A stretch of DNA of 42,888 nucleotides. Origin: a virus. Its lineage: Duplodnaviria > Heunggongvirae > Uroviricota > Caudoviricetes. The stretch lies in IMG/VR virus record IMGVR_UViG_2734482773_000006; one strand, given 5' to 3'. Both the position numbers and the translations under genes were made by a program. The notes below the pieces were generated by a model. The model was not told where the DNA came from and made no database searches. It was given only the letters and a program-made list of their open reading frames with translations. This document shows positions 1-42,888 of the stretch, one piece after another; the stretch's first letter is position 1; each line of letters begins with the position of its first letter.

Positions 1-2838
1 TTAAATACTCCCCGCGTTATACCACGTCCCATTAATGCAATACTGAATTGGCCTTGCCTGAGTTGTATCAATTAATTCAGCACGGTTTCCGTTAACTGAA
101 CCCGTAACGACATAACCTGACCTGTCAGACCAGCCGGGGCCTTTCCATGTCTGAACAGATGACAGACCGCCAAGGCGAATACCTGTAATAAACCTTGAGT
201 TACATTCTGCCTGCGTATATGCACCAACATCCCCCGCAGAGGGTTTGCGTGTTGTGGTGTAAAACTCTGACCAGTTAGCTTCAAAGCCATAACCATCACG
301 CGCTGAACGATAAAAAATACCGCCGTTCCTGTAATTCACGCGGAACTGTACAGCAGGGCAACTCCCCGCATTCATATTGAAGTGGAGGATTAATGTCGAT
401 GCACCACTGATATCTGCATCATAAACACCGCTATTCCAGTTCCAGCCAACAGCTTTATCATTTGCGACCCTGCGTCCTGTTTGCCCTAAAGCAAATGCAG
501 GCTGCTGGTTTTTCGTGTTGTAGTCTCGTCGCCAGCCAGGAGCGTAAGCATCACCATGATTAATATAAGTGAATTGAGCGTTAGTAATTCCGCCACCGCT
601 GGACGTGCTCGGCGTAGTAACGCGTATGGTCATTGCGCCGCGAGTGCCAATAACTTCCACCACAGCACCTGCAAGACAAATATTTCCGCAACCTGTATCT
701 GTAATAACCTTATTATTTGCATAAGCCCATGAGCCTTTGCACATCCAGTAAGGATGGTTAAATGCCCCCTGACTCTCCAGCCACGAAATAAATTGCGCAG
801 TTGTCCAGACCTGACTATCGCCACCAATATTCAGCCATGCGCTATATGCGCGGCAGGCACCAATGTTTTTGGTGAAGGTATCTTTTCCCGGAATATCTGC
901 GCCGTTCTGGTTTTTCTGTAATGCGCCAGAAGCCTGATTTACCGTTTCCTGTAAACCGAGGTATTCGATAACGGCAGCAACGGTCGATTTCGCAAGAATA
1001 TCCCGCCCGACTTTTGTCAGGGTTGCCAGGCTGGCGACATCATTCCCCGTAAAATACGGAAACCTGTCTGCCGCAGTAGCAAGCCCGGCCAGCGCCGTCA
1101 GGGTGGCATCTTTCGGTTGCTTACCCGCAAGCGCGTTAGTCATGGTGGTCGCAAAATTCGGGTCGTTGCCCAGCGCCGCCGCTAACTCGTTCAGCGTATT
1201 CAGTGCGTCAGGCGACGAGTCTACAAGGGCGGCAATCGCGGCCATCACATAAGCCGTACTTGCGATCTGAGTATTATTAGTACCTTTTGGCGCAGTTGGC
1301 GTTGTTGGCGTTCCGGTCAGTGCAGGACTATTTAAGGGCGCTTTCTTGTTCGTTTCATCCATTACCGCCTTAACCGCTTTTGGTGTCGCAGCCAGCGTTT
1401 CAGACGGGCTGTTAGTGGCGCTACTGAGCTGAACCACACCTTTTTTCGTCGTACTCGCATCTTCCAGAGATACGGCATCAGCAATATCCTCTGCCCGTTT
1501 TGCCGCTGTTTCGGCACGCGTTGCCGCGGATTCAGCAGCAACTTTGCTCTGAGATGCCGCCGTCGCACTGCCAGCAGCCTCTGTTGCCTTCGTGGATGCC
1601 GTCGTGGCGCTGCCCTTCGCTGCTGACGCTTGTCTGGTCGCCTCATCTTTTGAAGCAGACGCCGATGAGGCCGATGACGACGCCGAACTGGCTGACGATG
1701 CGGCAGCCGTTTTTGAGGATTCTGCGCTGGTTTCCGACGCTTTCGCGTTCGTTTCGGATGTCTTCGCTGCGGAAGCTGACCTCGCTGCTGCGCTGGCCTG
1801 CTCAGTGGCTTCGCCAGCCTTCGTTGTGGCTGTTGAAGCGGATGATGCGGCGCTTTCTGCCGATTTTCCGGCGGCGGTGGCACTGGCTGAGGCCTGCCCG
1901 GCACTTGTTGACGCGGCGCTGGCAGACGACGCAGCCGCTGTTTTTGAGCCTGCCGCAGCCGAGGCGCTCTGTCCCGCTGCCGTTTCAGAAGACCTGGCGT
2001 TTGTCTCAGACGTCTTTGCCGCCTTCGCGGAATTGCCTGCCGCCGTTGCCGAGGAAGCGGCACTACTGGCGCTTGATGATGCGTTCGTTTCTGATGATTT
2101 CGCTGCCTCTTTTGAGGCCGCCGCATCCCGGGCTGAGGTGGCTGCTTCTGACGCCTTCGTGGTCGCGGCGGATGCAGAAGTGGCTGCTGATTGTTGTGAC
2201 GCTGCCGCATTCGTTTCTGACGTTTTCGCCGCACCGGCACTGGTAGTTGCCGCGCTTTTTGAGGACTCTGCAGCAGCAGCACTTTTTGCTGCTTCACGGG
2301 CCTTTGTCGATGCCGTTCCTGCGCTGGAAGACGCTGACTGAGCCGACGACGCGGCCTGTCCGGCTGACGTGCTGGCTGCGCGTGCTGAGCCTGCAGCATC
2401 AGTCGCATGGGTTGCCGCCTCACGGGCTGATGTGCTGGCATCGCTGGCTGACTTCTTCGCGGCTGCCGTGTTCTGTGCCACCGCGGACGCGTTACGCGCC
2501 ACCTCTTCCACCATCAGCTCAAAACGGCGCAGTGCCTCCGGACGGGCATCATCCTCCGTCATGGCACCGAGAAAATCATTCAGCGTACCGGGCCGGGAAT
2601 CTTCATACACGGTGATGGTCCCGGCATGTGACGGCGGGAATCCCTCCACCAACAGAATAACGCTGTACTGCCCGTACTCAACGTCCATGCTGTAACGCCC
2701 GGCTTCATCCGGATTTTCTGAGGCCAGCGTGTTCACCACCACCGTGGTGCTGTTACGTTTTGCTTTCAGCTGGATTGTGCAGTTCTGTACCGGTTTTCCT
2801 GTGCCGTCTTTCAGTACACCTGAAATCTTTACTGCCAT
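1..2838 (-). CDS. stf: Side tail fibre protein Stf, with lambda-like N-terminus, long Ala/Ser/Thr-rich repeat region and divergent C-terminal domain
   Basis: ORF track 1..2844; N-terminus MAVKISGVLKDGTGKPVQNCTIQLKA matches lambda Stf as recalled; probable start at third codon; stop codon at 1..3 so the gene is complete. Confidence 0.85.
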   Translation of the reverse strand: MAVKISGVLKDGTGKPVQNCTIQLKAKRNSTTVVVNTLASENPDEAGRYSMDVEYGQYSVILLVEGFPPSHAGTITVYEDSRPGTLNDFLGAMTEDDARPEALRRFELMVEEVARNASAVAQNTAAAKKSASDASTSAREAATHATDAAGSARAASTSAGQAASSAQSASSSAGTASTKAREAAKSAAAAESSKSAATTSAGAAKTSETNAAASQQSAATSASAATTKASEAATSARDAAASKEAAKSSETNASSSASSAASSATAAGNSAKAAKTSETNARSSETAAGQSASAAAGSKTAAASSASAASTSAGQASASATAAGKSAESAASSASTATTKAGEATEQASAAARSASAAKTSETNAKASETSAESSKTAAASSASSASSSASSASASKDEATRQASAAKGSATTASTKATEAAGSATAASQSKVAAESAATRAETAAKRAEDIADAVSLEDASTTKKGVVQLSSATNSPSETLAATPKAVKAVMDETNKKAPLNSPALTGTPTTPTAPKGTNNTQIASTAYVMAAIAALVDSSPDALNTLNELAAALGNDPNFATTMTNALAGKQPKDATLTALAGLATAADRFPYFTGNDVASLATLTKVGRDILAKSTVAAVIEYLGLQETVNQASGALQKNQNGADIPGKDTFTKNIGACRAYSAWLNIGGDSQVWTTAQFISWLESQGAFNHPYWMCKGSWAYANNKVITDTGCGNICLAGAVVEVIGTRGAMTIRVTTPSTSSGGGITNAQFTYINHGDAYAPGWRRDYNTKNQQPAFALGQTGRRVANDKAVGWNWNSGVYDADISGASTLILHFNMNAGSCPAVQFRVNYRNGGIFYRSARDGYGFEANWSEFYTTTRKPSAGDVGAYTQAECNSRFITGIRLGGLSSVQTWKGPGWSDRSGYVVTGSVNGNRAELIDTTQARPIQYCINGTWYNAGSI

Positions 2839-2902
2839 ATTCACCCCACAAAAAAGCCCGCCTGAACCGGCGGGCTGTCATAACACTGTGTTACCTGGCT
2901 AA

Positions 2903-3502
2903 TCAGAATTTATAACCGACACCCACGATGAAACCGTCAGTGCGCCAGTCACCACTGCCGGAGCCTTCATAAGCAATATCAATGGCCACGGATTCGGTCG
3001 GGTTAAACTGCACGCCAGCCCCCCACGCCAGAGACGTGTTGCTGTGGCGACCGTCATCACTTCCGGTCAGCACATCGTGCGTTTTCCCCTTGTTGTCAGT
3101 TACGCGAAGATAATCCCCGGAGAAAGTCGACACACGGCTGTAAGCTACACCCGCCATCGCATACGCGCTGAACCATTCATTCACGCGCACAGACGGCCCC
3201 GCCATTACGCTGAACCAGCGGTTACGAACGGAATCTTCATGCCAGCGGGTATCGCTGTAACGGGTCAGCTGGCGATTCTTGTCTCCTGCATAGCTGAATG
3301 ACGTCACCAGCCCCAGTGTGTCCGTAAACTCATAACGGTATTTCACGTTAATCCCGTTCAGATCATCACTGCCGGGGACGTTCGTCGAGGCATGAAGATA
3401 CCCCGCGCTCAGCGTGGACTGATGTTCAGACGCCCATGCAGGCGCACCGGATACGGCCAGACAAATGGCTGCGGACAAAATTGCTGCACAAACTTTACGC
3501 AT
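2903..3502 (-). CDS. lom: Outer membrane protein Lom (Ail/Lom family)
   Basis: 199-aa ORF with signal peptide, ends in aromatic residue (beta-barrel); position between J and stf as in lambda. Confidence 0.9.
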   Translation of the reverse strand: MRKVCAAILSAAICLAVSGAPAWASEHQSTLSAGYLHASTNVPGSDDLNGINVKYRYEFTDTLGLVTSFSYAGDKNRQLTRYSDTRWHEDSVRNRWFSVMAGPSVRVNEWFSAYAMAGVAYSRVSTFSGDYLRVTDNKGKTHDVLTGSDDGRHSNTSLAWGAGVQFNPTESVAIDIAYEGSGSGDWRTDGFIVGVGYKF

Positions 3503-3572
3503 AATTACCTCTCGCTTTTCTGCAATAAAAAAGGCGTCATTCCTGACGCCCTTTATTGGGGTTATAAATATT

Positions 3573-6500
3573 TCAACGAATACTGATGCCGGAAGCGGCT
3601 TTTTTGGTCACAATCACCGTACAGTCGGTGATATTGCCTGCCCCCTGATTGCCTTTCTGGAAAATCTTAAACTCCAGAGTGACGCTTCCCCTGCCACTCG
3701 GCATATCAATAACTGCACTGTAACTACCGGGAATGGCCCCTTTAGTTTCTCTGGATGCGATTAATACGCCGTTTTTGCGAACTTCAAAACCATAACCCGT
3801 GTATCGCGTGCCTCCTGGGTTATTTCCGCTCCCCGGATCGTCATACGCTATACCGTTAAAAATAATGGGCGGAATAATAATCTGGCGGTCAAAGTTATGA
3901 TCATCGCTGATGGTGACTGTAACCGTACCGTTTGGTGTTTCCGTGTTACCCCACGTACCGACTTTTTTCGGGAAGGCTTTTGATACAGCTTTAACGAAAT
4001 CTCCTCTGACCTGGGTCGCCTCCAGCATGCCCTTAATCGTACAGTTCTGGTTAATCGTGACATTGTTGAGCGTTCCTGAGTTCGCATTCACACTGCCACT
4101 GATATCCGCATTTTTCGCCGTCAGTCTCCCGTCTGATGTCAGGGAAAATGCCGGAGGATTACCGCCGCTGGTAATGGTGGGGGCCGTCAGGCGTTTCAGG
4201 AACACTTCATTCATGAATATCTGATCGCCCTGACCAACAAACATCGGCTTTGTGTTGCCATTCGCAGGATTAATCATCGCAATCCTGTCTGCTGCCAGCA
4301 GCACCTGACTCTGCATGCCGTCAGGGGTGTTCTCAATACCGGCACCGATACCCGCAATATAAAGGCGTCCGTCCTGCATCTGCTGCAGCTTCACTGCCCA
4401 CATGCTGTTCAGGTTATTATTTGTATCAACCTGAACCTTCTGTATCTGCTGGATCGCTGCACTCTGGTCTTCCAGTTTCTTATTGACGGTCTGTGTTATT
4501 TCATTGCTGACATCCGTTATGGACGTCCTGATTTCAGTCAGGTCAGGCGCAAGCTGACCGTTATCAATCTGCGTCCACAGCTCCTGAGCCAGATGGGTTT
4601 TCCCTATCTCGCCTTTGAAAAAATCCAGATAGCCTGATGCATCATCACTCGGCTGACCGACAGCCTCCACGAATGCCGATTTGCCAACGGTGTTCACACT
4701 GCGGATATAAAAGTAATAATCATGGCCCGGTTTGATATTGATACTGGCGGCTATCCAGTACAGCCCCGTGCCAAGGTAGCGGGCTGTGGTTTCAACCTGC
4801 CTGATATCGGTAATCCGCGTTTCCGAGAACCAGAACTCAAATTGTACCGTCGGATCATAAACCGCAAGATGCGGCGTGGCGGTTATCTGAAAATAGCCCG
4901 GTGTCAGCTCAATCCGAGACGGCGCTGCCGGTGCGGCAATCCGGAACGATACCGATGCCGGTTCGCCCTGCTGTCCCCACGCATTTACCGCCCGGACAGT
5001 CAGCCTGTAGTTCCCCAGCGCCAGTTGCGTGAAGCGGTATGTGGTTTCCGTCGTCCTGGCCGTACTGACCAGCCGCTCACTGCCATCGTCCGCTGCCACG
5101 GTCAGGCGAAGCAGGAAGCTCACCCCCTTCACCACCTTCGGCGTGTCCCAGCGCGCCAGCACCTGATATTCCCCGCTGTCTGCGGTGACTTCGGCAGTCA
5201 GGTGCTGCACCGCGGGCGGCGTGACGCCATTCACCGTGCCGCTCAGGTCGCCGTCAAAGTGCGCCCCGTTATCCACGATGGCTTCTTTTTCGGGTACATG
5301 CTGCACGGCGGTGATGGCATACGTGCCGTCGTCGTTCTCACGGATACTCACGCAGCGGAACAGGCGCTGGCGCAGCGTCGGCAGCTTCAGCCCCCACACG
5401 CTGTATCCGGCAACGCCGTCAGGAACACGGCTCACTTTTACCTTCACGCCGTCGGTGACGGACTGGACCTCCACGCTGACCGGATTGCCACTTCCGTCAA
5501 CCAGGCTTATCAGCGTGGTACCGGAGGATGGCAGCGTGATTTCACGGTCGAGCGTCAGCGTCCGGGTCTGGCTGTTCACCGCCAGCACGCGCCCGCCGAT
5601 GCTGATACCCGCATAGTCATCATCGCAGATTTCAATGACATCCCCCGGTACATGGCGAAGCCCTTCCGCACCCACGCTGAAGTCCACGGTCTGCGTTTCC
5701 AGCAGTTCCGTTTTAATCAGCCACAGCCCGGCGCGGTGCGCCTGCCCCCGGCTGGTACAGCCAAAGGCATCCATCTTCGTGACGTTACGACCGTAACGGG
5801 CAATGGCCTGAGTATCTTCAACAAGCTCTGTCGCCGTCTCCCAGCCGTTGTTCGGGTCAATCCAGTTCACCTCAACGGCATTATGGCGGTCCTTCAGGGC
5901 GCTGAAGCTGTAGCGGAACGGCGCGCCATCATCCGGCATCACCACATTACTGCGGTTATAGGTCCACGCCTTATCCGACGGTCGGTCCTGCACAAACGTC
6001 AGCGTCTGCCCGTTCCATACCGGCATACAGCGCATCGCCGAGCAGAAATCACTGAGCACATCCCACGCCTTACGCTGTGTGGTCAGGTACGCATTACAGG
6101 TGATGCGCGGCTCCGTGCCGCCAAAGCCGTCCGGCACTGACTGGTCGCAGTACTGGCCGATGACATACAGCGCCCATTTATCTACATCCGCTGCACCAAG
6201 ACGTTTCCCCATGCCGTAGCGCGGATGGGTCAGCATATCCCACATACACCAGGCCATGTTGTTGCTGTATGCTGGCTTAAACGTTCCGTCCCAGATACCG
6301 CTGTATTGCCGCGTCTGCGGGTTATAGTTCGACGGCACCTGCAGAATGCGCCCGCGCAGATGATAATTACGGCTCACCTGCTGGCTGCCGAACTGCTCCG
6401 AATCCACCTGCACGCCGACCAGTGCCGTGTTCGGGTAGCACTGTTTCACATCGATGATTTCGGTGTATGACGACCAGAGCGTTTTGTTCTGCAGCTGGTC

Positions 6501-7070
6501 TGTGGTGCTGTCCGGCGTCATCCTGCGCATCCGGATATTAAACGGGCGCGGCGGCAGGTTATCCACCACCACCGAGGCCAGATACTGCGAGGTGGTTTTG
6601 CCCTTAATGGTGATGTCTTTTTCCGTCACCCAGCCACCGTTACGCTGTATCTGAACCAGCAGGCGGACTTCCGACGGATTCCGGTCCCCCTTTGAGGTGG
6701 TTTCCACCAGTGCCTGCACACCGAAGGTAAAGCGCAGACGGTCGATGTTTGCAGACGTAATGGTGCGGGTGATCGGCGTGTCATATTTCACTTCCGTACC
6801 CAGCACCGTCTCGGAGCCGGAGGATTCAAACCCCTCCGGCGGTGTCTGCTCCTGCTCACCGGCACGGAACACCACCGTGACACCGGAGATGTTGGTATTC
6901 CCCTCAGTGTCCAGCACCGGCGTACTGTTCAGCAGCACGCTTTTTAATCCATCCACCGGACCTTCAACCGGCCCTTCGCTGATGGCATCGATCACACTCA
7001 GCAGCTGCGTGGACTTCAGGTTGTCCTTCGCTTCGCGCGGGGTATGCCCCTTACTGCTGCCTTTACCCAT
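3573..7070 (-). CDS. J: Tail tip host specificity protein J (central tail fibre)
   Basis: 1165-aa ORF; N-terminal and central sequence lambda J-like; C-terminal ~150 aa differ from lambda J as recalled. Confidence 0.95.
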
Positions 7071-7130
7071 TCCTCACGCTCCATAAATGACAAAACCGCC
7101 CGCAGGCGGTTTCACATAAAACATTTTGCA

Positions 7131-7802
7131 TCAGCGACCAATCACCACAACCTGACCACCGTCCCCTTCGTCTGCCGTGCTGATCTCCTGAGAAACCACG
7201 CGAGACCCCACGCGCATTTCCCCGTACAGAACAGGCAGAACATTGCCCTGGGCAACCATGTTATCCAGTGAGGAGAAATAGGTGTTCTGCTTACCGTTAT
7301 CCGTTGTCTGTGTACGGGGAGTTCTGGCTTTCGGTGCCAGCATCTGCGCCACACCACCGAGCACCATACTGGCACCGAGAGAAAACAGGATGCCGGTCAT
7401 ACCACCGGTCCCAATGGCTGCCCCCCATGCTGCAAGGGTGGCTCCGGCGGTAAAGAATGATCCGGCAATGGCGGCAGCCCCCAGGACAATCTGGAATACG
7501 CCACCTGACTTGGCCCCGGCGACTCTGGGAACAATATGAATCACAGCGCCATCAGGCAGAGTCTCATGTAACTGCGCCGTTAACCCGGACGTGCTGACGT
7601 CCCGCCCGGCAATCCGTACCTGATACCAGCCGTCGCTCAGTTTCTGACGAAACGCCGGGAGCTGTGTGGCCAGTGCCCGGATGGCTTCAGCCCCCGTTTT
7701 CACACGAAGGTCGATGCGGCGACCAAATCGTTGTAAATCCCCGTAAAGGCAGATGCGCGCCATGCCCGGTGACGCCAGAGGGAGTGTGTGCGTCGCTGCC
7801 AT
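7131..7802 (-). CDS. I: Tail assembly protein I
   Basis: 223 aa, same length as lambda I; overlaps K by ~100 nt as in lambda. Confidence 0.9.
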   Translation of the reverse strand: MAATHTLPLASPGMARICLYGDLQRFGRRIDLRVKTGAEAIRALATQLPAFRQKLSDGWYQVRIAGRDVSTSGLTAQLHETLPDGAVIHIVPRVAGAKSGGVFQIVLGAAAIAGSFFTAGATLAAWGAAIGTGGMTGILFSLGASMVLGGVAQMLAPKARTPRTQTTDNGKQNTYFSSLDNMVAQGNVLPVLYGEMRVGSRVVSQEISTADEGDGGQVVVIGR

Positions 7803-8443
7803 TTGTCGGTGTACCTCTCTCGTTTGCTCAGTTGTTCAGGAATATGGTGCAGCAGCTCGCCGTCGCCGCAGTAAATTGCGGCGTGATTCGGCACTGATGA
7901 ACCAAAACAGCACAGCAGCACATCGCCCGGCTGTGCCGCTGACAACGGCACCTGATACAGCCCCGTCGCCTCCAGATTATCCAGATAGAGATTCTGGCCG
8001 TTACGCCACCAGTCATCCTCACGATAAAAGTCCGGCATCTCAATCCCCGCCAGATGATAAGCATCCCGGAACAGTGTGTAACAGTCCGTCACACCGTGCT
8101 CAAAGCGCCGCCCGGTGAGATGCGGCACACAGCGGAACTTATGAATCGTCCCCCGGCAGACCAGCCACCACGGCAAATCACTCTGCACCTGCAGCCGCCG
8201 GTCGGCCTCACTCAGCCAGGGCAGACCACCGGGGTGGCTGTGGACCAGCGCCACAATCTCACCCTGCATTTCTGCCTGCAGCCAGTCTTCCGGCGACATA
8301 CGGAAATACGCCTCCGGCTCACCGGAGATATTCACGCAGGGAAAATATCTTTCCCCCTCCGGCGTGCTTACCACGAAGCCGCACGACTCCGCTGGCGCAC
8401 ATCGCCGGGCGTGCGCCAGAATCGCTGATTCTGTCTGTGTCAT
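7700..8443 (-). CDS. K: Tail assembly protein K (JAB/MPN plus NlpC/P60-like)
   Basis: ORF begins MTQTESAILAHARRC; HSH and cysteine motifs; follows L. Confidence 0.9.
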   Translation of the reverse strand: MTQTESAILAHARRCAPAESCGFVVSTPEGERYFPCVNISGEPEAYFRMSPEDWLQAEMQGEIVALVHSHPGGLPWLSEADRRLQVQSDLPWWLVCRGTIHKFRCVPHLTGRRFEHGVTDCYTLFRDAYHLAGIEMPDFYREDDWWRNGQNLYLDNLEATGLYQVPLSAAQPGDVLLCCFGSSVPNHAAIYCGDGELLHHIPEQLSKRERYTDKWQRRTHSLWRHRAWRASAFTGIYNDLVAASTFV

Positions 8444-8448
8444 GGGAT

Positions 8449-9147
8449 TTACTGCGAAAGTTTGTTAATGGAAAGGAAGCCGCCAAAGTTGCCGACGTTA
8501 TTGCGGAACTTACAACCGCTCAGGCATTTGCTGCATTTATCCTTCGTGATATCGGACGTTGGCTGGTCATATTCATCCGCGACAGCCGGACCGCTATAAC
8601 CGCACTCGTCACCGCGATAGGTCCAGGTGCAGGTGTTGGCCAGCATGATACGTCCCGGAAAAACAGCGCCATCCGTTTCCGTCGGCGTGGACAGTACAAA
8701 GGAGGCACTCACCGCGCTCAGTTCGCTGCACTGCTCAATGCGCCAGCGGCTGATCACCTCCTGCTCCGGATCGGCGTAACTGTTTCCGTTGACGAAGTTC
8801 ACCGCATCCAGAAAACGGGCGTAAACCTTACGCCGGACCACCGTTCCGCCGACCAGACTCTGCATATCTTCCGCCATCCCGGTGACCATACCGTACAGGT
8901 TAGAAACCGTCAGCGTGGGGCGCATACTGGTGCCTTTGCCATTCAGTTCAAAACCGCTCCCCTGAATGGGATACGGCTGATACTGTCGCCCCTGCCAGGT
9001 GACCGGCTCACCTTTTTCGTTCTGCTCATTACAGAAAAAATAACGTTCTCCACCGACCTCTGTCAGGTCGATTTCCCAGAGCACCACGCTGGCCGACTGC
9101 TCCGCACGGGTGCATTCATTCAGTGTTTCCTGCCGGATATCCTGCAT
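8449..9147 (-). CDS. L: Tail tip protein L
   Basis: 232 aa, same length and position as lambda L. Confidence 0.9.
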   Translation of the reverse strand: MQDIRQETLNECTRAEQSASVVLWEIDLTEVGGERYFFCNEQNEKGEPVTWQGRQYQPYPIQGSGFELNGKGTSMRPTLTVSNLYGMVTGMAEDMQSLVGGTVVRRKVYARFLDAVNFVNGNSYADPEQEVISRWRIEQCSELSAVSASFVLSTPTETDGAVFPGRIMLANTCTWTYRGDECGYSGPAVADEYDQPTSDITKDKCSKCLSGCKFRNNVGNFGGFLSINKLSQ

Positions 9148-9476
9148 CAGTTCACCACCTGTTCAAACTCTGCGCTGAACTCAACACGCAGCATACTGAC
9201 CCGCGACGACCATTTTGCGCAGGTCACCTTTATCTGCCGCCACTCATAAGGCGGCGTCCACAGAAAGGCTTTCCAGCCCCCGTGCTCTTCCAGAAACGAC
9301 TCCAGTACCGTGGCCTCCTCACGGGGGACAGAAAGCGTCACGCTGTACGTTTTCAGGTTGGCATTCAGCCCGGCAGGCGCTCGCTGGGAATAGCCATCAC
9401 CAAAGCGCACCTTTCTTACAGAAGGGGCCGAAGCCACATCCATACCGGGTTTCACTTTCCAGCGGAAGGTTTTCAT
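9147..9476 (-). CDS. M: Tail tip protein M
   Basis: 109 aa, same length and position as lambda M. Confidence 0.9.
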   Translation of the reverse strand: MKTFRWKVKPGMDVASAPSVRKVRFGDGYSQRAPAGLNANLKTYSVTLSVPREEATVLESFLEEHGGWKAFLWTPPYEWRQIKVTCAKWSSRVSMLRVEFSAEFEQVVN

Positions 9477-12052
9477 CGTCCACCTCCGGAGAACAGGCCA
9501 CCATCACGCATCTGTGTCTGAATTTCATCACGGGCACCCTTGCGGGCCATGTCATACACTGCCTTCATCATCTGTGGACCTGGCAGACCATTCGTACCGT
9601 CGTTCTGAATCACCACGTGATTGTTCTGATTAAAATTAATGCCTTCAGCCCGCCGCATCTGCGCCGGACTTCCGGCACCGCCCACATAACCACCTTCCGC
9701 ATAGCCCCGCATCAGGCGGTACAGGTTGCCGACACCAATCCGGCTGGTTGCCTCCTTCGTGAAGACAAATTCACCACGGTGAACAATCCCCGCTGGCTCA
9801 TATTTGCCGCCGGTTCCCGTAAATCCCCCGGTCGCAAAATGGAATTTCGCCGCAGCGGCCTGAATGGCTGTACCGCCTGACGCGGATGCTCCACCACTGG
9901 CAGCACCGCCAATGGCGCTGCCGATACTCCCGACAATCCCCACCATTGCCTGCTTAAGCAGAATTTCTGTCATCATGGACAGCACGGAACGGGTGAAGCT
10001 GCGCCAGTTCTGCTCACTGCCGGTCAGCATCGCCGCCATATTCTGTGCAATACCATCAAAGGTCTGCGTGGCTGCACTTTTAAACTGCGACATACTGTCC
10101 GTGGCGCTCTCTTCCCACTCACTCCAGCCGGACTTCAGGCCTGCCATCCAGCTCCCGCGAAGCTGGTCTTCAGCCGCCCAGGTCTTTTTCTGCTCTGACA
10201 TGACGTTATTCAGCGCCAGCGGATTATCGCCATACTGTTCCTTCAGGCGCTGTTCCGTGGCTTCCCGTTCTGCCTGCCGGTCAGTCAGCCCCCGGCTTTT
10301 CGCATCAATGGCGGCCCGTTTTGCCCGTTGCTGCTGTGCGAATTTATCCGCCTGCTGCGCCAGCGCGTTCAGGCGCTCCTGATACGTAACCTTGTCGCCA
10401 AGTGCAGCCAGCTGGCGTTTGTACTCCAGCGTCTCATCTTTATGCGCCAGCAGGGATTTCTCCTGTGCAGACAACTGACGACGTTGCGCCGCCTCCTCCA
10501 GTACCGCGAACTGACTTTCTGCCTTCCACAAATCCCGGCGCTGCTGGCTGATTTTCTCATTCGCTCCGGCATGCTTCTCCAGCGTCCGGAGTTCTGTCTG
10601 AAGCATCAGCAGGGCAGCATGAGCACTGTCTTCCTGACGATCGCCCGCAGACACCTTCACGCCGGACTGTTTCGGCTTTTTCAGCGTCGCTTCATAATCC
10701 TTTTTCGCCGCCGCCATCAGCGTGTTGTAATCCGCCTGCAGGATTTTCCCGTCTTTCAGTGCCTTGTTCAGTTCTTCCTGACGGGCGGTATATTTCTCCA
10801 GCGGCGTCTGCAGCCGTTCGTAAGCCTTCTGCGCCTCTTCGGTATATTTCAGCCGTGATGCCTCAGACTCGGCCCAGTCCTTTGCTGCCATCTCTCTGGC
10901 CTTTTCAAGATCGGCCTGCAACGTGGCGGCTGAAAGCCCAAGTTGCGCATTCGCTCTGTCCTCCCATGCTCCCCGGAGATTGGCAAGAAATGCTGAGGTT
11001 TTACCGCGCCGGTGGCTCCGGCTCTGATACCACTGCCATTTTTTGTCCGCCTCATCAAAAGCCTTTTCTGCTTTCTCCAGCATTCCCTGGGCAGTGTCCG
11101 GGCGACCAATATCCAGCACCGAATCCCACATGGATTTGAATGCCCGTGCTGTCCTGTCTGCCCAGGTCTCCAGCGTGCCCATGTTCTCTTTCAGGCGGCG
11201 GGTCTGGTCATCAAACCCTTTCGTTGCGGCCTCGTTCGCCGCCTGCAATGCCCCGGCTTCATCTCCGGAACGCTGCAACTGAGCAACATACGCAATCTGC
11301 TCCGCCGTCACGTTATGGAACTGACGTGCCATCGCTGTCAGTCCCGACGTCGGGTCTGTGGTCAGCTTCCCGAAGGCTTCAGCGACCTTGTCCACCTCCA
11401 CGCCGGATGCAGAGGAGAAACGCGCCACACTCTGGCTGATCGCCTCAAACTGCTCACCACCACGCACACCGGCATTCACCAGCGCCGTCAGTGACTCGCT
11501 GGTCTGGTTAAACGTCAGCCCTGCCGCCTGCCCGGCTCTGGACAGGACCAGCATACGATCTGCCGTCAGTCCCGCCTGATTGCCGGAAAGGACCAGCGTT
11601 TTGTTGAAATCGGACAGGGTTGAGTTGCCCTGATACCAGGCATACGCCAGCGCACCGGTCGCCACCGCCAGCGAGGTGGCCCCCACCATCGGCAGGGTGA
11701 TCGCACCGGCAAGCCCCCTGAACATGGGGATCATCCCGCCGAAGGAGTCCTTAACCTGACCCCCCTGTTGCAGCAGGATCAGCCACGGGCTTTGCCCGCC
11801 TGCAAGCTGCGTGGCCACGTCGGTGAACTGTGCAGGCAGCATACGCATGGCGGCTTTATACTGCCCGACGGAAATCCCCGCTTTCTGTGCAGCCAGCGCC
11901 TGTCGGCTCAGCGACTGTTCAACGACTGCCGCTGTTTTTTTCGCATCAGTTTCCGTACCGGAAAAATGACGCCTGACTCTGGCCATCTGCTCGTCAAATC
12001 TGGCCGCATCCAGACTTAAATCAACGACCAGATCGCCTACCGGTTCAGCCAT
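9473..12052 (-). CDS. H: Tail tape measure protein H
   Basis: 859-aa ORF, coiled-coil rich, C-terminal Gly-rich segment; lambda H position. Confidence 0.95.
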   Translation of the reverse strand: MAEPVGDLVVDLSLDAARFDEQMARVRRHFSGTETDAKKTAAVVEQSLSRQALAAQKAGISVGQYKAAMRMLPAQFTDVATQLAGGQSPWLILLQQGGQVKDSFGGMIPMFRGLAGAITLPMVGATSLAVATGALAYAWYQGNSTLSDFNKTLVLSGNQAGLTADRMLVLSRAGQAAGLTFNQTSESLTALVNAGVRGGEQFEAISQSVARFSSASGVEVDKVAEAFGKLTTDPTSGLTAMARQFHNVTAEQIAYVAQLQRSGDEAGALQAANEAATKGFDDQTRRLKENMGTLETWADRTARAFKSMWDSVLDIGRPDTAQGMLEKAEKAFDEADKKWQWYQSRSHRRGKTSAFLANLRGAWEDRANAQLGLSAATLQADLEKAREMAAKDWAESEASRLKYTEEAQKAYERLQTPLEKYTARQEELNKALKDGKILQADYNTLMAAAKKDYEATLKKPKQSGVKVSAGDRQEDSAHAALLMLQTELRTLEKHAGANEKISQQRRDLWKAESQFAVLEEAAQRRQLSAQEKSLLAHKDETLEYKRQLAALGDKVTYQERLNALAQQADKFAQQQRAKRAAIDAKSRGLTDRQAEREATEQRLKEQYGDNPLALNNVMSEQKKTWAAEDQLRGSWMAGLKSGWSEWEESATDSMSQFKSAATQTFDGIAQNMAAMLTGSEQNWRSFTRSVLSMMTEILLKQAMVGIVGSIGSAIGGAASGGASASGGTAIQAAAAKFHFATGGFTGTGGKYEPAGIVHRGEFVFTKEATSRIGVGNLYRLMRGYAEGGYVGGAGSPAQMRRAEGINFNQNNHVVIQNDGTNGLPGPQMMKAVYDMARKGARDEIQTQMRDGGLFSGGGR

Positions 12053-12479
12053 ACCGGACTCCTCCTGCGATCCCTTCTGATACTGTCATCAGCATTACGT
12101 CATCCTCCGTCATGTCCGCCACATCCGGGGAAGCGGGGATAACTTCATTCCCGTCCGGGCCAAAGCGGACGCCTCCGGCAAGCCCTGCCGCTTTCTGCAT
12201 CAGCACATCATCTTCAGGCTCTTCGTCAGCCTCACGCCGGTTCAGCAGACTGAAATCCAGCGGATGCATATCCGGATCGCTGAAAAACAGGCTGAGCACG
12301 GTGTACGTCAGCCCGGAAAAGTGCATATCCAGCAGAACATCATGAAAATAATGGGTACTGTAAAAGCGGTGCCAGTCGGCATACTCCGTGGATGACATCC
12401 CGGCAAGCATGGCACGCCAGTCGGGTCGCCCCATCTCACGCGCCAGTTTCAGGGCAAAACTCAGCTCACCGTCGAACAC
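12045..12479 (-). CDS. T: Tail assembly chaperone T segment (expressed as G-T fusion by -1 frameshift)
   Basis: 144-aa ORF overlapping 3' end of G in the -1 frame; GGGAAAG slippery heptamer on the coding strand near 12479..12485. Confidence 0.8.
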   Translation of the reverse strand: MFDGELSFALKLAREMGRPDWRAMLAGMSSTEYADWHRFYSTHYFHDVLLDMHFSGLTYTVLSLFFSDPDMHPLDFSLLNRREADEEPEDDVLMQKAAGLAGGVRFGPDGNEVIPASPDVADMTEDDVMLMTVSEGIAGGVRYG

Positions 12480-12883
12480 TTTCCCGCAGAAACAGGCTCT
12501 GCGGGCCCGGCGTCCTCTGTCTGTTCAGGGGCATTATTCACCACAAACTCATACATACCAGACAGCCGGTACACCACGTTTTCAGCATGAGAAATTGCCT
12601 CCGTGGGCCAGGTGGTAAGCACTTCCTGCTCAATCTGTTTAACGGCTTCATTCATGGACGGCATCTGCGTCTTCTGCGGATGGTTATGCCACAGGGACAT
12701 CGCCACCAGAAACGCGCCGGTTCTGATGGCGTCTTCCACAGTAAACTTCCGGTTGCTGTCTGACTCCGCCTGTTCTGCCTGCCGTTTCAGCAGGGCGAGA
12801 TGCTCAATTCGCTGCAGGGCTGACAGTTCAGAAAGCGTGACGCTCACACCGTTATATTCAAATGATTCGGTTTTCAGGAACAT
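12461..12883 (-). CDS. G: Tail assembly chaperone G
   Basis: 140 aa, same length and position as lambda G. Confidence 0.9.
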   Translation of the reverse strand: MFLKTESFEYNGVSVTLSELSALQRIEHLALLKRQAEQAESDSNRKFTVEDAIRTGAFLVAMSLWHNHPQKTQMPSMNEAVKQIEQEVLTTWPTEAISHAENVVYRLSGMYEFVVNNAPEQTEDAGPAEPVSAGKCSTVS

Positions 12884-12898
12884 CGCTGACTCTCCGGA

Positions 12899-13639
12899 TT
12901 AACTGTCGGTGACGGTGATTTCTGCAACCACAGCAAGTTCACCATTACCGGATACAACCGGAATGTTGACCTTGCCTGCAGCAACACCTTTCACGGTGAT
13001 GGTCATACCACTGACCGACACGGTGGCTTTTGTTTTATCCGCAGACACCGCACGGAAGCTCTTGTCGGTTGCGCCTTCCGGCTGGAATGCCACGGTCAGC
13101 GTGGTGCTCTGCCCTTTCACCACCGAAGTGCTGGCAGGCGTCACGGTCATGCCGGTTGCCGCTGTTACCGTGCTGCGATCTTCTGCCATCGACGGACGGC
13201 CCACGTTGGTGACTTTCACCGTGCGGGTGATCACTTCCTTCGCCGTCACCGCCTTACCGATACTGCTGACCCAGCCGCGGAACACATCGACCGTGCCGTT
13301 CGGGAAGCGGATTTTATAGGCACGGGTATCCCCTTCATTAAACCACGCCAGCAGCGCCTGCTGCCCCTGCTCTCCGGGCATCCACGCCAGCGTGAAGCTG
13401 GTATCTCCGGCAGATTTCTGCCCCTGCCCGGTCGCAGTCCAGTCCGCATCTTCATCATCGAGATAGCTGTCGTCATAGGACTCAGCGGTCAGTTCGCCGG
13501 GCGTCAGGTCTTTAACTTTAGCCAGACGCGACCAGTCAACGTCTGAAAGCGGGTTCGCATAAGGGTCACCGTTCCCCTTATAAACCCACAGTGTGGTCCC
13601 GGCCCCTTTCACCGGCATTACTGGATTTGGTACAGGCAT
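12899..13639 (-). CDS. V: Major tail tube protein V
   Basis: ORF track 12899..13669; lambda V begins MPVPNP at the internal Met, giving the lambda length of 246 aa. Confidence 0.9.
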
Positions 13640-13646
13640 ATCGTCC

Positions 13647-14042
13647 TCACATTTCATAGGTAATGACATAAGTCAGATCGGCTGAACTCCACAGGCCCGC
13701 ATCATCGTCGCGCCGGTAGTCATAGCCACTGGCCACCATACTGGTGATCAAATCTGACAGTGCCGGGACATCGCTCATCACCGGATAAATCCGGGACTCC
13801 ATCCACGAATCCAGCTCTGAATCCGGCACCTGAGCAGGCAGGAAAACTTCAATATGCAGCTCCGCCTGCCAGGTATCACTGTCCAGCTCTTCGCCCGTGT
13901 ATTCAGCGTCGGTGAGATAAACGGCAATTGCCGGAAAATCCGCCTCATCAAAAACAGCGGGGCGACCATCAAAAAGCGTCGCCCCGGTGTCATGCTTCTC
14001 CAGTGCATCCAGTACGGCTGCACGGAGTTCAGTATGTTTCAT
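13647..14042 (-). CDS. U: Tail terminator protein U
   Basis: 131 aa, lambda U length and position. Confidence 0.9.
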
Positions 14043-14617
14043 CGCTTTATTACCATTCTCAGTTGATGCTGCAGCGCATAGCCCAGCTCTTTCGGAAGAC
14101 GTTCACGCCGTATCCGTTCAATATTCTGTTTAAACGCCGTGGTAAGCGGCACCACCATCGGGATTTTCACCACATCAATGGGGTAACGGTTTTTCCCGGC
14201 CACACGCTGCATGACATGCCACCGGCCATTTTTCAGTTGCTGAATAAACGCGCCGGGAATACGACGGTTTCCCACCACAAGCACGCTGCCGCCACCTTTC
14301 AGGGATGAACGCTGCCCCTTTTTACGACGTCTGCGGCGGGAAAGGACAACCCGCGCGTTACCCAGCTTTATTACGGGCAAATCCCCCCGGTTAACCCTGA
14401 TTCTGGCCTGCGGATTTTTGACCGTGGCCCTTTTCAGCCTGGCCCTTTCCTTTACCAGTTTCCGGCGTACCTTTGTCTCACGGGCAACCTGTGACGCAGA
14501 CTGCGATATCGTGGATGACGCAACGCGGTTAATGGCCATTGCGGCGGCACCAGGCACCGCCGTTTTGCTGATACGGCTGAGGTTTTCAACGGCCTGCTCA
14601 AGACCTTTTATGGCCAT
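14039..14617 (-). CDS. Z: Tail completion protein Z
   Basis: 192 aa, lambda Z length and position. Confidence 0.9.
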   Translation of the reverse strand: MAIKGLEQAVENLSRISKTAVPGAAAMAINRVASSTISQSASQVARETKVRRKLVKERARLKRATVKNPQARIRVNRGDLPVIKLGNARVVLSRRRRRKKGQRSSLKGGGSVLVVGNRRIPGAFIQQLKNGRWHVMQRVAGKNRYPIDVVKIPMVVPLTTAFKQNIERIRRERLPKELGYALQHQLRMVIKR

Positions 14618-14628
14618 ACATCCCCCTT

Positions 14629-14982
14629 TCAGCGGCGACGGTTAACGGCAGGCGGCACGCCACGCCCAAGCCAGAGATGACAGCTTCCGCCATCATCCGG
14701 CGAAATCCGGTCCACCCAGAAGTTTTCCTCGCCGATGGTCAGTGTGTCTCCACGCCGCAGCTGCCGCACATCATCAGTCCGGACAAACAGGGACGGGCTG
14801 GAGCCTTCAACGCGCACCCCCTGTCCGGCATAGCTGATATTTTCAGGGTCATCAAAAACACCACGTATCACAGCACCGGACAGCTCACCGGATGTCATGG
14901 TGGCTGACGTTCCCATGTACCCGCGTATCGTTTCATCGGCGCGGGCAATGGCAGCATCGAACAGGTTATCGGAATCAGCCAC
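14629..14982 (-). CDS. FII: Head-tail connector protein FII
   Basis: 117 aa, lambda FII length and position. Confidence 0.85.
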   Translation of the reverse strand: MADSDNLFDAAIARADETIRGYMGTSATMTSGELSGAVIRGVFDDPENISYAGQGVRVEGSSPSLFVRTDDVRQLRRGDTLTIGEENFWVDRISPDDGGSCHLWLGRGVPPAVNRRR

Positions 14983-14993
14983 AGCGCCTCCCG

Positions 14994-15389
14994 TTATTGC
15001 ATTCTGGCCAGGCCATGTTCTGTCATTTCGGCTGCCACACCGGCAGAGACACGAAACGCCGTTCCCGGCAGCACAAATGCCACAGGCTCATCCCGCGTGG
15101 CGTGAAGTGCATCAGTATGCAGCGTCACCAGTGCCACGACCGTGACCAGAGCAGCCGTATCAATCACGGTATCCGGCTGCGCTGATACCACCTCATTTTC
15201 ATGTCCGGTCAGCGCATTTTCCGGGCTGACAGATGTGTCCTGACCGGCAGCGTCATCCGTGTCATCAAGCTCCTCTTCCAGCTCTGCCACACGGAGCACC
15301 AGTTCTTCTTTCGTCCCCGTCAGGCTGACATCACGGTTCAGTTGCTCACCCAGCACCTGAAGACGGGCAATCAGTTCATCTTTCGTCAT
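14994..15389 (-). CDS. FI: DNA packaging protein FI
   Basis: ORF track 14994..15428; lambda FI begins MTKDELIARL at the internal Met. Confidence 0.8.
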   Translation of the reverse strand: MTKDELIARLQVLGEQLNRDVSLTGTKEELVLRVAELEEELDDTDDAAGQDTSVSPENALTGHENEVVSAQPDTVIDTAALVTVVALVTLHTDALHATRDEPVAFVLPGTAFRVSAGVAAEMTEHGLARMQ

Positions 15390-15430
15390 GGACTCCTCCA
15401 CAGAGAGAAAATGGCCCCGAAGGGCCATGA

Positions 15431-16456
15431 TTACGCCAGTTGTACGGACACGAACGCATCAGGATCAGCCAGCAGCATCAGCGGTGCTGACTGAATCATG
15501 GTGAACTCACGCGCCGGATCGCCGGTGGTCACCCAGTTTTTCGGGTAGCGGGCAGAGGCGTTAATACCTTCGCGCTGTGCGTCCGCATCCTGAATGCAGC
15601 CATAGGTGCGCAGACCGCGTGCCTGAGTGTTCCCCAGCACCATCGTGTTGTCCGGCAGGAAGTTCTTTTTGACGTCGTTTTCCACGTACTGTCCGGAATA
15701 CACGACGATCGCCGTATCGCCATACATCCCCTTATAGGACACCGCTTCGCCCAGGTCTTTTACCGCTGTCTCCAGCTCGGAATGAGAGCCGCGACGGGTA
15801 TCCAGCTTCTCCTTGACGGCTTTGAAGGAACGGAACAGCGCCCAGCCTTTCGGATCAAACACGATGATATTCACCACGCCGCTGGCGTTCAGCGCATAGG
15901 CTTCGATATCGTCGGTCGGGTCATACGTGGACTTGTCACGCTTGCTCCACTCCGTACCACCGGACTGTGTGATGTTGTTCGCCGCACTGCGGCCCATATC
16001 CACCTCAACCGGATCGAAGGCTTCACCGGTCATGGTGTATTTGCCCTTAAGCACAGCAGAAACTGCCTGCATCTCTTCGACCTGAGCAATGGCCAGCTCT
16101 TCGTCTCGCATGTTCTGCATGATGATGCGACGGCGGCGGTAAGCCGGGTCCGCCAGATTCTGCGGATCTTCATCCGGCAGGCGACGCAGGGTCATCTGCG
16201 GATTCACCTCATGCTTCGGCTTGACATATCCCGGTGTAAATTCAGAGGTGGAGCCGCCACGGGAGCGGATAACCTCACCGGAAACAATCGGCGAAACGTA
16301 CAGCGCCATGTTTACCAGTCCCGGAATTTGTGAGAGATAGACTTTCTCCGTGGTGAAGGGATAGCTCTCACGGAAAAAGAGACGCAGAAACAGCGGATCA
16401 AACTTAAATTTCTTCTCATTTGCCGCCAGCAGCTGGGCGGTTGTGTACATCGACAT
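15431..16456 (-). CDS. E: Major capsid protein E
   Basis: ORF track 15431..16483; lambda E begins MSMYTTAQLLAAN at the internal Met; the resulting length matches lambda E. Confidence 0.95.
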   Translation of the reverse strand: MSMYTTAQLLAANEKKFKFDPLFLRLFFRESYPFTTEKVYLSQIPGLVNMALYVSPIVSGEVIRSRGGSTSEFTPGYVKPKHEVNPQMTLRRLPDEDPQNLADPAYRRRRIIMQNMRDEELAIAQVEEMQAVSAVLKGKYTMTGEAFDPVEVDMGRSAANNITQSGGTEWSKRDKSTYDPTDDIEAYALNASGVVNIIVFDPKGWALFRSFKAVKEKLDTRRGSHSELETAVKDLGEAVSYKGMYGDTAIVVYSGQYVENDVKKNFLPDNTMVLGNTQARGLRTYGCIQDADAQREGINASARYPKNWVTTGDPAREFTMIQSAPLMLLADPDAFVSVQLA

Positions 16457-16511
16457 AAAAAAATCCCGTAAAAAAAGCCGCACAGGCGGCCTTTAGTGAT
16501 GAAGGGTAAGG

Positions 16512-16844
16512 TTAAACGATGCTGATTGCCGTTCCGGCAAACGCGGTCCGTTTTTTCGTCTCGTCGCTGGCAGCCTCCGGCCAGAGCACATCCTCATAAC
16601 GGAACGTGCCGGACTTGTAGAACGTCAGCGTGGTGCTGGTCTGGTCAGCATCAACCGCCAGAATGCCAACGGCAGTACCGTCGGTGGTGCCATCCCACGC
16701 AACCAGCTTACGGGTGGAGGTGTCCAGCATCAGCGGGGTCATTGCAGGCGCTTTCGCACTCAATCCGCCGGGCGCGGTTGCCGTATGTGCCGGGTCACTG
16801 TTGCCCAGCGGCTGGTAATGGGTAAAGGTTTCTTTGCTCGTCAT
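16512..16844 (-). CDS. D: Capsid decoration protein D
   Basis: Sequence [12 protein letters not shown]...AISIV matches lambda gpD as recalled. Confidence 0.95.
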
Positions 16845-16853
16845 AAACATCCC

Positions 16854-18153
16854 TTACACTGGTGTGTTCAGCAAATCGTTAACGGCATCAGATGCCGGGT
16901 TACCTGCAGCCAGCGGTGCCGGTGCCCCCTGCATCAGACGATCCAGCGCAGTGTCACTGCGCGCCTGTGCACTCTGTGGTGCAGCTGCCAGAATGCGGCG
17001 GGCCGTTTCCACGGTCATACCGGGGGTTTCTGCCAGCACGCGGGCCTGTTCTTCGCGTCCGTGAGCCTCCTCACAGTTGAGGATCCCCATAATGCGGCTG
17101 TTTTCTGCCGCAACCGCAGCGGTGATCTGCGCGTTCACGTCCGGCTGCGCCGCGCTGGCGTTTTCGCCCTCCGTCGCTGGCACCACGTCAGTAACGTCAG
17201 TCTGCGAAGCAGTGGCTGAAACAGTTGTTGATTGAGTCTCTTTGGTCATTCGCCCTCCTGAGAGACGGGATTTACGCGCATCCAGTGCATCACGCATGAC
17301 GGTGATCGCATCGGTGCTGTTAACAAGTTCATCAGCCAGTCCGACATCAATGGCCTCCTGACCGCTGTACACTGCAGCCTCGGTATCCAGCACAGCCTGC
17401 ACAGACAGGCCGGTATATGCCGACACCTTCTGCGCAAACATCTGGCGGGTTGCGTCCATCCGGGACTGCAGTGTCTCCCGGACGTCATCCGGAAGATGGC
17501 TGTAGGGATTGCCATCCACCTTATGGCTGCCGCTGTAAATCAGCGTGATTTCCACCCCCTGTTTCTCCAGGGCAGCACCGTAATTACTGTGAGCCATCAT
17601 GACGCCGATGGAGCCTGTCCGGGCGGTCTGCGTGACCAGACGCCGGGAGGCGGCACTGGCAAGCAGCTGACCTGCACTGCAGTTCATGTCGTTGGCCAGC
17701 GCCCATACCGGTTTTATGTCTCGCACACGGGCGATGATGTCAGCGCAGTCAAATGCCCCCGCCACCATTCCGCCTGGCGTGTCCATATCGAGCAGAATGC
17801 CGTCCACCATCGGGTCGCTGGCAGCCTGTTGCAGACGGGCGATAATGCCGTTGTAACCGGTCATCCCCGAGTACGGCTGCAGCGCCCGCGTCCGGCTGAC
17901 CAGCGTGCCGGACACCGGCAGCACGGCGATGCCGTTCATGACCTGATAACTGCGGGCCTGTCGTGGCCCGTCATCATTACCGGATAACGCCAGCGTCGCG
18001 GGTGCCTCTCCGGCAGTCAGGCTGTCACCGGACACCGCATCCGTCAGGCGGCTGATCCCCAGCTGGCCTGCAAGCGCACAAAAGAAAACCCGCGCATAGG
18101 CGGGTTCAAGCATCAGCGGCTCATTAAAGGCCATACTGGCAATATGCGGGAGA

Positions 18154-18173
<20 letters not shown>
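16854..18173 (-). CDS. C: Capsid assembly protease C with in-frame nested scaffold Nu3
   Basis: ORF track 16854..18308; lambda C begins (M/V)TAELRNLPHIASMAF, here with a GTG codon at 18173; length then equals lambda C; start overlaps 3' end of B. Confidence 0.85.
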
Positions 18174-21854
<3,681 letters not shown>

Positions 21855-21880
<26 letters not shown>

Positions 21881-22400
21881 TCAGCAACCCCGGTATCAGT
21901 TCATCCAGCGCGGCTGCTTTGTTCATGGCTTTGATGATATCCCGTTTCAGGAAATCAACATGTCGGTTTTCCAGTTCCGGAAAACGCCGCTGCACCGACA
22001 GGGGGATCCCGTCGAGAATACTGGCAATTTCACCTGCGATCCGCGACAGCACGAAAGTACAGAATGCGGTTTCCACCACTTCAGCGGAGTCTCTGGCATT
22101 CTTCAGTTCCTGTGCGTCGGCCTGCGCACGCGTAAGTCGATGGCGTTCGTACTCAATAGTCCCTGGCTGGAGATCTGTCTCGCTGGCCTGCCGCAGTTCT
22201 TCAACTTCCCGGCGCAGCTTTTCGTTCTCAATTTCAGCATCCCTTTCGGCATACCATCTTATAACGGCGGCAGAGTCATAAAGCACCTCATTACCCTTGC
22301 CACCGCCTCGCAGAACGGGCATTCCCTGTTCCTGCCAGTTCTGAATGGTACGGATACTCGCACCGAAAATGTCAGCCAGCTGCTTTTTGTTGACTTCCAT
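21855..22400 (-). CDS. nu1: Terminase small subunit Nu1
   Basis: 181 aa, begins MEVNKKQLADIFGASIRTIQNWQEQGMPV (HTH), lambda Nu1. Confidence 0.95.
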
Positions 22401-22640
22401 TGTTCATTCCACGGACAAAAACAGAGAAAGGAAACGACAGAGGCCAAAAAGCCCGTTTTCAGCACCTGTCGTTTCCTTTCTTTTCAGGGGGTATTTTAAA
22501 TAAAAACATTAAGTTACAACGAAGAAGAACGGAAATGCCTTAAACCGGAAAATTTTCATAAATAGCGAAAACCCGCGAGGTCGCCGCCCCGTAACCTGTC
22601 GGATCGCCGGAAAGGACCCGCAAAATGATAATAATTATCA
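22401..22640 (-). other. cos: cos packaging site (cosB, cosN, cosQ); 12-nt cohesive end at about 22579..22590
   Basis: Minus strand reads GGGCGGCGACCTCGCGGGTTTTCGCTATTTATGAAAATTTTCCGGTTTAAGGC, the lambda left end as recalled, preceded by the lambda right-end sequence CGGGTCCTTTCCGGCGATCCGACAGGTTACG. Confidence 0.85.
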
Positions 22641-22788
22641 TCTACATGTCACAACGTGCATCTACGCCATCAAACCACGTCAAATAATCAATTATGACGC
22701 AGGTATCGTATTAATTGATCTGCATCAACTTAACGTAAAAACAACTTCAGACAATACAAATCAGCGACACTGAATACGGGGCAACCTC

Positions 22789-22983
22789 ATGTCAACGAAG
22801 AACAGAACCCGCAGAACAACAACCCGCAACATCCGCTTTCCTAACCAAATGATTGAACAAATTAACATCGCTCTTGAGCAAAAAGGGTCTGGGAATTTCT
22901 CAGCCTGGGTCATTGAAGCCTGCCGTCGGAGACTAACGTCAGAAAAGAGAGCATATACATCAATCCAAAGTGATGATGGATGA
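22789..22983 (+). CDS. Small YlcI-like protein (DUF3950 family as recalled), possible ribbon-helix-helix fold
   Basis: 64-aa ORF between cos and bor, same neighbourhood as ylcI in DLP12; Arg-rich N-terminus. Confidence 0.55.
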   Translation: MSTKNRTRRTTTRNIRFPNQMIEQINIALEQKGSGNFSAWVIEACRRRLTSEKRAYTSIQSDDG

Positions 22984-23342
22984 ACATCCCGGTTTCTTCC
23001 ACCATCGCACCGGAAAAGCGACTATGAGGGTAACCCTGCGTCTGTCAGCACAGTAAAACCCGGTGTGCATCGTTTTTGATTATTCCCGCACACTCACGCA
23101 GAAGGAATTCCCCGTCGGGCTACGGTCATGGTTAATGCGGGAATACGGCGACGATACAGCGCAGCTAAAAGGGTAATGGACAGATAGAGCGGTTTATTTC
23201 ATTCCACAGGATTCTGAGTGCCCCCCTCCTCCAATAGGCTGAGCATCCACCTATATAGTTTTAATTTTCATCAATCCATTTAACTATCGTTTAATTGTTG
23301 TCACATAGGATTCTGCCGTTTTTAACAATGCAGGATAATAAG

Positions 23343-23636
23343 ATGAAAAAAATGTTGTTTTCTGCCGCTCTGGCAATGCTTATTACAGGATGTGCTCAAC
23401 AGACGTTTACTGTTGGAAACAAACCGACAGCAGTAACACCAAAGGAAACCATCACCCATCACTTCTTCGTTTCGGGAATTGGACAGGAGAAAACTGTTGA
23501 TGCAGCCAAAATTTGTGGCGGCGCAGAAAATGTTGTTAAAACAGAAACCCAGCAAACATTCGTAAATGGATTGCTCGGTTTTATTACTTTAGGCATTTAT
23601 ACTCCGCTGGAAGCGCGTGTGTATTGCTCACAATAA
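23343..23636 (+). CDS. bor: Bor lipoprotein (serum resistance-associated lysogenic conversion protein)
   Basis: ORF track 23295..23636; internal Met begins MKKMLFSAALAMLITGCAQQTF (lipobox LITGC); ends EARVYCSQ as lambda Bor; convergent with Rz as in lambda. Confidence 0.9.
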   Translation: MKKMLFSAALAMLITGCAQQTFTVGNKPTAVTPKETITHHFFVSGIGQEKTVDAAKICGGAENVVKTETQQTFVNGLLGFITLGIYTPLEARVYCSQ

Positions 23637-23667
23637 TTGCATGAGTTGCCCATCGATATGGGCAGCT

Positions 23668-24129
23668 CTATCTGCACTGCTCATTAATATACTTCTGGGT
23701 TCCTTCCAGTTGTTTTTGCATAGTGATCAGCCTCTCTCTGAGGGTGAAATAATCCTGTTCAGCGGTGTCTGCCAGTCGGGGGGAGGCTGCATTATCCACG
23801 CCGGAGGCGGTGGTGGCTTCACGCACTGACTGACAGACTGCTTTGATGTGCAACCGACGACGACCAGCGGCAACATCATCACGCAGAGCATCATTTTCAG
23901 CTTTCGCATCAGCTAACTCCTTCGTGTATTTTGCATCGAGCGCAGCAACATCACGCTGACGCATCTGCATGTCAGTAATTGCCGCGTTCGCCAGCTTCAG
24001 TTCTCTGGCATTTTTGTCGCGCTGGGCTTTGTAGGTAATGGCGTTATCACGGTAATGATTAACAGCCCATGACAGGCAGACGATGATGCAGATAACCAGA
24101 GCGGAGATAATCGCGGTTACTCTGTTCAT
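23668..24129 (-). CDS. Rz: Spanin inner membrane subunit Rz
   Basis: ORF track 23668..24141; lambda Rz begins M(S/N)[19 protein letters not shown]; start abuts R stop. Confidence 0.9.
23727..23909 (-). CDS. Rz1: Spanin outer membrane lipoprotein Rz1, embedded in Rz in the +1 frame
   Basis: 60-aa ORF with lipobox VVGC and PPPPP stretch, fully inside Rz. Confidence 0.85.
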
Positions 24130-24623
24130 TGCTGACCCCACAAACAGATTTCACGCTCAATCTCACGACGAGTCATGAGACCTTTCCATTGCTTACCGCC
24201 AGCATATGTCCAGCGACGTAGCTGATCACATGCGCCTTTGATATCGCCCTGGTTTATTTTGCGAAGAAGCGTCGATGTTCTGAAATTGCCAGCACCCACG
24301 TTGTAAACGAATGAGTAAAGAGCGCCGCGCATTGTTTCCGGTATATCGACTTTGATGTACGGGTTAATTTGTCTGGCGACCGTGGCAAGGTCTTTATTCA
24401 GGAGGGCTTTGCATTCTGCTTTGGTATACGTTTTACCGAGCATGATGTCTTTTCCTGTATGCCCGTGACATACAGTCCATACACCAACAATATCTTTGTA
24501 TGGTATGTAGCTGACACCTTCCAGACCATCGTTACCACTTGGGCCAGTGATTAACACTGATGCTATAGCAATTGCTCCGCCACCAATAGCAGCAGCAACG
24601 GCTTTTCGTAATGATGGAGGCAT
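24126..24623 (-). CDS. R: SAR endolysin (phage 21 R-type lysozyme)
   Basis: 165 aa; N-terminal Gly/Ala-rich signal-anchor-release segment [18 protein letters not shown]; matches phage 21 R / DLP12 RrrD as recalled. Confidence 0.9.
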
Positions 24624-24838
24624 TATTCACCTCTCGCAGCCTTGCGCTTATCTTCTTTAATCTTGAAATAAAGGTTTGTCAGGTACGTCAGCAGGCCAAA
24701 TACCAGGCTACCCAGCACACCTATTGCTGCCCACTGTGAGGGCGTGACTTTATCGAGCAGCTGTAAAAACCAGTAACCGGCACTACCTGCTGAGGTGCCA
24801 TAGGCGACACCCGTTGTTAACTTATCCATGGATTTCAT
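24623..24838 (-). CDS. S: Pinholin (phage 21 S-type, two transmembrane domains)
   Basis: ORF track 24623..24883; internal start MKSMDK (dual-start motif) matches S21 as recalled; ends [11 protein letters not shown]. Confidence 0.85.
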
Positions 24839-24883
24839 AACCCCACCTCGCAGACAAAGCGGGTGTAAATTGAGGGAATACAA

Positions 24884-25427
24884 CGTATCGCAAAAAAGCA
24901 GAAACGTAACAGACTCGGAGTCAGTGAATAACTCAGGTATTGAGTTATCAGCTAATATCGAGACTCAAAAAATGGAAAAACCAGCTCGACGGCGGGTTTA
25001 AGCTGTGTGACGAAGTAACCACTCTTAACAGCATAACCAATTTTTTACGTACGTAAACCACTGAATGATATTTATGAGAATGCTACCGAGTGTTCAAAAC
25101 ACCACCACAAATACATAAGAAAACCTCAACAAATAACCAATAAATAATTTCCGGCGTTATTTTTAGTTAATTTAAATTAAACCACCGAATTATAGACCCC
25201 CCCATAAATAACAGCCATTAATATAAATTAGCTAATAGGTTTATTTTTGTTCAAATAAGAGCCATAAATAGGTTTCGATAGAAAAAGTTCAGATAAAAAT
25301 AGAGATCTACTTCACAAATTAAATGAGAAACTAAAACTTACATCTTGAAATAATCACATTGATTAGATGAATATTTATCGCGCAGTGACATCATTTTTTA
25401 ATAATAGTTCAAAAAAAAGGGCTCACG
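24884..25427 (+). promoter_or_regulatory. AT-rich upstream regulatory region of the porin gene (putative promoter and regulator binding sites)
   Basis: ~540 bp non-coding, strongly AT-rich, directly upstream of the porin start; no tRNA-like structure recognised by eye. Confidence 0.35.
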
Positions 25428-26525
25428 ATGAAAAAATTAACAGTGGCAATTTCTGCTGTAGCTGCATCAGTACTGATGGCGATGTCTGCTCAGGCAGCTG
25501 AAATTTATAATAAAGACAGTAACAAGCTGGATCTGTACGGAAAAGTTAATGCCAAGCACTACTTTTCCTCTAACGATGCAGATGATGGTGATACTACTTA
25601 TGTTCGTCTGGGCTTCAAAGGCGAAACCCAAATCAACGATCAGCTGACTGGTTTCGGTCAGTGGGAATATGAATTCAAAGGCAACCGCGCTGAATCTCAA
25701 GGTTCCTCCAAAGACAAAACCCGTCTTGCATTTGCAGGCCTGAAATTCGGTGACTACGGCTCAATCGATTACGGCCGTAACTACGGTGTAGCATACGACA
25801 TCGGTGCGTGGACTGACGTTCTGCCAGAATTCGGTGGCGATACCTGGACCCAAACAGATGTGTTCATGACTGGTCGCACCACTGGTGTTGCAACCTATCG
25901 TAACAACGACTTCTTTGGTCTGGTTGATGGTCTGAACTTTGCTGCTCAGTACCAAGGCAAAAACGATCGTAGCGATTTCGATAACTACACCGAAGGTAAC
26001 GGTGATGGCTTCGGTTTCTCTGCTACCTATGAATACGAAGGGTTCGGTATCGGTGCAACTTATGCGAAATCTGATCGTACCGACACTCAAGTTAATGCAG
26101 GGAAAGTTCTTCCTGAAGTATTTGCTTCCGGTAAAAATGCAGAAGTTTGGGCCGCAGGTCTGAAATATGACGCTAACAACATTTACCTGGCCACTACCTA
26201 TTCTGAAACCCAGAATATGACTGTATTTGCTGATCACTTCGTTGCTAATAAAGCTCAAAACTTCGAAGCTGTTGCACAATATCAGTTCGATTTCGGTCTG
26301 CGTCCGTCCGTTGCTTACCTGCAATCTAAAGGTAAGGATCTTGGAGTATGGGGCGATCAGGACTTAGTCAAATATGTTGATGTAGGTGCAACCTATTACT
26401 TCAACAAAAATATGTCTACTTTCGTTGATTACAAAATCAACCTGCTTGACAAAAATGACTTCACTAAAGCACTCGGTGTAAGCACTGATGACATCGTTGC
26501 TGTAGGTCTGGTTTACCAGTTCTAA
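25428..26525 (+). CDS. nmpC: Outer membrane general porin, NmpC/Lc (OmpC/OmpF family), intact
   Basis: 365-aa ORF with signal peptide [23 protein letters not shown] and C-terminal VGLVYQF; matches DLP12 NmpC / phage PA-2 Lc as recalled; lies between Q and S on the opposite strand. Confidence 0.9.
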
Positions 26526-26529
26526 TCTG

Positions 26530-26690
26530 ATTACGAAAAAGATATGTTGCGGGAGGCTTTGCCTCCCCAACATATAAGTGGCTCCCTCAAGCCACTTCCT
26601 TTAGGAGCACAACCTTGCTTCTAACTATATAAACCTTCTGTTATATATTACCCTTTATTTTTGGGGGCGTTGCAACGCCCCATTTTTAAT
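26530..26690. terminator. Two GC-rich hairpins between porin and Q: candidate porin terminator (plus strand) and tR'-like terminator of the short PR' transcript (minus strand)
   Basis: Hairpin GGGGCGTTGCAACGCCCC followed by TTTTT on plus strand (~26657..26690); long hairpin around GCGGGAGGCTTTGCCTCCCC (~26540..26580) followed by a T-run on the minus strand. Confidence 0.4.
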
Positions 26691-26714
26691 AATTTTTAGT
26701 AAACAATTGGCATA

Positions 26715-27098
26715 TTAATTAGAGTTATTAACAACGATATCCATCTCTAACCGGATATCTAATGCCATTAACATCCCTTCAATTATGCCCTCAGCCTTCT
26801 GTAACCTTTTCCCGATATAACCATCAGAGCAGCAATGCTTACCTGCCAGTGACATTAATGTCATACCGACTACATAATAATCTACTAATAAATCGTGCAA
26901 ATCGCTGTTGTTCTTTTTCAGACGGGCCATGCACCCGCAAATGATCATCGCGTCATCGTCACAACATTGCGGGCGAGATTTTACTTTTGAAGGAATTAAT
27001 CCCTTAAAACCGGCGGCAATGGACGACCAGGTCACATCTTCATGATTATTAGCCGCCCACGCTCCCCAACGCTCAAGAACCATCTGAATATCACGCAT
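26715..27098 (-). CDS. quuD: Late gene antiterminator Q (phage 82/DLP12 QuuD type)
   Basis: ORF track 26715..27113; internal start [18 protein letters not shown]; Cys-rich zinc-binding region; matches DLP12 QuuD as recalled. Confidence 0.85.
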
Positions 27099-27320
27099 CA
27101 ACTTACTCCACAAAAATCAGACCAGAACGCCAATTACAAGCAAAAATCAACAAAACAGTATTAGTTGATTGTTATCTCTGACTTCATACTCCTGCTCCTG
27201 TCAGGGTTTTGGCGTAATTCTTCAGTATTCGGTAATCGGTCAAAACAGAACCGGGGAAACGATATAAGCGCAGACGCCCCCAGCGGTGGCGAAGAAGTTC
27301 TGCCATATTAAACTCAAACA

Positions 27321-27683
27321 TCATTCATTCCCCATTTCGGTGATGGTCAGTTCCAGCCTCCCACCTTTGGTAACAGGCATCTTCACAACGCGGTAATCAA
27401 CGACCTGAGCATCATCCAGCCAGAAACCTGCTTTAGTGAGTGCGTCAAAAGCGGCTTTTTGCAGATTATCCAGGTCACGGCGACGGCGATCCGGCATGTG
27501 GCACTCAATGCGGATTTTCACAGGCATAGCCAGGCCGATATCCAGCATTGCGTTTTTAATGATTCGGGCGACGTTATCGCGGTATGCCTGCCCCTCTGCG
27601 CTGACGTGCGTGCGCCCGCGATTATGGCGGTAATAGCGATTATTGCTCGGAGGCCAGGGTAATGTGATGCTGTAGGTATTCAC
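27321..27683 (-). CDS. rusA: Holliday junction resolvase RusA
   Basis: 120 aa, [27 protein letters not shown], matches RusA as recalled. Confidence 0.9.
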
Positions 27684-27970
27684 GCCTTAATAACCCCCTC
27701 TTTCAGCCAGATAACCTGTGTTCTCGCCATACCTTCCAGCGCGCATTCTTTTGCATATGCAGCATCGACAAAATGTGTGCGGCGGTCGATTTCGTCGTGG
27801 CAGGCAGAACATGCAATGGTGGCAATCAGGTCTGGCGGTTTGGTACCGGTGCCGCACAATCCAGTCAGCCGGATATGTGCCAGTACAGACGTTTCAGGGT
27901 TGCCATTACATACGCCAGGGATTCTTACCTGGCATTCCCGACTACGCGCTGCTTTTCTCAAATCAGCCAT
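27680..27970 (-). CDS. ybcO: YbcO-like nuclease (DUF1364 family as recalled)
   Basis: ORF track 27680..28009; probable start at internal [23 protein letters not shown]; Cys-rich. Confidence 0.8.
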
Positions 27971-28133
27971 GACTCCTCCTTGCTGCCAGTCGCAACCATT
28001 TTTTATCAACCAGGCTAGCGGTATACCCGAGCAGTGTTGGTATTTCGGATGGTTTCAGTTCAGGCTTACGCTTACGACGATTTGGTACTCTGTAGATGTT
28101 TCCGTTCATGACACGAATAAGCGGTGTAGCCAT
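27966..28133 (-). CDS. Small basic ORF (~55 aa) translationally coupled between ybcN and ybcO (YlcG-like position)
   Basis: Read by eye; ATG overlaps ybcN stop, stop overlaps ybcO start; below the 60-aa ORF track threshold. Confidence 0.35.
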
Positions 28134-28588
28134 TACGCCTCCTGCTTGTCGCGCAGCAGCTGGAACTCGCAGCTCTGCGGAATAGTCAGGTGGCAGCCAA
28201 TATTCATCGCCCAGGCTTCAACCTTACACAGGAAGACATACATCTCTCCGGTATCAAGATTGGAGGTATGGCGTAACGACTGGATAGTAGTGATTTCGCC
28301 GGTTACGACATCAACCAGGTCCTTGGTTTCATAACCGAGGTATGTGTGTTTGAGAGCATCTTTTACCCATGCTGCGGTAGCGAACGATTTCCCCCTGCTG
28401 ATGAGGTATTCACTGATTTCGCTGTACCACATGTGGCTGAGTGCATTCTGGGAAAGACTGCGTTTCTCACGCCACGGTTTAAGCACCATGCGAAAGCATT
28501 TTCCGTCCTCCAGATAAGGCTGGATCTGCTGGCCGATAGCGGTGAAGTTGCCGCGATGTAATTTGATGCCGTCTTGTGGGAGGTTCAC
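28133..28588 (-). CDS. ybcN: YbcN-like protein (DLP12 YbcN family, nin region)
   Basis: 151 aa, begins [35 protein letters not shown]; matches DLP12 YbcN as recalled. Confidence 0.8.
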
Positions 28589-28813
28589 GCTTCACCTCCG
28601 CAGAGGTCAAACGTTGGATGCAAAAAAACGCAGGTGCATTTCTGCATCTGTGAATGGAGAAGATAGGTTGGATTGTATGTGCGCATAAACGTCCCCGTTT
28701 AGCGCAGAAGTCACCGGAGTTGTTCAGGCTCCGGCTTATTAATATTGCCTACTTACAATTAATTTTTCAACTGTTAGAAACTTATAATTAGCTGTCTCTT
28801 TGTAACTATCAAT

Positions 28814-30709
28814 TTAATTATTTTTCTTTAACTTGAAATTTCTTCCCATTGCTAGTGTTCTTCGAAGATTCGAATCATAAGCTGGTTGATAATATCTATC
28901 ATAAAAATCCTTAATTGTCTGATGGTAAGTATCCAGCATCAAACCATAAAACCCCCTAACCTTAAGATAATCCACCAAGGGAAATAAATAATCATCAGTC
29001 TGAACATCAGTATCAATATTATTTTTTTGTTTTTTAACTTCAAATTTGTATAAGTTTAACTCACCCTTATCCATCGTGCATGAAAAAAGGTCGTCAAAAA
29101 TCAAATCAATTTCTGTCATAGGAACTCGTTCTTTTCCAGACATTATAGGTAGAATATCAATACCTAAGAGCGAACCTAATACAAAGTCGTAATGAAGCGA
29201 AATCACTGAGTCATTCGATGTCGAGTTGCCTTTGATAAATACTCTACTTAGTGCCGAGTCAAAAACATTCTCAACTCTCTCTCTCGTCATGTTTGCGACA
29301 TCTACAACTCCCATATCACGAGAAGCTTTTATTGTGATTTCATCTATAAATGCTTTGGAATCTAGTGAATGTAAAAACAACATGAAGTTATCTAACTGTT
29401 CAGAGCATTTAATAGCCACCATAAGATTTTCGTATATATCTTTTTTATACTCAATCGGTAAATTTGCTACCGCAAAAGCAGCATAAAATTCTTGCACTGA
29501 TTTATGCAGAAAAACATACCTATTATTTCCCTCAGGTTGGATAAGGCAAGTTATCTCAATAAGATCATCTATAAAGTTTGATGCATCTTCTTTAAGATAA
29601 CCTTCTGTTTCAATAGCATCTTCAGCATATCTAAGCAACTCCTCTCCCCAAAACTCAAATTTCTCCTCAATCAGTGCGTTATAGCAAATAGCTGAAAAAC
29701 ACAATTTAGCTTTTTCACCAATAATGTTTGATTTTTTCTCGCGCGTATATACTTTTATTTTATCATGCCTTGCATATAAGGTGTCAAAGAGGCTTCGATA
29801 AAACTCTATTATATTATTTGGAATATCATTCATATAAGGATAACAATAATACAAAAGAGTAACTAAAATTGGATTGCAAATAGTTCCCTCAAGTTCTTCT
29901 TTATCACATAGTAAATCCGCCAAGACTTTAAACGAGGCATCACTACTTGAGAATCTGTCATTTTTCGATAAAGAATGAAGAATACAAATCTTATCAGAAA
30001 TATTTAGCTTATCTATAAAAATATTATACACATCAGTAGTATAACATATATCTGTATTTGGTCTCGTTGTTGCGATAATTGGTGTGTTAAAATGATAATG
30101 AATGTTTTTTATTTCATTCATCATCATAGTTCGCTCTTCATGTTTAACCTCATCAAATCCATCCAACATTAAAACGACTCTTTGGGATTGCAGTAATATT
30201 TTCAAGCTATCCTCTGAACACCCCACACCAAATGAATTAAGAATGTCTGCCAGATAAGCAATAATATTTGCATTCTTCACCCTTCTTAATTCAATAAAAA
30301 AAGGCATCCGTTCTGATTTTTTTATTTCCTCGCTAAACAACTTGCGTAAAATAGTACTTTTCCCTTGCCCCGCTATACCGACTATATTTACAATACCATG
30401 AAATGGTAAAGTGACCCCATCTTTTATAACGACCTTGTCTTTATTAGATGCCACCTCAACAGTTAACGGATAATAAATATCATCTAAAAAAATATCATAA
30501 TCAGCGTTGTGCAAAGTTCTCATTTTCAGAGATGGTAGCACATGCTTTCTTAAATAATTTTCTCTTCCGAGGGGATCATTTAATTGTTCGAGTATAACCT
30601 TGCCTTCATCTAGGTCCCTAGCCCAAGGTTTAGAGAGCAATACTTCTGTTATTTTTTCCGCAGCTTTTCCTACTGTGCTATTAATAATAGTCGCAAGAAA
30701 CTCATCCAT
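28814..30709 (-). CDS. NACHT/STAND-family P-loop NTPase (bacterial NLR-like), candidate single-gene anti-phage defence protein
   Basis: ORF track 28814..30766 (650 aa); likely start at internal Met (30709) preceded by GGTGA; Walker A GIAGQGKST (ORF aa 130-138), Walker B VVLMLDGFDE (197-206), TTRP (233-236); visibly AT-rich gene with AT-rich non-coding flanks. Confidence 0.7.
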   Translation of the reverse strand: MDEFLATIINSTVGKAAEKITEVLLSKPWARDLDEGKVILEQLNDPLGRENYLRKHVLPSLKMRTLHNADYDIFLDDIYYPLTVEVASNKDKVVIKDGVTLPFHGIVNIVGIAGQGKSTILRKLFSEEIKKSERMPFFIELRRVKNANIIAYLADILNSFGVGCSEDSLKILLQSQRVVLMLDGFDEVKHEERTMMMNEIKNIHYHFNTPIIATTRPNTDICYTTDVYNIFIDKLNISDKICILHSLSKNDRFSSSDASFKVLADLLCDKEELEGTICNPILVTLLYYCYPYMNDIPNNIIEFYRSLFDTLYARHDKIKVYTREKKSNIIGEKAKLCFSAICYNALIEEKFEFWGEELLRYAEDAIETEGYLKEDASNFIDDLIEITCLIQPEGNNRYVFLHKSVQEFYAAFAVANLPIEYKKDIYENLMVAIKCSEQLDNFMLFLHSLDSKAFIDEITIKASRDMGVVDVANMTRERVENVFDSALSRVFIKGNSTSNDSVISLHYDFVLGSLLGIDILPIMSGKERVPMTEIDLIFDDLFSCTMDKGELNLYKFEVKKQKNNIDTDVQTDDYLFPLVDYLKVRGFYGLMLDTYHQTIKDFYDRYYQPAYDSNLRRTLAMGRNFKLKKNN

Positions 30710-31097
30710 TTTTTCACCACATTCATTAACCAATACGTGGTGCATTCTTACAAGACTCAGTAACAATTGTCAATCATAGGTTTTCGCATGATTGCAAAAC
30801 GCCATAAACAATTGTAGCACCATAATTTTAAACACTATATAATATACAACCTTCCTACAAGCATTCAGTACATCGCTTAATCACAGGGCTTGAATATATA
30901 GTAAGGAATCGATATTAATCACCTCATCTACTTTAAACATCTTACACACCTATAATTTATAATAGTCAACACGAGGTCATCATATTAAACATGCAATTAC
31001 AAACATTCATTTTTATATAAATTTTCATGATTTAACCGTAGGGCGACGGTAATAAATTTCATATACAAGGATTTAAGCTCCCATACGTTTTCTATTA

Positions 31098-31277
31098 TTA
31101 AAAATAACATACCGTTCGCCAGACCTTACCATCAATGACTAAGATTCCTGCCCGCGCCATTTTAGCCGCAGCCTGATTTATGCTGGTTACGGTTGCGCCT
31201 GTTACCGCGGCAACGTCCTGTGCACAGAAGCTCTTATGCGTCCCCAGGTAATGAATAATTGCCTCTTTGCCCGTCAT
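31098..31277 (-). pseudogene. ren: Truncated ren gene (59 codons), broken at the junction with the AT-rich island
   Basis: Read by eye: MTGKEAIIHYLGTHKSFCAQDVAAVTGATVTSINQAAAKMARAGILVIDGKVWRTVCYF then stop; matches the lambda Ren N-terminus as recalled and ends ~37 codons early; ATG overlaps P stop. Confidence 0.6.
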
Positions 31278-31975
31278 ACACTTGCTCCTTTCAGTCCGAA
31301 CTTAGCTTTAATTTCTGCGATCTTCGCCAGAGCCTGTGCACGATTTAGAGGTCTACCGCCCATAACAGGAAGTTGTTTTACTGGTTCAGGTATCGTCTCA
31401 CCACGGTTAATTCGCGCTGTCATACAGGCCAGTTCATCGGCAGCCTTGCGCCGTAATTCCGCGTCAGTCAACGCATTGGCCCGCATGTTCTGGTACAGGT
31501 TGGTAACCAACCAGTAGTGCGCGTTTGATTTCCATGGATAAGACTCTGCGTCCGGATACAGGCCACGCTTCCGGCAATACTCGTAAACCATATCAACCAG
31601 CTCGCTGGCGTTTGGCAGCCCGGCGGTAACGGATGTTTCTTCCCGGCACCAGGCAACAAACTGCCCGGGAGATGGCAGGAATGGTCGATTCTGCCGACGG
31701 GCTACGCGCATTCCTGCGTTAACCTGTTCCATTGTGGTGATCCCATTTTCCCGGAAAGCCAGCACCCACTGGCGGCGGATTTCGTTCAGTTCGTTCTGGT
31801 CCCGGTTAGCCAAGCTCGCCGGGAAAGTTGCCAGTAACTGGCTGAACACACCGTTGATGATCTGCGCTACCTGCTGTACCTGCGGCTTTTCGTCGTACTG
31901 TTCCGGCATGTTGTTGGCGATCCGACGCATCTGCTCACGGTCAAAGTTAACCATCTGTGCGGCGATGTTTTTCAT
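31274..31975 (-). CDS. P: Replication protein P (DnaB helicase loader)
   Basis: 233 aa, MKNIAAQMVNFDREQMRRIANNMPEQYDEKPQVQQ, lambda P. Confidence 0.95.
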   Translation of the reverse strand: MKNIAAQMVNFDREQMRRIANNMPEQYDEKPQVQQVAQIINGVFSQLLATFPASLANRDQNELNEIRRQWVLAFRENGITTMEQVNAGMRVARRQNRPFLPSPGQFVAWCREETSVTAGLPNASELVDMVYEYCRKRGLYPDAESYPWKSNAHYWLVTNLYQNMRANALTDAELRRKAADELACMTARINRGETIPEPVKQLPVMGGRPLNRAQALAKIAEIKAKFGLKGASV

Positions 31976-32901
31976 AAATCCACCCCGTAAATCCAGTCAG
32001 TGTTTGTCAGGTCGAGTTTTGGTTTTCTGGCTGCCACGCCAGCCTGTTGCTTGTTACGGTTGATTTCGAGCTGGGTCCACTTGTCGCGGAGTTTAGCCGG
32101 ACTCAGCACGTTACCGGACCAGAAGTTGTCCTGGCATGCCCAGCGGAACAGCACGCACATGTCGCGGTGGTTACGTCCATCACGTTCACGCATCAGGCGG
32201 ATATCGTTAGCCCACCCTGCAAAATTCGGTTTTCTGGCTGATGGCGCGATGGTCTTCACCATGTCAAACATCCACTCTGCGGCGGTCAGGTCTTCTGCTG
32301 TCCCCCACCTGCTGCCGCTCTGAATTGCAGCATCCGGTTTCACCACAGGAAGATCGTTTTCTGGTTGGTCAGAGGATTCGCCAGAATTCTCGGACGAAAA
32401 AGGTTTTATATTGTCTTTTGTTAGTTTGTCTTTTGTGTTTACCTGATTCGGGTAAACGCCTTTACCTGATTTGGGTAAACTTTTTTTACCTGATTCAGGT
32501 AAATTTACCTCTTTCAGGTAAACTTTATTTTTCTTACCTGATTCGGGTAATGTTGACCATTCACTGACCACATTATTAATGCCGGTATTCCGCCCGCTCT
32601 GAATAAAAATCCCACGCTTTACCAGAACACTTTTTGCAGCAGAACACTTGTGCGGCAATATCCCGGTTAATTCGGAAAGTTGCTCGTTGCTAACCCAATC
32701 CAGTTTTTTATTAAAGCCATATGTTTTGCGCATGACAGCCAGAAAGACCAGAAGCTGGTGCTGTGTTAATCCGGCCAGCATCACAGCTTCCAGCAACTCA
32801 TTTGCAATGCGCGTATAACCATCGTCGAGATCTGCCACGCGCCGCTCCTTTTGTGCCACATCCGGCACTGGAAAATTGAATATCTCAGCAGTGTTTGCCA
32901 T
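31972..32901 (-). CDS. O: Replication initiator protein O
   Basis: ORF track 31972..32991; probable start at internal MANTAEIFNFP with GGAGG upstream; contains the ori iterons; C-terminus lambda O-like (pairs with P). Confidence 0.85.
   Translation of the reverse strand: MANTAEIFNFPVPDVAQKERRVADLDDGYTRIANELLEAVMLAGLTQHQLLVFLAVMRKTYGFNKKLDWVSNEQLSELTGILPHKCSAAKSVLVKRGIFIQSGRNTGINNVVSEWSTLPESGKKNKVYLKEVNLPESGKKSLPKSGKGVYPNQVNTKDKLTKDNIKPFSSENSGESSDQPENDLPVVKPDAAIQSGSRWGTAEDLTAAEWMFDMVKTIAPSARKPNFAGWANDIRLMRERDGRNHRDMCVLFRWACQDNFWSGNVLSPAKLRDKWTQLEINRNKQQAGVAARKPKLDLTNTDWIYGVDL
32395..32552. repeat. Replication origin: five ~17-bp iterons (TACCTGATTCGGGTAAA-like) plus adjacent AT-rich segment, inside the O gene
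   Basis: Five near-identical copies spaced ~24 bp apart, each an inverted repeat TTACC..GGTAA; seen as repeated LPESGKK in the O protein. Confidence 0.75.
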
Positions 32902-32987
32902 AATTCCTCCCGCAATGAGTGTGTTACGATTTGCACCTGAAAGTCGGTTCTGTTCGCGCAGACCGGCTTTCGCCATTTCCGAACCTG

Positions 32988-33533
32988 TCATATTGCCCCC
33001 AGCATGGTGGTGACCATCGCCATCAGTGGACCAGCCAAATCCGGGTCCACACGAAACATCGACACAATGCCTTCACTCATCTCCTTCAGTTTCTGGTGGC
33101 GTGGTGCGTTGAGAATGACAGCCTGTTTTGCCTCACTGAGTTCCTTTTCCATTTCAGCCAGCCGAGCCATGTAGCTATCCTGCTCAACCAGGTGGCCGCG
33201 ATATTCCAGCGGTAGTACCGCCAGAATTGCCGGGGTCAGTTCACGCACGTTATTTCGGTATTTTTCAGAATCGAATTTGTTATCGAGGAAGCGGAACAGC
33301 TTCTGGCGTGCACGGCTGACATCATCAGGGAAATCGATGGTGCCGCCGCCCTGCTCCCGATACTCATTCACAATGAGTGCGGCAACAACATCCTGATTAT
33401 CTGCAGCCGACCAGGCGCGAACGGCATCACGGATTTTTTCGTGGCCTGGCGCCTGTTTTGTTTGAGAACGATTTATCACCGCAGTCGGGCTAAATCCGCT
33501 AGTCTGTTGGTATGTAAGTGGTTGCATAGTCAT
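32988..33533 (-). CDS. YdaT-like protein (CII functional analogue of Rac-type immunity regions)
   Basis: 181-aa ORF just downstream of the cro-like gene; motifs NEYREQGGG and LTPAILAVLPLEYR resemble Rac YdaT as recalled. Confidence 0.55.
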   Translation of the reverse strand: MTMQPLTYQQTSGFSPTAVINRSQTKQAPGHEKIRDAVRAWSAADNQDVVAALIVNEYREQGGGTIDFPDDVSRARQKLFRFLDNKFDSEKYRNNVRELTPAILAVLPLEYRGHLVEQDSYMARLAEMEKELSEAKQAVILNAPRHQKLKEMSEGIVSMFRVDPDLAGPLMAMVTTMLGAI

Positions 33534-33557
33534 TGCCTTATCAGTTAACGCCGCAGT

Positions 33558-33785
33558 TTAGGCGGCAGAATTACTCGCGTTAAACAATGGTGCGAGGTCG
33601 GGACGAATATCTGCTGGTTTAATCTTTCCACCAGTGGCTGAGACAATTTTCATTACATAGCGGGCATCAATTCCGCCACCGTGTAGCCAACGCCAAACTG
33701 TGGGTTGGGCTACACCGCATAGATCTGCCAGTCGTTTTTGACTACCTGTAATACTGATTGCGAGTTGAATGGTTTGATTTGTCAT
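33558..33785 (-). CDS. cro: Cro/YdaS-like HTH repressor
   Basis: ORF track 33558..33791 (TTG); probable ATG at third codon; HTH GVAQPTVWRW; divergent from cI. Confidence 0.75.
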   Translation of the reverse strand: MTNQTIQLAISITGSQKRLADLCGVAQPTVWRWLHGGGIDARYVMKIVSATGGKIKPADIRPDLAPLFNASNSAA

Positions 33786-33895
33786 TATCAATTCCTATTG
33801 GTATTGCAATGAATGAATAATAGCAATGCGTATTAATCCAAGCAATAGCAAAACGTGTTTTGACCATCAATACGCAAGCGTATAAATTAAAACTT
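33786..33895. promoter_or_regulatory. Right operator/promoter region (OR, PR, PRM-like) between divergent cro and cI
   Basis: 110-bp divergent intergenic region with repeated (T/A)TAGCAAT / TTGCAAT motifs, also found in the presumed OL region. Confidence 0.5.
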
Positions 33896-34588
33896 ATGAA
33901 AAAAGAAACTCTTGCTGATCGCTTAAACCTAGCGATGGAACAATCTGGAATGTCTCAAGGCGCTCTTGCAAAGGCGTCTGGCGTAGCTCAACCCACAATC
34001 TGGAGACTGACAAGCGGCAACGCTCGCGGCTCAACAAAAATTGTTGAAATAGCTAATGCATTGGGTGTTCGAACAGAATGGCTCTCATCAGGCATAGGCC
34101 CGATGAGAAATGACGGTCAACAATCAGGGAAGCCTGCTGTCAGCCATTCAAAATACTTCAAGATTGACGTTCTTGATATAGAAGTGAGTGCCGGGCCGGG
34201 AGTCATCAACCGTGAGTTTGTAGAAGTTCTACGCTCGGTTGAGTACTCGTTTGACGATGCTCGTCACATGTTCGATGGTAGGAAGGCAGAAAATATCCGC
34301 ATCATTAACGTACGCGGTGACAGCATGTCAGGAACGATCGAACCAGGTGATCTGCTGTTCGTTGATATCACGGTTAAATCTTTCGACGGTGATGGTATCT
34401 ATGCGTTTCTGTATGACGACACCGCCCATGTAAAGCGCCTGCAAATGATGAAGGATAAGCTACTGGTTATCTCTGATAACAAGAGCTACTCACCGTGGGA
34501 CCCGATCGAGAAAGACGAGATGAACCGGGTATTCATATTCGGTAAGGTTATTGGGAGCATGCCGCAGACGTACAGAAAACACGGATAA
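33896..34588 (+). CDS. cI: CI-type prophage repressor (N-terminal HTH, C-terminal S24 LexA-like peptidase domain)
   Basis: ORF track 33860..34588 (TTG); probable ATG at MKKETLADRLN (may be leaderless as lambda cI); HTH GMSQGALAKASGVAQPTIWRL; S24-like GDSM and K residues. Confidence 0.85.
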   Translation: MKKETLADRLNLAMEQSGMSQGALAKASGVAQPTIWRLTSGNARGSTKIVEIANALGVRTEWLSSGIGPMRNDGQQSGKPAVSHSKYFKIDVLDIEVSAGPGVINREFVEVLRSVEYSFDDARHMFDGRKAENIRIINVRGDSMSGTIEPGDLLFVDITVKSFDGDGIYAFLYDDTAHVKRLQMMKDKLLVISDNKSYSPWDPIEKDEMNRVFIFGKVIGSMPQTYRKHG

Positions 34589-34670
34589 TCAGCCGCGTGT
34601 TGATGAGGCTTTTGGGTAATACGCTGAAGAAAATACCTTATAAAAAATAACATTACGGGAAAGGCAAAAA

Positions 34671-34934
34671 ATGAGTAATAAAACACTTGTTAAAAAATCA
34701 AATAACTGTGTCGATGCATACGCCGACGCGTTTGGCTACTCTTCGTTTGGTGACGGCTCTCAGCGCCTAGGTTCAATTTCTTTTTTTCATAATGTAACTG
34801 AATGGCCTGTTGATGAAAGTGACGATGTTGAGAACATAAAGTACAACATTGCAACCATTAGAATGCCCGAAGAATTGATGCTTAAATTGGCTGACTTCAT
34901 TCGCGACCAGCATGACAAAGCTAAAACAAACTAA
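34671..34934 (+). CDS. Hypothetical 87-aa acidic protein, first gene downstream of cI (rexA position)
   Basis: ORF track; same strand as cI, before the terminator at ~35466; no family recognised. Confidence 0.45.
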   Translation: MSNKTLVKKSNNCVDAYADAFGYSSFGDGSQRLGSISFFHNVTEWPVDESDDVENIKYNIATIRMPEELMLKLADFIRDQHDKAKTN

Positions 34935-34946
34935 TCGTAATTAATT

Positions 34947-35390
34947 ATGAAACACGATTATTACGAAGCTCCAAACCTAAATGATAAAATTGCAAAGGCG
35001 GCAAAATCATTTTGTTTGCACTCCAGTGCGTCTTCCCAGCTAGCAGGTATATCTGGAAAAAGATGGGACATGCTACAATCAAGTGGTAGCAGTGGGTCTG
35101 GGAGTGATAACATGCCTGAAAAAGTTGCAAAACTGGAGTCCGATGTTGCTCATATCAAACGAGACGTTGATGAACTTAAAACAGACGTTAAAGCTATCGA
35201 CAAAAATATGATAACTATTCTTGCACGTCTGGACTCTATAAAAGAATCCTTAACAAACAAGCCATCAAGTGATGCTGTCGATAGAAAGATTTCAGACGCA
35301 AAGCTTGCGGTATTGCTTGGTGTTCCAGCAATCATCGCTGCAGGAACAGGACTTTATAAGCTATCAATGTACTTTTTCTTTAGTGCTTAA
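34947..35390 (+). CDS. Hypothetical coiled-coil protein with C-terminal transmembrane anchor (rexB position); probable shorter 92-aa form from 35112
   Basis: ORF track 147 aa; internal ATG at 35112 has GGAG upstream; C-terminal hydrophobic helix AVLLGVPAIIAAGTGLYKLSMYFFF; heptad-like charged region. Confidence 0.45.
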   Translation: MKHDYYEAPNLNDKIAKAAKSFCLHSSASSQLAGISGKRWDMLQSSGSSGSGSDNMPEKVAKLESDVAHIKRDVDELKTDVKAIDKNMITILARLDSIKESLTNKPSSDAVDRKISDAKLAVLLGVPAIIAAGTGLYKLSMYFFFSA

Positions 35391-35465
35391 GAAAATGCTC
35401 GCACCCTTGCATTAGGTAAAGCGATTTTTCATTCCCCATTACCCTCGCTCTTAACCAATCATCTA

Positions 35466-35494
35466 AACCCGGCCACCGTGCCGGGTTTTCTTTT
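35466..35494 (+). terminator. Rho-independent terminator ending the cI-operon transcript
   Basis: Hairpin CCCGGCCACCGTGCCGGG followed by TTTTCTTTT, read by eye. Confidence 0.55.
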
Positions 35495-35589
35495 GCCCTC
35501 CCCTCATCACACACCGTTCAAAAAACCACCACGACCTCACTTCAGTTATCGCTATGCGATGCAAGTCACAAAATTAATTCTTTTTGCTA

Positions 35590-35700
35590 TCAAACATTTA
35601 ATATCAAAACACATCAACTAATAGCAATAAGTATTGATATCACCAATAGCAATAGCTATTATCACCATATCGCAACAACACAACGATACGGCAACCACCT
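35590..35700 (+). promoter_or_regulatory. Putative left operator/promoter (OL/PL)
   Basis: Cluster of ATAGCAAT / TATCACC repeats shared with the cro-cI intergenic region, upstream of the gam-bet-exo operon. Confidence 0.4.
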
Positions 35701-35855
35701 GATTCACCGTTGCGATGACCGCTTAGATCCGCAGCTTGAATTTCAGCAGGCTTCGGGGAGTGCGAGGGATGAAACGGACGCGTGAACGTCGGTGTGACCA
35801 GCTGAAATCAACTCAACATTTCATACCTTAGTCGCTTCAACGAGGCGGCTTAGTT

Positions 35856-36146
35856 ATGACAACCGGCGGCCATCCACCGCCTGAATACGCGCAGAAGTCT
35901 TTATATGTTCAGCAGCCCAGCTTACGGGCAGGAGTTTTTATGGTTCATCAACATTACGGAACGCAGACCGTTAATCGCGGTGCGGTCATGCCAGGAATGC
36001 TGGTCAAACGCAAAGATGGTACCTGGACTGCATCAGCTAATTTACGCGGACGACTTTATCTGCATCGCGGCATTGAGCGCACTTATACCCGTGACTTGCT
36101 CGTGGAAGTTTTTCTCGACGGACGCGGCAACGGTCTGAATCACTAA
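35856..36146 (+). CDS. Hypothetical 96-aa protein, first sizeable ORF of the pL operon
   Basis: ORF track; SD-like GAGGCGG upstream; in frame with gam and separated from it by one TAA codon. Confidence 0.4.
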   Translation: MTTGGHPPPEYAQKSLYVQQPSLRAGVFMVHQHYGTQTVNRGAVMPGMLVKRKDGTWTASANLRGRLYLHRGIERTYTRDLLVEVFLDGRGNGLNH

Positions 36147-36221
36147 TCCCCTTTCCTGTTTTCCGAATCAGCCTGGCATTCCGCGGGCGATTTTTTCACA
36201 GCCATTTTCAGGAGTTCAGCC

Positions 36222-36518
36222 ATGAACGCTTATTACATTCAGGATCGTCTTGAGGCTCAGAGCTGGGCGCGTCACTACCAGCAGATCGCCCGTGAAGAGA
36301 AAGAGGCAGAACTGGCAGACGACATGGAAAAAGGCCTGCCCCAGCACCTGTTTGAATCGCTATGCATCGATCATTTGCAACGCCACGGGGCCAGCAAAAA
36401 AGCCATTACCCGTGCGTTTGATGACGATGTTGAGTTTCAGGAACGCATGGCAGAACACATACGGTACATGGTTGAAACTATTGCCCGCCACCAGGTTGAT
36501 ATTGATTCAGAGGTATAA
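36222..36518 (+). CDS. gam: Gam (RecBCD inhibitor), short GamS form
   Basis: 98 aa, [34 protein letters not shown], lambda GamS. Confidence 0.9.
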
Positions 36519-36523
36519 AACGG

Positions 36524-37309
36524 ATGAGTACAGCACTCGCAACGCTGGCAGGGAAGCTGGCTGAACGTGTCGGCATGGATTCTGTCGACCCACAGGAACT
36601 GATCACCACTCTTCGCCAGACGGCATTTAAAGGTGATGCCAGCGATGCGCAGTTCATCGCATTGTTGATCGTCGCCAACCAGTACGGCCTTAATCCGTGG
36701 ACGAAAGAAATTTACGCCTTCCCTGATAAGCAGAACGGCATCGTTCCGGTGGTGGGCGTTGATGGCTGGTCCCGCATCATCAATGAAAACCAGCAGTTTG
36801 ATGGCATGGACTTTGAGCAGGACAATGAATCCTGTACATGCCGGATTTACCGCAAGGACCGTAATCATCCGATCTGCGTTACCGAATGGATGGATGAATG
36901 CCGCCGCGAACCATTCAAAACTCGCGAAGGCAGAGAAATTACGGGGCCGTGGCAGTCGCATCCCAAACGGATGTTACGGCATAAAGCCATGATTCAGTGT
37001 GCCCGTCTGGCCTTCGGATTTGCTGGTATCTATGACAAGGATGAAGCCGAGCGCATTGTCGAAAATACTGCATACACTGCAGAACGTCAGCCGGAACGCG
37101 ACATCACTCCGGTTAACGATGAAACCATGCAGGAGATTAACACTCTGCTGATCGCCCTGGATAAAACATGGGATGACGACTTATTGCCGCTCTGTTCCCA
37201 GATATTTCGCCGCGACATTCGCGCATCGTCAGAACTGACACAGGCCGAAGCAGTGAAAGCTCTTGGATTCCTGAAACAGAAAGCCACTGAGCAGAAGGTG
37301 GCAGCATGA
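36524..37309 (+). CDS. bet: Bet (Red beta single-strand annealing protein)
   Basis: 261 aa, [48 protein letters not shown], lambda Bet. Confidence 0.95.
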
Positions 37310-37986
37310 CACCGGACATTATCCTGCAGCGTACCGGGATCGACGTGAGAGCTGTCGAACAGGGGGATGATGCATGGCACAAATTACGGCTCGGCGTCAT
37401 CACCGCTTCAGAAGTTCACAACGTGATAGCAAAGCCCCGCTCAGGAAAGAAGTGGCCTGACATGAAAATGTCCTACTTCCACACCCTGCTGGCTGAGGTT
37501 TGCACCGGTGTGGCTCCGGAAGTTAATGCTAAGGCGCTGGCCTGGGGAAAACAGTACGAGAACGACGCCAGAGCCCTGTTTGAGTTTACTTCCGGCGTGA
37601 ATGTTACTGAATCCCCGATCATCTATCGCGACGAAAGTATGCGCACCGCCTGCTCTCCCGATGGTTTATGCAGTGACGGCAACGGCCTTGAACTGAAATG
37701 CCCGTTTACCTCCCGGGATTTCATGAAATTCCGGCTCGGTGGTTTCGAGGCCATAAAGTCAGCTTACATGGCCCAGGTGCAGTACAGCATGTGGGTGACG
37801 CGAAAAGATGCCTGGTACTTTGCCAACTATGACCCACGAATGAAGCGTGAAGGCCTGCATTATGTCGTGGTTGAGCGGGATGAAAATTACATGGCGAGTT
37901 TTGACGAGATGGTGCCGGAGTTCATCGAAAAAATGGACGAGGCACTGGCTGAAATTGGTTTTGTATTTGGGGAGCAATGGCGATGA
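37306..37986 (+). CDS. exo: Exo (Red alpha 5'-3' exonuclease)
   Basis: 226 aa, [40 protein letters not shown], lambda Exo. Confidence 0.95.
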
Positions 37987-38165
37987 AACATCCTCACGAT
38001 AATATCCGCGTAGGCACGATCACTTTCGTCTACTCCGTTACGAAGCGAGGCTGGGTATTTCCCGGCCTTTCTGTTATCCGAAATCCCCTGAAAGCACAGC
38101 GGCTGGCTGAGGAGATAAATAATAAACGGGGAGCTGTATGCACAAAGCATCTCCCGTTCAGTTAA
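37977..38165 (+). CDS. Lambda orf60a-like small protein
   Basis: 62 aa, [30 protein letters not shown]; position after exo as in lambda. Confidence 0.7.
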
Positions 38166-38329
38166 GAACGAGTATCGAGATGGCACATAGCCTCGCTCAA
38201 ATTGGAGTCAGGTTTGTGCCAATACCAGTAGAAACAGACGAAGAATTTCATACGTTAGCCGCATCCCTTTCACAAAAGCTGGAAATGATGGTGGCGAAAG
38301 CAGAAGCAGATGAGAGAGACCAGGTATGA
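38138..38329 (+). CDS. Lambda orf63-like small protein
   Basis: 63-aa ORF in the lambda order. Confidence 0.65.
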   Translation: MHKASPVQLRTSIEMAHSLAQIGVRFVPIPVETDEEFHTLAASLSQKLEMMVAKAEADERDQV

Positions 38330-38405
38330 CAACCACGGAATGCATTTTTCTGGCAGCGGGCTTCATATTCTGTGTGCTTATGCTTGCCGACATGGGACTT
38401 GTTCA

Positions 38406-38621
38406 ATGACACCTCAGCAGGAAAACGCCCTTCGCAGCATTGCCCGTCAGGCTAATTCTGAAATCAAAAAAGCCAGACAGCAGTTTCCGGATAAAAACGT
38501 CGATGACATTTGCCGTAGCGTACTGAAGAAGCACCGCGAAACGGTAACGCTGATGGGATTCACACCGACTCATTTAAGCCTGGCAATCGGCATGTTAAAC
38601 GGCGTCTTTAAGGAACGATGA
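38406..38621 (+). CDS. Lambda orf61-like small protein
   Basis: ORF track 38310..38621; probable start at internal MTPQQENALRSIARQ. Confidence 0.6.
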   Translation: MTPQQENALRSIARQANSEIKKARQQFPDKNVDDICRSVLKKHRETVTLMGFTPTHLSLAIGMLNGVFKER

Positions 38622-38719
38622 ACATGAAAAGCAAAATCATCAGGGAGCTACAGGCTCCTTTTTTATTATTCGCATTCACCCTCAAGCGTATTAACCAACA
38701 ATTCAGGGATTAATGGAAG

Positions 38720-38941
38720 ATGGCAGACATCATTGATTCAGCATCAGAAATTGAAGAATTACAGCGCAACACAGCAATAAAAATGCGCCGCCTGAACCAC
38801 CAGGCTATATCTGCCACTCATTGTTGTGAGTGTGGCGATCCGATAGATGAACGAAGACGCCTGGTCGTTCAGGGTTGTCGGACTTGTGCAAGTTGCCAGG
38901 AGGATCTGGAGCTTATCAGTAAACAGAGAGGTTCGAAGTGA
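38720..38941 (+). CDS. DksA/TraR-family C4 zinc finger protein (lambda orf73-like)
   Basis: 73 aa with CxxC...CxxC (CCECGDPI...CRTCASC). Confidence 0.8.
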   Translation: MADIIDSASEIEELQRNTAIKMRRLNHQAISATHCCECGDPIDERRRLVVQGCRTCASCQEDLELISKQRGSK

Positions 38942-39151
38942 GCGAAATTAACTAGAAGCCAAAGATAAAATCATCGCTGAGCAGGAGAAAATCGCTAACG
39001 GAGAAAAGACAGTAAGTCAGTATATGAAAACCGCATGATATCATCAGATAAAAATCGGTCGTAAAGCGAAATATTAATACCAGAACAAACGAGTCGAGGT
39101 AAATTATATTACCTCGATAAATTAACTAAAACTTGCCCGCTATATACTATA

Positions 39152-39754
39152 TCATTCAGTATCATCACGCGCGGTCTGTGCATATGTCACTACCGCACCT
39201 AATATATTAATTTTCTTTTCAACATAGATAATATTATCGTACTCATAATTGCCATACGGATAGCAAATGCGAATATTCTCATGTAGATCGGGGTCATCCA
39301 CCTCAGCTCCAGAACAACTTTTTGAACTACCGGAAGTATACCGATACGGTGCAACATAAGACGATGTCTCTCCAGGCAAAAAATAAGTTAGTGTCGTAAG
39401 GGGTATAATCAGAAAAAATCCTGCAAATATGCACATCCCTGCATAAACCTTAAGGTATGCTGACAGACTCTTCCAGCCTCTTTGTTTTACTATCCCCTTC
39501 TTAACCCAAAACAGAGATAACAGAAAAGCTATTCCCATGCTAAACAGAATGTAATAGTGGGATATACTCTGATTAAGAAACGTGACCCTGTAGATATCTG
39601 CCCGCCACCAGAAGAAAAGGAAAATAAAGATCAGCCCTGAAACTGTCATGCAAATCAAATAAGGATACGAATCTTTTTTCATGTTTAGCGCCCATAAAAT
39701 TTTTCCTGACCCGGACAAATTTACCATCCATTTTTTGCGCAGAAAATAGCTCAT
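39152..39754 (-). CDS. Hypothetical integral membrane protein (three predicted TM helices plus Cys-containing C-terminal domain), AT-rich moron
   Basis: 200-aa ORF on the opposite strand to neighbours; hydrophobic segments LICMTVSGLIFIFLFFWW, YYILFSMGIAFLLSLFWV, VYAGMCIFAGFFLIIPLTTLTYFL; start codon uncertain. Confidence 0.5.
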   Translation of the reverse strand: MSYFLRKKWMVNLSGSGKILWALNMKKDSYPYLICMTVSGLIFIFLFFWWRADIYRVTFLNQSISHYYILFSMGIAFLLSLFWVKKGIVKQRGWKSLSAYLKVYAGMCIFAGFFLIIPLTTLTYFLPGETSSYVAPYRYTSGSSKSCSGAEVDDPDLHENIRICYPYGNYEYDNIIYVEKKINILGAVVTYAQTARDDTE

Positions 39755-39996
39755 TACTTACTGCACAATAATACACAAAATTGCGTAAATTTTTTGCATG
39801 GATTTTAGCTCTTTCAGCCGACATTTAAGGGGTAAATAGCATTTCCTAAAAGCAACTGCACCAACCCAACAGAATGGGCTACCGCTTACGTTGAGAGCAA
39901 AAAAGTGTATAGCAGCAATGAACAGCATCCTCGCACTGACGAGGATTTCTTTTATCTGAACTCGCTACGGCGGGTTTTGTTTTATGGAGATGATAA

Positions 39997-40164
39997 ATGC
40001 ACTTCCGAGTCACAGGTGAATGGAATGGAGAACCATTCAACAGAGTTATCGAAGCCGAGAACATCAGCGACTGCTATGACCACTGGATGCTGTGGGCGCA
40101 GATAGCACATGCAGACGTAACCAATATTCGAATTGAAGAACTGAAAGAACACCAAGCCGCCTGA
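39997..40164 (+). CDS. Small hypothetical protein upstream of xis (lambda orf55-like position)
   Basis: Read by eye, ~55 codons, ATG preceded by GGAGA; below the ORF track threshold. Confidence 0.4.
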   Translation: MHFRVTGEWNGEPFNRVIEAENISDCYDHWMLWAQIAHADVTNIRIEELKEHQAA

Positions 40165-40178
40165 TGGCGGTTTTTTCT
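40156..40178 (+). terminator. Rho-independent terminator-like hairpin between the small ORF and xis
   Basis: GCCGCCTGATGGCGG followed by TTTTTT, read by eye. Confidence 0.45.
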
Positions 40179-40203
40179 TGCGTGTAATTGCGGAGACTTT
40201 GCG

Positions 40204-40422
40204 ATGTACTTGACACTTCAGGAGTGGAACGCACGCCAGCGACGCCCAAGAAGCCTTGAAACAGTTCGTCGATGGGTACGCGAGTGCAGGATATTCCCTC
40301 CTCCGGTTAAGGATGGAAGAGAGTATCTGTTCCACGAATCAGCGGTAAAGGTTGACTTAAATCGACCAGTAACAGGTAGCCTTTTGAAGAGGATCAGAAA
40401 TGGGAAGAAGGCGAAGTCATGA
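40204..40422 (+). CDS. xis: Excisionase Xis
   Basis: 72 aa, MYLTLQEWNARQRRPRSLETVRRWVRECRIFPPPVKDGREYLFHESAV, lambda Xis. Confidence 0.95.
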   Translation: MYLTLQEWNARQRRPRSLETVRRWVRECRIFPPPVKDGREYLFHESAVKVDLNRPVTGSLLKRIRNGKKAKS

Positions 40423-41470
40423 GCGCCGGGATTTACCCCCTAACCTTTATATAAGAAACAATGGATATTACTGCTACAGGGACCCAAGGACGGGTAAAGA
40501 GTTTGGATTAGGCAGAGACAGGCGAATCGCAATCACTGAAGCCATACAGGCCAACATTGAGTTATTTTCAGGACACAAACACAAGCCTCTGACAGCGAGA
40601 ATCAACAGTGATAATTCCGTTACGTTACATTCATGGCTTGATCGCTACGAAAAAATCCTGGCCAGCAGAGGAATCAAGCAGAAGACACTCATAAATTACA
40701 TGAGCAAAATTAAAGCAATAAGGAGGGGTCTGCCTGATGCTCCACTTGAAGACATCACCACAAAAGAAATTGCGGCAATGCTCAATGGATACATAGACGA
40801 GGGCAAGGCGGCGTCAGCCAAGTTAATCAGATCAACACTGAGCGATGCATTCCGAGAGGCAATAGCTGAAGGCCATATAACAACAAACCCTGTCGCTGCC
40901 ACTCGCGCAGCAAAATCAGAGGTAAGGAGATCAAGACTTACGGCTGACGAATACCTGAAAATTTATCAAGCAGCAGAATCATCACCATGTTGGCTCAGAC
41001 TTGCAATGGAACTGGCTGTTGTTACCGGGCAACGAGTTGGTGATTTATGCGAAATGAAGTGGTCTGATATCGTAGATGGATATCTTTATGTCGAGCAAAG
41101 CAAAACAGGCGTAAAAATTGCCATCCCAACAGCATTGCATGTTGATGCTCTCGGAATATCAATGAAGGAAACACTTGATAAATGCAAAGAGATTCTTGGC
41201 GGAGAAACCATAATTGCATCTACTCGTCGCGAACCGCTTTCATCCGGCACAGTATCAAGGTATTTTATGCGCGCACGAAAAGCATCAGGTCTTTCCTTCG
41301 AAGGGGATCCGCCTACCTTTCACGAGTTGCGCAGTTTGTCTGCAAGACTCTATGAGAAGCAGATAAGCGATAAGTTTGCTCAACATCTTCTCGGGCATAA
41401 GTCGGACACCATGGCATCACAGTATCGTGATGACAGAGGCAGGGAGTGGGACAAAATTGAAATCAAATAA
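40400..41470 (+). CDS. int: Integrase Int (tyrosine recombinase)
   Basis: 356 aa, MGRRRSHERRDLPPNLYIRNNGYYCYRDPRTGKEFGLGRDRRIAI, lambda Int; overlaps xis. Confidence 0.95.
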   Translation: MGRRRSHERRDLPPNLYIRNNGYYCYRDPRTGKEFGLGRDRRIAITEAIQANIELFSGHKHKPLTARINSDNSVTLHSWLDRYEKILASRGIKQKTLINYMSKIKAIRRGLPDAPLEDITTKEIAAMLNGYIDEGKAASAKLIRSTLSDAFREAIAEGHITTNPVAATRAAKSEVRRSRLTADEYLKIYQAAESSPCWLRLAMELAVVTGQRVGDLCEMKWSDIVDGYLYVEQSKTGVKIAIPTALHVDALGISMKETLDKCKEILGGETIIASTRREPLSSGTVSRYFMRARKASGLSFEGDPPTFHELRSLSARLYEKQISDKFAQHLLGHKSDTMASQYRDDRGREWDKIEIK

Positions 41471-41560
41471 TGATTTTATTTTGACTGATAGTGACCTGTT
41501 CGTTGCAACAAATTGATAAGCAATGCTTTTTTATAATGCCAACTTAGTATAAAAAAGCAG
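41471..41560. other. attL: attL junction: phage P' arm plus 15-bp core (GCTTTTTTATACTAA, present as reverse complement at about 41544..41558) joined to host attB sequence
   Basis: Plus strand reads ...GATAAGCAATGCTTTTTTATAATGCCAACTTAGTATAAAAAAGCAGGCTTCA; lambda P' arm and core, then host-like sequence. Confidence 0.8.
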
Positions 41561-41604
41561 GCTTCAACGGATTCATTTTTCTATTTCATAGCCCGGAGCA
41601 ACCT

Positions 41605-42888
41605 GTGAACACATTTTCAGTTTCCCGTCTGGCGCTGGCATTGGCTTTTGGCGTGACGCTGACCGCCTGTAGCTCAACCCCGCCCGATCAACGTCCTTCT
41701 GATCAAACCGCGCCTGGTACCTCTTCTCGCCCGATTCTGTCGGCAAAAGAAGCGCAGAATTTCGATGCTCAACACTATTTTGCATCCCTGACACCAGGTG
41801 CTGCAGCGTGGAATCCTTCCCCGATTACCCTGCCTGCGCAACCTGACTTTGTTGTCGGCCCGGCGGGCACTCAAGGTGTAACGCATACCACGATTCAGGC
41901 GGCGGTAGATGCGGCAATTATCAAGCGTACCAACAAGCGCCAGTATATTGCCGTGATGCCTGGTGAGTATCAGGGAACGGTATATGTCCCTGCCGCTCCG
42001 GGTGGAATTACTCTGTACGGTACAGGTGAAAAACCGATTGATGTGAAGATTGGGCTTTCCCTTGATGGTGGCATGAGCCCTGCCGACTGGCGTCACGACG
42101 TCAACCCGCGCGGCAAATATATGCCAGGTAAACCAGCGTGGTATATGTACGATAGCTGCCAGAGCAAACGCAGCGACAGTATCGGTGTTCTCTGCTCTGC
42201 GGTCTTCTGGTCACAAAACAATGGCCTGCAACTGCAAAATCTGACCATCGAAAACACGCTGGGCGATAGCGTAGATGCAGGTAACCATCCGGCGGTGGCA
42301 CTGCGTACTGATGGTGACCAGGTACAGATTAACAACGTTAACATTCTCGGTCGTCAGAACACCTTCTTTGTCACCAACAGCGGTGTGCAGAACCGTCTGG
42401 AAACCAACCGTCAGCCGCGTACGCTGGTGACCAACAGCTACATTGAAGGGGATGTGGATATCGTTTCTGGTCGCGGCGCAGTGGTGTTCGATAACACCGA
42501 ATTCCGCGTGGTGAACTCACGTACTCAGCAAGAAGCGTATGTGTTTGCACCGGCTACGCTGTCCAACATTTACTACGGTTTCCTCGCCGTAAACAGCCGT
42601 TTCAATGCTTTCGGTGATGGTGTGGCGCAACTGGGCCGCTCGCTGGATGTTGATGCCAATACCAACGGTCAGGTGGTGATCCGTGATAGCGCCATCAACG
42701 AAGGTTTTAACACGGCGAAACCGTGGGCCGATGCGGTGATCTCTAATCGTCCGTTTGCGGGTAATACCGGCAGCGTAGATGATAACGACGAAATACAGCG
42801 CAATCTGAATGACACTAACTACAACCGCATGTGGGAATACAATAACCGCGGCGTGGGTAGTAAAGTGGTTGCAGAGGCGAAGAAGTAA
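41605..42888 (+). CDS. ybhC: Host YbhC-like outer membrane lipoprotein (pectinesterase-fold acyl-CoA thioesterase); chromosomal gene flanking lambda attB
   Basis: 427-aa ORF with lipoprotein signal LTAC; visibly different composition from the prophage; known neighbour of attB-lambda in E. coli. Confidence 0.85.
   Translation: MNTFSVSRLALALAFGVTLTACSSTPPDQRPSDQTAPGTSSRPILSAKEAQNFDAQHYFASLTPGAAAWNPSPITLPAQPDFVVGPAGTQGVTHTTIQAAVDAAIIKRTNKRQYIAVMPGEYQGTVYVPAAPGGITLYGTGEKPIDVKIGLSLDGGMSPADWRHDVNPRGKYMPGKPAWYMYDSCQSKRSDSIGVLCSAVFWSQNNGLQLQNLTIENTLGDSVDAGNHPAVALRTDGDQVQINNVNILGRQNTFFVTNSGVQNRLETNRQPRTLVTNSYIEGDVDIVSGRGAVVFDNTEFRVVNSRTQQEAYVFAPATLSNIYYGFLAVNSRFNAFGDGVAQLGRSLDVDANTNGQVVIRDSAINEGFNTAKPWADAVISNRPFAGNTGSVDDNDEIQRNLNDTNYNRMWEYNNRGVGSKVVAEAKK

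Follow-up and report, generated by a model that had tools for sequence, protein, structure and literature searches.

The first 2,838 nucleotides of the window (the whole stretch of viral DNA analyzed here, 42,888 nucleotides in length) are the side tail fiber gene, stf, of a lambda-like E. coli prophage integrated at att-lambda. We consider it very likely that this gene, a lambda side fiber with a Mu S' tip, is one arm of a flip-flop host-range switch that lacks an invertase of its own. In the mechanism that we propose, an StfN-type collar (aa 1 to 91) would dock the fiber trimer onto the tail, and a linker would join this collar to a shaft of 47 heptads with an Ala/Ser core. Inversion at two sites would leave the constant part unchanged, join it in frame to the other tip, and swap in the other chaperone, and this change of tip and chaperone would alter the LPS structure that is bound and hence the hosts. 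A switch of this type is already known (the classic flip-flop of the Mu/P1 kind), and the gene described here would be one more example; for annotation, it is better read as Sc plus Sv from an invertible cassette, bearing a tip of the Mu S' type, than as a fiber whose tip is unknown. The window itself holds only one crossover site and one tip in addition to the constant part, and the rest of the cassette was read from identical or near-identical genomes. The features discussed below are collected in Table 1.

Table 1. Features of the stf region, with positions on the window
Feature	Position	Strand	Basis and remarks
stf, side tail fiber gene	1..2838	minus	ATG start, stop at 1-3, 945 aa; ORF list, PF08400, PHROG tail fiber families
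StfN collar domain, fiber-to-tail anchor	2566..2838 (aa 1-91)	minus	PDB 9E7M/9MGH match; limits from PMC12617516
47 uninterrupted heptads A-x-x-S-A-x-x, predicted proximal shaft	1474..2460 (aa 127-455)	minus	heptad counts, autocorrelation; GC-rich (62%)
105-aa (15-heptad) insertion relative to Ur-lambda Stf	1615..1929 (aa 304-408)	minus	global alignment with lambda Stf
Hinge and distal shaft module with VQLSSATNS..AATPKAVK motif	955..1473 (aa 456-628)	minus	lambda alignment; names from PMC12617516
26-bp Gin/Cin/Pin-type crossover site, TTATCGAATACC-TC-GGTTTACAGGAA	946..971	minus	centre 958-959 inside codon Leu627
Variable receptor-binding tip, Mu S' (gp52) type, first coding part of the invertible segment	4..954 (aa 629-945)	minus	PDB 8JU3, Mu gp52
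Overlapping 359-aa ORF	1362..2441	minus, other frame	stop-free run of 383 codons observed, 356 +/- 24 simulated
Antisense 249-aa ORF, A/D/F/V-rich	1592..2341	plus	stop-free run of 262 codons observed, 275 +/- 105 simulated
Antisense 248-aa ORF, continuing past one stop as 2247..2615	1500..2246	plus	run of 272 codons observed, 96 +/- 30 simulated

The stf gene and its prophage

The original prediction, made from the sequence alone, described a modular lambda-type side tail fiber gene with a foreign tip, and this was borne out by PF08400, by alignment with lambda Stf, and by the match to Mu S'. In genomes with 100% identity across stf, RefSeq gives the same CDS, and its ends agree in strain STEC309; GTG at position 2844 is an alternative start. 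Upstream on the same strand lie lom (2903-3502) and J (3573-7070), in the order J-lom-stf seen in lambda, and the full J-lom-stf-tfa order of a lambda-type late operon is present when tfa is read from identical contigs. The tfa gene had been placed past the window edge, and it does start there, 2 nt after the stf stop wherever an identical context was seen. The window prophage appears complete, with terminase, portal, and tail genes, a CI-like repressor, O, and Int.

Three independent complete genomes agree at 100% identity over the 2,844 nt of the stf region, and in the assembly collection the exact 945-aa protein has index entries in 113 blocks. Assembly collapse or artifact as the origin of stf is thus ruled out by the three identical complete genomes and the widespread exact protein. 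Among the genomes used to read the cassette, one contig (L021) matches the window over 8,838 nt with no mismatch, and STEC309, which has an IS100 inside its terminase gene, is 98% identical to the window outside stf.

We judged the open reading frames that overlap stf by synonymous-codon simulation. Three long spurious frames had been predicted; all three exist, and the minus-strand ORF at 1362..2441 and the plus-strand ORF at 1592..2341 are by-products of composition. The plus-strand ORF at 1500..2246 exceeds the null, with none of 500 simulations producing a run as long, because T followed by A is avoided at codon junctions (ratio, 0.21), an avoidance common to lambda stf. This ORF is probably spurious and noncoding, though longer than composition predicts. 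Further plus-strand ORFs lie in stf at 2247..2615 and 2369..2695. With four of the five alternative frames fitting the synonymous-codon null, the overlapping ORFs were rejected as real genes, and the extra hypothetical proteins that some phage records annotate under their stf match are probably composition-driven overlapping ORFs of the same kind.

A lambda collar and an extended heptad repeat

The constant part of the fiber is that of lambda Stf. PF08400 matched at full length over aa 1-134 (window 2437-2838; E = 1.2e-71), a region 90% identical to residues 1-134 of lambda Stf, and the lambda tail fiber N-terminus (PDB 9E7M/9MGH) matched over aa 1-94 (E = 1.2e-51). The likeness to lambda Stf had been predicted to cover about 100 N-terminal residues. 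The likeness itself stood, and its extent proved larger: in a global alignment the two proteins are colinear over aa 1-628 of the 945, with one 105-aa insertion. The hinge and distal shaft (aa 456-628) share 80% identity with lambda 304-523. Among lambdoid phages, many fibers match window positions 1367-2844 only, diverging near 1370-1379.

The residues that follow the collar had been described as a low-complexity stretch rich in Ala, Ser, and Thr with AKTSETNA-like units. The composition (A 35%, S 23%, and T 12% over aa 135-500) and the units (AKTSETN three times and AKSSETN once) are as described, but the stretch is a strict heptad repeat rather than low-complexity sequence. The first heptad position is Ala in 47 of 47 heptads, the fourth is Ser in 37, and the fifth is Ala in 34; autocorrelation gave z values of 8 to 10 at each multiple of 7. 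The counterpart of the heptad region in Ur-lambda Stf is the proximal coiled coil (PMC12617516), and we infer from its sequence that the 47-heptad stretch forms the proximal coiled-coil shaft with coiled-coil geometry. Lambda has 32 heptads to the 47 found here, and the 15 extra heptads would add roughly 15 nm of reach if the coiled coil is canonical.

At the DNA level the region is GC-rich, as claimed (the value for the whole window is 51%), and its predicted repetitiveness is present in a weak form only: dispersed repeats 62 to 88% identical, mostly at multiples of 21 nt, with no tandem array. The proposed tandem repeat check, run with Tandem Repeats Finder, returned just three tiny arrays with scores of at most 50. 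An unstable tandem DNA repeat is ruled out by these scores, and the regularity is that of the protein heptad register. Repeat-length variation, which had been put forward as a determinant of host range, was not found within this lineage either. The single length variant examined (strain NCTC9699, +44 aa) duplicates the VQLSSATNS..AATPKAVK module, not heptads. No variation in heptad number was seen among the eight compared prophage copies of the lineage (945, 959, or 989 aa), in which the length differences are located in the tip or in the 44-aa module.

A Mu S'-type tip joined at a Gin-type crossover site

The C-terminal region was correctly described as rich in Gly, Trp, Asn, and Cys (every one of the 12 Trp and all but one of the 8 Cys fall in the last 318 residues, where G makes up 13% and N 8%) and as unlike the lambda Stf C-terminus: comparison of aa 629-945 with lambda 524-774 gave an E value of 1.5, so this is not the standard lambda tip. 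It was also called divergent, and here the alignments say otherwise. The tip shares 94.8% identity with Mu gp52, and the solved structure of the S' tip (PDB 8JU3) aligned over aa 623-945 with an E value of 2e-220. In a comparison across phages, identity was 93% to P7 Sv and Mu S' and 85% to P1 Sv'. A novel tip fold is ruled out by the solved structure, to which the tip is ~95% identical. The two Mu fiber sets recognize the outer and inner LPS core (PMC11821841), and the ~95% identity to Mu S' points to LPS as the probable receptor, with specificity of the Mu G(-) type.

The exchange of tips had been predicted in general terms. A foreign tip is indeed present; what the prediction missed is that the exchange is programmed, through a Gin-type site inside the ORF. 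This site encodes I-E-Y-L-G-L-Q-E, and the full inverted-repeat arm around it spans 938-975. The inverted repeat is 38 nt long and 92% complementary, with its partner 3,011 nt away, past the window edge; the partner crossover site, TTATCTAAAACC-TC-GGTTTACAGGAA, lies 3,053 nt from the first and likewise outside the window. In both sites the inner half-sites and the central TC match those of Mu gix exactly. The window site differs from gix at 3 positions and the partner at 1; as a point against the switch, the Sc-side outer half-site departs from gix at 3 of 12 positions. DNA homology to lambda ends at 956/959. Read from these alignments, the lambda/Mu joint is the centre of a Gin-type crossover site within the ORF. 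The gene is a natural in-frame chimera of lambda Stf and a Mu tip, and its EYLG joint could be tried in engineered lambda particles.

In the contig identical to the window over 8.8 kb, two inverted sites bracket a segment of 3,053 bp, and the cassette is the same as that in STEC309. The segment contains, in order, tfa (U' type), an inverted tfa (U type), and an inverted, silent alternative tip of 320 aa, all three lying outside the window. Its DNA is 87.5% identical to the Mu G segment, and its flanks are reversed relative to Mu G(+). Identity to Mu U' is 97% for the stf-adjacent tfa, and identity to Mu U is 94% for the inverted one. By this arrangement, the window state equals Mu G(-), in which the S'-type tip and the U' chaperone are expected to be expressed.

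Both orientations of the segment occur in nature

At least 10 genomes contain the junction predicted for the flipped segment, with 100% identity across 828 nt. This junction was covered to at least 80% in 262 genomes, and the window-state junction was covered to the same level in 126. Strains ETEC6, PEC1003, and MSI001 carry the 3,053-nt segment of the window state as its exact reverse complement, 99.9% identical and with both sites in the same places. Both forms of the fiber ORF are open, at 959 aa in the flipped state and 945 aa in the window state; PGAP labels the flipped allele a pseudogene despite its open frame. The closest complete-genome relative of the window tail region, 99.8% identical to it, loses homology at position 933, in the repeat arm, because its segment is flipped.

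The two orientations were observed only between genomes. The flanks of the compared flipped and unflipped copies are 94 to 99% identical rather than identical, and homologous exchange of whole cassettes could therefore contribute to their distribution.

A truncated invertase and its possible replacement in trans

The invertase gene of the cassette is reduced to 64 codons, 93% identical to the 5' end of gin, fused to the last ~30 codons of a tfa gene of the lambda type. Across the 16 contexts in which we examined the cassette, 10 of them in complete genomes and 6 in additional contigs, the stub is limited to codons 1-64. A tblastn search with Gin found no gin-like invertase gene in the window, which rules out an invertase elsewhere in it, and no full invertase adjoins the cassette in any att-lambda copy examined. 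In NCTC9699, a full-length pinR lies ~100 nt past the tfa remnant, roughly 220 nt past the stub. Nucleotides 19-90 of the stub are 100% identical to Mu gin and align to the enhancer annotated in P1 cin at nt 19-90; the stub appears to keep this enhancer-equivalent stretch, a putative Fis-bound sis.

Since the cassette's own invertase is reduced to 64 codons, any current inversion must use a Pin/Gin-family invertase of another prophage, acting in trans. The part of gin that is absent from the stub was matched in 3,173 of 5,426 complete E. coli genomes, and PinQ has been shown to invert the P segment of e14 in trans (PMC12529663). Exact flips next to the same stub in near-identical prophages make inversion by an invertase supplied in trans likely. 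Should trans flipping be confirmed, the range of hosts open to a lambdoid prophage would depend on its co-resident prophages.

It is possible, although we think it rather unlikely, that the switch no longer turns. The cassette would have come from a Mu-like or P1-like phage, flipped while its invertase worked, and been locked since the truncation; the two orientations would be long-standing alleles that homologous recombination has distributed among lambdoid prophages, and the window gene would be a fixed lambda-Mu chimera. Such a history agrees with the 64-codon stub in every copy examined. Movement of the cassette by recombination is also indicated by its near invariance (at least 99.8% identity) between mosaic flanks (94 to 99%) and by its presence in prophages at three different chromosomal sites. 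However, the same truncation joint is found in both orientations, with the stub-side flank 99.7 to 100% identical over 700 nt in the two states, and a single truncation implies at least one later flip; the alternative is a crossover inside the ~260 nt of stub and spacer. A lock is further opposed by the intact enhancer-equivalent stretch, by the identity of the inner half-sites and core in both sites, and by the fact that trans-capable invertases are common in E. coli, with the action of PinQ on e14 documented (PMC12529663).

Within the favored reading of a switch without its own invertase, we offer one further proposal as a tentative and on balance doubtful one: that the cassette is a "client" switch, which has shed its invertase, kept its sites and enhancer stub, and is flipped by the Pin-family invertases of other resident prophages. 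If this were true, the host range of one prophage, or a host-beneficial fiber product, would be set by the enzyme of another. Selection for invertibility, or for the fiber product itself, would fit two observations: the same stub travels with the cassette to the three prophage sites, and the exact protein and cassette persist in prophages without head genes and without most or all tail genes.

An improbable alternative is that the bacterium keeps the cassette for its own use, for example, as a secreted or surface-associated fiber fragment that keeps other phages from adsorbing. In three prophages that have lost head genes and most or all tail genes, the 945-aa protein is still present in exact form together with the cassette, and there is a precedent in StfE2 of e14, which after PinQ inversion is reported to block adsorption of other phages (PMC12529663). 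Retention in deleted prophages could instead reflect recent deletions, and the window prophage looks complete, for which an ordinary virion role suffices.

A plain mosaic fiber, whose host range changes by horizontal replacement of the tip and by unstable repeat copy number without a programmed switch, is highly improbable: tail fiber genes are mosaic, many lambdoid fibers share window 1367-2844 only, and lambda differs by 15 heptads, but the crossover site at the joint is canonical and has an inverted partner, tips and chaperones come in opposed pairs, exact flips occur in nature, there is no tandem DNA array, and the length differences in the eight compared lineage copies fall outside the heptads.

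Comparison with known invertible systems

The cassette shares with Din-family systems two inverted 26-bp sites with the same central dinucleotide, a site placed in frame within the ORF, opposed sets of tip and chaperone, and occurrence in both orientations; an adjacent functional serine invertase is absent. The fiber protein belongs with the lambda Stf family through its constant part only. The gene is placed after J and lom, as it is in Ur-lambda, and the two Stf sequences run colinear through the collar, the predicted coiled-coil shaft, and the hinge and distal shaft regions (aa 1-628), the compared modules being 80 to 90% identical. In contrast to Ur-lambda, the fiber here has 15 extra heptads, and whereas the lambda tip is T4 gp37-like and binds OmpC, the tip here is of the unrelated Mu S' type. 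Of the crossover site, lambda has kept just an outer half-site as a relic (TTCTTGAATACC-TT), located at the same codons, and it lacks an invertible segment.

Two lambdoid systems are likened here by description. In phage LLS, two opposed putative tail fiber genes and an invertase gene have been suggested to form a Mu/P1-like tip switch (PMC12315714); unlike the cassette described here, LLS keeps its invertase. The P segment of e14, a defective lambdoid prophage of E. coli K-12, also exchanges the 3' end of a side fiber gene through a Din-family invertase (PMC4272514, PMC12529663), and inversion in trans by the Pin of another prophage, which is likely here, has been demonstrated there (PMC12529663). 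The e14 segment is 1.8 kb long and has its own intact pinE, whereas the present one is 3.05 kb long, resembles Mu G, and has lost its invertase.

The C segment of P1 and P7, served by cin, likewise carries opposed Sv/U sets and has its recombinational enhancer inside the 5' end of the invertase gene. The Sv tip of P7 is 93% identical to the tip here, and the end of the P7 constant part matches aa ~547-627. The C segment differs in its length of 4.2 kb, in the transcription of cin towards the segment, and in the cix core, which is TT rather than the TC found here.

The Mu G segment is also an invertible segment of ~3 kb; its DNA is 87.5% identical, and the tip and the U' and U chaperones are close. 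In Mu, too, a 67-nt spacer leads to the invertase start, and the invertase is directed away from the segment. The differences are that the constant part here is lambda Stf (a siphovirus side fiber with collar and long coiled coil) instead of Mu Sc, that only 64 codons of the invertase are left, joined to what remains of a tfa, and that the silent alternative tip, 70% identical to Mu S, is closer to those of P88 and PhiR68_1 (91 to 92%).

The stf gene and its authenticity

The side tail fibre gene stf follows J and lom on the minus strand of the window, in the same order as in lambda (see table). PF08400 (prophage tail fibre N-terminal) is the sole Pfam match in Stf (aa 1-134, E=1.2e-71), and many PHROGs tail-fibre families match along the entire length of the protein. 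Three complete E. coli genomes, each independent of the others, carry the 2,844 nt of the stf region at 100% identity, and about 35 further genomes carry it in full length at 96-97%. With these three identical copies, and with the exact Stf protein listed under 113 blocks of the assembly collection's index, an assembly artefact could be ruled out.

Features of the prophage and of the fibre cassette (window positions unless stated otherwise)
Feature	Position	Strand	Remarks
stf	1-2838	-	One long ORF, 945 aa, ATG start; stop codon is the window's very first bases
lom	2903-3502	-	Same strand as stf; between J and stf
J	3573-7070	-	Same strand as stf; upstream of stf
Antisense frame with two ORFs	1500-2246 and 2247-2615	+	In stf heptad region 1474-2460; more open than null
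General porin gene	25428-26525	+	365 aa; PF00267, E=2e-156; late/lysis-side accessory region
NACHT NTPase-domain protein	28814-30766	-	650 aa; PF05729, E=3e-11; inside prophage
tfa	Between crossover sites, STEC309		97% identity to Mu U'
Second tfa	Between crossover sites, STEC309	Inverted	94% identity to Mu U
Silent fibre gene	Between crossover sites, STEC309	Inverted	N-terminally incomplete

A heptad-repeat region colinear with lambda Stf

The original prediction matched only the N-terminal ~100 residues to lambda Stf, a large underestimate: in a global alignment, residues 1-628 are colinear with the 774-aa Ur-lambda Stf. Identity to lambda Stf is 90% at aa 1-134 and 80% at aa 409-628, and the single gap (aa 304-408) consists of 105 residues, exactly 15 heptads, that are absent from lambda. 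The Ala/Ser/Thr-rich, GC-rich region was as predicted (35% Ala, 23% Ser and 12% Thr at aa 135-500; 62% GC vs 51% for the window), but the repetition expected in the DNA is weak. The proposed tandem repeat analysis with Tandem Repeats Finder gave three arrays only, with scores of at most 50, and the dispersed direct repeats are 62-88% identical, spaced mostly at multiples of 21 nt. The regularity lies instead in the protein, where the pattern is strict: 47 uninterrupted A-x-x-S-A-x-x heptads run from Ala127 to Ala455, with Ala at position 1 in all 47, Ser at position 4 in 37 and Ala at position 5 in 34, and identity autocorrelation reaches z of 8-10 at all multiples of 7 and at no other lag. 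This stretch aligns with the proximal coiled-coil domain of Ur-lambda gpStf, which is mapped as StfN (1-91), linker (92-101), proximal coiled coil (102-393), hinge (394-422) and distal coiled coil (423-525) (PMC12617516).

A Mu S'-type tip joined at a crossover site

Similarity to lambda Stf ends at V-I-E-Y-L-G; between the 317 residues that follow and the lambda C-terminus none could be detected (E=1.5), as the original prediction had it. Its view of the tip as divergent did not hold. The tip (last ~320 residues), which contains 7 of the 8 Cys of Stf and every one of its 12 Trp, matches PDB 8JU3 ("Tail fiber protein S, Tail fiber protein S'") at E=2e-220. It shares 94.8% identity with gp52 of Mu, which forms the variable part of S', 93% with P7 Sv and with Mu S', and 85% with P1 Sv'. 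It is thus of Mu S' type and not novel. E. coli C, Citrobacter, Shigella sonnei and Erwinia, but not K-12, are the hosts on which Mu G(-) particles plate. The two alternative Mu fibre sets recognise the outer and inner LPS core (PMC11821841). We infer both the receptor of the window Stf and the length of its fibre.

The joint between the two parts carries a Din-family crossover site at window 946-971, which reads TTATCGAATACC-TC-GGTTTACAGGAA on the coding strand (971-946). Compared with Mu gix, it has the same inner half-site and central TC, and 3 differences among the 12 positions of the outer half-site. The site is centred at 958-959, within codon Leu627, and DNA homology to lambda stops at 956/959; the lambda/Mu-like joint is a recombination site. 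Lambda stf retains only a relic of the outer half-site (TTCTTGAATACC-TT-GG), at codons 518-523, the same E-Y-L-G codons that hold the crossover site here; this hints that the tip of lambda itself had at some time been attached at a site of this kind.

An invertible cassette found in both orientations

The complete genome that best matches stf, STEC309, has a 100% identical gene and contains a 38-nt inverted repeat, made up of the equivalent of window 938-975 and a partner 3,011 nt downstream. Between these sites lie two tfa genes and a silent fibre gene (see table). The tip encoded by this silent gene shares 91-92% identity with those of P88 and PhiR68_1, and 70% with Mu S. This 3.1-kb stretch has 87.5% DNA identity to the Mu G segment, with flanks arranged as in Mu G(-). 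Since a contig with no mismatches to the window across 8,838 nt (L021) continues into the same downstream 6 kb as STEC309 (3 mismatches), there is a strong case, drawn from sequence outside the window, that the same cassette follows stf in the window's own prophage.

We built the expected inverted junction, in which the constant part runs in frame into the silent tip from the centre of the site. At least 10 complete genomes match this flipped junction at 100% identity across 828 nt; it was covered to at least 80% in 262 genomes, and the window-state junction to the same level in 126. In ETEC6, PEC1003 and MSI001, whose prophage likewise lies at att-lambda and has the same invertase stub, the 3,053-nt segment is precisely reverse-complemented (99.9% identical), both crossover sites are unchanged and the flipped fibre ORF of 959 aa is open. 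The complete genome closest to the window tail region (99.8% identity over window 933-12000) carries the segment flipped, so that its homology ends at the repeat arm. PGAP calls the flipped-state stf a pseudogene "missing C-terminus" in L006, L007 and L013, although the 959-aa ORF is open.

A decayed invertase and possible catalysis in trans

The invertase gene starts 67 nt past the distal crossover site, the same spacing as in Mu, but is a stub of only 64 codons (DNA 93% identical to gin), to which the final ~30 codons of a lambda-type tfa are fused. Its likely origin is a lambda-type operon in which the stf 3' end and most of tfa gave way to a block of G-like segment, spacer and gin nt 1-192. 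Over nt 19-90 the stub shows 100% identity with Mu gin; the annotated enhancer of P1 cin aligns to the same stretch. The same stub was present in 16 of 16 cassette contexts (10 complete genomes and 6 further contigs), which comprised att-lambda prophages, the Rac-site prophage of NCTC9699 and a prophage near ompT. NCTC9699 carries cassette and stub (L012 2333-8470) with a full-length pinR directly adjoining; its Stf has 989 aa, with a 44-aa module (VQLSSATNS..AATPKAVK..) duplicated. No gin-like gene was found in the window.

Because the truncated stub region is common to both orientations (99.7-100% identity over 700 nt), the simplest history has at least one inversion after invertase loss, which would mean catalysis in trans. 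Such catalysis is plausible, since gin-like genes are common in E. coli (3,173 of 5,426 complete genomes match the gin part missing from the stub, annotated as pinE or recombinase family) and PinQ of Qin has been shown to act in trans on the e14 P segment, which it inverts (PMC12529663). Alternatively, recombination may have transferred cassettes that were already flipped, as the cassette flanks are mosaic (94-99% identity). Inversion of the segment at the present day is something that we infer, rather than prove, from orientations seen only between genomes.

Overlapping reading frames

All three of the long spurious ORFs predicted in other frames exist. When synonymous codons were resampled with the protein sequence kept, simulated stop-free runs were as long as those observed in four of five alternative frames, whose ORFs are thus composition by-products. 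The antisense frame of 1500-2615 exceeds this null, with a stop-free run of 272 codons vs 96 ± 30 simulated. This frame stays open because T-ending codons almost never precede A-starting codons in the heptad region (3 junctions vs 14.5 expected, ratio 0.21); lambda stf shows the avoidance too (0.11), whereas J has 1.01 and neighbouring genes 0.6-1.0. The ORF at 1500-2246 is probably non-coding; its translation is R/L/P/W-rich, and duplicated heptads are not independent samples. Phage records ev099 and mEp332 have two or three "hypothetical proteins" annotated under the match to stf, probably the spurious overlapping ORFs.

Other prophage features and deleted relatives

The porin encoded by the prophage could alter lysogen surface receptors, and the NACHT protein is a candidate anti-phage STAND/Avs-like gene product; relatives of that region also carry a DGQHR-domain gene by their annotation. 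A low-GC MASE4-GGDEF diguanylate cyclase gene (L001 2107-3438 in STEC309; also L021 11401-12732) lies in STEC309 about 2.6 kb past the window's left edge, between the fibre cassette and ybhB/bioA; given this position at the bio-side prophage end of att-lambda, it is likely a moron. In the STEC309 prophage, IS100 sits within the large terminase gene (L002 21756-23557 vs window 21683-22951) and the immunity region contains an IS3 element. The window prophage is without the IS100, and its early region differs from that of STEC309 (93-95% identical or unmatched). Three contigs with the exact Stf protein are heavily deleted prophages that keep stf and the whole cassette unchanged: the holin gene adjoins a C-terminal J fragment in L017 and L022, and Nu1 is followed by an uncalled gap and then stf in L020.

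Comparison with known systems

Invertible fibre segments in lambdoid elements have been described for e14 with pinE (PMC4272514) and for phage LLS (PMC12315714), and it is by these published descriptions that both are likened to the cassette. Each component is already known, namely the lambda Stf constant part (structure solved or modelled), the Mu S' tip (structure solved), the U and U' chaperones and the gix-type sites. The distinguishing features here are a Mu G-like cassette that joins a lambda-type Stf in frame and is seen in both orientations, and a decayed invertase that retains an enhancer-equivalent stretch.

Follow-up and report, generated by a model that had tools for sequence, protein, structure and literature searches.

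The C-terminus of gpJ sets the receptor specificity of the phage that carries it (PMC11101478; PMC3509688), so that a J protein whose end departs from that of lambda raises the question of which outer-membrane protein the corresponding particle would adsorb to. The J gene considered here lies in a window—that is, the whole stretch of DNA that was analysed—of 42,888 nucleotides. A preliminary description of that stretch had characterised J as being lambda-like over most of its length, but some 33 residues longer than lambda J and divergent over its C-terminal end, and had predicted from those features a receptor other than that of lambda. We therefore compared this J, module by module, with the J proteins of known phages, and we summarise the positions of the features concerned in Table 1.

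The window contains what is apparently a complete lambda-like prophage, with head, tail, lysis, Q, replication, CI-type repressor, and lambda-type integrase genes, and with its right end abutting ybhC. J is the last gene of the tail-tip cluster (H-M-L-K-I-J) and is followed by lom. ORFs of 859, 109, 232, 247, and 223 aa precede it, and the block as a whole is 97–98% identical to phages annotated with H, J, and a side tail fibre.

Table 1. Positions of the features discussed, numbered from the first nucleotide of the window, with the basis for each assignment.
Feature	Position	Strand	Basis
Side tail fibre gene, at least 947 aa, leaving the window at its left end	1–2844	minus	Pfam phage_tail_N at the N-terminus
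lom (Ail/Lom outer-membrane protein), directly 3′ of J	2903..3502	minus	Pfam Ail_Lom, E = 1.5e-122
Terminator-like site between J and lom, a GC-rich hairpin followed by TTTTTTATT	3533..3550	minus	Reading of the sequence and pattern scan, same palindrome
Complete J gene (tip attachment/central tail fibre protein), 1165 aa plus stop	3573..7070	minus	ORF list, translation
J module 3, aa 1001–1165 plus stop, receptor-binding block of the phage 434 (h434) type	3573..4070	minus	Identity to 434 J
Ig-like C-terminal receptor-binding domain proper, aa 1029–1164	3579..3986	minus	Pfam PF12421 Ig_GpJ_C, E = 4e-25, 88.9 bits (cut-off 26.2)
Conserved stretch of J, aa 951–1000, lower central straight fibre	4071..4220	minus	Common to this J, lambda, and 434
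J module 2, aa 806–950, helical shaft and top of the beta-prism fibre, third allele	4221..4655	minus	~42% identity to lambda and 434
J module 1, aa 1–805, hub domains and two FNIII/Ig domains, lambda/434-type	4656..7070	minus	97.6% identity to lambda, 98.4% to 434
General porin, OmpC subfamily	25428–26525	plus	NCBIfam NF007841, 527.8 bits (cut-off 484); Pfam Porin_1, E = 2e-156
650-aa protein with NACHT/STAND NTPase domain	28817–30766	minus	Pfam PF05729, E = 3e-11, aa 126–237
Lambda-type integrase with arm-binding domain	40400–41470	plus	
Host gene ybhC	41605–42888	plus	NCBIfam PRK10531, E = 3e-220

Modular structure of J

The reading frame of J is intact, with neither a frameshift nor an internal stop, and its product scored 2337.1 bits against the NCBIfam model lambda_TipJ (NF049904; cut-off 1950), residues 1–1165 aligning with model positions 1–1163; since that model itself comprises 1163 positions, the "long" form of J is the usual one. 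The Pfam matches along the protein are, in sequence, FNIII-A_GpJ (aa 86–207), Phage-tail_3 (330–496), Ig_J (610–714), Ig_J_second (716–818), Phage_Tail_Tip (872–1000), and Ig_GpJ_C (1029–1164), which series reproduces the order expected of a lambda-type J: the hub, two FNIII/Ig domains, the tail-tip fibre, and the C-terminal Ig-like receptor-binding domain. Three other ORFs overlap the end of the gene (3465–3764 and 3910–4224, both on the plus strand, and 3848–4087, on the minus strand in another frame), which ORFs we took as incidental because the minus-strand J frame is conserved end to end.

The protein belongs to the same family as lambda J (NP_040600; PDB 8iyk, 8xcj, 8xck), with the same domain order and a hub that is 97.6% identical over aa 1–805, where the DNA identity to lambda is 86–100% per 100 nt. 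The preliminary description of J as mostly lambda-like was accordingly borne out, as was its estimate of the length, the measured 1165 aa exceeding the 1132 aa of lambda J by exactly 33. The identity over the whole length, for its part, is 82% and is very unevenly distributed along the protein. Of the 33 extra residues, 28 are located in aa 806–950, while the C-terminal domain adds a net of 5 (+2 +6 +1 +2 −6).

The block at aa 806–950 constitutes a second divergent portion of J, lying outside the coordinates that the preliminary description had covered and missed there. This shaft is identical (100%) to that of phage Kati, and 65 phage records carry it with an identity of 95% or more. Two insertions, one of 21 aa (836–856) and the other of 7 aa (860–866), make this shaft 28 aa longer than that of either lambda or 434. 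Residues 841–861 of lambda J have been named as part of the alpha-helical shaft (PMC11101478), and a single-sequence AlphaFold model of the present shaft contains helices at aa 811–836 and 842–899, with pLDDT values of 78–88 over aa 846–885. From that model we would place, with moderate confidence, most of the inserted residues in helix; and were the 28 extra residues fully helical, they would lengthen the shaft by roughly 4 nm. Counted crudely in heptads, the shaft showed no clear register. Between the shaft and the tip, residues 951–1000, which fall inside the Phage_Tail_Tip match, are identical at 47 of 50 positions to lambda and at 46 of 50 to 434, with a DNA identity of 83–90%.

Judged from these alignments, J is a recombinant mosaic of at least three exchangeable modules: a hub of the lambda/434 type, a longer shaft of a third type, and a tip of the 434 type. 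The comparison with three other J proteins indicates that these modules reassort among phages. The J of Stx2a_WGPS6 is only 76% identical to the present one in the hub (aa 1–805), yet 100% in the shaft (aa 806–950) and 99.4% in the tip (aa 1001–1165); that of PhiR63_2 is 97.5% identical in the hub and 97% in the shaft, with a tip that is different and shorter; and that of 434 is 98.4% identical in the hub and 97.0% in the tip, with a lambda-type shaft of ~42% identity in between. The GC contents of 0.593 in the hub, 0.503 in the shaft, and 0.478 in the tip are consistent with separate histories of the modules. The gene is thus a clean example of module exchange within one coding sequence, both the principle and the allele having long been established.

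The same three-module J of 1165 aa occurs in Kati (PP925833), PhiR34_1, mEp332, vB_EcoS-569R4, and phiSTEC1575-Stx2k, in which group the J and lom DNA is 96.9–97.6% identical to that of the window, the present J differing from theirs by scattered substitutions in the N-terminal 800 residues. For J as a whole, 3172 records of the E. coli genomes contain a copy with 95% identity or more, a figure that falls to 30 at 99% or more. We consider it very improbable that the prophage is cryptic and its J a non-functional remnant, uninformative on current adsorption: although J-like genes are found at a median of 3 places per E. coli genome, many of them in defective prophages, and although the side tail fibre gene leaves the window and thereby hides the left end of the prophage, the J ORF is of full length; the integrase, repressor, replication, Q, lysis, head, and tail genes are present in lambda order within the window; and ~20.6 kb of structural genes are 97–98% identical to phage records, such as those of Kati and PhiR34_1.

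The tip and its predicted receptor

At nt 3000 of J (window 4070) the DNA identity to lambda drops from 89% to 40–59% and remains low through the stop codon; across 3573–4070 the identity to 434 is 95–99%. In direct alignment the tip (aa 1001–1165) is identical to 434 J at 160 of 165 positions (97.0%) with zero gaps, and likewise at 160 of 165 (97.0%) to the J of the lambda h434 host-range hybrid. The high identity to lambda J residues 973–1132 to be expected of the LamB-binding allele of lambda was not found, the value being 38.8%, with indels at five places (aa 1040–1041, 1074–1079, 1115, and 1137–1138, and following 1147). The preliminary description, which had located the divergence from lambda J in the last ~150 residues (3573–4100) and had proposed an alignment of the J C-terminus as a check, was therefore well founded, in that its coordinates fit, the divergent block extends over ~165 residues, and the alignment that we ran gave low identity to lambda and high identity to 434. 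The contrast along J in the divergence from lambda is far beyond chance.

The J proteins of HK97, N15, and phi80 are homologous in the N-terminal hub, at 34–35% identity, and are without significant similarity in the C-terminal 165 aa, no BLASTP match being better than E = 5. In phi80 and N15, which are of the FhuA type, cor and other genes follow J, instead of the lom found in this prophage, so that neither the C-terminus nor the downstream gene corresponds to that of an FhuA-dependent lambdoid J accompanied by cor.

When the last 175 aa were searched against the translations of 50,697 phage records, the matches were bimodal, with 74 records at 90% identity or more and 172 below 60%. The former group includes phage 434 and lambda h434 imm21 (96.6%), mEp460, cdtI, and many Stx-converting phages, and in Kati, mEp332, and vB_EcoS-569R4 those 175 residues are 100% identical to the ones here. 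In an alignment of the J proteins of lambda h434 imm21 and lambda, 114 columns differ, of which 8 fall between residues 752 and 951 and the remaining 106 from lambda residue 973 onward; the tip block is thus the one that separates the 434 host range from that of lambda. At the level of DNA, 2113 of the 5426 complete E. coli genomes contained a match to the 498-nt tip block at 80% identity or more, and 563 records one at 99% or more. On the strength of these alignments, we would identify the divergent end of J as an already known allele, that of the phage 434 (h434) type, which is common and ordinary.

The likeness to 434 J and lambda h434 (OL657226, OM418627) extends beyond the sequence of the tip to its length, which is the same, to the hub, and to the placement of lom and the terminator, a terminator being annotated at the corresponding position in 434. 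The J–lom neighbourhood as a whole matches those of 434, Kati, and lambda. In contrast, the 434 J has only 1137 aa, with a shaft 28 residues shorter and of another allele, and its tip differs by five substitutions, the residues here (with those of 434 in parentheses) being N1047 (D), R1127 (G), I1136 (V), Q1138 (H), and G1143 (R). The last of these positions is polymorphic, being R in 434 and W in the h434 hybrid.

With respect to structure, the alignment of the last 275 aa with the solved gpJ fragments 9wca (E = 3e-91) and 8xcj (lambda gpJ713, E = 5e-83) runs from one end to the other, and because of these matches we regard the fold of the tip as settled; a single-sequence AlphaFold2 model of aa 981–1165, with a mean pLDDT of 46.9, was too poor for use. 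The best-scoring of the solved structures, over 274 residues, is that of A8 gpJ (PDB 9wca/9wcb), a chimeric protein that recognises OmpC. Over the last ~150 residues, however, the A8 protein represents a distinct allele, separated from the present one by many substitutions and gaps, and resembles instead the tip fragment of PhiR63_2. The C-terminal domain of lambda J is also homologous, but the lambda protein has another shaft and binds LamB, whereas OmpC is the receptor predicted here.

That prediction derives from the literature on 434. Phage 434 uses OmpC, and lambda carrying the 434 J binds OmpC and not LamB (PMC11101478; PMC3509688), for which statements both sources cite Hantke 1978 and related work. 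The 434 central fibre was likewise treated as OmpC-targeting in a 2025 study, according to which the tips of lambda, 434, and phi330 are 35–40% identical to one another (PMC12502783), and the identity of the present tip to that of lambda fits within that range. Furthermore, exchange of the gpJ C-terminus for natural variants has redirected engineered lambda particles to OmpC (bioRxiv 10.1101/2022.09.30.509847), A8 being one of the chimeras so used. Given that the tip is the 434/h434 allele, OmpC becomes the best-predicted receptor, and we expect, with a high degree of confidence, that the phage adsorbs irreversibly to that porin through the 434-type tip and not to LamB. The suggestion made in the preliminary description of a receptor other than lambda's is accordingly supported by the type of the tip and may be sharpened to a predicted OmpC specificity.

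The existence of viable deposited phages with an identical tip—namely Kati, mEp332, and vB_EcoS-569R4—counts in favour of an OmpC-directed tip. Of these, mEp332 has been kept as a prophage in E. coli K-12 MG1655 (PMC3442831), which strain is also the host listed in its record. In the literature searched we found no published receptor assignment either for the phages with the identical tip (mEp332, Kati) or for the PhiR phages.

A different outcome would be that the tip, though of the 434 fold, had its specificity shifted or broadened by the five substitutions, and perhaps by the longer shaft, toward OmpF or toward variants of OmpC that exclude the one of K-12. Small changes in J can indeed have such effects: the J proteins of lambda and phi21 can gain receptors through a single substitution or a few, one J mutation giving phi21 the use of OmpC and a few more that of OmpF (PMC11336670), while the gpJ chimeras A8 and 1A2 tell OmpC variants apart, recognising only certain ones (bioRxiv 10.1101/2022.09.30.509847); and the present tip does accumulate five differences from 434 in 165 residues, one of them at the polymorphic position 1143. 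Nevertheless, we judge such a shift to be improbable in view of the 97% identity to 434 without indels, the propagation of phages having the 100% identical tip on laboratory hosts, E. coli K-12 among them, and the very wide distribution of the allele, which abundance suggests a conserved working specificity. An OmpC specificity of the 434 type thus continues to be the reading that we prefer. Within that specificity there is a slight chance that the combination of the longer shaft and the five-substitution tip might alter which OmpC variants are recognised, or how the signal is transmitted up the fibre, in which circumstance a widespread natural allele would be functionally distinct from that of the laboratory 434.

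By homology with the structures of lambda gpJ and LamB (PMC11101478), we infer a triggering pathway in which the tip would consist of three Ig-like domains assembled as a trimer, with the distal loops reaching into the mouth of the trimeric porin from the extracellular side. This binding would then spread the Ig-like domains, twist the beta-prism fibre, and flip the helical shaft, upon which the FNIII strings would be released and the tail tip and tube would open for the ejection of the DNA.

For annotation purposes, the label "434-type, predicted OmpC-specific" would replace a plain "lambda J", which change carries little weight beyond the annotation itself. The 434-type label is nevertheless of use where host range, superinfection, or routes of transduction are to be predicted for lambdoid prophages, the Stx-converting ones included.

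Other genes of the prophage

In the side tail fibre gene, the GC content is high (0.62–0.63) and the AT skew strong at positions 1500–2500. The closest phages match the window only from positions 1367–1379 onward (from 2570 in phiSTEC1575-Stx2k), so that the distal part of the side tail fibre differs from those of all of them. At the right end, the integrase is followed by ybhC, so that, relative to the lambda attachment site, the prophage lies on the ybhC side. Two ORFs adjoin the integrase, at 39155–39754 (minus strand, 200 aa) and 39985–40335 (minus strand, 117 aa), on the strand opposite to that of the neighbouring early-left genes. The former matched PHROG 1416, of "unknown function", in its C-terminal 88 aa only, and the latter gave no match.

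The porin gene is situated between Q and the lysis genes and on the strand opposite to theirs, like the nmpC of DLP12. The Lc porin of phage PA-2 lowers OmpC and blocks OmpC-dependent phages. A phage that both used OmpC and encoded a porin to replace it could thus keep out other phages like itself. We found no literature on PA-2 or Lc linking a prophage porin to an OmpC-based exclusion, and the association of the porin with the 434-type tip is not strict, phage 4A7, with a non-434 tip, carrying the porin as well.

The NACHT gene, in turn, is located between the replication genes and ninB, a slot that is occupied by ren in lambda and by "PD-lambda-1" or an alpha/beta hydrolase in related phages. 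Its product had no match in PADLOC or in NCBIfam, and its relatives among the 50,697 phage records are only 24–25% identical. We regard the gene as a candidate prophage-borne NLR-like anti-phage defence gene, and it is arguably of greater interest than the J finding. Only 9 of the 5426 complete E. coli genomes contained it at full length, under the annotation "NACHT domain-containing protein".

Follow-up and report, generated by a model that had tools for sequence, protein, structure and literature searches.

Gene content between Q and the lysis cassette

The window, a 42,888-nucleotide stretch of tailed-phage DNA (IMG/VR record IMGVR_UViG_2734482773_000006), carries a porin gene on the opposite strand between its antiterminator gene Q and its lysis genes. 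The span 24884-26714 is the gap from the longest possible S open reading frame, with a TTG start, to the Q stop codon; the annotated S start is an ATG at 24838, so that the S-porin intergenic region comprises 24839-25427. The genes and the elements at the porin 3' end are as follows.

26715-27098, minus strand: antiterminator Q of the quuD type, 127 aa (PF06530, E 1.8e-53)
26536-26597, minus strand: pair of Q-strand hairpins, of which the second (26575-26542) has CUUUUU after it
26526-26698, plus strand: structured porin 3' UTR (ipeX region), ending in an intrinsic terminator and T-run
26664-26681, plus strand: porin intrinsic terminator GGGGCGTTGCAACGCCCC, a terminator-like match in the scan with a T-run after it
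25428-26525, plus strand: nmpC/lc porin coding sequence, 365 aa and stop, uninterrupted
25428-25496, plus strand: porin signal peptide; the mature protein begins AEIYNK and ends YQF
24623-24838, minus strand: S21-type pinholin/antiholin essD, 71/68 aa with dual start (PF04971; RefSeq annotation of an identical locus)
24126-24623, minus strand: SAR-type lysozyme
after the lysozyme in the lysis cassette, minus strand: Rz/Rz1

The Q protein is 98% identical to K-12 QuuD, 80% to H-19B Q and 30% to Q21, the structures of which are a distant match, and every porin-bearing phage record carries the same Q type. The lysis cassette opens with essD, which follows the predicted start of late transcription at a distance of 185 nt. 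With Q, S, R and Rz/Rz1 on the minus strand and the porin on the plus strand, the antisense position between Q and the lysis genes described by the first-pass annotation stands. A tRNA gene search returned none. The C-terminal 250 aa of the prophage J protein share 53% identity with lambda J and 91% with J of mEp460, a comparison that yields no receptor assignment, whether to OmpC or to another protein.

The porin is covered end to end by Porin_1 (PF00267; 1-337 of 337 profile positions, 521 bits, E 1.8e-156) and scores 527.8 bits against the NCBIfam OmpC-subfamily model, for which the cut-off is 484. Residues 24-365 align with mature OmpC crystal chains from residue 1 to the last residue; because residue 24 aligns to residue 1 of mature OmpC, residues 1-23 constitute the signal peptide, and a sig_peptide of equal size (69 nt) is annotated in the record of phage PA-2 (J02580). 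The C-terminus, GLVYQF, ends in the aromatic residue of the beta-signal, and the loop-3 PEFGG constriction motif is present (LPEFGGDTW). An intact 365-aa general porin with a signal peptide and a C-terminal aromatic residue, as had been claimed, is thus borne out. The protein is 63% identical to K-12 OmpC, which suggests a trimeric 16-strand beta-barrel with pore activity; by its family it would function as an OmpC-like general diffusion porin, exported by the Sec route through the 23-residue signal peptide and inserted into the outer membrane through the C-terminal YQF signal. PADLOC returned nothing for the porin, bor, lom-like or NACHT proteins.

Downstream of the porin stop codon, positions 26520-26720 are identical to K-12, PA-2 and 434B at 197 of 201 positions, and the fold of 26526-26660 reaches -47.1 kcal/mol (z = -7.3). 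An Rfam scan of the whole window at the gathering threshold returned no family, IpeX included. By likeness to K-12 and PA-2, the porin transcript would end at its own terminator, past this highly structured 3' UTR. The Q-strand hairpins are also stable (-36.2 kcal/mol, z = -7.2, none of 200 shuffles equally stable), with a T-run on the minus strand only, and are predicted to act as an intrinsic terminator on RNA coming out of Q, 10 nt short of the porin stop codon. The gap between Q and the porin therefore holds convergent terminators, of which the strong minus-strand one (26575-26536) would shield the porin against transcripts that leave Q without antitermination. A simple promoter scan of the minus strand of 26526-26714 gave no promoter-like site. 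Candidates picked manually in the gap, such as TTGCAA-19-TAATAT, were all poor and were rejected.

A late promoter homologue beyond the porin

Sequence homology places a late promoter cassette of the Q933/H-19B type on the far side of the porin, next to S.

24971-25057, minus strand: homologue of the Q933/H-19B-type late promoter cassette (PR')
25057-25052, minus strand: PR' -35, TTTACG, followed by a 16-nt spacer
25035-25030, minus strand: PR' -10, TATGCT
25023, minus strand: predicted late transcription start, A, with the conserved leader AGTGGTTAC...
about 25005-24971, minus strand: hairpin and U-run after PR'

The stretch 25058-24976 (minus) matches Stx phages at ~76-77% (E 1e-7 to 2e-6, 2.3 Gb searched), at a site that overlaps the 3' end of Q, on the Q strand, in ~290 Stx phage records; the alignment has the -35, spacer, -10 and leader in common. 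This homologue (25057-24971, minus) is the sole one in the window and lies between the porin and S, and its core, TAAGAGTGGTTAC, occurs once. Among 8 porin-bearing phages, the ~75-bp PR' block is invariant and the adjoining spacer variable. The homologue scores 8 of 12 against the consensus, and the simple promoter scan did not list it.

In H-19B, the corresponding promoter (TTTACG-16-TATCAT, with the start 7 nt past the -10) yields a transcript that measures exactly 258 nt up to the final U of tR', and the PR'-to-tR' distance in the Sakai Stx phages is likewise 258 nt by dRNA-seq and Term-seq (Sy et al., PMC7547250). With these Q933/H-19B-type phages (StxS region), whose Q is 80% identical, the window shares the -35, spacer, -10, start region and first hairpin with U-run. 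There, however, the cassette abuts Q, its -35 overlapping the Q stop codon, and runs on to tR' 258 nt downstream, whereas in the window a 1.7-kb porin cassette intervenes, the 3' part of StxS is absent and the homology of the late transcript is confined to its first ~55 nt. The hairpin and U-run after PR' are clear in K-12 and H-19B. K-12 DLP12 has a C at the position of 24983, yielding a perfect tR'-like stem, whereas the window, as PA-2, has an A, and its hairpin (MFE -8.4 kcal/mol) is no more stable than shuffles. No other convincing terminator was found in the 185-nt late leader; because the A at 24983 weakens the hairpin, the terminator expected to render late transcription dependent on Q is not convincingly identified here.

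Phage 21 is annotated with an equally compact arrangement, in which PR' starts 6 bp past Q. A PR' directly downstream of Q is what would be expected for a cassette of the Q21/Q933W family; it is not found here, where the cognate homologue lies 1.66 kb further on, at 25057. Since the sole cognate PR' homologue lies beyond the porin and the Q-porin gap is without a promoter, we read the porin as cargo between Q and PR', with Q-dependent late transcription that should therefore not cross it. By homology, a porin cassette of ~25059-26745 would represent an insertion that parts the 3' end of Q from the PR' -35, and late transcription would run from ~25023, divergently from the porin and 405 bp from its ATG, into S-R-Rz. 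As judged from these alignments, the intact nmpC/lc gene is most likely an insulated cargo between Q and PR', with its own promoter and terminator, that stands outside the late operon.

The first-pass annotation had instead placed the porin within the late operon, to be crossed by antisense transcription from PR' and thereby switched off on induction. Its place in the operon is not supported, as late transcription would reach the PR' homologue (25057-24971, minus) only after the porin; the antisense crossing is at odds with a gap that lacks a promoter-like site and holds a strong minus-strand terminator facing the porin 3' end; and a switch-off from PR' is unexpected with the homologue past the porin. 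The useful outcome is this correction, that PR' should be placed between the porin and S and not beside Q. Models for regulation at this locus, whether of the porin, ipeX, the DLP12 lysis genes or IS5 activity, should accordingly expect divergent porin and late transcription, not convergent or antisense transcription.

Porin expression and other routes of transcription

Upstream of the porin, the intergenic region 24839-25427 has a GC content of 33.8%, compared to 51.2% for the whole window, in agreement with the AT-rich upstream region noted earlier. It contains the following control elements.

25299-25427, plus strand: porin promoter region, with CRP site, -35, -10, transcription start and ribosome-binding site AAGGG
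25299-25319, plus strand: CRP site annotated in PA-2, identical to J02580 1363-1383
25345-25350, plus strand: probable porin -35, TTGAAA
near 25369-25374, plus strand: probable porin -10
near 25380-25382, plus strand: probable porin transcription start, G
25003-25023, plus strand: 'CRP site 1' of the 1986 PA-2 record, identical to J02580 1067-1087
25379-25411, minus strand: sigma-E-like promoter essDp, reported for the DLP12 lysis cassette; TGAACTA, 16-nt spacer, GTCAC, transcription start near 25379

Antisense transcription could also reach the porin on induction from the early right operon, if antiterminated transcripts initiated at PR passed through the 26575-26536 terminator. By gene order, Q can be expressed only from upstream early transcription of the minus strand, and N-type antitermination overrides intrinsic terminators in lambdoid phages; the two-hairpin terminator is, however, very stable, and we regard this route as a minor possibility.

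In the lysogen, the porin would be transcribed from its own sigma-70, cAMP-CRP-activated promoter, lying no more than ~130 bp upstream, to judge from the near-identical K-12 and PA-2 sequences. The ipeX UTR would in addition lower OmpC/OmpF synthesis, and we therefore propose a partial exchange of porins in the lysogen; IpeX function was reportedly described by Castillo-Keller (2006), to which PMC3333887 refers. The promoter block is nearly invariant among 8 phages and prophages, the promoter-proximal 130 bp being identical to K-12 and PA-2. In K-12, PnmpC has been mapped to less than 199 bp from the ATG and is activated by CRP and repressed by OmpR, IHF and MprA (PMC11677980).

That reported repression would fit a gene that is intact yet silent in this host and confers no conversion phenotype, as would the term 'quiescent porin gene', used for nmpC in E. 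coli B in the title of Prilipov et al. 1998 (cited in PMC3333887). We consider such silence quite unlikely, given the identity of the promoter-proximal 130 bp to K-12 and PA-2, the activity of the K-12 promoter (PMC11677980) and the ~2% of the proteome that NmpC makes up in K-12 NCM3722, where nmpC is intact (PMC8144880). In the same strain, OmpC is reduced more than 10-fold relative to the MG1655-derived EQ353 (PMC8144880), and these NmpC and OmpC levels document for nmpC the lysogenic conversion that had been suggested.

The canonical layout in lambda, phage 21 and Stx phages would place PR' and its terminator in the Q-porin gap, with Q-modified polymerase running antisense through the porin to S and silencing it on induction, and the strong minus-strand terminator in the gap might pass for tR'. 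Phage 1H12 has a related Q and, after it, what reads in sequence as a promoter (TTGCTG-17-TAATGT) and a terminator resembling the StxS/tR' terminator ahead of an antisense blc gene, and 434B, a deposited complete phage genome with DLP12 nmpC::IS5, is compatible with long-distance read-through. (1H12 was rejected as a clean control: its Q C-terminus differs and its PR' is not assignable by homology.) Against this arrangement, the minus strand of 26526-26714 offers no promoter-like site, the gap matches the ipeX 3' UTR of nmpC/lc at 98% identity, and the only cognate (Q933-type) PR' homologue, in a block invariant among porin-bearing phages, lies beyond the porin. A PR' beside Q is thus very unlikely here.

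The essDp promoter lies back to back with the porin promoter, and its sigma-E motif reading, itself tentative, reportedly goes back to Rueggeberg (2015). It is highly improbable that essDp, starting at ~25379 (minus) and responding to Q in the way published for DLP12, is the effective late and lysis promoter and the PR' homologue a relic: control by Q, RpoE and Hha is cited in PMC7918800, the primers of its '-121 to +650' amplicon map onto window 25500-24727, which is how the promoter was positioned, and TGAACTA-16-GTCAC reads at the right distance, but a sigma-E requirement for all late genes would be unusual in a functional phage, and the PR' block shows perfect conservation among active phages and is also kept in Stx phages, which have no essDp. 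As essDp also starts downstream of the porin ATG, it does not rescue antisense transcription of the porin.

Relatives of the porin and its probable site of insertion

The feature is an intact nmpC/lc, the porin 'moron' that is classically associated with lambdoid prophages of the DLP12/PA-2 type. PA-2 Lc (J02580; Blasband, Marcotte and Schnaitman 1986) is identical to the window porin at 362 of 365 residues, with the three substitutions V59A, R99H and V154F (window residue first) and otherwise nothing notable; lc shares with the window gene the signal peptide, two annotated CRP sites of identical sequence, the 3' UTR, and its position and orientation beside S21-type lysis genes. With IS5 removed, nmpC of K-12 DLP12 (qsr') likewise encodes 362 of 365 identical residues, and the ~99% identity to both bears out the NmpC/Lc assignment. 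The gene order quuD-nmpC-essD-rrrD-rzpD/rzoD-borD is common to DLP12 and the window (colinear, 95-99% nucleotide identity). As had been stated, the K-12 copy is disrupted: IS5 splits it at a CTAA target after codon 346, whereas the window copy is uninterrupted. DLP12 is also defective, in contrast to the window prophage with its full head, tail and lysis gene set, and lacks 16 bp upstream of S that the window has.

With OmpC of E. coli and OmpD of Salmonella, the window porin has in common the fold family, the PEFGGD loop-3 motif and the YQF terminus, but it is prophage-borne; gaps in the alignment to K-12 OmpC show shorter external loops in the window porin. Porins of the window type are, unlike OmpC, under cAMP-CRP and not EnvZ/OmpR activation (PMC8144880, PMC11677980). 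Several phage records label the porin 'OmpD'.

The Q-porin-S-R module is carried by at least 2,396 of the 5,426 complete E. coli genomes and by 36 phage records, which makes the porin a common, known lysogenic-conversion gene. No fewer than 760 complete E. coli genomes have an uninterrupted K-12 IS5 site, and an intact copy is not unusual. Conversion by the phage-borne porin nmpC/lc has been a textbook case since the 1970s-80s, and the gene itself adds nothing new.

The cassette has its own promoter, by identity to the mapped K-12 PnmpC, and its own terminator, by terminator scan and fold, and it is present or absent with sharp junctions among homologous phages. In phages with the same S, homology is lost ~16 bp upstream of S; in those with a related Q, it is lost ~8-17 codons before the Q stop. 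In PhiR55_1, a different cargo precedes the same PR'-side junction: Q stops at the LEMD breakpoint of homology, directly before an opposite-strand 148-aa gene, which is followed by a PR' homologue and late genes. In SfIV, two opposite-strand genes lie upstream of a PR' homologue and the late genes, Q being ~2.9 kb upstream by the record coordinates, outside the stretch compared. The interval from the end of a Q933/QuuD-type Q to the PR' -35 is short and may be a recurrent docking site for opposite-strand, terminator-bracketed cargo, although we hold this broader reading, together with the carbon link considered below for the porin, to be unlikely; if true, such cargo, being bracketed by terminators, would be expressed in the lysogen and spared late transcription.

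The porin control region abuts PR', and 'CRP site 1' (25003-25023) falls on +1 to +21 of the late RNA predicted to start there. Through this CRP-annotated site, the expression of late genes or lysis might in principle respond to carbon status. Its sequence is conserved also in H-19B, which has no porin.

Porin gene and its relatives

The window is a complete-looking lambdoid E. coli prophage whose 24600-27150 segment is 100% identical to the corresponding locus of strain 2014C-3307. As the first-pass annotation had described, a full-length general porin gene lies on the opposite strand between Q and the lysis genes:

Genes around the porin ORF
26715-27098, -, Q/quuD, preceded by ybcN, ninE, ybcO, rusA and ylcG
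25428-26525, +, porin ORF
24623-24838, -, essD (gene S, S21-type holin), beyond the gap after Q
24126-24623, -, rrrD, SAR-type lysozyme
beside rrrD, -, Rz/Rz1
23295-23636, +, bor/iss moron adjoining the lysis genes

The porin covers positions 1-337 of the 337 in Pfam Porin_1 with an E-value (1.8e-156) small enough to exclude a chance match, scores above the cut-off of the NCBIfam OmpC-subfamily model and is 63% identical to K-12 OmpC, with mature OmpC crystal chains aligning end to end with residues 24-365. It has a 23-residue signal peptide, a PEFGGD loop-3 motif and a C-terminal YQF. Two more outer-membrane morons are present, bor/iss and a Lom/OmpX/Ail-family gene adjoining the tail fibre genes (2903-3502, -).

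The gene is nmpC/lc, already known, very common and here in its known context. K-12 nmpC is interrupted by IS5 at a CTAA target after codon 346, and the window copy is uninterrupted, as first claimed; when both K-12 fragments are joined across IS5, the resulting 365-residue NmpC differs from the window porin at 3 residues (31 of 1098 nt), and Lc of phage PA-2 (J02580) likewise differs at 3 residues. The whole Q-to-S stretch of DLP12 in K-12 is colinear with the window at 95-99%. In the promoter-proximal 130 bp, the window, PA-2, K-12 and 434B have essentially the same sequence, and both CRP sites annotated in PA-2 occur without mismatch (25003-25023 and 25299-25319).

Counting presence as at least 80% coverage, 2,396 of the 5,426 complete E. 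coli genomes carry the 2.5-kb module, as do 36 phage records, some of them from phages grown on the E. coli hosts K-12, C and ECOR13. When a 120-bp sequence spanning the K-12 IS5 site was used as a probe, at least 760 genomes gave an uninterrupted match, and the split matches came mainly from K-12 derivatives; hence, the intact copy is the normal state and the K-12 interruption the exception.

The regulation and role of the porin here would follow those shown in relatives of near-identical sequence. A CAGTGGC segment at codons 5-7 (25441-25447, +) is complementary to the 5' end of the sRNA RybB. This complementarity is consistent with nmpC mRNA being a RybB target (PMC3333887). The nmpC promoter, PnmpC, is of the sigma-70 type and lies no more than 199 bp from the ATG; CRP activates it, and OmpR, IHF and MprA repress it. 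It works even in K-12, driving the IS5 transposase there (PMC11677980). In NCM3722, a K-12 strain with intact nmpC, carbon limitation induces NmpC, which makes up ~2% of the proteome, and OmpC is more than 10-fold below its level in the MG1655-derived strain EQ353 (PMC8144880). The proposed lysogenic conversion by an intact porin is thus established biology in relatives, and textbook material, rather than a new hypothesis.

Predicted position of the late promoter

The first-pass annotation also placed the porin inside the late operon, crossed antisense from PR', the late promoter of the phage, and so switched off at induction. This idea is most likely wrong. The window Q belongs to the Q21/Q933W family (PF06530), being 80% identical to Q of the Stx phage H-19B and only 30% to Q21. 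The annotated cassette of phage 21 is compact, with a -35 lying 6 bp after Q, a Q-binding element between -35 and -10, and a pause element and terminator within ~50 nt. Directly after Q, H-19B carries TTTACG-16 nt-TATCAT, then AGTGGTTAC... and a hairpin with a U-run. A start 7 nt past this -10 gives an RNA of exactly 258 nt up to the last U of the downstream terminator tR', equal to the PR'-to-tR' length measured by dRNA-seq and Term-seq in Sakai Stx phages (Sy et al., PMC7547250), which identifies the H-19B element as PR'. Its homologue in the window, the predicted late promoter, lies between the porin and S, away from Q:

Predicted PR' and terminators in the Q-porin gap
25057-24971, -, PR' homologue, by homology to the H-19B cassette
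25057-25052, -, its -35 (TTTACG), followed by 16 nt
25035-25030, -, its -10 (TATGCT)
25023, -, predicted late start A, then AGTGGTTACTTCGTCACACAGCTTAAACCCGCCG...
26664-26681 plus T-run, +, terminator at the end of the porin 3' UTR
26597-26542, then CUUUUU, -, very stable two-hairpin terminator facing the porin gene end (-36.2 kcal/mol, z = -7.2)

A database search matched the PR' segment to ~290 Stx phage records at ~76-77% identity; among the matches listed in annotated records, it lies over the 3' end of the annotated Q gene, on the Q strand. The PR' core 13-mer occurs once in the window. Among 8 porin-bearing phages and prophages differing by at most 9% overall, a ~75-bp block over the element is invariant and the sequence separating it from the porin promoter (~25085-25290) varies. 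A 14-nt perfect palindrome, TTTACGTACGTAAA (25044-25057, -), overlaps the predicted -35, with an equally palindromic counterpart at the same place in H-19B, TTTACGATCGTAAA; it may serve to bind a protein, perhaps as the Q-binding element.

Base 24983 belongs to the stem of the hairpin that first follows predicted PR'; it is A in the window, PA-2, ev099 and ev207 and C in K-12, 434B, ev243, ev017 and 1W. With A, the stem is mispaired, which weakens the putative terminator: the K-12 and H-19B versions fold well, whereas the window version folds no better than shuffled sequence. A search of the S leader found no other convincing terminator. A 16-bp segment of this leader, GTATCGCAAAAAAGCA (24897-24912), is shared by the window, PA-2 and most of the phages and is absent from K-12 and 434B.

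The Q-porin gap is porin 3' UTR, and no promoter-like site was found in it on either strand. Across a 201-nt alignment spanning this 189-bp gap (26520-26720), the window matches K-12 and PA-2 at 197 positions. The gap is presumably the ipeX element, which Castillo-Keller et al. 2006 are reported to have shown to lower OmpC/OmpF. Secondary structure is exceptional on each strand of 26526-26714 (z about -7.2 for both), with one set of hairpins forming the IpeX structure on one strand and the terminator on the other. IpeX is cited elsewhere as a regulator of ompC (PMC3333887).

Antisense transcription could still arise from the early operon, possibly reading through the post-Q terminator and across the porin during lytic growth. 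Work on DLP12 describes a sigma-E-dependent, Q-responsive promoter upstream, essDp. The primers of PMC7918800, mapped onto the window, place its start at about 25379 (-), so that it and the porin promoter stand back to back. Because this start lies beyond the porin ATG, essDp lends the antisense model no support.

Proposed cargo between Q and PR'

Homology to H-19B ends ~10 codons before the window Q stop (...LEMD) and restarts at the PR' -35, so that ~25059-26745 behaves as a cargo cassette. It would have entered at precisely the site of the usual overlap of Q and PR', bringing the porin with the regulatory region, the ipeX UTR and the terminators, together with a substitute tail for Q. With such a cassette between Q and PR', PR' and the porin promoter would be divergent, with starts ~360 bp apart, the late transcript would have a 185-nt leader before S, and the porin would be neither within nor antisense to the Q-dependent transcript.

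Other phages carry different genes on the opposite strand. Phage 1H12 (L004 2802-3482) has one for a lipocalin (Blc) in the porin's slot, after a related Q (84% identical), and a - strand terminator between Q and blc resembles the StxS/tR' terminator of Stx phages. In PhiR55_1, whose Q ends at LEMDR, Q and the PR' homologue directly flank a different gene on the opposite strand (L008 1290-1736), which precedes the same PR'-side junction. Upstream of its PR' homologue, SfIV carries two genes on the opposite strand (L009 222-1644), with Q ~2.9 kb further upstream in record coordinates. The PhiR55_1 and SfIV cargo proteins (148 aa, 356 aa and 108 aa) gave no Pfam matches. The sole mildly new point is that, in this Q family, genes on the opposite strand appear to dock as cargo between Q and PR'.

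Other loci

The nin region contains a NACHT-domain NTPase gene (28814-30766, -; 631-650 aa) with a GC content of 28-37%, far under the window's 51%. PADLOC gave no match for it; it may be a defence gene carried by the prophage. Its product and the NACHT protein of strain 2014C-3307 are 100% identical; in that strain two extra genes, a hypothetical and one for a P22AR C-terminal-domain protein, lie between ybcN and the NACHT gene (L002 23990-25696). Both are absent from the window (~28589-28813), which is therefore not the very same prophage but a mosaic relative.

Follow-up and report, generated by a model that had tools for sequence, protein, structure and literature searches.

A clade-14 NACHT gene in a variable cargo slot beside a truncated ren in a lambda-like prophage

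The interval 28735-31110 of the viral record IMGVR_UViG_2734482773_000006 (42,888 nucleotides, hereafter the window) is a moron lying in a variable slot between P/ren and the nin module, and we consider it likely that this island encodes an abortive-type defence protein of the clade-14 bacterial NACHT family. The element that carries it is a lambda-like prophage integrated beside ybhC, whose phage genes lie on the minus strand of the window. The features of the slot, in phage orientation, are as follows.

31274-31975, minus strand: P, replication gene, the last intact backbone gene left of the slot (Pfam Phage_lambda_P, E 7e-62; 94% nucleotide identity to lambda up to 31111)
31098-31277, minus strand: ren stub of 59 aa, residues 1-55 matching Ren and followed by CYF-stop (alignment with lambda Ren, 96 aa, and DLP12 RenD)
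31105-31113, no strand: left junction, where ren homology gives way to AT-rich DNA (BLAST matches to lambda and DLP12 end at 31111; GC step 0.55 to 0.26; identical in all carriers and in an allele of 81% nucleotide identity)
30710-31097, minus strand: AT-rich non-coding leader of the island (GC 0.31)
30744-30773, minus strand: sigma-70-type promoter-like site with an extended -10, TTGACA and TG-n-AAGAAT separated by an 18-nt spacer (top score of the scan; 10 of 12 matches)
28814-30709, minus strand: predicted clade-14 bacterial NACHT (NLR-related) gene, 631 aa (Pfam NACHT, E 3e-11; bNACHT identity; fold)
28735-28813, minus strand: AT-rich 3' spacer of the island (GC 0.24; 100% identical among carriers)
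28714-28734, no strand: hairpin CCGGAG-N9-CTCCGG, the right boundary of the slot (-10.7 kcal/mol; DLP12 homology starts here)
28585-28686, minus strand: ylcH, a small ORF of 33 codons that holds a structured U-rich element at 28626-28652 (DLP12 annotation)
28133-28588, minus strand: ybcN, NinB-family, the first nin-module gene right of the slot (Pfam NinB, E 4.7e-5, just under the curated cutoff; RefSeq homologue YbcN)

The island proper is 2376 bp long and, at a GC content of 0.322, has the lowest value in the window, about 3.5 standard deviations under that of 716 other segments of the same size (mean 0.525, sd 0.058, minimum 0.407); its 2-kb flanks are at 0.49-0.51. In 100-bp bins, GC goes from 0.55 down to 0.26 at 31110 and from 0.21 back up to 0.51 at 28735. 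The nucleotide match to lambda and to DLP12 renD stops at 31111, and DLP12 homology restarts at 28734, which is 146 bp upstream of the ybcN start at 28588. An earlier note on this DNA had proposed an alignment to lambda and DLP12 together with a GC scan, and these revealed both the compositional break and the truncated ren, with ren ending where the AT-rich DNA begins, as it had claimed. Its further statement that the AT-rich block reaches ybcN proved wrong, the block ending at 28735 with the hairpin and ylcH in between; the span that it gave, 28589-31277, does hold the island but extends over the ren stub on one side and the conserved hairpin/ylcH segment on the other. The NACHT gene is, as it had said, alone in the block, being the only long ORF there. 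In lambda, ren lies directly before the nin region (a gap of 74 bp from the ren end at 40570 to the ninB start at 40644). The island therefore separates genes that are adjacent in lambda, and its base composition differs from that of the backbone, both of which are expected of a moron.

What remains of ren agrees with the earlier description of a match to lambda Ren over about 56 residues: 50 of 55 residues are identical, homology ends at residue 55, and a full-length collinear protein of ~96 aa is replaced by one of 59 aa. In carrier genomes the stub is a RefSeq pseudogene with its C-terminus missing. In a second-allele lineage it is frameshifted and 71% identical, versus 92% identity for the adjacent end of P, and for these reasons we rejected the idea that the 59-aa Ren is a functional short protein; the stub is a decaying remnant. 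All ren-stub alleles share the final ~28 bp before the junction, L002 alone having one substitution of its own there; elsewhere the differences are patchy, fitting recombination or gene conversion, and independent site-specific insertions were accordingly discarded as the origin of the differing alleles. Arrival of the cassette, or a later rearrangement, probably deleted the last 41 ren codons by illegitimate recombination. As its truncation in this prophage shows, ren is dispensable in such elements; a ren homologue went undetected in 24 of 60 surveyed contigs and was shortened in several more.

By sequence and predicted fold, the island gene is assigned to the clade-14 bacterial NACHT proteins. 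The Pfam NACHT profile matches its product with 43.9 bits against a cutoff of 26.7, and the Walker A (GIAGQGKST, K117) and Walker B (LMLDGFDE) motifs align with those of bNACHT01, bNACHT02, bNACHT11 and bNACHT12; across 40 homologues, residues G111-T119 and D183-E187 show little or no variation. Identity to these four proteins, which experimentally block phages (Table S2 of Kibby et al., 10.1101/2022.07.19.500537), is 35-41% over ~400 aa and collinear from residue 1. The window protein is outside the 27 bNACHT genes tested in that study. An AlphaFold2 model (pLDDT 87.6, pTM 0.85) has as its top Foldseek matches in the PDB NLRC4 (4KXF; E 1e-12, TM 0.50) and NOD2 (5IRM), while a sequence search of PDB chains returned no match, the bNACHT11 structure 9ORF evidently being outside the set searched. 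PADLOC models likewise gave no match at E <= 0.01; PADLOC 2.0 is without clade-14 bNACHT models and also misses relatives ~36-41% identical to the window protein, so this silence says nothing on bNACHT membership. An identity as an Avs/AVAST STAND NTPase was considered and rejected, there being no PADLOC match and a weak Foldseek match to Avs4 (E 1.5e-5, TM 0.22).

In the model, the C-terminus of the protein is a compact alpha/beta domain with no repeats. The Pfam SNaCT1 model does not match the protein, but a subfamily profile of residues 411-631 aligns with the C-termini of SNaCT1-positive relatives over 206 columns (hhalign probability 98.8%, E 1.4e-16), and this region is, on the evidence of these profiles, a diverged SNaCT-type domain. 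It evolves faster than the rest, with 22% identity to distant homologues versus 46% for the NACHT module. The N-terminus reads MDEFLATII, in which D2 is kept and P3 is not, so that the MDPIT consensus is unmatched; residues 3-61 are predicted by AlphaFold2 to be helical. Although bNACHT11 needs P3 (10.1101/2024.12.17.629029), the active bNACHT01 (MDIIQ) and bNACHT12 (MDLVF) are also without it. Overall, the protein resembles bNACHT11 and bNACHT01, as described by Kibby et al. (10.1101/2022.07.19.500537) and Robbins et al. (10.1101/2024.12.17.629029), in the following: a single gene of ~610-640 aa, a short N-terminal extension starting MD, the same Walker motifs, 35-41% identity over the first 400 residues, a fold that resembles NLRC4, and a short, non-repeat SNaCT-type C-terminus that diverges fastest. 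Unlike them, the window protein belongs to a separate subfamily, whose members of at least 50% identity with examined context lie in lambdoid-type prophages, and it differs in starting MDEFL rather than MDPIT and in having a C-terminus beyond the reach of the Pfam SNaCT1 model. Relatives of ~40% identity are found on Klebsiella plasmids or in chromosomes.

The cassette has the layout of a single NACHT gene with its own predicted promoter, and of no operon. The promoter-like site lies 35 nt upstream of the NACHT ATG, and its -35 hexamer and TG motif are kept in the diverged allele; the start at 30709 is favoured because the site overlaps the upstream ATG of an alternative 643-aa gene call. Compared with the second allele, identity is 59% in the distal part of the leader and 82% over the 100 bp next to the promoter. 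A search of the island against Rfam yielded a chance-level match alone (E 0.5), and conserved small ORFs were absent from the leader. At the other end, the boundary hairpin is 97% identical in the diverged allele, in which the neighbouring DNA is 73% identical. The hairpin is without a U-tract; the U-rich element at 28626-28652 (-13.5 kcal/mol, z -4.0) was terminator-like in the scan, with its U-run inside the stem. We predict that the hairpin and the U-rich structure probably halt cassette transcription before the nin and Q genes.

Of 5426 complete E. coli genomes, 9 carry the island, and 591 blocks of the assembly index list its protein, to which RefSeq gives the name NACHT domain-containing protein. 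The earlier note had called the payload new, which holds only relative to lambda and DLP12; it is of a known kind, a member of the experimentally characterised clade-14 bNACHT family. Movement of the island as a unit, which had also been raised for study, is evident in six carriers compared in detail, in which the island is 99-100% identical, whereas P, the ren stub and ybcN are 90-98% identical; carriers vary in their immunity, O and Q modules. The second NACHT allele, with 85% amino acid and 81% nucleotide identity, has the same ren junction, which means that the insertion in this prophage is no recent event. NACHT dN/dS between the two allele lineages is 0.11 at a dS of 0.69, in every domain, and the gene is under purifying selection and maintained. 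The ren stub, promoter, NACHT gene and hairpin evidently constitute an old unit that, judging from these alignments, has been passed between lambdoid backbones by recombination. Homologues of 51-66% identity (five proteins) were located in six other prophage-like contigs, also between replication genes and a nin/RusA/YlcG module, but they have no flanking DNA in common with the window; it is therefore only in the two closest allele lineages that the cassette forms a unit. Among 50,697 sequenced phage genomes, no close homologue was found by DNA or protein, and carriage by an active phage is thus undocumented.

Since the protein is homologous to bNACHT01, 02, 11 and 12, we infer a mechanism like that described for the family, including the bNACHT11 heptamer (10.1101/2024.12.17.629029). 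The expression, trigger and killing mechanism set out here are proposals, as is the terminator role of the structures at the right edge. In the lysogen, its own sigma-70 promoter would apparently drive transcription of the gene, and the protein would stay inactive until a superinfecting phage supplies a protein to which its C-terminal SNaCT domain binds. NTP-bound NACHT modules might then oligomerise, as a heptamer in bNACHT11, and the clustered short N-terminal extensions could cause membrane failure (plasmolysis), such that the infected cell dies before the invader multiplies. Death of the cell would spare sister lysogens, and hence the prophage.

The slot itself is a recurrent moron hotspot, as the earlier note had proposed; the same interval holds 21 different cargo clusters among 60 related viral contigs. 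Homology to the window resumes at 28729-28734, within the hairpin, in 55 of the 60 contigs and across the 21 cargo types, and left cargo edges fall at varied positions between the end of P and a point near the end of ren. All 21 cargo types are below backbone GC, at 0.33-0.46. They include the defence systems Kiwa and PD-Lambda-1; the slot also takes non-defence cargo, for example the EmrE efflux pump and an intimin-like adhesin, and PifA was found in a separate Enterobacter locus. In other carriers, the hairpin/ylcH segment is present twice, as direct repeats 1482 bp apart on either side of a Bro-N/P22AR-C cassette. The slot flanks match 3668 of the 5426 complete E. coli genomes.

Other explanations for the island were weighed against a maintained defence moron. 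Purifying selection in every domain, intact catalytic motifs throughout, a conserved promoter-like site and the wide occurrence of the protein in the assembly index all speak against the NACHT gene being a non-functional or silenced AT-rich passenger that gives the lysogen no phage resistance. We regard such a passenger as unlikely, even though two of the nine complete-genome carriers, strains 2014C-4135 and 720632, have a frameshifted and a truncated copy respectively, which indicates that the gene can be lost, some carriers are degraded prophages, and the island GC of 0.32 falls in the range typical of silenced DNA in E. coli. The low GC could alternatively reflect recent import into this prophage from a low-GC donor, for which the sharp GC step at both edges might be taken as a sign. 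However, the homologues examined, of 42-85% amino acid identity and from Escherichia, Enterobacter and metagenomes, all have a GC of 0.33-0.36 inside backbones of ~0.50, and the two alleles at dS 0.69 keep both composition and junction, so low GC is a long-standing property of the gene family; low values are moreover common to every cargo type in the slot. A near-identical copy in a low-GC organism was not seen among 216 protein matches, and the matches listed are gamma-proteobacterial. Recent import is, in our judgement, very improbable.

We attach just as little weight to a site-specific mobile cassette, of the integron-cassette or small-transposon type, that targets the hairpin and has inserted independently in different prophages. 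The fixed right edge under 21 cargoes and the direct hairpin/ylcH repeats around the Bro-N/P22AR-C cassette would be compatible with it, but the left junctions are scattered, the 51-66%-identical homologues are without common flanks, and one identical ren junction is found in all carriers, including the allele that is 19% diverged, which argues for a single event followed by inheritance and flanking homologous recombination. Neither the ORF list nor Pfam profiles revealed a recombinase or transposase in the island, and its ends have no terminal inverted repeats or target-site duplications beyond short AT-rich matches. The absence of such repeats and duplications led us to reject a transposon-like origin, and with it a classification of the island as a transposon, IS or integron cassette.

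Known morons of lambdoid phages include lom, bor and rexAB of lambda, and Hendrix and colleagues reportedly defined those of HK97 and HK022. The NACHT moron resembles them in being an extra gene between a relative's neighbours, with a promoter-like site, a structured 3' end, deviant composition and presumably expression from the prophage. It differs in that the island removed part of a backbone gene, ren, and in that its slot is fixed at the right edge and can hold many other cargoes. The same slot is found as the renD-ybcN interval of DLP12 in E. coli K-12, which has the same right boundary (hairpin/ylcH/ybcN) and, beyond it, the same nin module (ninE, ybcO, rusA, ylcG, quuD). The DLP12 cargo is, in contrast, emrE, ylcJ, ybcK, ybcL and ybcM, and the MG1655 annotation (renD, split by IS3, followed by these genes, ylcH and ybcN) supports the earlier description of different cargo beside a broken ren. 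The DLP12 ren is full length bar the IS3 insertion, whereas that of the window is cut at codon 55.

The slot also recalls the P2/P4 defence hotspots in its fixed position in a temperate phage, conserved bounding genes and diverse, mostly defence cargo swapped between relatives, but it is found in lambdoid phages, between P/ren and ylcH/ybcN, and has one edge at a conserved hairpin and the other ragged. We tentatively raise the possibility, which we hold with less than even confidence, that the P/ren-to-hairpin interval is an undescribed lambdoid counterpart of those hotspots, that the hairpin and U-rich element act both as an insulator shielding Q in the lysogen and as a fixed anchor for cassette exchange by homologous recombination, and that the NACHT subfamily is a prophage-specialised sensor against competing temperate phages. 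The literature searched contained no description of the slot or of NACHT genes in lambdoid prophages, though an earlier one may exist. The present work extends the bacterial NLR-related sensors, which counter DNA and RNA phages, by a prophage-borne subfamily, provides a specific NACHT gene for testing, and maps a cargo slot of lambda-like prophages, which are very common in E. coli. With its precise right edge and the several known defence systems that it houses, the slot could be mined for unknown systems in the manner of the P2/P4 hotspots. Should the tentative reading hold, its uncharacterised cargoes would be good candidates for new defence systems; examples are the two-gene sets in L006 and L025, a 472-aa HEC-07-like protein, and a Pua-like phosphoesterase with a HAD hydrolase.

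The AT-rich island with its NACHT gene lies in a nearly complete lambda-like prophage with genes on the minus strand, arranged as follows.

Features of the window around the island
41605–42888: chromosomal gene with a pectinesterase domain, after the integrase gene, taken to be ybhC
40400–41470: lambda-type integrase
32991–31972, minus: O
31975–31274, minus: P
31277–31098, minus: short ren frame
30773–30744: best-scoring promoter-like site of the region (TTGACA at 30773, 18-nt spacer, TG-n-AAGAAT ending at 30744)
30766–28814, minus: 650-aa ORF, the maximal frame of the NACHT gene
28585–28734: conserved boundary segment, ~150 bp before ybcN, with a hairpin, the 33-codon ylcH and a structured U-rich element (z −4.0)
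28588–28133, minus: ybcN

Past ybcN, in the phage direction, follow ninE, ybcO, rusA, ylcG and a QuuD-type Q. BLAST homology of P–ren to lambda and to DLP12 of E. coli K-12 (MG1655) ends at 31111 in both cases. The ren frame matches lambda Ren over 55 residues (50 identical) and then closes with CYF and a stop, at 59 residues versus 96; across this edge, GC drops from 0.55 to 0.26 (100-bp bins). DLP12 homology restarts at 28734, 146 bp ahead of ybcN, with the hairpin CCGGAGCCTGAACAACTCCGG and then the ylcH ORF, and across 28735 GC climbs from 0.21 to 0.51. The intervening block, 28735–31110 (2376 bp), has a GC of 0.322; 716 other segments of that size (mean 0.525, sd 0.058) go no lower than 0.407, so no other part of the window is as AT-rich. 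These results confirm what the earlier note had seen: a ren frame that matches Ren for about 56 residues and stops where the AT-rich sequence starts, a block with the NACHT gene as its only gene, and different cargo at the DLP12 junction, where annotation agrees (renD split by IS3, emrE, ybcK, ybcL and ybcM). The limits had to be refined, as the block ends at 28735 instead of extending to the start of ybcN. The island falls within the definition of a moron; no Rfam family matched it, and no conserved small ORF, recombinase gene or terminal repeats were found in it.

The island protein has a NACHT domain (Pfam, E 3e-11), and a database search returned a populous family of single-domain NACHT proteins of 610–650 residues from Enterobacterales, Vibrio, Aeromonas and Pseudoalteromonas. 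Compared with the sequences in Table S2 of Kibby et al. (10.1101/2022.07.19.500537), it is collinear from residue 1, over ~400 residues, with bNACHT11 (41% identity), bNACHT01 (38%), bNACHT02 (37%) and bNACHT12 (35%), and shares their Walker A and B motifs; all four conferred phage resistance in the assays of that study. It is absent from the 27 tested bNACHT genes. A confident AlphaFold2 model (40 homologues; pLDDT 87.6, pTM 0.85) has NLRC4 and NOD2 as its best PDB matches, and eukaryotic NLRs including NLRC4 are among the top structural matches of bNACHT11 (Robbins et al., 10.1101/2024.12.17.629029). The C-terminal SNaCT1 domain was defined on bNACHT01, and such proteins were assigned to clade 14 (Kibby et al.). 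The Pfam SNaCT1 model did not match the island protein; a subfamily profile of residues 411–631 aligned with the C-termini of SNaCT1-positive relatives (probability 98.8%, E 1.4e-16, 206 columns). This is also the fastest-evolving part of the protein, with 22% identity in distant homologues versus 46% for the NACHT module, a pattern found in Kibby et al. PADLOC gave no match to the island protein, and relatives at ~36–41% identity were missed too, indicating that PADLOC does not cover this NACHT family. The gene adds a new member to a known family already characterised by experiment; what had been called a new payload does differ from the DLP12 cargo, but it is of a known kind, with clade-14 bNACHT relatives.

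The RefSeq start of a homologue is equivalent to the ATG at 30709, which yields 631 residues beginning MDEFL. Gene calls of 643 residues use an upstream ATG that overlaps the −10 element of the promoter-like site, and would therefore begin upstream of the predicted transcript start. A second allele, a diverged lineage of the island, keeps the −35 hexamer and the TG motif and does not keep the distal leader. Through its SNaCT domain, bNACHT11 binds several unrelated phage proteins by beta-augmentation; binding makes it assemble as a heptamer, and an N-terminal extension (~45 residues, consensus MDPIT) then brings about plasmolysis and kills the infected cell (Robbins et al., 10.1101/2024.12.17.629029). 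Because the island protein has the same three-part layout, we adopt this mechanism as a working model: most likely, its SNaCT region would bind phage proteins, a heptamer would form, and the N-terminal extension would kill the cell. A caveat is that MDEFL, relative to MDPIT, keeps D2 and loses P3, although P3 is also missing from bNACHT01 and bNACHT12, which are active.

The view of the island as a moron in a recurrent insertion hotspot is supported by both surveys of the slot, the interval from P/ren to the hairpin, ylcH and ybcN. The P–ren and ylcH–ybcN flanks occur in 3668 of 5426 complete E. coli genomes. Among 80 IMG/VR contigs with YbcN at an identity of at least 97%, 60 have P upstream within reach; their intervals measure 974–5699 bp, all with a GC of 0.33–0.46, and hold 21 cargo clusters (85% identity, 80% mutual coverage).

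Cargo of the slot
Complete E. coli: two small genes of no known function
Complete E. coli: uncharacterised 186-aa protein and a lipoprotein
Complete E. coli: 472-aa reverse-strand protein, weak HEC-07 match
Complete E. coli: TagO-like protein and HEPN protein
Complete E. coli: other uncharacterised pairs; the DLP12 set
IMG/VR: Kiwa (KwaA, E 5e-88; KwaB, E 7e-149)
IMG/VR: PD-Lambda-1 (E 5e-198) next to an HD-domain protein
IMG/VR: PRTase-CE protein and NADAR protein
IMG/VR: Pua-like metallophosphoesterase and HAD hydrolase (PADLOC model match, E 4.5e-57)
IMG/VR: DUF4145 protein
IMG/VR: intimin/invasin-type inverse autotransporter
IMG/VR: emrE and ybcK

In the Kiwa carrier (contig 3300029610_000148), KwaA and KwaB lie on the reverse strand and ren breaks off at about nucleotide 106; here, too, defence cargo has truncated ren, independently of the island. 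A ren homologue went undetected in 24 of the 60 contigs, and in several others, the Kiwa carrier among them, ren is shortened. An Enterobacter cloacae prophage (L013 1019–7905) carries directly after P a small defence island of four adjacent defence-type genes, encoding a PDC-S15 FRG-domain protein, a Ser/Thr kinase, PifA (E 2.5e-296) and a NACHT protein 62% identical to ours. On six other prophage-like contigs, NACHT homologues at 51–66% identity have replication genes on one side and a nin/RusA/YlcG module on the other, a location kept even beside replication genes of a different type; a 42% homologue lies on a plasmid-like contig, and ~40% relatives on Klebsiella plasmids. The geometry of the slot is asymmetric. 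On the right, homology to the window picks up again at 28729–28734, where the hairpin begins, in 55 of the 60 contigs (28706 in four, 28748 in one); the hairpin segment is thus the right edge of 21 cargo types. Left cargo ends are scattered: the outermost falls within the 3′ end of P, 61 nt ahead of the ren start codon, with further ends at ren nucleotides 4, 14, 29, 79, 106, 246 and 266–283. The slot behaves like the defence hotspots of P2 and P4, but is in lambdoid phages. Our incomplete literature search found no description of it, and an earlier one is possible. This defence-rich slot with its fixed hairpin boundary is the most useful result beyond the claims of the earlier note.

In our reading, the nin module begins with the hairpin and U-rich element, which are conserved. 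They lie where lambda has its terminator tR2, between ren and ninB. A putative terminator here would stop constitutive cargo transcription from entering Q in the lysogen, and such insulation would explain the build-up of cargo upstream of the hairpin; the first hairpin has no U-tract. In most carriers, the NACHT gene and ybcN are separated by a further 1482 bases (L001 8884–10364 in E. coli 2014C-3307), a cassette absent from the window whose genes code for a Bro-N/P22AR-C antirepressor-like protein and an 83-aa protein. A copy of the hairpin/ylcH segment lies on either side of the cassette, the two in direct repeat. The short form is found in the window, strains DAM and ANT, and one draft genome (L033). 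The window switches from copy a to copy b within a 21-bp identical stretch, as expected if recombination between the copies had deleted the cassette or, reciprocally, inserted it. Antirepressor-like genes related to that of the cassette also occur in several other slot cargo types (loci L039, L047, L085, L088 and L091).

The island is present in 9 of the 5426 complete E. coli genomes; its protein cluster comprises 382 sequences (E. coli, E. marmotae and Salmonella), and the protein appears in 591 assembly-index blocks. A search for movement as a unit, which the earlier note had proposed, found it, in a segment-wise comparison, 99.0–100% identical to the window in six carriers, with P, the ren stub and ybcN at 90–98%. 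Since its identity exceeds that of the flanks, and the carriers vary in repressor, O allele, Q type and lysis genes, the island is younger than the backbones or has moved between them. Repeated insertion is disfavoured by the ren junction, identical in all carriers, and by patchy differences among ren-stub alleles, which share the last ~28 bp before the junction, bar one private substitution in carrier L002. This pattern fits flanks that underwent homologous recombination or gene conversion. The second allele, on three short contigs, encodes a protein 85% identical to ours and aligns collinearly with the window between the end of P (92%) and the hairpin (97%), at 81% nucleotide identity and with the same junction. 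Its ren stub is frameshifted and 71% identical, near the non-coding spacers (59–73%). Between the two alleles, the NACHT gene has a dN/dS of 0.11 at a dS of 0.69, in every domain. The junction and the insertion are old, not recent; purifying selection acts on the NACHT gene, and what remains of ren is decaying. Loss does occur, as the NACHT gene is broken in two complete genomes, by a frameshift in E. coli 2014C-4135 and a 3′ truncation in strain 720632 (L022 3792–5688, L003 6792–8483); the latter strain has IS600 and ISKpn26 insertions near the gene. Low GC is a trait of the gene family, with homologues at 42–85% identity all at 0.33–0.36 in backbones of ~0.50, so composition cannot date the acquisition.

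Elsewhere in the prophage, the rex genes are absent, which fits the dispensability of ren here; in the position of rexAB in lambda, downstream of a CI-like repressor gene (33860–34588), is a 147-aa ORF without a Pfam match (34947–35390, plus strand). A 200-aa ORF, also without a Pfam match (39152–39754, minus strand), lies in a low-GC kilobase (0.38) between recombination genes and int; nearby, the closest complete-genome relative has a DGQHR-domain protein that the window does not have, and the two do not align across 38133–38585. Just downstream of Q, on the opposite strand, an intact OmpC/NmpC-type porin gene (25428–26525, plus strand; Pfam Porin_1, E 2e-156), preceded by an AT-rich region (25050–25400, GC 0.29), resembles a moron, which would be the prophage's second; its counterpart in K-12 DLP12, nmpC, is broken by IS5. 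Homologues of the Iss/Bor serum-resistance lipoprotein (23343–23636, plus strand) and the Ail/Lom outer-membrane protein (2903–3502, minus strand) map, by comparison with an annotated relative, to classical lambda moron positions.

Follow-up and report, generated by a model that had tools for sequence, protein, structure and literature searches.

A lambdoid prophage carries a putative clade-14 bNACHT anti-phage sensor gene between ren and ninB

The window, i.e. the whole analysed stretch of 42,888 nt (IMG/VR record IMGVR_UViG_2734482773_000006), is a lambdoid prophage adjoining ybhC with a full structural, lysis, regulatory and integration gene set. An AT-rich insert harbours a gene for a NACHT protein. 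The features of the locus are listed below with the underlying evidence in brackets.

28626..28649, minus strand: terminator-like hairpin with T-run between the gene and ninB (pattern scan)
28714..28734, no strand assigned: hairpin CCGGAGCCTGAACAACTCCGG exactly at the boundary of the cargo slot on its downstream side (PhiR70_1 homology; phage 82 annotation)
28735..31104, no strand assigned: AT-rich cargo cassette of 2.37 kb with upstream region, gene and 79-bp tail (alignments to phage PhiR70_1; BLAST limits)
28814..30709, minus strand: putative bNACHT clade-14 gene, 631 aa plus stop (ORF list; PGAP start; family N-termini; dN/dS)
30744..30773, minus strand: candidate sigma-70 promoter with TTGACA, an 18-nt spacer and a TG-extended AAGAAT (consensus scan)
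31098..31277, minus strand: truncated ren with a 59-aa product, marking the upstream junction (BLASTP)

A preliminary description of this DNA had reported a minus-strand ORF of 631-650 aa. Both lengths are found: the frame at 28814..30766 (minus strand) counts 650 aa from the first TTG of the ORF list and 631 aa from ATG 30709. The ATG is almost certainly the start and the TTG frame to 30766 an over-extension. ATG 30709 is the start chosen by PGAP in nine E. coli genomes, GGTG is found 6 nt 5’ of it, and most full-length family members open with M-[D/E] at the aligned position. The 650 stop-free codons compare with a mean longest run of 81 and a maximum of 168 in 2000 composition-preserving shuffles. 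An identical protein sequence is present on ~391 contigs and is labelled ‘NACHT domain-containing protein’ in RefSeq.

Integrity of the gene was evaluated against a relative of 85% identity. Gene-wide dN/dS is 0.11, with 0.07 for the N-terminal module, 0.11 for NACHT and 0.12 for the C-terminal SNaCT part. Hence the gene appears to be functional rather than a pseudogene, and selection of this strength implies that it is used somewhere. A frameshifted pseudogene, which the preliminary description had named as a possible refutation, is not what we see: no stop codon occurs inside the gene in any copy examined.

The GC content is 0.33 for the coding region and 0.32 for the insert (28735-31104) versus 0.49 and 0.51 for the flanking phage genes. 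The cassette is 99-100% identical in nine other loci and its flanks 91-100%. On the upstream side the truncated ren is identical to PhiR70_1 Ren in 56 of 58 residues (BLASTP), homology to the intact 100-aa Ren stops after codon ~56-58, and PGAP annotates the fragment as ‘protein ren, incomplete, missing C-terminus’. On the downstream side homology with PhiR70_1, which has a different cargo upstream, starts at the 28714..28734 hairpin; the phage 82 record annotates this hairpin as ‘possible regulator-binding site’. As judged from these alignments, the cassette truncates ren and occupies the cargo slot that lambdoid prophages have between ren and ninB. In other lambdoid prophages this post-replication slot holds relatives of 62-66% identity, and the gene or a close relative is found on nine IMG/VR viral contigs. 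Nothing convincing was found when the cassette ends were inspected for direct or inverted repeats, and literature searches for a described ren-ninB defence hotspot gave no specific report. The gene is separated by 225 bp of non-coding DNA from the ninB start and by 388 bp from the stop of the truncated ren. No partner gene is present at the locus, and the neighbouring genes vary between the loci compared. The earlier picture of a prophage-borne, horizontally acquired cargo gene, far more AT-rich than its phage neighbours and flanked by ~220 and ~390 bp without a partner, is thereby supported.

The protein consists of three parts, which are given here together with the NACHT motifs.

30527..30709, minus strand: N-terminal module, residues 1-61, starting MDEFLAT (AF2; alignment to bNACHT11 from residue 1)
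29390..30526, minus strand: NACHT module, residues 62-440, with nucleotide-binding, helical and winged-helix domains (PF05729, Foldseek, entropy)
30353..30379, minus strand: Walker A / P-loop GIAGQGKST, residues 111-119, with K117 (invariant-residue alignment)
30149..30178, minus strand: Walker B VVLMLDGFDE, residues 178-187, with D183 and E187 (invariant-residue alignment)
30059..30070, minus strand: TTRP motif, residues 214-217, with R216 (alignment; ~30 residues past Walker B)
28817..29389, minus strand: SNaCT-type sensor domain, residues 441-631, mixed alpha/beta and hypervariable (profile comparison, AF2)

Walker A, Walker B and TTRP indeed occur in the order and spacing claimed before. 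A Pfam search and a structure prediction had been proposed as checks, and both came out in favour of a NACHT protein. Pfam NACHT (PF05729) matches with 43.9 bits at a cut-off of 26.7 and is the sole Pfam domain passing its curated cut-off. The AF2 model has a pLDDT of 89.9 and a pTM of 0.88, and its best Foldseek match is NLRC4 (4kxf, E 2.7e-12, TM-score 0.50), with NOD2 (5irm), NAIP/NLRC4 (8fvu) and NLRP3 among the other top matches. Among 78 homologues G111, A113-T119 (including K117), D183, G184, D186, E187, R216 and P217 are invariant. The model places the motifs in an NLR-type fold composed of nucleotide-binding, helical and winged-helix domains. A search of PDB sequences with the protein matched nothing, and the NCBIfam search returned P-loop noise only. 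By BLASTP R216 aligns with the ATP-contacting R214 of bNACHT11. K115, the counterpart of K117, is essential in bNACHT01 (Kibby et al.). The ~400 residues following the P-loop had been taken as a plausible sensor region. The length is right, the assignment only in part: ~230 residues belong to NACHT sub-domains and ~190 (441-631) to the putative sensor.

To our reading of the sequence comparisons, the gene is a member of bNACHT clade 14, the group of bNACHT01/02/11/12 (Kibby et al.), and does not represent a novel type of system. Within the first ~400 aa it shows 41% identity to bNACHT11, 37% to bNACHT02, 36% to bNACHT01 and 34% to bNACHT12 versus 24-25% to bNACHT04 and bNACHT22 of other clades. 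These pairwise identities, as distinct from a tree, place it nearer to the validated clade-14 members than to other-clade bNACHTs. Moreover, its homologue set overlaps with that of bNACHT11. bNACHT11 was represented by a stand-in, a database protein 99% identical over ~400 N-terminal residues, and the BLASTP alignment to this full-length stand-in runs from residue 1 to 452. Among the bNACHT clades, clade 14 is the most abundant and has been studied best; its members have a short N-terminal helical module, NACHT and a short hypervariable C-terminal SNaCT and lack a partner gene (Kibby et al.). bNACHT01, 02, 11 and 12 defend against T2, T4, T5, T6, T7 or MS2, with the Walker A lysine being essential (Kibby et al.). 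With 34-41% identity to these four validated defence proteins, the gene bears out the idea of a bacterial NLR-like anti-phage candidate. The novelty assigned to it was over-rated, as the clade is already well studied and RefSeq already names the protein. Literature searches for the protein or its subfamily gave no specific report.

Being a STAND NTPase found in the context of phage defence, the protein might also be a sensor of the Avs/AVAST type, which would recognise a terminase- or portal-like conserved phage protein by its fold and would not belong to clade 14. Foldseek indeed gives a weak match to Avs4 (8dgf, E 1.9e-5), but the TM-score is 0.21 compared to 0.50 for NLRC4. Moreover, the sensor spans 190 residues without repeats and does not form a large TPR-like array, a Pfam search found no nuclease, protease, SIR2 or TIR effector domain, and sequence identity groups the protein with bNACHT01, 02, 11 and 12. 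None of the PADLOC v2.0.0 models, Avs included, matched the protein significantly. The bNACHT11 proxy P0150 is likewise unmatched; the PADLOC v2 library hence lacks clade-14 models, and the null result was not counted against membership of a known defence family. An Avs/AVAST-type sensor is disfavoured to the point of being scarcely credible.

The N-terminal module comprises four predicted helices (3-10, 12-26, 31-44 and 46-61 in the AF2 model). In bNACHT11 an N-terminal MDPIT module of ~45 residues kills the cell by plasmolysis, and defence is lost with P3A (bioRxiv 10.1101/2024.12.17.629029). By analogy, residues 1-61 would represent the cell-killing effector, as counterpart of the MDPIT/MEPIS module. 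The preliminary description had seen no recognisable N-terminal effector and called the mechanism unknown, which the bNACHT11 work has put out of date. Compared to the MDPIT/MEPIS motif the protein retains D2 but has E in place of P3. MDE[F/V/I] is common to the whole subfamily of the protein, while other branches show MDPLL, MEPIS or MDPIT.

The MDEF start, given that P3A inactivates bNACHT11, could be taken to mean that the gene is a decaying or non-functional remnant, be it a pseudogene or an NTPase deprived of its effector through the Pro3-to-Glu change. The locus has been rearranged as well, since the insertion truncated the neighbouring ren. However, MDE[F/V/I] is a subfamily-wide trait, and the validated and functional bNACHT01 (MDII) and bNACHT12 (MDLV) also lack Pro3 (Kibby et al. 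supplement). The frame is unbroken in every copy examined, the catalytic residues are all invariant, the exact sequence recurs on many contigs, and dN/dS is lowest precisely in the N-terminal module. A remnant is thus largely refuted by the selection analysis, and we regard it as very improbable.

The SNaCT-type domain of the protein comprises 191 aa without repeats. Its basic C-terminal tail (...GRNFKLKKNN) is less ordered, with a mean pLDDT of 66 for residues 621-630 and 37 for residue 631. Pfam SNaCT1 (PF22710) does not match the protein at E up to 1. The bNACHT11 cluster has no precomputed PF22710 match either; hence the model does not cover the whole clade, and the domain is too divergent for a single Pfam SNaCT1 model. 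Of the 78 family members in the alignment, 27 match PF22710. Using hhalign, the C-terminus of the subfamily aligns with SNaCT1-positive relatives at 96.3% probability (E 1.7e-9, 173 columns), and the bNACHT11 group with SNaCT1 at 87%. The direct comparison of the domain with SNaCT of bNACHT11 yields no similarity by BLASTP and an hhalign probability of 0.2%. Mean Shannon entropy is 2.80 bits for SNaCT versus 1.57 bits for NACHT, and the closest relatives share 71-76% identity in NACHT and 39-49% in SNaCT.

In bNACHT11 small phage proteins are bound by SNaCT, and formation of a heptamer is driven by ATP; the activators are T2 gp6, gp9, gp46 and gp57 as well as T4 30.5 (bioRxiv 10.1101/2024.12.17.629029). 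For the residues of the bNACHT11 beta-augmentation interface S518, I519, F522, I549 and I553 and for the docking tail no counterparts could be mapped, the SNaCT alignments not being significant. As the two SNaCT domains cannot be aligned, the five known activators of bNACHT11 cannot be assumed for the present protein.

The candidate promoter matches the sigma-70 consensus in 10 of 12 positions as a pattern match and is located 35 nt before the ATG. The consensus scan found 19 such sites in the region, with 12.2 expected. Across the upstream regions of five subfamily loci no conserved promoter was detected; solely RBS and start are conserved. The hairpin at 28626-28649, a candidate from the pattern scan, could end a transcript originating from the gene’s own promoter. 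It falls within a conserved orf33-like linker. We did not adopt it as a homologue of lambda tR2; the phage 82 record shows orf33 and a putative regulator site here.

In E. coli, H-NS may silence DNA with a GC content as low as 32%. These observations open a further explanation, namely that the gene is an intact member of the same family and yet effectively silent cargo in the lysogen, either xenogeneically silenced or expressed only from the early-right operon. Its action, if any, would fall into the lytic cycle of the carrier, where it might keep out co-infecting phages or modulate what becomes of the induced cell, instead of giving the lysogen standing immunity. The GC content of 0.32, typical of H-NS-bound DNA, is consistent with this, as are the non-conserved pattern-match promoter and the co-directional placement of the gene within the P-ren'-ninB-Q early-right transcription unit. 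On the other hand, an own upstream region of 388 bp is always part of the cassette, at 99-100% identity, and the gene is under strong purifying selection. Moreover, the tested clade-14 homologues were all active in E. coli from their native upstream regions (Kibby et al.). We therefore consider silent cargo unlikely.

Taken together, the gene probably codes for a functional single-protein sensor of abortive infection belonging to the bNACHT01/02/11/12 family, carried as cargo by a lambda-like prophage, which protects the lysogen and thereby the carrier prophage against other phages. In the lysogen it would be transcribed from its own promoter, as suggested by the sigma-70-like site at 30773-30744. 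As it shares its strand with P/ren' and ninB and is placed between them, lytic growth would add transcription as part of the early-right operon. At rest the protein would be an auto-inhibited monomer, since the model best matches closed NLRC4. Upon infection at least one phage protein would bind to SNaCT (441-631), as homology suggests. ATP at the invariant K117, D183/E187 and R216 would then promote assembly of a wheel-like oligomer in the manner of bNACHT11. Following the bNACHT11 example further, the oligomer would cluster the four-helix modules (1-61) and disturb the inner membrane and the osmotic balance (plasmolysis), and the cell would die before phage progeny is released.

No new category is opened by this gene: the role of clade-14 bNACHTs as anti-phage sensors is established, and both a structure and a mechanism have been published. 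The gene is of value as a specific, tractable member combining a switch and effector of the bNACHT11 type with a sensor diverged beyond sequence alignment. Owing to this divergence, identification of its trigger would test the generality of the beta-augmentation, multi-ligand sensing model. Since PADLOC v2 and Pfam SNaCT1 miss this branch, such genes are under-called as defence systems. Carriage by a lambda-like prophage in the ren-ninB slot moreover raises the question how a suicide sensor avoids firing on its own carrier. A tentative idea, which we hold with reservation, is that SNaCT in the lambdoid-prophage subfamily (at least 60% identity) has a ligand set differing from that of bNACHT11, for example proteins of competing temperate or lambdoid phages in place of T-even accessory proteins, and that the sensor is blind to the carrier’s own proteins despite its site in the early-right operon. 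If so, the locus would offer a natural system for self versus non-self phage discrimination by a phage-borne NLR, and MDEF without Pro would prove to be a working form of the N-terminal plasmolysis effector.

Among the known systems bNACHT11 of Klebsiella pneumoniae (WP_114260439.1; Robbins et al.) is one of the closest. It shares 39-41% identity over residues 1 to ~452 and falls into the same length class (639 aa versus 631). Both are single genes without partner and show the same three parts and a flexible C-terminal tail, and K115 and R214 of bNACHT11 correspond to K117 and R216. NLRC4 and NAIP are the top structural neighbours of the bNACHT11 cryo-EM structure (bioRxiv 10.1101/2024.12.17.629029) and of our model alike. 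In contrast to bNACHT11, the present gene is located in a lambdoid prophage cargo slot, its product starts with MDEFL instead of MDPIT, and the last ~180 residues, i.e. the sensor, cannot be aligned by BLASTP or profile.

bNACHT01 (WP_015632533.1) and bNACHT12 (WP_021519735.1), the founding members of clade 14 and annotated as NACHT+SNaCT (Kibby et al., Table S1), show 34-38% identity over the N-terminal and NACHT regions and the same combination of a conserved NACHT with a hypervariable SNaCT. They defend against T4, T5, T6 and MS2 (Kibby et al.). They are shorter (609 and 612 aa), and their triggers and SNaCT sequences differ. bNACHT01 is chromosomal and located beside a CBASS system (Kibby et al.), whereas the present gene resides in a prophage.

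Bell, ‘Babybell’ or HeLo-type modules with the MEPIS motif, which are membrane-targeting and cap anti-phage NLRs such as bNACHT02 and bNACHT11 (Ibarlosa et al., bioRxiv 10.1101/2024.11.07.622273), are likewise short, helical and N-terminal and start with M-[D/E]. MDEFLAT lacks their Pro, and the likeness is drawn from the sequence start and the predicted helices. The mammalian NLRC4, NOD2, NAIP and NLRP3 finally match in the NACHT fold (Foldseek E 1e-12 to 1e-9, TM 0.4-0.5 on the prophage protein) and share the hhhhDGhDE form of Walker B. Identity to them is 14-17%, and the prophage protein is a third smaller, with neither an LRR sensor nor CARD or PYD.

The open reading frame noted in the preliminary description exists, and its three motifs were located as placed there (residues in 631-aa numbering):

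28814..30766, minus strand: NACHT gene, open reading frame from the first TTG, 650 aa
Residues 111-119: Walker A, GIAGQGKST
Residues 178-187: Walker B, VVLMLDGFDE
Residues 214-217: TTRP motif

Translation almost certainly begins at the ATG at 30709, resulting in a protein of 631 aa, since this start was chosen by the NCBI pipeline in nine complete E. coli genomes, most full-length relatives open with M-[D/E] at the aligned position, and GGTG is found 6 nt 5' of the ATG. The frame is not a chance product, as shuffling with preserved composition never left more than 168 codons open in 2000 trials. The AT-richness and non-coding flanks described before were also found: the flanks span 225 bp and 388 bp, and the coding region has 33% GC in contrast to 49-51% in the adjoining phage genes.

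Profile search and structure prediction, proposed earlier as checks, both turned out in favour of a NACHT NTPase. The protein scores 43.9 bits with Pfam NACHT (PF05729), whose curated cut-off is 26.7. A database search yielded 216 relatives; almost all are Gammaproteobacterial proteins of 600-650 aa with the same layout. When 1.84 billion cluster representatives were searched exhaustively, 470 relatives reached E ≤1e-30 and 2940 reached ≤1e-10. Residues G111, A113-T119 (including K117), D183, G184, D186, E187, R216 and P217 are invariant in 78/78 aligned sequences. The AlphaFold2 model, based on an alignment of 78 sequences, is confident (mean pLDDT 89.9, pTM 0.88). From the N-terminus, it consists of four helices (residues 3-61), an NTPase core of alpha/beta type, helical and winged-helix domains that extend to residue ~440, and a C-terminal domain of mixed alpha/beta structure. 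The best Foldseek matches in the PDB are mammalian NLRs, namely NLRC4 (4kxf, E 2.7e-12), NOD2, NAIP/NLRC4 and NLRP3, and thus the motifs sit inside a genuine NACHT fold in the model.

Clade 14, which is both the most abundant and the best understood among bacterial NACHT clades, is defined by bNACHT01 and combines a NACHT module with a short, fast-diversifying SNaCT domain, without a fused enzymatic effector or an operon partner (Kibby et al., bioRxiv 10.1101/2022.07.19.500537).

Identity of the query to tested bNACHTs, computed on the first ~400 residues, and phages defended against (Table S2, bioRxiv 10.1101/2022.07.19.500537)
bNACHT11: 41% (BLASTP E 2e-100); T2, T4, T6
bNACHT02: 37%; MS2, T7
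bNACHT01: 36-38%; T4, T5, T6
bNACHT12: 34-35%; T4, T6, MS2
bNACHT04 and bNACHT22 (similar architecture, more distant): 24-25%; no phages listed

As a stand-in for full-length bNACHT11 we used P0150, a database protein of 639 aa that is 99% identical to it across the ~400 residues; it aligns to query residues 1-452 with 39% identity. The clade-14 hallmark of a conserved NACHT module and a hypervariable C-terminal domain is reproduced in the query family: alignment columns have a mean entropy of 1.57 bits in the former versus 2.80 bits in the latter, and the closest relatives are 71-76% identical to the query in the NACHT module but only 39-49% in the C-terminal domain. We therefore assign the gene to bNACHT clade 14 and not to a new type of system. 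The core interpretation of the preliminary description was right, as the NTPase belongs to an experimentally characterised anti-phage family (34-41% identity to bNACHT01/02/11/12).

The sensor domain (residues 441-631) is more diverged. BLASTP detects no similarity to the bNACHT11 stand-in past residue ~452, and when the C-terminal domains of both subfamilies were compared as profiles, the match was not significant. The query fails the Pfam SNaCT1 model, and so does the bNACHT11 cluster. However, the C-terminal profile of the query subfamily matches SNaCT1-positive relatives with 96.3% probability (E 1.7e-9, 173 columns), and we thus regard the domain as a diverged SNaCT. For the bNACHT11 profile the corresponding probability is 87%.

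SNaCT1 (PF22710) recognises only 27/78 aligned family members, and PADLOC-DB v2.0.0 gives no match even for the 99% stand-in of the validated bNACHT11. Hence clade-14 genes are systematically under-called by both PADLOC v2.0.0 and PF22710.

The window is a lambda-like prophage. Structural genes (tail fibre, lom, J, tape-measure, head, portal, terminase) are followed by bor/iss, lysis genes and porin, then Q, rusA, ninE, ninB, the NACHT gene, truncated ren (ren'), P, O and a YdaT-domain gene, and finally a cro-like gene, the S24 repressor, bet/exo and a lambda-type integrase adjoining ybhC. The NACHT gene and the early-right operon share one strand. Further accessory genes and ren' are:

2903-3502, minus strand: Lom/Ail outer-membrane protein, lambdoid moron
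23295-23636, plus strand: Bor/Iss serum-resistance lipoprotein, lambdoid moron
25428-26525, plus strand: OmpC/NmpC-type porin, lambdoid moron in a 39-41% GC patch
31098-31277: ren', cut after codon ~56-58

The YdaT-toxin-domain protein (32988-33533, minus strand; PF06254, E 2.4e-29) is encoded between cro-like and O-like replication genes, the cII position of lambda, likewise in two other loci (L005, L007). Downstream of the gene for the S24/HTH cI-like repressor (33860-34588), where lambda has rexA/rexB, lies a 147-aa ORF (34947-35390, plus strand). It gave a match to phrog_3556 (unknown function), a weak one to a 'hemolysin' phrog and none in Pfam or PADLOC, and is a candidate for an exclusion or moron gene expressed in the lysogen. 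A 200-aa ORF (39152-39754, minus strand) adjoins the integrase in another AT-rich patch (GC 0.38). Its similarity to phrog_1416 (unknown function) is confined to the C-terminal 88 residues, Pfam and PADLOC gave no match, and it is likely another accessory gene.

Alignment with phage PhiR70_1 (L003 1193-5713) places the upstream breakpoint of the insert at ~31105, past codon ~56-58 of the 100-codon ren, and the downstream breakpoint at 28734/28735, precisely at the hairpin CCGGAGCCTGAACAACTCCGG (28714-28734). This shared junction is a 'possible regulator-binding site' in the phage 82 record X92588. The insert is 2.37 kb long with 32% GC and a single gene. As DLP12-type phages carry emrE-ybcK-ybcL-ybcM in the same interval with ren intact, ren-ninB is a cargo slot of variable content in lambdoid phages. 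Relatives with 62-66% identity (P0004, P0005, P0007) occupy the equivalent position in other lambdoid prophages, between the replication module and rusA/ylcG/Q; those of ~40% are on plasmid- or ICE-like elements. On contig L006 (1841-8905), from another lambdoid prophage, P0007 (62%) has as neighbours a KAP-family NTPase, a Ser/Thr protein kinase and an FRG-domain protein, plus an integrase fragment, an arrangement that resembles a small defence islet of several genes in the same post-replication slot.

Although rare, the cassette is mobile. It is present in 9/5426 complete E. coli genomes, was not found in any deposited phage genome in INPHARED, and occurs at ~100% on seven IMG/VR viral contigs, with relatives at 62-64% on two more; the exact protein is found on about 391 contigs of E. 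coli and Salmonella. All copies (window 28735-31104 against L001, L002, L012-L018) are 99-100% identical, whereas identity is only 91-100% in ren', P and ninB next to it, and the ren breakpoint is constant. This suggests one recent acquisition and subsequent spread by recombination among diverged lambdoid prophages. In most copies the cassette is separated from ninB by a further ~1.5 kb of cargo, encoding a P22AR C-terminal-domain protein and a hypothetical protein; the short form is seen in the window and in strains DAM and ANT.

Two putative expression signals are pattern matches only:

30773-30744: candidate sigma-70-like site (TTGACA, 18 nt, TG-AAGAAT), 10/12 matches, 35 nt before the ATG
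28649-28626: terminator-like hairpin with T-run

Promoter-like sites number 19 in the region versus 12.2 expected, and upstream regions of homologous loci show no conservation beyond the RBS. A small orf33-like frame (28585-28686, minus strand), which has been annotated both in phage 82 and, by PGAP, in strain DAM, overlaps with the start of ninB and includes the terminator-like hairpin; it may be a gene, a regulatory leader or a terminator.

Purifying selection acts on the NACHT gene. Compared to P0002 (85% identical), dN/dS is 0.11 overall (N-terminal module 0.07, NACHT 0.11, SNaCT 0.12), and no near-identical copy has an internal stop; a pseudogene was rejected on these grounds.

The effector mechanism had been expected to be unknown, a statement superseded by the published bNACHT11 mechanism (Robbins et al., bioRxiv 10.1101/2024.12.17.629029). 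There, at least five unrelated small phage proteins are bound directly by one surface of SNaCT through beta-augmentation and hydrophobic contacts, and a heptameric wheel forms that needs ligand binding and ATP but not ATP hydrolysis. Killing requires a ~45-residue N-terminal extension with a conserved MDPIT motif, and cells die by plasmolysis dependent on medium osmolarity. This region has been related to the MEPIS motif of Bell/HeLo-type membrane-targeting helical domains (Ibarlosa et al., bioRxiv 10.1101/2024.11.07.622273). Query residues 1-61 align with the bNACHT11 N-terminus and are likely the effector. The query starts with MDEFLAT, retaining D2 with Pro3 replaced by Glu; MDE[F/V/I] is common to its whole subfamily, and MDPLL, MEPIS or MDPIT to most other branches. 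P3A abolishes bNACHT11 activity (bioRxiv 10.1101/2024.12.17.629029). However, as bNACHT01 (MDII) and bNACHT12 (MDLV) function without Pro3 (bioRxiv 10.1101/2022.07.19.500537), we treat the exchange as a probably tolerated variant.

With its parts present and intact, the query most probably works like bNACHT11. By homology, phage proteins would bind the SNaCT domain and ATP would then drive oligomerisation via the NACHT module. This would cluster the N-terminal helical modules, and the cell would undergo osmotic and membrane collapse, resulting in abortive infection. Both proteins can be aligned from residue 1 through the NACHT part, whereas the sensors are unalignable beyond ~452.

Follow-up and report, generated by a model that had tools for sequence, protein, structure and literature searches.

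The region between positions 32,988 and 34,588 of the 42,888-nucleotide stretch of viral DNA analysed here (hereafter the window) raises the question of what kind of switch a phage carries when the genes divergent from its repressor gene belong to families named after bacterial toxins and are followed by replication genes of the lambda type. The region controls the choice between lysis and lysogeny in a lambda-like prophage common in E. coli, and in all probability it works as a bistable immunity switch of the standard lambdoid kind, made up of three exchangeable modules. The ORF list gives a divergent cI / cro-cII unit (Table 1), with the genes at the positions assigned to them in the preliminary description, whose view of the region as a mosaic lambdoid immunity region is borne out. 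These modules were previously described in phages ST104, phi80 and lambda, and the region is an ordinary one. Of 5426 complete E. coli genomes, 717 contain the module; 10 isolated phages contain it too, with the genes annotated as cI/Cro/cII. It is 97–99% identical in these genomes and phages, and is functional in nature. It is thus widespread and already annotated, and the equivalence of YdaS and YdaT with Cro and CII is known from published work (PMC5917428, PMC8630535, PMC9986795). Several structural genes of this prophage copy are marked as frameshifted in RefSeq, so that the copy itself may be defective.

Table 1. Genes, promoters, operators and terminator in and around the immunity region (coordinates are those of the window).
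Feature	Coordinates	Strand	Description
P helicase loader	31274–31975	−	97% identical to lambda P; Phage_lambda_P 7.4e-62
O replication initiator, hybrid	31972–32991	−	Diverged N-terminal origin-binding domain and lambda C-terminus
phi80-type CII analogue, 179 aa	32988–33527	−	Pfam YdaT family (PF06254)
Cro analogue, 75 aa	33558–33785	−	Pfam YdaS family (PF15943); small HTH protein, divergent from repressor gene
PR (predicted)	33817–33845	−	TTGCTT - 17 nt - TATTAT; would drive cro, cII analogue, O and P; read from sequence, script-checked
OR1 (predicted)	33819–33834	.	AATAGCAATGCGTATT; in PR spacer, overlaps PR −10 by 4 bp
OR2 (predicted)	33844–33859	.	AATAGCAAAACGTGTT; 25 bp from OR1; overlaps PR −35 by 2 bp, adjoins PRM −35
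PRM (predicted)	33860–33888	+	TTGACC - 17 nt - TAAATT; promoter scan, coordinates checked
OR3 (weaker call)	33869–33884	.	AATACGCAAGCGTATA; dyad of AATACGC half-site, overlaps PRM
cI repressor, 230 aa	33896–34588	+	N-terminal HTH (434-repressor-like), C-terminal S24 autocleavage domain; ORF open from 33860
Two small ORFs, 87 and 147 aa	34671–35390	+	Co-oriented with cI, at lambda rexA/rexB position
Intrinsic terminator	35465–35488	+	Ends cI operon, just upstream of OL; 9-bp stem with 6 GC pairs, then T-run
OL/PL region	35576–35662	+	Contains OL3, OL2, OL1 and PL
OL3 (predicted)	35576–35591	−	GATAGCAAAAAGAATT; weaker site
OL2 (predicted)	35620–35635		0-mismatch match to 16-mer
PL (predicted)	35634–35639 (−35), 35657–35662 (−10)	+	TTGATA - 17 nt - TATTAT; promoter scan 10/12
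OL1 (predicted)	35645–35660		0-mismatch match to 16-mer; 25 bp from OL2

The repressor is of the S24 type, as had been proposed. In the profile search it matched Pfam HTH_3 (1.8e-6) and Peptidase_S24 (E = 1.3e-18), and its matches in the PDB were the N-terminal domain of the 434 repressor (E~1e-5) and also UmuD'. Its VSA99-G100, GDS143M and VK180RL motifs align with A111-G112, S149 and K192 of lambda CI, and the cleavage site and the Ser/Lys residues are invariant in four homologues. The protein is 86% identical to the cI of Salmonella phage ST104 and 82% identical to that of the Klebsiella phage ST11-VIM1phi8.2, with identical HTH residues, vs 25% identity to lambda cI. By its sequence, the repressor has the specificity of the ST104 immunity type, a repressor specificity type of Casjens and co-workers (PMC2629481). 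HK022, named as the immunity prototype in the GenBank note to ST104, was considered and set aside, its cI being only 40% and its Cro only 34% identical.

The cro-like protein belongs to the YdaS family (Pfam YdaS_toxin, E = 9.6e-15, 54.6 bits vs a cut-off of 30), with a PDB match to Xfaso-1 Cro (3bd1, E~1e-3). It is 85% identical to Cro of the Klebsiella phage and 69% to that of ST104, but only 32% to Rac YdaS; its earlier likening to Rac YdaS rather than to lambda Cro therefore holds at the level of the Pfam family, but the likeness is a distant one. The stretch GVAQPT(I/V)WR is common to the Cro analogue and the recognition helix of cI.

The CII analogue lies between the cro analogue, which it directly follows, and the replication initiator. 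Its ORF covers 32988–33533 on the minus strand (181 aa), the likely true start being the ATG at 33527, which gives a protein of 179 aa; the homology breakpoint with PhiR47_2 is located exactly at this ATG. The 181-aa protein matched Pfam YdaT_toxin with E = 2.4e-29 (102 bits vs a cut-off of 21), and over its full length it matched PHROG 163, 'CII-like transcriptional activator' (7e-67). A PDB match was obtained with the YdaT of CP-933P (8bt1, E = 2e-4), and residues 30–132 of the 179-aa protein can be aligned by sequence to 8bt1 and 3c4r. The Arg of recognition helix alpha3, Arg60 in CP-933P YdaT (PMC9986795), is conserved in the phmmer alignment (qkiFRWld vs qklFRFld of 8bt1). Its identity with phi80 CII is 67%, over the full length, and that with Rac YdaT 35%. 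The preliminary description was thus right to place it in the YdaT family and not with lambda CII, but imprecise in calling it Rac-type, which on these comparisons describes a distant family-level resemblance only; the closest characterised relative is phi80 CII. The identity to phi80 cII and the position between cro and O, together with what is known of the YdaT homologues (PMC8630535, PMC9986795, PMC11879457), suggest by analogy that the protein acts as an activator of lysogeny establishment.

The replication genes have the lambda likeness that had been claimed for P and for the C-terminus of O. O matched Pfam Phage_rep_O (1.1e-33), alignment with lambda O puts its start at M31 (ATG at ~32901), and by BLASTP its C-terminal half is ~99% identical to lambda O. 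The gene contains its own iterons, tandem repeats of TTTACCTGATTCGGGTAAAC at 32438–32531. The three modules would accordingly be an immunity cassette of ST104 specificity (cI residues 1–46, OR, cro and OL), a phi80-type CII of the YdaT family, and a replication module in which O has its own, diverged origin-binding N-terminal domain, with iterons to match, fused to a lambda C-terminus that suits the lambda-type P. Boundaries of this kind are seen in the comparison with PhiR47_2, in which the cI C-terminus and YdaT are the same, whereas the cI N-terminus and cro differ and the OR repeats are entirely different: one clean recombination boundary falls at about cI codon 46 and another at the start codon of cII, and together they illustrate immunity-cassette swapping. 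Furthermore, among 80 IMG/VR loci encoding a CII at least 98% identical, only two upstream types were found: that of the window, at 62 loci, and another, at 15 loci, which has no 12-mers in common with the window and is presumably that of PhiR47_2.

The operators of the cassette were sought in the motif, ATAGCAAT / TTGCAAT, thought to be shared by the cro-cI intergenic region and the presumed OL region. One part of this proposal stood: ATAGCAAT is the left arm of a predicted 16-bp operator, AATAGCAAT-N3-TATT, so that the unit is a 16-bp pseudo-dyad and not an 8-mer half-site. TTGCAAT is not part of it; the motif is not enriched in the 42.9 kb (8 copies vs 11.8 expected), and neither it nor the palindrome ATTGCAAT (OR copy at 33803–33810) is conserved as an operator in ST104 or the Klebsiella phage. 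ATAGCAAT occurs four times in the window vs 1.66 expected, a number reached in 9 of 100 shuffles, and three of the four copies (33820, 35621 and 35646) lie in OR and OL. For the 16-mer AATAGCAATNNNTATT, 10 matches with at most 2 mismatches were counted vs 1.22 expected (0/100 shuffles), all of them within 33750–33859 or 35620–35660, in or beside OR/OL. When a position weight matrix built only from the sites of ST104 and the Klebsiella phage was scored at the ~86,000 positions of the window, the top 8 positions were all in OR or OL.

Six related pseudo-dyads are thus predicted over PR/PRM and PL, the arrangement of a lambdoid OR/OL. The three OR sites have a 25-bp phasing, and OL has two sites 25 bp apart with a weaker third 44 bp upstream; an independent repeat finder returned the same 25-bp (OL) and 50-bp (OR) register. 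The overlaps of 4 bp with the −10 and 2 bp with the −35 element are identical, in mirrored arrangement, at PR and PL. OR1 matches the 16-mer without mismatch and ranks first in the matrix scan, OR2 has 2 mismatches and the third-best score, and the OL sites occupy ranks 2, 4 and 5. A phylogenetic footprint of the window, ST104 and the Klebsiella phage, in which the cI HTH is identical, showed conserved operators and variable spacers: OR1 is conserved amid variable flanking sequence, OR2 is identical in both phages, and equivalent OL sites with the 25-bp spacing are present in ST104 (5361 and 5386, plus 5316) and in the Klebsiella phage. The third OR site is self-complementary at 12 of 16 positions and was paired with OR1 by the repeat finder (74% over 19 nt), but the matrix did not recover it; it too is identical in both phages, a conservation that could reflect the PRM promoter and not an operator.

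The predicted promoters fit this layout. PR and PL have a common geometry and a common GCTATTAT −10 context, and PR is conserved in ST104 and the Klebsiella phage; PR was not listed by the promoter scan because its −35 TTGCTT agrees with the consensus at only 3 of 6 positions. The predicted PRM start (~33895) immediately precedes the cI ATG at 33896, and no Shine-Dalgarno sequence was found upstream of this ATG, so that the cI mRNA would be leaderless or nearly so; a leaderless repressor mRNA has been shown experimentally in CP-933P (PMC8630535). The two small ORFs downstream of cI, which match PHROG 4231 and 3556, families with no assigned function, and gave no significant PADLOC match, are by position probable prophage-expressed cargo; PhiR70_1 and PhiR47_2 have different cargo there. 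The PL leader (35668–35860) was also considered, and rejected, as a put-like or otherwise structured RNA, or as a nut site. It gave no Rfam match at gathering score or E ≤ 1, had a fold z-score of −1.58, and showed no similarity to the PR operon, HK022 or Rac KilS.

Given the observed gene families, catalytic residues and module boundaries, and the geometry, enrichment and cross-phage conservation of operators and promoters, we infer binding, activation and cleavage events of the lambdoid kind. Dimers of cI would bind the 16-bp pseudo-dyads (half-site AATAsnnA), occluding PR from OR1 and OR2, and PL from OL1 and OL2. OR2 is centred about −42/−43 from the predicted PRM start, and cI bound there would probably also activate its own promoter. 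OR3, which lies over PRM, may serve for negative autoregulation or be the preferred site of Cro, which would bind the operators of cI through the recognition helix that the two proteins have in common. By analogy with phi80 cII, CP-933P YdaT and Rac YdaT, the CII analogue would establish cI synthesis by activating a PRE-like promoter of reverse orientation close to the junction of cro and cII. SOS induction would operate via RecA, which would stimulate cI to cleave itself at A99-G100, with S143 and K180 as the catalytic dyad.

Two other readings of the data would undo this scheme. One takes the cro-like and 179-aa genes for a YdaS/YdaT toxin-antitoxin pair without a role in lysis/lysogeny regulation, as implied by the Pfam names ('Bacterial toxin YdaS/YdaT') and by the RefSeq product name 'toxin YdaT domain-containing protein'. 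We give it practically no credence. The genes stand exactly at the cro and cII positions, between a divergent S24 repressor and O/P, and are the first two of the PR operon; the likeness of the second is to a genetically defined phi80 cII, its PHROGs class is that of a CII-like activator with no PADLOC match, and the literature has shown DNA binding and PRE activation without toxin-antitoxin behaviour (PMC5917428, PMC8630535, PMC9986795, PMC11879457). The other holds that the ATAGCAAT repeats are no operators and arose by chance in AT-rich promoter DNA. TTGCAAT is indeed at background, and the 8-mer taken alone is not significant window-wide, but this view too is very improbable, since the 16-mer is enriched 8-fold and confined to OR/OL, the sites are phased at 25 bp and mirrored over PR and PL, and phages from three host genera with the cI HTH in common have kept the sites but not the spacers between them. 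Moreover, in PhiR47_2, whose cI N-terminus and cro are different, other repeats take their place throughout.

A further question concerns the mode of action of CII, for which no PRE or binding site was located. The cro/cII junction (33400–33700) contains no match to the published YdaT box, TTGATT-N6-AATCAA, at 3 or fewer mismatches. The sole match in the 42.9 kb with at most 1 mismatch, TTGATA-ATGACA-AATCAA at 33774–33791, lies over the cro start codon, which could suggest that CII acts through it, mainly by repressing PR/cro or by regulating host genes rather than by activating PRE. In PhiR47_2, where the same YdaT goes with an unrelated cro, the PR leader contains a match with 2 mismatches; the recognition helix QKIFRWLD resembles QKLFRFLD of CP-933P YdaT; and in the racR-ydaS intergenic region Rac YdaT covers the ydaS promoter, ribosome-binding site and first codons when bound, with the host gene rcsA also under its control (PMC11879457). 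We nonetheless consider this unlikely: there is no comparable box near cro in phi80, HK225, HK639 or CobraSix, whose CIIs are 53–73% identical, 2-mismatch matches arise by chance in AT-rich regulatory DNA (two are present in lambda), and the match at 33774–33791 is partly explained by the cro codons for M-T-N-Q. The box is, besides, compatible with activation of PRE too, and because of its lack of conservation it is kept as a low-probability lead only. A dual role is unlikely as well, namely that a phi80-type CII both establishes repressor synthesis and binds this box, blocking cro translation or PR elongation, as hinted by the binding of Rac YdaT over the ydaS promoter and ribosome-binding site (PMC11879457); if true, CII in this N-less lambdoid lineage would be an activator and a roadblock that commits the phage to lysogeny. 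Two other candidate sites were discarded. A search for a lambda-style TTGC-N6-TTGC site gave just one TTGC-N7-TTGC (~33522–33536), noticed by eye and taken as chance because PhiR47_2 lacks it and it straddles a junction that is not conserved, and nothing corroborates the inverted repeat GATTTA-N15-TAAATC in the 5′ end of cII (33470–33496).

With CII taken as an activator of cI synthesis within a lambdoid switch, each module can be compared with its known relatives. ST104 immC and ST11-VIM1phi8.2, the closest relatives for cI and Cro, have the same OR1/OR2/OR3 blocks, OL equivalents, 25-bp spacing and PR/PRM geometry. In these phages, however, the cassette is accompanied by classical CII/C1 and by P22-type or other replication genes, whereas in the window it is joined to a phi80-type CII and lambda-type O/P; moreover, ST104 has an N-like gene 24, whereas the window has no N gene. 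The phi80 early region (cI, gene 30, cII, M3 RNA, genes 15/14) has, apart from its similar CII, the same order of cro analogue, CII, O-like and P-like genes, and in both a GC hairpin with the cro stop codon precedes cII. It differs in its cI, its Cro analogue (gene 30; a weak pair match, E = 0.001) and its operators, which are unrelated in specificity, as well as in its replication proteins, which in the window are of the lambda type.

Lambda has the same divergent cI and cro-cII-O-P arrangement, three OR sites at 23–25 bp spacing, OR2 beside the −35 of PRM, a leaderless cI mRNA (predicted in the window), an S24 cI with Ala-Gly/Ser/Lys, and cargo and a terminator between cI and OL, besides the near-identical P and O C-terminus. 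Unlike lambda, the window has a distant cI, Cro and CII of other families, and a different operator sequence, O N-terminal domain and iterons. Furthermore, no cIII and no N or nut were found in the prophage, and control of CII stability and early antitermination may therefore differ from those of lambda. Rac (racR-ydaS-ydaT) and CP-933P (paaR2-ydaS-ydaT) resemble the window in the Pfam families of the Cro and CII analogues and in a gene order that continues with a replication initiator (PMC8630535, PMC9986795, PMC11879457). The left operon of the window, moreover, includes a gene for a division inhibitor of the KilR kind, with 34% identity to Rac KilR. The identity of the regulators, however, is only 32–35%; RacR and PaaR2 lack the S24 domain present in the cI of the window, and the YdaT box published for the ydaS/ydaT junction was not detected at the corresponding position.

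The names 'toxin YdaT/YdaS' given by Pfam and RefSeq are thus misleading here, since the two genes are cII and cro analogues in a functional and very common type of E. coli lambdoid phage, and the region matters little beyond this point of annotation. What the present analysis adds is modest, namely a map of the likely repressor-binding sites. A literature search for the operator sequence returned nothing relevant. The map predicts that these E. coli phages have the same immunity specificity as Salmonella ST104-type phages and some Klebsiella phages, and such a specificity, common to phages of several genera, would matter for superinfection immunity among their prophages.

The 1.8-kb stretch compared (32900-34700) matches the E. 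coli 2014C-3307 chromosome at 100% identity, and the window is made up almost wholly of lambda/DLP12-like prophage. RefSeq frameshift marks in the tape-measure gene (~8010-10570), a head-tail joining gene (~18270-18480) and rzpD (~22190-22650) of the identical 2014C-3307 record may reflect a defective prophage copy or assembly errors. In the immunity region, profile searches placed the 181-aa protein in the YdaT family and the cro-like protein in the YdaS family, as the preliminary description had proposed; the lack of significant YdaT similarity that would have counted against it was thus not observed. The S24-type cI that it had named was likewise borne out, both by the Peptidase_S24 match and by residues A99-G100, S143 and K180, which align on the cleavage site and Ser/Lys catalytic dyad of lambda CI. 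Its label 'Rac-type', though, is right for family membership but not for closeness: Rac YdaT and YdaS are 35% and 32% identical to the 181-aa and cro-like proteins, respectively, whereas the phi80 cII product is 67% identical, over the full length, to the 179-aa form of the CII analogue (ATG 33527). Judged from these identities, the likeness to Rac holds at the family level only. The 179-aa form also matched PHROG 163 ('CII-like transcriptional activator', 7e-67) and the crystal structures 8bt1 (CP-933P YdaT) and 3c4r; the alignment includes the recognition-helix Arg, which is conserved throughout the family (PMC9986795).

Features of the immunity region and its flanks, with Pfam E-values
Feature	Coordinates	Strand	Remarks
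P	31274-31975	-	Downstream of 181-aa ORF; Phage_lambda_P, 7.4e-62
O	31972-32991	-	Downstream of 181-aa ORF; Phage_rep_O, 1.1e-33
181-aa ORF (CII analogue)	32988-33533	-	YdaT_toxin, 2.4e-29
cro-like ORF, 75 aa	33558-33785	-	YdaS_toxin, 9.6e-15
OR1 (proposed)	33819-33834		AATAGCAATGCGTATT
OR2 (proposed)	33844-33859		AATAGCAAAACGTGTT
OR3 (proposed)	33869-33884		AATACGCAAGCGTATA; dyad of AATACGC arm, also in OR1
PR		-	TTGCTT-17-TATTAT
PRM			TTGACC-17-TAAATT
cI	33896-34588	+	Divergent from cro-like ORF; frame open from 33860; HTH_3, 1.8e-6; Peptidase_S24, 1.3e-18
Small ORF	34671-34934		Right of cI
Small ORF	34947-35390		Right of cI
Intrinsic terminator	35465-35488		Right of the small ORFs
OL3 (proposed)	35576-35591	-	Weaker
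OL2 (proposed)	35620-35635		AATAGCAATAAGTATT
OL1 (proposed)	35645-35660		14/16 positions self-complementary
PL (PL-like promoter)	35634-35662		TTGATA-17-TATTAT; right of terminator
KilR-like gene, then gam, bet, exo			Right of PL

A repeated motif, ATAGCAAT / TTGCAAT, had been proposed as common to OR, the cro-cI operator region, and OL, the operator region at PL. The window holds four copies of ATAGCAAT, three of them at 33820, 35621 and 35646, a raw count that alone is not significant. Extended to the 16-bp pseudo-dyad AATAGCAAT-N3-TATT, with exact copies at 33819, 35620 and 35645, the motif gave 10 matches with up to 2 mismatches against 1.22 expected (0/100 shuffles), all inside 33750-33859 or 35620-35660. 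When a weight matrix was trained solely on sites of Salmonella phage ST104 and Klebsiella phage ST11-VIM1phi8.2, the eight best scores among ~86,000 window positions all fell in OR or OL, and an independent repeat finder recovered the same register. The first half of the motif thus stands, as part of an enriched pseudo-dyad, but TTGCAAT does not: it occurs at background level, and its OR copy, the palindrome ATTGCAAT (33803-33810), is not conserved. OR1, OR2 and OR3 are phased by exactly 25 bp, which is also the OL1-OL2 spacing. ST104 and the Klebsiella phage retain the three OR blocks, with variable spacers between them, and have equivalent operator pairs, 25 bp apart, ahead of their left operons; the OR of PhiR47_2, which has a different cI N-terminus and cro, carries completely different repeats. 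The recognition helices of the window's cI and Cro share GVAQPT(I/V)WR, consistent with recognition of the same operators by both. A 9-mer, TCAAAACAC / GTGTTTTGA, is common, on opposite strands, to 35604-35612 (between OL3 and OL2) and 33855-33863 (OR2/PRM -35 junction), and may be due to chance (roughly 0.1 expected) or to a further protein contact.

PR and PL are built alike: in each, 4 bp of the -10 lie within the proximal operator and 2 bp of the -35 within the second. The PRM -35 begins one base past the end of OR2. The predicted PRM start (~33895) adjoins the cI ATG (33896), ahead of which there is no Shine-Dalgarno sequence, implying a leaderless cI mRNA as in lambda; such an mRNA has been demonstrated for CP-933P (PMC8630535). 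We observe the sequence features with their statistics and conservation, as well as the module boundaries; they are best explained by a canonical lambdoid switch, all of whose binding and regulatory events we infer. That is, cI at OR1/OR2 and OL1/OL2 would turn off PR and PL and, at OR2, would probably stimulate PRM, OR3 would be an autorepression site or the preferred Cro site, RecA-stimulated cI self-cleavage would lead to prophage induction, and the phi80-type CII would establish repression via a reverse promoter.

The closest cI and Cro are those of ST104 (86% and 69% identical, respectively) and the Klebsiella phage (82% and 85%), and the window and both phages have essentially the same cI HTH (MSQGALAKASGVAQPTIWRLTSGNARGSTKIVEIANALGV). 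The recognised repressor specificity types include 'ST104' (PMC2629481). Unlike the window, both phages have a classical CII/C1 and no YdaT-family protein there. PhiR47_2 has a CII 98% identical to the window's, and its cI agrees with the window's from residue ~47 on, but it differs in the cI N-terminus, OR and cro (46%). The right-hand breakpoint of this homology is exactly ATG 33527, which supports 33527 as the true CII start and shows the cassette boundaries. Downstream, the lambda-like P and O C-terminus described earlier were confirmed, P being 97% identical to lambda P and O ~99% over the C-terminal ~140 residues, against ~45% over the N-terminal origin-binding part; iterons of its own lie within the O gene (repeats resembling TTTACCTGATTCGGGTAAAC, 32438-32531). 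On these comparisons we read the region as a mosaic of ST104-type immunity cassette, phi80-type CII, hybrid O and lambda P. The RefSeq O start (32991) overlaps the CII stop, and the lambda O alignment begins at M31 (ATG ~32901), a start that would leave a ~86-nt gap after the CII gene. On the plus strand of this gap (32949-32985), TTTCGCC follows an imperfect hairpin; at this position phi80 and HK639 have an annotated oop-like 'M3 RNA', to which only weak similarity (22 nt) was seen.

No PRE or CII site was located in the window. The published YdaT box is TTGATT-N6-AATCAA in CP-933P and ATGATT-N6-AATCAA in Rac (PMC9986795, PMC11879457), and the cro/cII junction gave no match to it. The window's single match with at most 1 mismatch to TTGATT-N6-AATCAA, TTGATA-ATGACA-AATCAA (33774-33791, minus strand), lies across the cro start codon. 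The PR leader of PhiR47_2, a phage with the same CII and an unrelated cro, contains a match with 2 mismatches (L005 3939-3956), but lambda itself has chance matches of that quality; since no comparable box occurs in phi80, HK225, HK639 or CobraSix, the one over the cro start is a low-probability lead and probably due to chance. Directly upstream of the CII gene is a GC hairpin, GCCGCC-TAAACT-GCGGC (33550-33566, minus strand), whose loop contains the cro stop codon. An equivalent, GCCGCCTAAC(C)GGCGGC, precedes cII in phi80, HK225, HK639 and CobraSix despite their differing cro genes; PhiR47_2 and mEp237 lack it. The hairpin might act as a tR1-like signal or belong to PRE. The cro-cII intergenic region of PhiR47_2 (L005 ~3640-3690) contains a boxA-like CGCTCTTTAAC, and its left operon has no annotated N gene.

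The left operon opens with a gene (35856 or 35940 to 36146) for a KilR-like division inhibitor that shares 34% identity with Rac KilR. From PL up to this gene (within 35634-36146) we found neither an N-like antiterminator gene nor nut/boxA. The PL leader (~190-270 nt) is 97-100% conserved in PhiR70_1 and PhiR47_2; it matched nothing in Rfam, its fold is not significant (z = -1.58), and it shows no similarity to HK022 or Rac KilS. Downstream of cI, at the rexAB position, the ORFs of 87 and 147 aa matched PHROG 4231 and 3556, with no significant PADLOC match; a hydrophobic tail forms the C-terminus of the 147-aa protein. At this position PhiR70_1 has three different hypothetical genes and PhiR47_2 a GevT/GevA toxin-antitoxin pair, and these differing contents make the position a cargo hot-spot. 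Directly downstream of ren (31098-31277, marked truncated by RefSeq), the nin region encodes a NACHT-domain (STAND NTPase) protein, ~630-650 aa long (28814-30766, minus strand). It had no PADLOC match and is a candidate for an anti-phage defence function inserted there. In the early-left operon, directly after exo and a DUF1317 gene, a DGQHR-domain protein (RefSeq; 38138-39202, plus strand) may have a DNA-modification-sensing or defence function.

Of 5426 complete E. coli genomes, 717 contain this 1.8-kb module (coverage at least 80%, identity above 95%). Ten isolated phages carry it too, with identities of 97-99% (PhiR70_1, Lambda_4C10, 4A7 (two records), D2, 1W, 3W, Perceval, PhiR30_1 and PhiR68_2); several isolated-phage records label the genes cI, Cro, cII and O. 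Among 80 IMG/VR loci with a CII at least 98% identical, 77 had enough upstream sequence to be counted, 62 with the window's cro/OR type and 15 with a second type. YdaS and YdaT are established equivalents of Cro and CII (Casjens 2003 as cited in PMC5917428; PMC8630535; PMC9986795; PMC11879457), and YdaT homology to phi80 CII has been noted (PMC8630535). The original observation is thus confirmed and its interpretation partly supported, for a kind of system that is already known; a literature search found no paper describing this operator set, and the map of its sites adds a small new detail to that system.

Follow-up and report, generated by a model that had tools for sequence, protein, structure and literature searches.

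Two genes directly downstream of a phage cI gene form a candidate exclusion or abortive-infection cassette

We propose that two small genes directly downstream of cI, orf87 and orf147, form an accessory cassette that temperate enterobacterial phages would carry in their repressor operon and that may act as an exclusion or abortive-infection module. We give this reading a probability of roughly 45%; the function is read from genomic position, and position is also all that would make the module RexAB-like. Because the cassette would ride in the repressor operon, it is expected to be made in the lysogen. Both genes are real and under purifying selection, not chance ORFs, and the cassette is undescribed in the public families and literature that we searched. 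A conserved internal start in orf147 points to two nested products, of 147 and 92 amino acids, that would share a coiled coil and a membrane helix, and the variable N-terminal head of the long product changes together with the gene upstream.

The immunity region and its two uncharacterized genes

We analyzed a 42,888-nucleotide stretch of viral DNA from a lambda-like prophage (the window), in which orf87 and orf147 lie between cI and an intrinsic terminator (Table 1). The sequence-only reading had placed both ORFs on the cI strand at the position of rexAB, and this arrangement held: cI orientation is shared, OR- and OL-like operators flank the unit, and the + strand of the cI-orf87 interval showed neither a terminator-like nor a promoter-like site when scanned. 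A promoter of the cassette's own was considered and rejected after a simple scan of 34589-34670 returned none. Allowing up to two mismatches, we found 10 operator-like sites of the type AATAGCAATNNNTATT in the window against 1.2 expected, all of them at 33750-33859 (the cro/cI side, OR) or 35620-35660 (OL). Because these sites cluster only at OR and OL, and a pL-like promoter is found at OL, we place the cassette inside the immunity region between cI and OL/pL, like rexAB in lambda. The pL-like promoter spans 35634-35662 and is directed at kil/gam/bet/exo. A put-like antiterminator RNA 3' of pL was rejected, as it folds no better than shuffled sequences (z -0.70), and Rfam gave zero matches across the entire window. 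At the other end of the unit, the terminator hairpin has a 9-bp stem at 35465-35488 followed by TCTTTTG, and its folding energy of -15.1 kcal/mol (z-score -3.6) was equaled in none of 200 shuffles.

The repressor matches Peptidase_S24 (1.5e-18) and HTH_3 (1.5e-6) in Pfam. Its start is the ATG used by RefSeq, and the mechanical ORF list begins instead at TTG 33860. Since the pRM-like promoter ends 7 nt 5' of this ATG, the cI mRNA would be leaderless or near-leaderless. The neighboring cro and cII genes of the window belong to families that Pfam calls YdaS/YdaT 'toxins', which shows how blurry such labels are.

Table 1. Features of the immunity region, with positions in the window.
Feature	Position	Strand	Basis
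OR-like operator cluster, between the cro-like gene and cI	33784..33859	.	AATAGCAATNNNTATT-type sites
pRM-like promoter, TTGACC-17-TAAATT	33860..33888	+	promoter scan, sequence
cI repressor, HTH and S24 peptidase	33896..34588	+	Pfam; RefSeq annotation of identical locus
orf87, small acidic soluble protein, partner type A, phrog_4231	34671..34934	+	ORF, PHROG profile, dN/dS
orf147, long form, 147 aa: head (residues 1-55), Ser/Gly linker, coiled coil, C-terminal membrane helix	34947..35390	+	
Internal ribosome-binding site GGGAG (35100-35104), 7-nt spacer, in-frame ATG (35112-35114)	35100..35114	+	sequence
Predicted short form, 92 aa, coiled coil and membrane helix module	35112..35390	+	conserved across Enterobacterales homologues
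Codons of the single C-terminal membrane helix, residues 118-136, AKLAVLLGVPAIIAAGTGL	35298..35354	+	Kyte-Doolittle
Intrinsic terminator, end of the cI-orf87-orf147 unit	35465..35496	+	folding vs shuffles
OL-like operators overlapping a pL-like promoter, TTGATA-17-TATTAT	35620..35662	+	operator and promoter scans

The earlier description of an acidic 87-aa protein followed by a coiled-coil protein with one C-terminal transmembrane helix also proved accurate. The orf87 product has a pI of 4.96, with 14 acidic against 10 basic residues, and is predicted to fold as a beta-sheet followed by a C-terminal helix. In orf147, the coiled coil covers residues 56-104, seven heptads in which every a and d position (100%) is hydrophobic, and residues 118-136 are the sole hydrophobic stretch (Kyte-Doolittle mean 1.8 over 19 residues); in this helix region L124, P127, G133, T134, and K138 are invariant. 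An AlphaFold2 model of orf147 places helices at 56-104 and 109-146, but its confidence is low (pLDDT 56), and we therefore left it out of the fold search. Because it lacks a signal sequence, orf147 is probably tail-anchored with its bulk facing the cytoplasm, and with only about 10 residues following the single C-terminal helix, its periplasmic exposure would be almost nil. Compared with diverged copies, orf87 had a dN/dS of 0.05-0.16; within orf147, the C-terminal module had 0.11-0.13 and the N-terminal 55 codons had 0.15-0.57. In this head region dS was 0.45-2.6, with the upper end saturated, and the frame was open in every type-A variant examined.

Neither protein could be assigned a function by similarity, in line with the earlier suggestion of an undescribed module. 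Searching Pfam at E values up to 1, we obtained zero matches for orf87 and only sub-threshold coiled-coil families for orf147, which supports the view that the pair resembles neither RexA nor RexB. Searches of NCBIfam and PDB sequences with both proteins matched no family beyond coiled-coil noise. Among the 5027 models of PADLOC-DB v2, orf87 matched none and orf147 matched, at E >= 0.004 only, the coiled-coil parts of PbeC, LmuB, and JetC; the cassette is thus a candidate for a defense role without similarity to any validated defense protein. Both proteins belong to PHROG families labeled 'unknown function': orf87 matched phrog_4231 (E 7e-54, across positions 1-87 of 88) and orf147 matched phrog_3556 (E 1.7e-58, profile positions 128-267 of 276). 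Public copies are all named 'hypothetical' except for one automatic 'Lpp', which reflects coiled-coil similarity only. We found no description of the cassette in the literature by accession, locus tag, PHROG id, or concept, and neither of the two RefSeq accessions was present in the DefensePredictor supplements.

Nested products and exchangeable heads

The sequence-only reading had offered 92 or 147 amino acids as alternative lengths for the second protein. Both starts are supported, including the ribosome-binding site that it had noted before ATG 35112, but the choice between them needs refining: the evidence points to both products, because the head behaves as coding sequence whose type changes with that of the partner gene, and because the internal start (ribosome-binding site and ATG) is conserved family-wide. 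A GGAGG motif lies 4-10 nt (mostly 7) 5' of the conserved methionine that opens the coil in 21 of 26 distinct sequences, whereas synonymous resampling averaged 4.4 and never exceeded 10, statistics that are indicative rather than exact as the loci are phylogenetically related and an assumed codon-usage table was used. GGA makes up 32% of the glycine codons at the internal site, and the one remaining variant, with valine in place of the conserved methionine, uses the codon GTG. In addition, a headless module of the 92-aa type exists as an autonomous gene in Pantoea (L004 and L006), without a partner. A distance of 12 nt separates the stop of orf87 from the start of the long form, which lacks its own ribosome-binding site, and we infer from this that its translation is coupled to that of orf87.

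It is highly improbable that the 92-aa protein is the only product, with the 55 upstream codons an untranslated leader and the Gly-rich 'linker' a mere ribosome-binding site: many gene callers do annotate versions of 90-93 aa, and the internal site is strong while ATG 34947 lacks one, but the head region evolves under constraint in an open frame (see above), the heads of other types are 40-85 residues long and conserved at the protein level, the long ORF abuts or overlaps the partner stop in all types, and head type follows partner type.

Across the family, orf147 proteins begin with a head that varies, followed by a linker rich in glycine, the conserved coiled coil, and finally the membrane helix at the C-terminus, and the same coil start is joined to at least four alternative membrane tails. 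Partner and head clusters correspond nearly one-to-one (A/A at 23 loci, C/C at 17, B3/3 at 7, and D/4 at 3), with exceptions at two loci (L085 and L088); because these loci are phylogenetically related, the counts are indicative and not exact, and head cluster 2 is held together partly by the low-complexity Gly linker. Since head type follows the type of the upstream partner, this co-variation suggests that the partner protein and the orf147 head interact. The gap between partner and coil gene is -34 to +15 nt in all loci with a recognized partner type. The partner families are phrog_4231, 12039, 5893, and 4293. Profile-profile comparison found no relationship between partner types A and C or A and B (probability <=0.2%), although these alignments are shallow and distant homology is possible. 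By eye, the partner at L061 looks like orf87 (..YADS.F...ATI..).

Distribution and proposed role

Of 5426 complete E. coli genomes, 151 carry the pair at >=99% identity and 54 more at 80-90%, so that the cassette is found in about 4% (205/5426). Relatives occur in prophages of Salmonella, E. albertii, Serratia, Pantoea, Erwinia, Klebsiella, Enterobacter, and Rahnella. In cultured phage records, type-A-like versions of both genes were found in Salmonella phage UPF_BP1 only, whose second gene has 35% overall identity to orf147 and a different membrane tail, while three unannotated Enterobacter phage records gave a weak partial match to the coil region. The module turned up only in contigs of prophage or viral origin and at a few sites in chromosomes, and no plasmid was found to carry it. 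IMG/VR gave 142 hits.

To place the pair in its genomic context, we used a comparative set of about 80 related loci; 74 non-redundant related loci were tabulated. Directly 5' of the pair lies a repressor gene of the cI cluster in 56 of the 74 and an mnt/Arc-like gene in 4, where these classes are similarity clusters with HTH or Arc domains confirmed by Pfam in the three representatives scanned. Type-A pairs are found after the cI genes of two immunity types, which are 100% and 82% identical and come with differing cro genes, and after mnt in UPF_BP1, L031, and L063; in L088, mnt is followed by a type-B pair. The pair thus moves as a unit, behind several cI types and behind mnt. A terminator-like hairpin is found within 220 nt 3' in 45 of 59 distinct loci, and hairpins resembling CCCGGCC-loop-GCCGGG follow the homologous gene at many other loci. 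In P22-like phages, the pair behind mnt occupies the position of sieA, between mnt and gene 16. For the gene content of P22 we relied on PMC10883804. The slot between cI and OL holds other cargo in sibling phages, including the PADLOC candidate PDC-M11A/B in phage 4A7 (E 2.9e-133 and 6.8e-52), and the region from cI to N is a mosaic hot spot known to hold rexAB and bstA (PMC8585504). Cargo in this slot need not all be defensive. The sieA position of the pair and the other cargo in the slot, including the PADLOC candidate, strengthen the earlier guess of exclusion or abortive infection.

We propose the following mechanism. Transcription from pRM would run through cI into orf87 and orf147. The orf87 protein and the long form of orf147 would be translated in a coupled manner and bind each other through the head, while the 92-aa form would be initiated independently at 35112. 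Long and short forms would then co-assemble in the inner membrane, since the coiled coil and membrane helix are common to both. The partner and head would represent the specificity or sensor part, and the oligomer of coil and helix the membrane effector. Upon superinfection, a phage cue would alter the assembly state such that the membrane is compromised (abortive infection) or, alternatively, such that DNA entry or early phage development is blocked (exclusion).

Among the rival functions, a role in lysogenic conversion or host physiology without any defense, for instance as a tail-anchored scaffold for envelope stress tolerance or for tethering of a cytoplasmic partner, is unlikely. E. coli ElaB and YqjD are tail-anchored proteins that provide a model for such a role, and the position of lysogen-expressed type, the tail-anchored coiled-coil architecture, the single automatic name 'Lpp', and the absence of a defense-domain signature in the PADLOC search would all fit it. 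However, neither DUF883 (ElaB/YqjD) nor envelope families were matched in Pfam, and the module was absent from plasmids, with its known copies confined to prophages, viral contigs, and a handful of chromosomal locations. In addition, heads, partners, and tails are shuffled in a way that is typical of conflict systems, and related phages use this slot for RexAB, BstA, and a PADLOC candidate system.

We consider it less likely still that the pair is a toxin-antitoxin-like module for addiction or stabilization, in which coil and helix would form a membrane toxin that orf87 neutralizes, thereby stabilizing the prophage or killing cured cells. Gene order and size fit type II systems, with a small acidic protein first and tightly coupled to the membrane protein, the partner co-varies with the head of that protein, and the families of cro and cII carry the 'toxin' label. 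On the other hand, the headless module stands alone in the Pantoea chromosome, which sits poorly with an obligate toxin, Pfam and NCBIfam gave no match to known toxins or antitoxins, and the strong diversification of partners and heads suits an arms race better than plain neutralization. As many abortive systems are themselves toxin-antitoxin-like, this rival overlaps with abortive infection.

Superinfection exclusion at DNA entry, with the injection conduit blocked as by P22 SieA or HK97 gp15, the cell not killed, and orf87 as an accessory, seems to us equally improbable. It agrees with the sieA position in P22-like phages, with the predicted inner-membrane location, and with the type-D pair (L008 and L086), which lies directly 3' of a run of genes read as tail genes, recalling the moron position of HK97 gp15. 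Against this, a cytoplasm-facing tail-anchored protein would be an unusual design for blocking DNA injection, its periplasmic exposure would be negligible, the three membrane helices and the motif that define SieA are absent, and the cytoplasmic partner and variable cytoplasmic head hint at intracellular sensing. Identity with SieA itself was rejected, as orf147 has one hydrophobic segment and no RYP motif, and so was a holin, for which the locus is wrong and the tail is short and uncharged.

Our preferred reading, exclusion or abortive infection in the lysogen, has a more far-reaching version that is possible but on balance doubtful. Under it, the cassette would belong to a previously unrecognized modular class of prophage immunity across Enterobacterales, in which a tail-anchored coiled-coil effector is made as two nested isoforms and an exchangeable head docks an exchangeable partner-sensor. 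Heads, partners, and tails would be shuffled among phages and inserted directly behind the lysogeny repressor in use, cI or Mnt, and membrane damage would be gated by how much long form is made relative to the short one, a holin/antiholin-like defense switch. If the cassette is a defense system, it would represent a compact two-gene family of <750 bp whose design is unusual in combining a tail-anchored coiled coil, two nested isoforms, and sensor heads and partners that can be swapped. Such a system would also be a tractable relative for the RexAB problem, as it is still poorly understood how the cytoplasmic sensor of RexAB gates its membrane effector (PMC8585504). Should it have no phage phenotype, the pair would still be a widespread membrane protein pair of E. 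coli and Salmonella, with lysogen expression expected from its position. The first genes past cI or mnt, ahead of the terminator, offer a productive rule for finding prophage accessory functions.

Comparison with known systems

Lambda RexA/RexB, an abortive-infection system of the pRM operon that acts with loss of membrane potential upon superinfection, resembles the cassette in position. Both pairs fill the slot between cI and OL on the cI strand, are closed by a terminator, and consist of one soluble and one inner-membrane protein (predicted for the cassette). The proteins themselves differ: RexA has about 279 aa and orf87 has 87, RexB has four membrane helices and orf147 a single C-terminal one together with a coiled coil and a variable head, and neither orf87 nor orf147 shows similarity to any Pfam family, including RexA and RexB. 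In lambda, rexB is also expressed separately from its own promoter (PMC8585504), an end that the internal translation start of orf147 would serve as well. P22 SieA shares the position behind mnt (as in UPF_BP1) and is likewise a small inner-membrane protein from a prophage; it is encoded by one gene and has three membrane helices and a conserved FxRYPxEAxxFNK motif (PMC10883804), whereas the cassette has two genes, one helix, and a coiled coil, and lacks the motif.

In its architecture, the 92-aa form recalls XhlA of Gram-positive phage lysis cassettes (PF10779; phrog_1193, 'hemolysin'), which also combines a coiled coil with a C-terminal membrane helix. The Pfam match of orf147 to XhlA had an E value of 0.053 and 14.1 bits against a gathering threshold of 34.7, and phrog_1193 gave 1.3e-4. 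Only 6 of 39 family members matched XhlA (E <=0.01, best 2.4e-5), and generic coiled-coil families were matched as often or more (FlaC by 14 of 39). Moreover, XhlA is found in a lysis cassette and orf147 in a repressor operon. Mycobacteriophage Sbash gp30/gp31 is reportedly a prophage-expressed defense pair next to the repressor, with one cytoplasmic and one membrane protein; it and similar prophage pairs may be likened to the cassette as repressor-adjacent pairs of two genes, but hosts and sequences are unrelated.

For the nested products, the closest parallels are the S107/S105 holin-antiholin and SieB-Esc of P22 and lambda, in which one frame with two starts yields long and short membrane proteins with a shared oligomerizing part, and the nested form sets or blocks membrane or abortive activity. 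The two in-frame starts of orf147 would follow this scheme if both predicted products are made. The starts of gene S are 2 codons apart and those of orf147 55 codons, orf147 has no Pfam match of any kind, and its locus is the immunity region, flanked by cI and OL, rather than, as for holin/antiholin genes, a lysis cassette with an endolysin. In summary, the cassette appears to be like RexA/RexB in logic and position and like S107/S105 and SieB/Esc in nested-isoform control, with homology to none of them.

Position of the gene pair in the immunity region

Positions 33558-38000 of the window form a lambdoid immunity and early-left region, in which a cro-like gene and cI diverge and cI is followed on its own strand by orf87 and orf147 (together, the cassette; see table). 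Sites resembling the operator AATAGCAATNNNTATT (at most two mismatches) number 10 in the 42.9-kb window versus 1.2 expected, and all 10 lie at 33750-33859 (OR) or 35620-35660 (OL). The layout of operators, promoter and terminator therefore places the cassette within the immunity region, with cI on one side and OL/pL on the other, the interval that holds rexAB in lambda. The sequence-only reading had proposed a cassette at this rexAB position, and every sequence detail of that proposal was borne out when we rechecked the ORFs, the slot, the terminator and the internal ATG. The terminator hairpin has a z-score of -3.6 (equally good folds in 0 of 200 shuffles), and nothing resembling a terminator or promoter turned up when the plus strand was scanned from cI to orf87. 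The cI ATG is preceded, at a distance of 7 nt, by a TTGACC-17-TAAATT site; from this site, the cI message would be leaderless or near-leaderless, as with lambda pRM. Between the pL-like promoter and kil (35663-35940) there is no N-like ORF, nor is one annotated in the RefSeq record of the identical locus; the 203-nt leader downstream of this promoter folds no better than its shuffles (z -0.70), and Rfam gave no match anywhere in the window. The 'YdaS_toxin' and 'YdaT_toxin' labels derive from the Rac prophage; in the window both genes hold the ordinary cro and cII positions.

Features of the window and of the corresponding cI-to-pL slot in related phages (slot coordinates are those of the fetched locus)
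Feature	Location	Strand	Description
NACHT/NB-ARC-type NTPase ORF, 650 aa	28814-30766	-	Pfam NACHT 3e-11
cII-position gene	32988-33533	-	Pfam 'YdaT_toxin' 2.4e-29
cro-like gene	33558-33791	-	Pfam YdaS/P22_Cro-type HTH; 'YdaS_toxin' 1e-14
cI	RefSeq start ATG 33896; mechanical ORF start 33860	+	Peptidase_S24 1.5e-18, HTH_3 1.5e-6
orf87	34671-34934	+	downstream of cI
orf147	34947-35390	+	after orf87
Terminator hairpin and T-run	35465-35496	+	9-bp stem (35465-35488), -15.1 kcal/mol
pL-like promoter	35634-35662	+	TTGATA-17-TATTAT, directed into kil, gam, bet, exo
356-aa ORF	40400-41470	+	matches the annotated integrase of sibling phages in length and relative position
Pectinesterase-family ORF	41605-42888	+	Pfam 1.2e-13; follows 356-aa ORF
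PhiR70_1 slot	L089 3598-5120		three hypothetical genes
mEp332 slot	L090 3242-4279		345-aa protein named 'T2SS GspM containing'
4A7 slot	L091 3566-4982		PADLOC candidate system PDC-M11A/B (2.9e-133, 6.8e-52)
2B8 slot	L092 3345-4202		NYN-domain protein

Two genes and an internal start

Both orf87 and orf147 are genes. Comparison with diverged copies from other prophages gives dN/dS values of 0.05-0.16 for orf87, 0.11-0.13 for codons 56-147 of orf147 and 0.15-0.57 for its codons 1-55 (dS 0.45-2.6, with the upper end saturated). Of 5426 complete E. coli genomes, 151 carry the pair at no less than 99% identity and a further 54 at 80-90%; it is chromosomal in every case, with the annotation 'hypothetical protein (x2)'. 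At least 1000 public contigs encode the exact orf87 protein and 204 the exact orf147 protein (E. coli, Salmonella, E. albertii).

The orf87 protein is acidic (pI 4.96) and lacks a hydrophobic segment; its AlphaFold2 prediction (mean pLDDT 78) has a sheet of three to four strands and then a C-terminal helix. orf147 consists of a head (residues 1-55), a Ser/Gly linker, a coil (56-104) of seven perfect heptads with a/d positions 100% hydrophobic, an NKPS hinge and a single membrane helix (118-136; Kyte-Doolittle 1.8) that stops about 10 residues short of the C-terminus. Since a signal peptide is absent, the simplest topology would be a tail-anchored protein with its bulk in the cytoplasm. Searches of both proteins against Pfam, NCBIfam, PADLOC and PDB sequences returned coiled-coil noise at most; both belong solely to uncharacterised PHROG families of unknown function (orf87, phrog_4231, 7e-54; orf147, phrog_3556, 1.7e-58).

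Of 27 distinct family sequences, 26 have ATG as the Met codon at the start of the coil and one has GTG. GGAGG stands 4-10 nt upstream of this ATG in 21 of the 26 (commonest spacing 7); synonymous resampling with E. coli usage gives 4.4 on average and at most 10. This statistic is to be read with the relatedness of the sequences and an approximate codon-usage table in mind. The rare codon GGA makes up 32% of Gly codons upstream of the coil-opening Met. This excess and codon choice suggest that part of the linker Gly-Gly is a translated ribosome-binding site under selection; in the window it reads GGGAG, a 7-nt spacer and ATG 35112. The conserved internal site and the evidence that the head is coding argue that long (147 aa) and short (92 aa) products are both made. 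No ribosome-binding site of its own precedes the start of the long form, which lies 12 nt past the orf87 stop codon, so translation of the long form is probably coupled to that of its partner; ATGA-type overlaps between the two genes are found in other cassette types.

Exchange of partners, heads, tails and cargo

From 7 genome and 79 viral loci that we fetched, a non-redundant set of 74 was tabulated for gene context. In nearly all of these the coil gene (the orf147 counterpart) comes second in a tightly coupled pair, and wherever the partner type is recognised, its gap to the partner is -34 to +15 nt. Directly upstream of the pair lies a gene of the cI-like similarity cluster in 56 loci and an mnt/Arc-like gene in 4, these classes being similarity clusters whose HTH or Arc domains Pfam confirmed in the three representatives scanned. 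A terminator-like hairpin follows within 220 nt in 45 of 59 distinct loci, often with a CCCGGCC-loop-GCCGGG stem. A near-identical stem (CCCGGCC-ACCGNG-CCGGG plus T-run) is found behind coil genes of more than one cassette type and may travel with the cassette; it usually begins 0-7 nt after the coil-gene stop in related loci, and 74 nt after it in the window.

The partners fall into families without detectable mutual similarity, all of unknown function: type A (orf87-like, phrog_4231), B (136-167 aa, phrog_5893), C (93-106 aa, phrog_12039) and D (119 aa, phrog_4293). HHalign detected no similarity between A and B or A and C (probability at most 0.2%). Partner and head types correspond nearly one-to-one (A/A in 23 loci, C/C in 17, B3/3 in 7, D/4 in 3), and headless copies, such as those on Pantoea chromosomes, lack a partner and begin right at the GGAG site and ATG. 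These headless Pantoea genes adjoin an AraC-like regulator (L005 4481-5220, Candidatus Pantoea communis; L004 and L006 4995-5297), and L005 carries two in tandem (99 and 136 aa). In L008, L065 and L086 (about 4547-5291), the type-D pair combines a 119-aa partner bearing several Cys-x-x-Cys motifs with a 137-aa coil protein; it lies not behind a repressor but directly 3' of genes resembling phage tail genes, a different moron site.

What is conserved among orf147 homologues is the last ~92 residues, with N-termini that vary and lengths of 90-180 aa. A scan of 1.84 billion representative proteins gave only 10 matches at E < 1e-30 and 53 at E < 1e-10, so the close family is a small one, enterobacterial wherever the source organism is named. 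A looser outer set of 90-180-aa proteins follows the plan of head, Gly-rich linker, 'MLEARVAKLESDV..IK.D' coil and C-terminal membrane tail, with at least four alternative tails. In L063, P0105 and Salmonella phage UPF_BP1 the type-A head and partner are joined to a different tail, thus recombination inside the coil occurs. A 134-aa E. coli protein on one contig (P0070) joins the first ~57 residues of orf87 to a coil-KKPS-membrane-helix tail at a 'VENIK' stretch common to both parts; it has the appearance of an isolated deletion joining the two genes, not of a functional fusion.

Type-A pairs stand behind cI of two immunity types (100% and 82% identical, with differing cro genes) and behind mnt in the P22-like phages UPF_BP1, L031 and L063, where they fill the place held by orf59a and sieA in P22 (PMC10883804). 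Sibling lambdoid phages with the same or similar flanks hold other, unrelated genes between cI and pL (see table); among them, 4A7 has cI, cro and cII-like genes equal in length to those of the window and ~97% identical over matched parts. The cI-to-N region is a known mosaic hot spot, with rexAB in lambda and bstA in BTP1, and this cargo probably shares the repressor promoter (PMC8585504).

Elsewhere in the window, the 650-aa NACHT ORF lies past the replication genes, ~340 bp beyond a truncated ren gene. RefSeq names the identical gene 'NACHT domain-containing protein' and PADLOC gave no match; this ORF is a possible second defence cargo, NLR-like, of the prophage that carries the cassette. 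The pectinesterase-family ORF looks like host ybhC, which suggests that the prophage is integrated at or close to the lambda attachment site and that the right end of the window is chromosome.

Predicted function and relation to known systems

The best-supported account is that the cassette is a predicted lysogen-expressed accessory module. We propose that the membrane protein, a tail-anchored coiled coil, would serve through its head as the docking site for the soluble partner, and that a nested short isoform could co-assemble with the long form via the common coil and helix. Its most likely function is a putative role in phage exclusion or abortive infection, to which we assign a tentative probability of about 0.45, based on its position (the repressor operon and the rexAB, bstA and sieA slots) and on the way heads, partners and tails are shuffled, which is conflict-like. 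The alternatives are a stabiliser of toxin-antitoxin type, a conversion function without a defensive role, an entry block like that of SieA and a gene with a single product.

Our literature search found no mention of the orf87 or orf147 proteins, and type-A-like versions of both genes occur in only one cultured phage record, UPF_BP1. The cassette was tested for the defining sequence features of RexAB, SieA, XhlA, any PADLOC system and known toxin-antitoxin families; it lacks them and belongs to none of these groups. In kind, it would be a repressor-linked prophage accessory or exclusion cassette; its architecture is distinctive and, if a phenotype is found, may define a new system class. The proposed logic of the cassette resembles that of RexA/RexB, and its predicted isoform control resembles that of S107/S105 or SieB/Esc.
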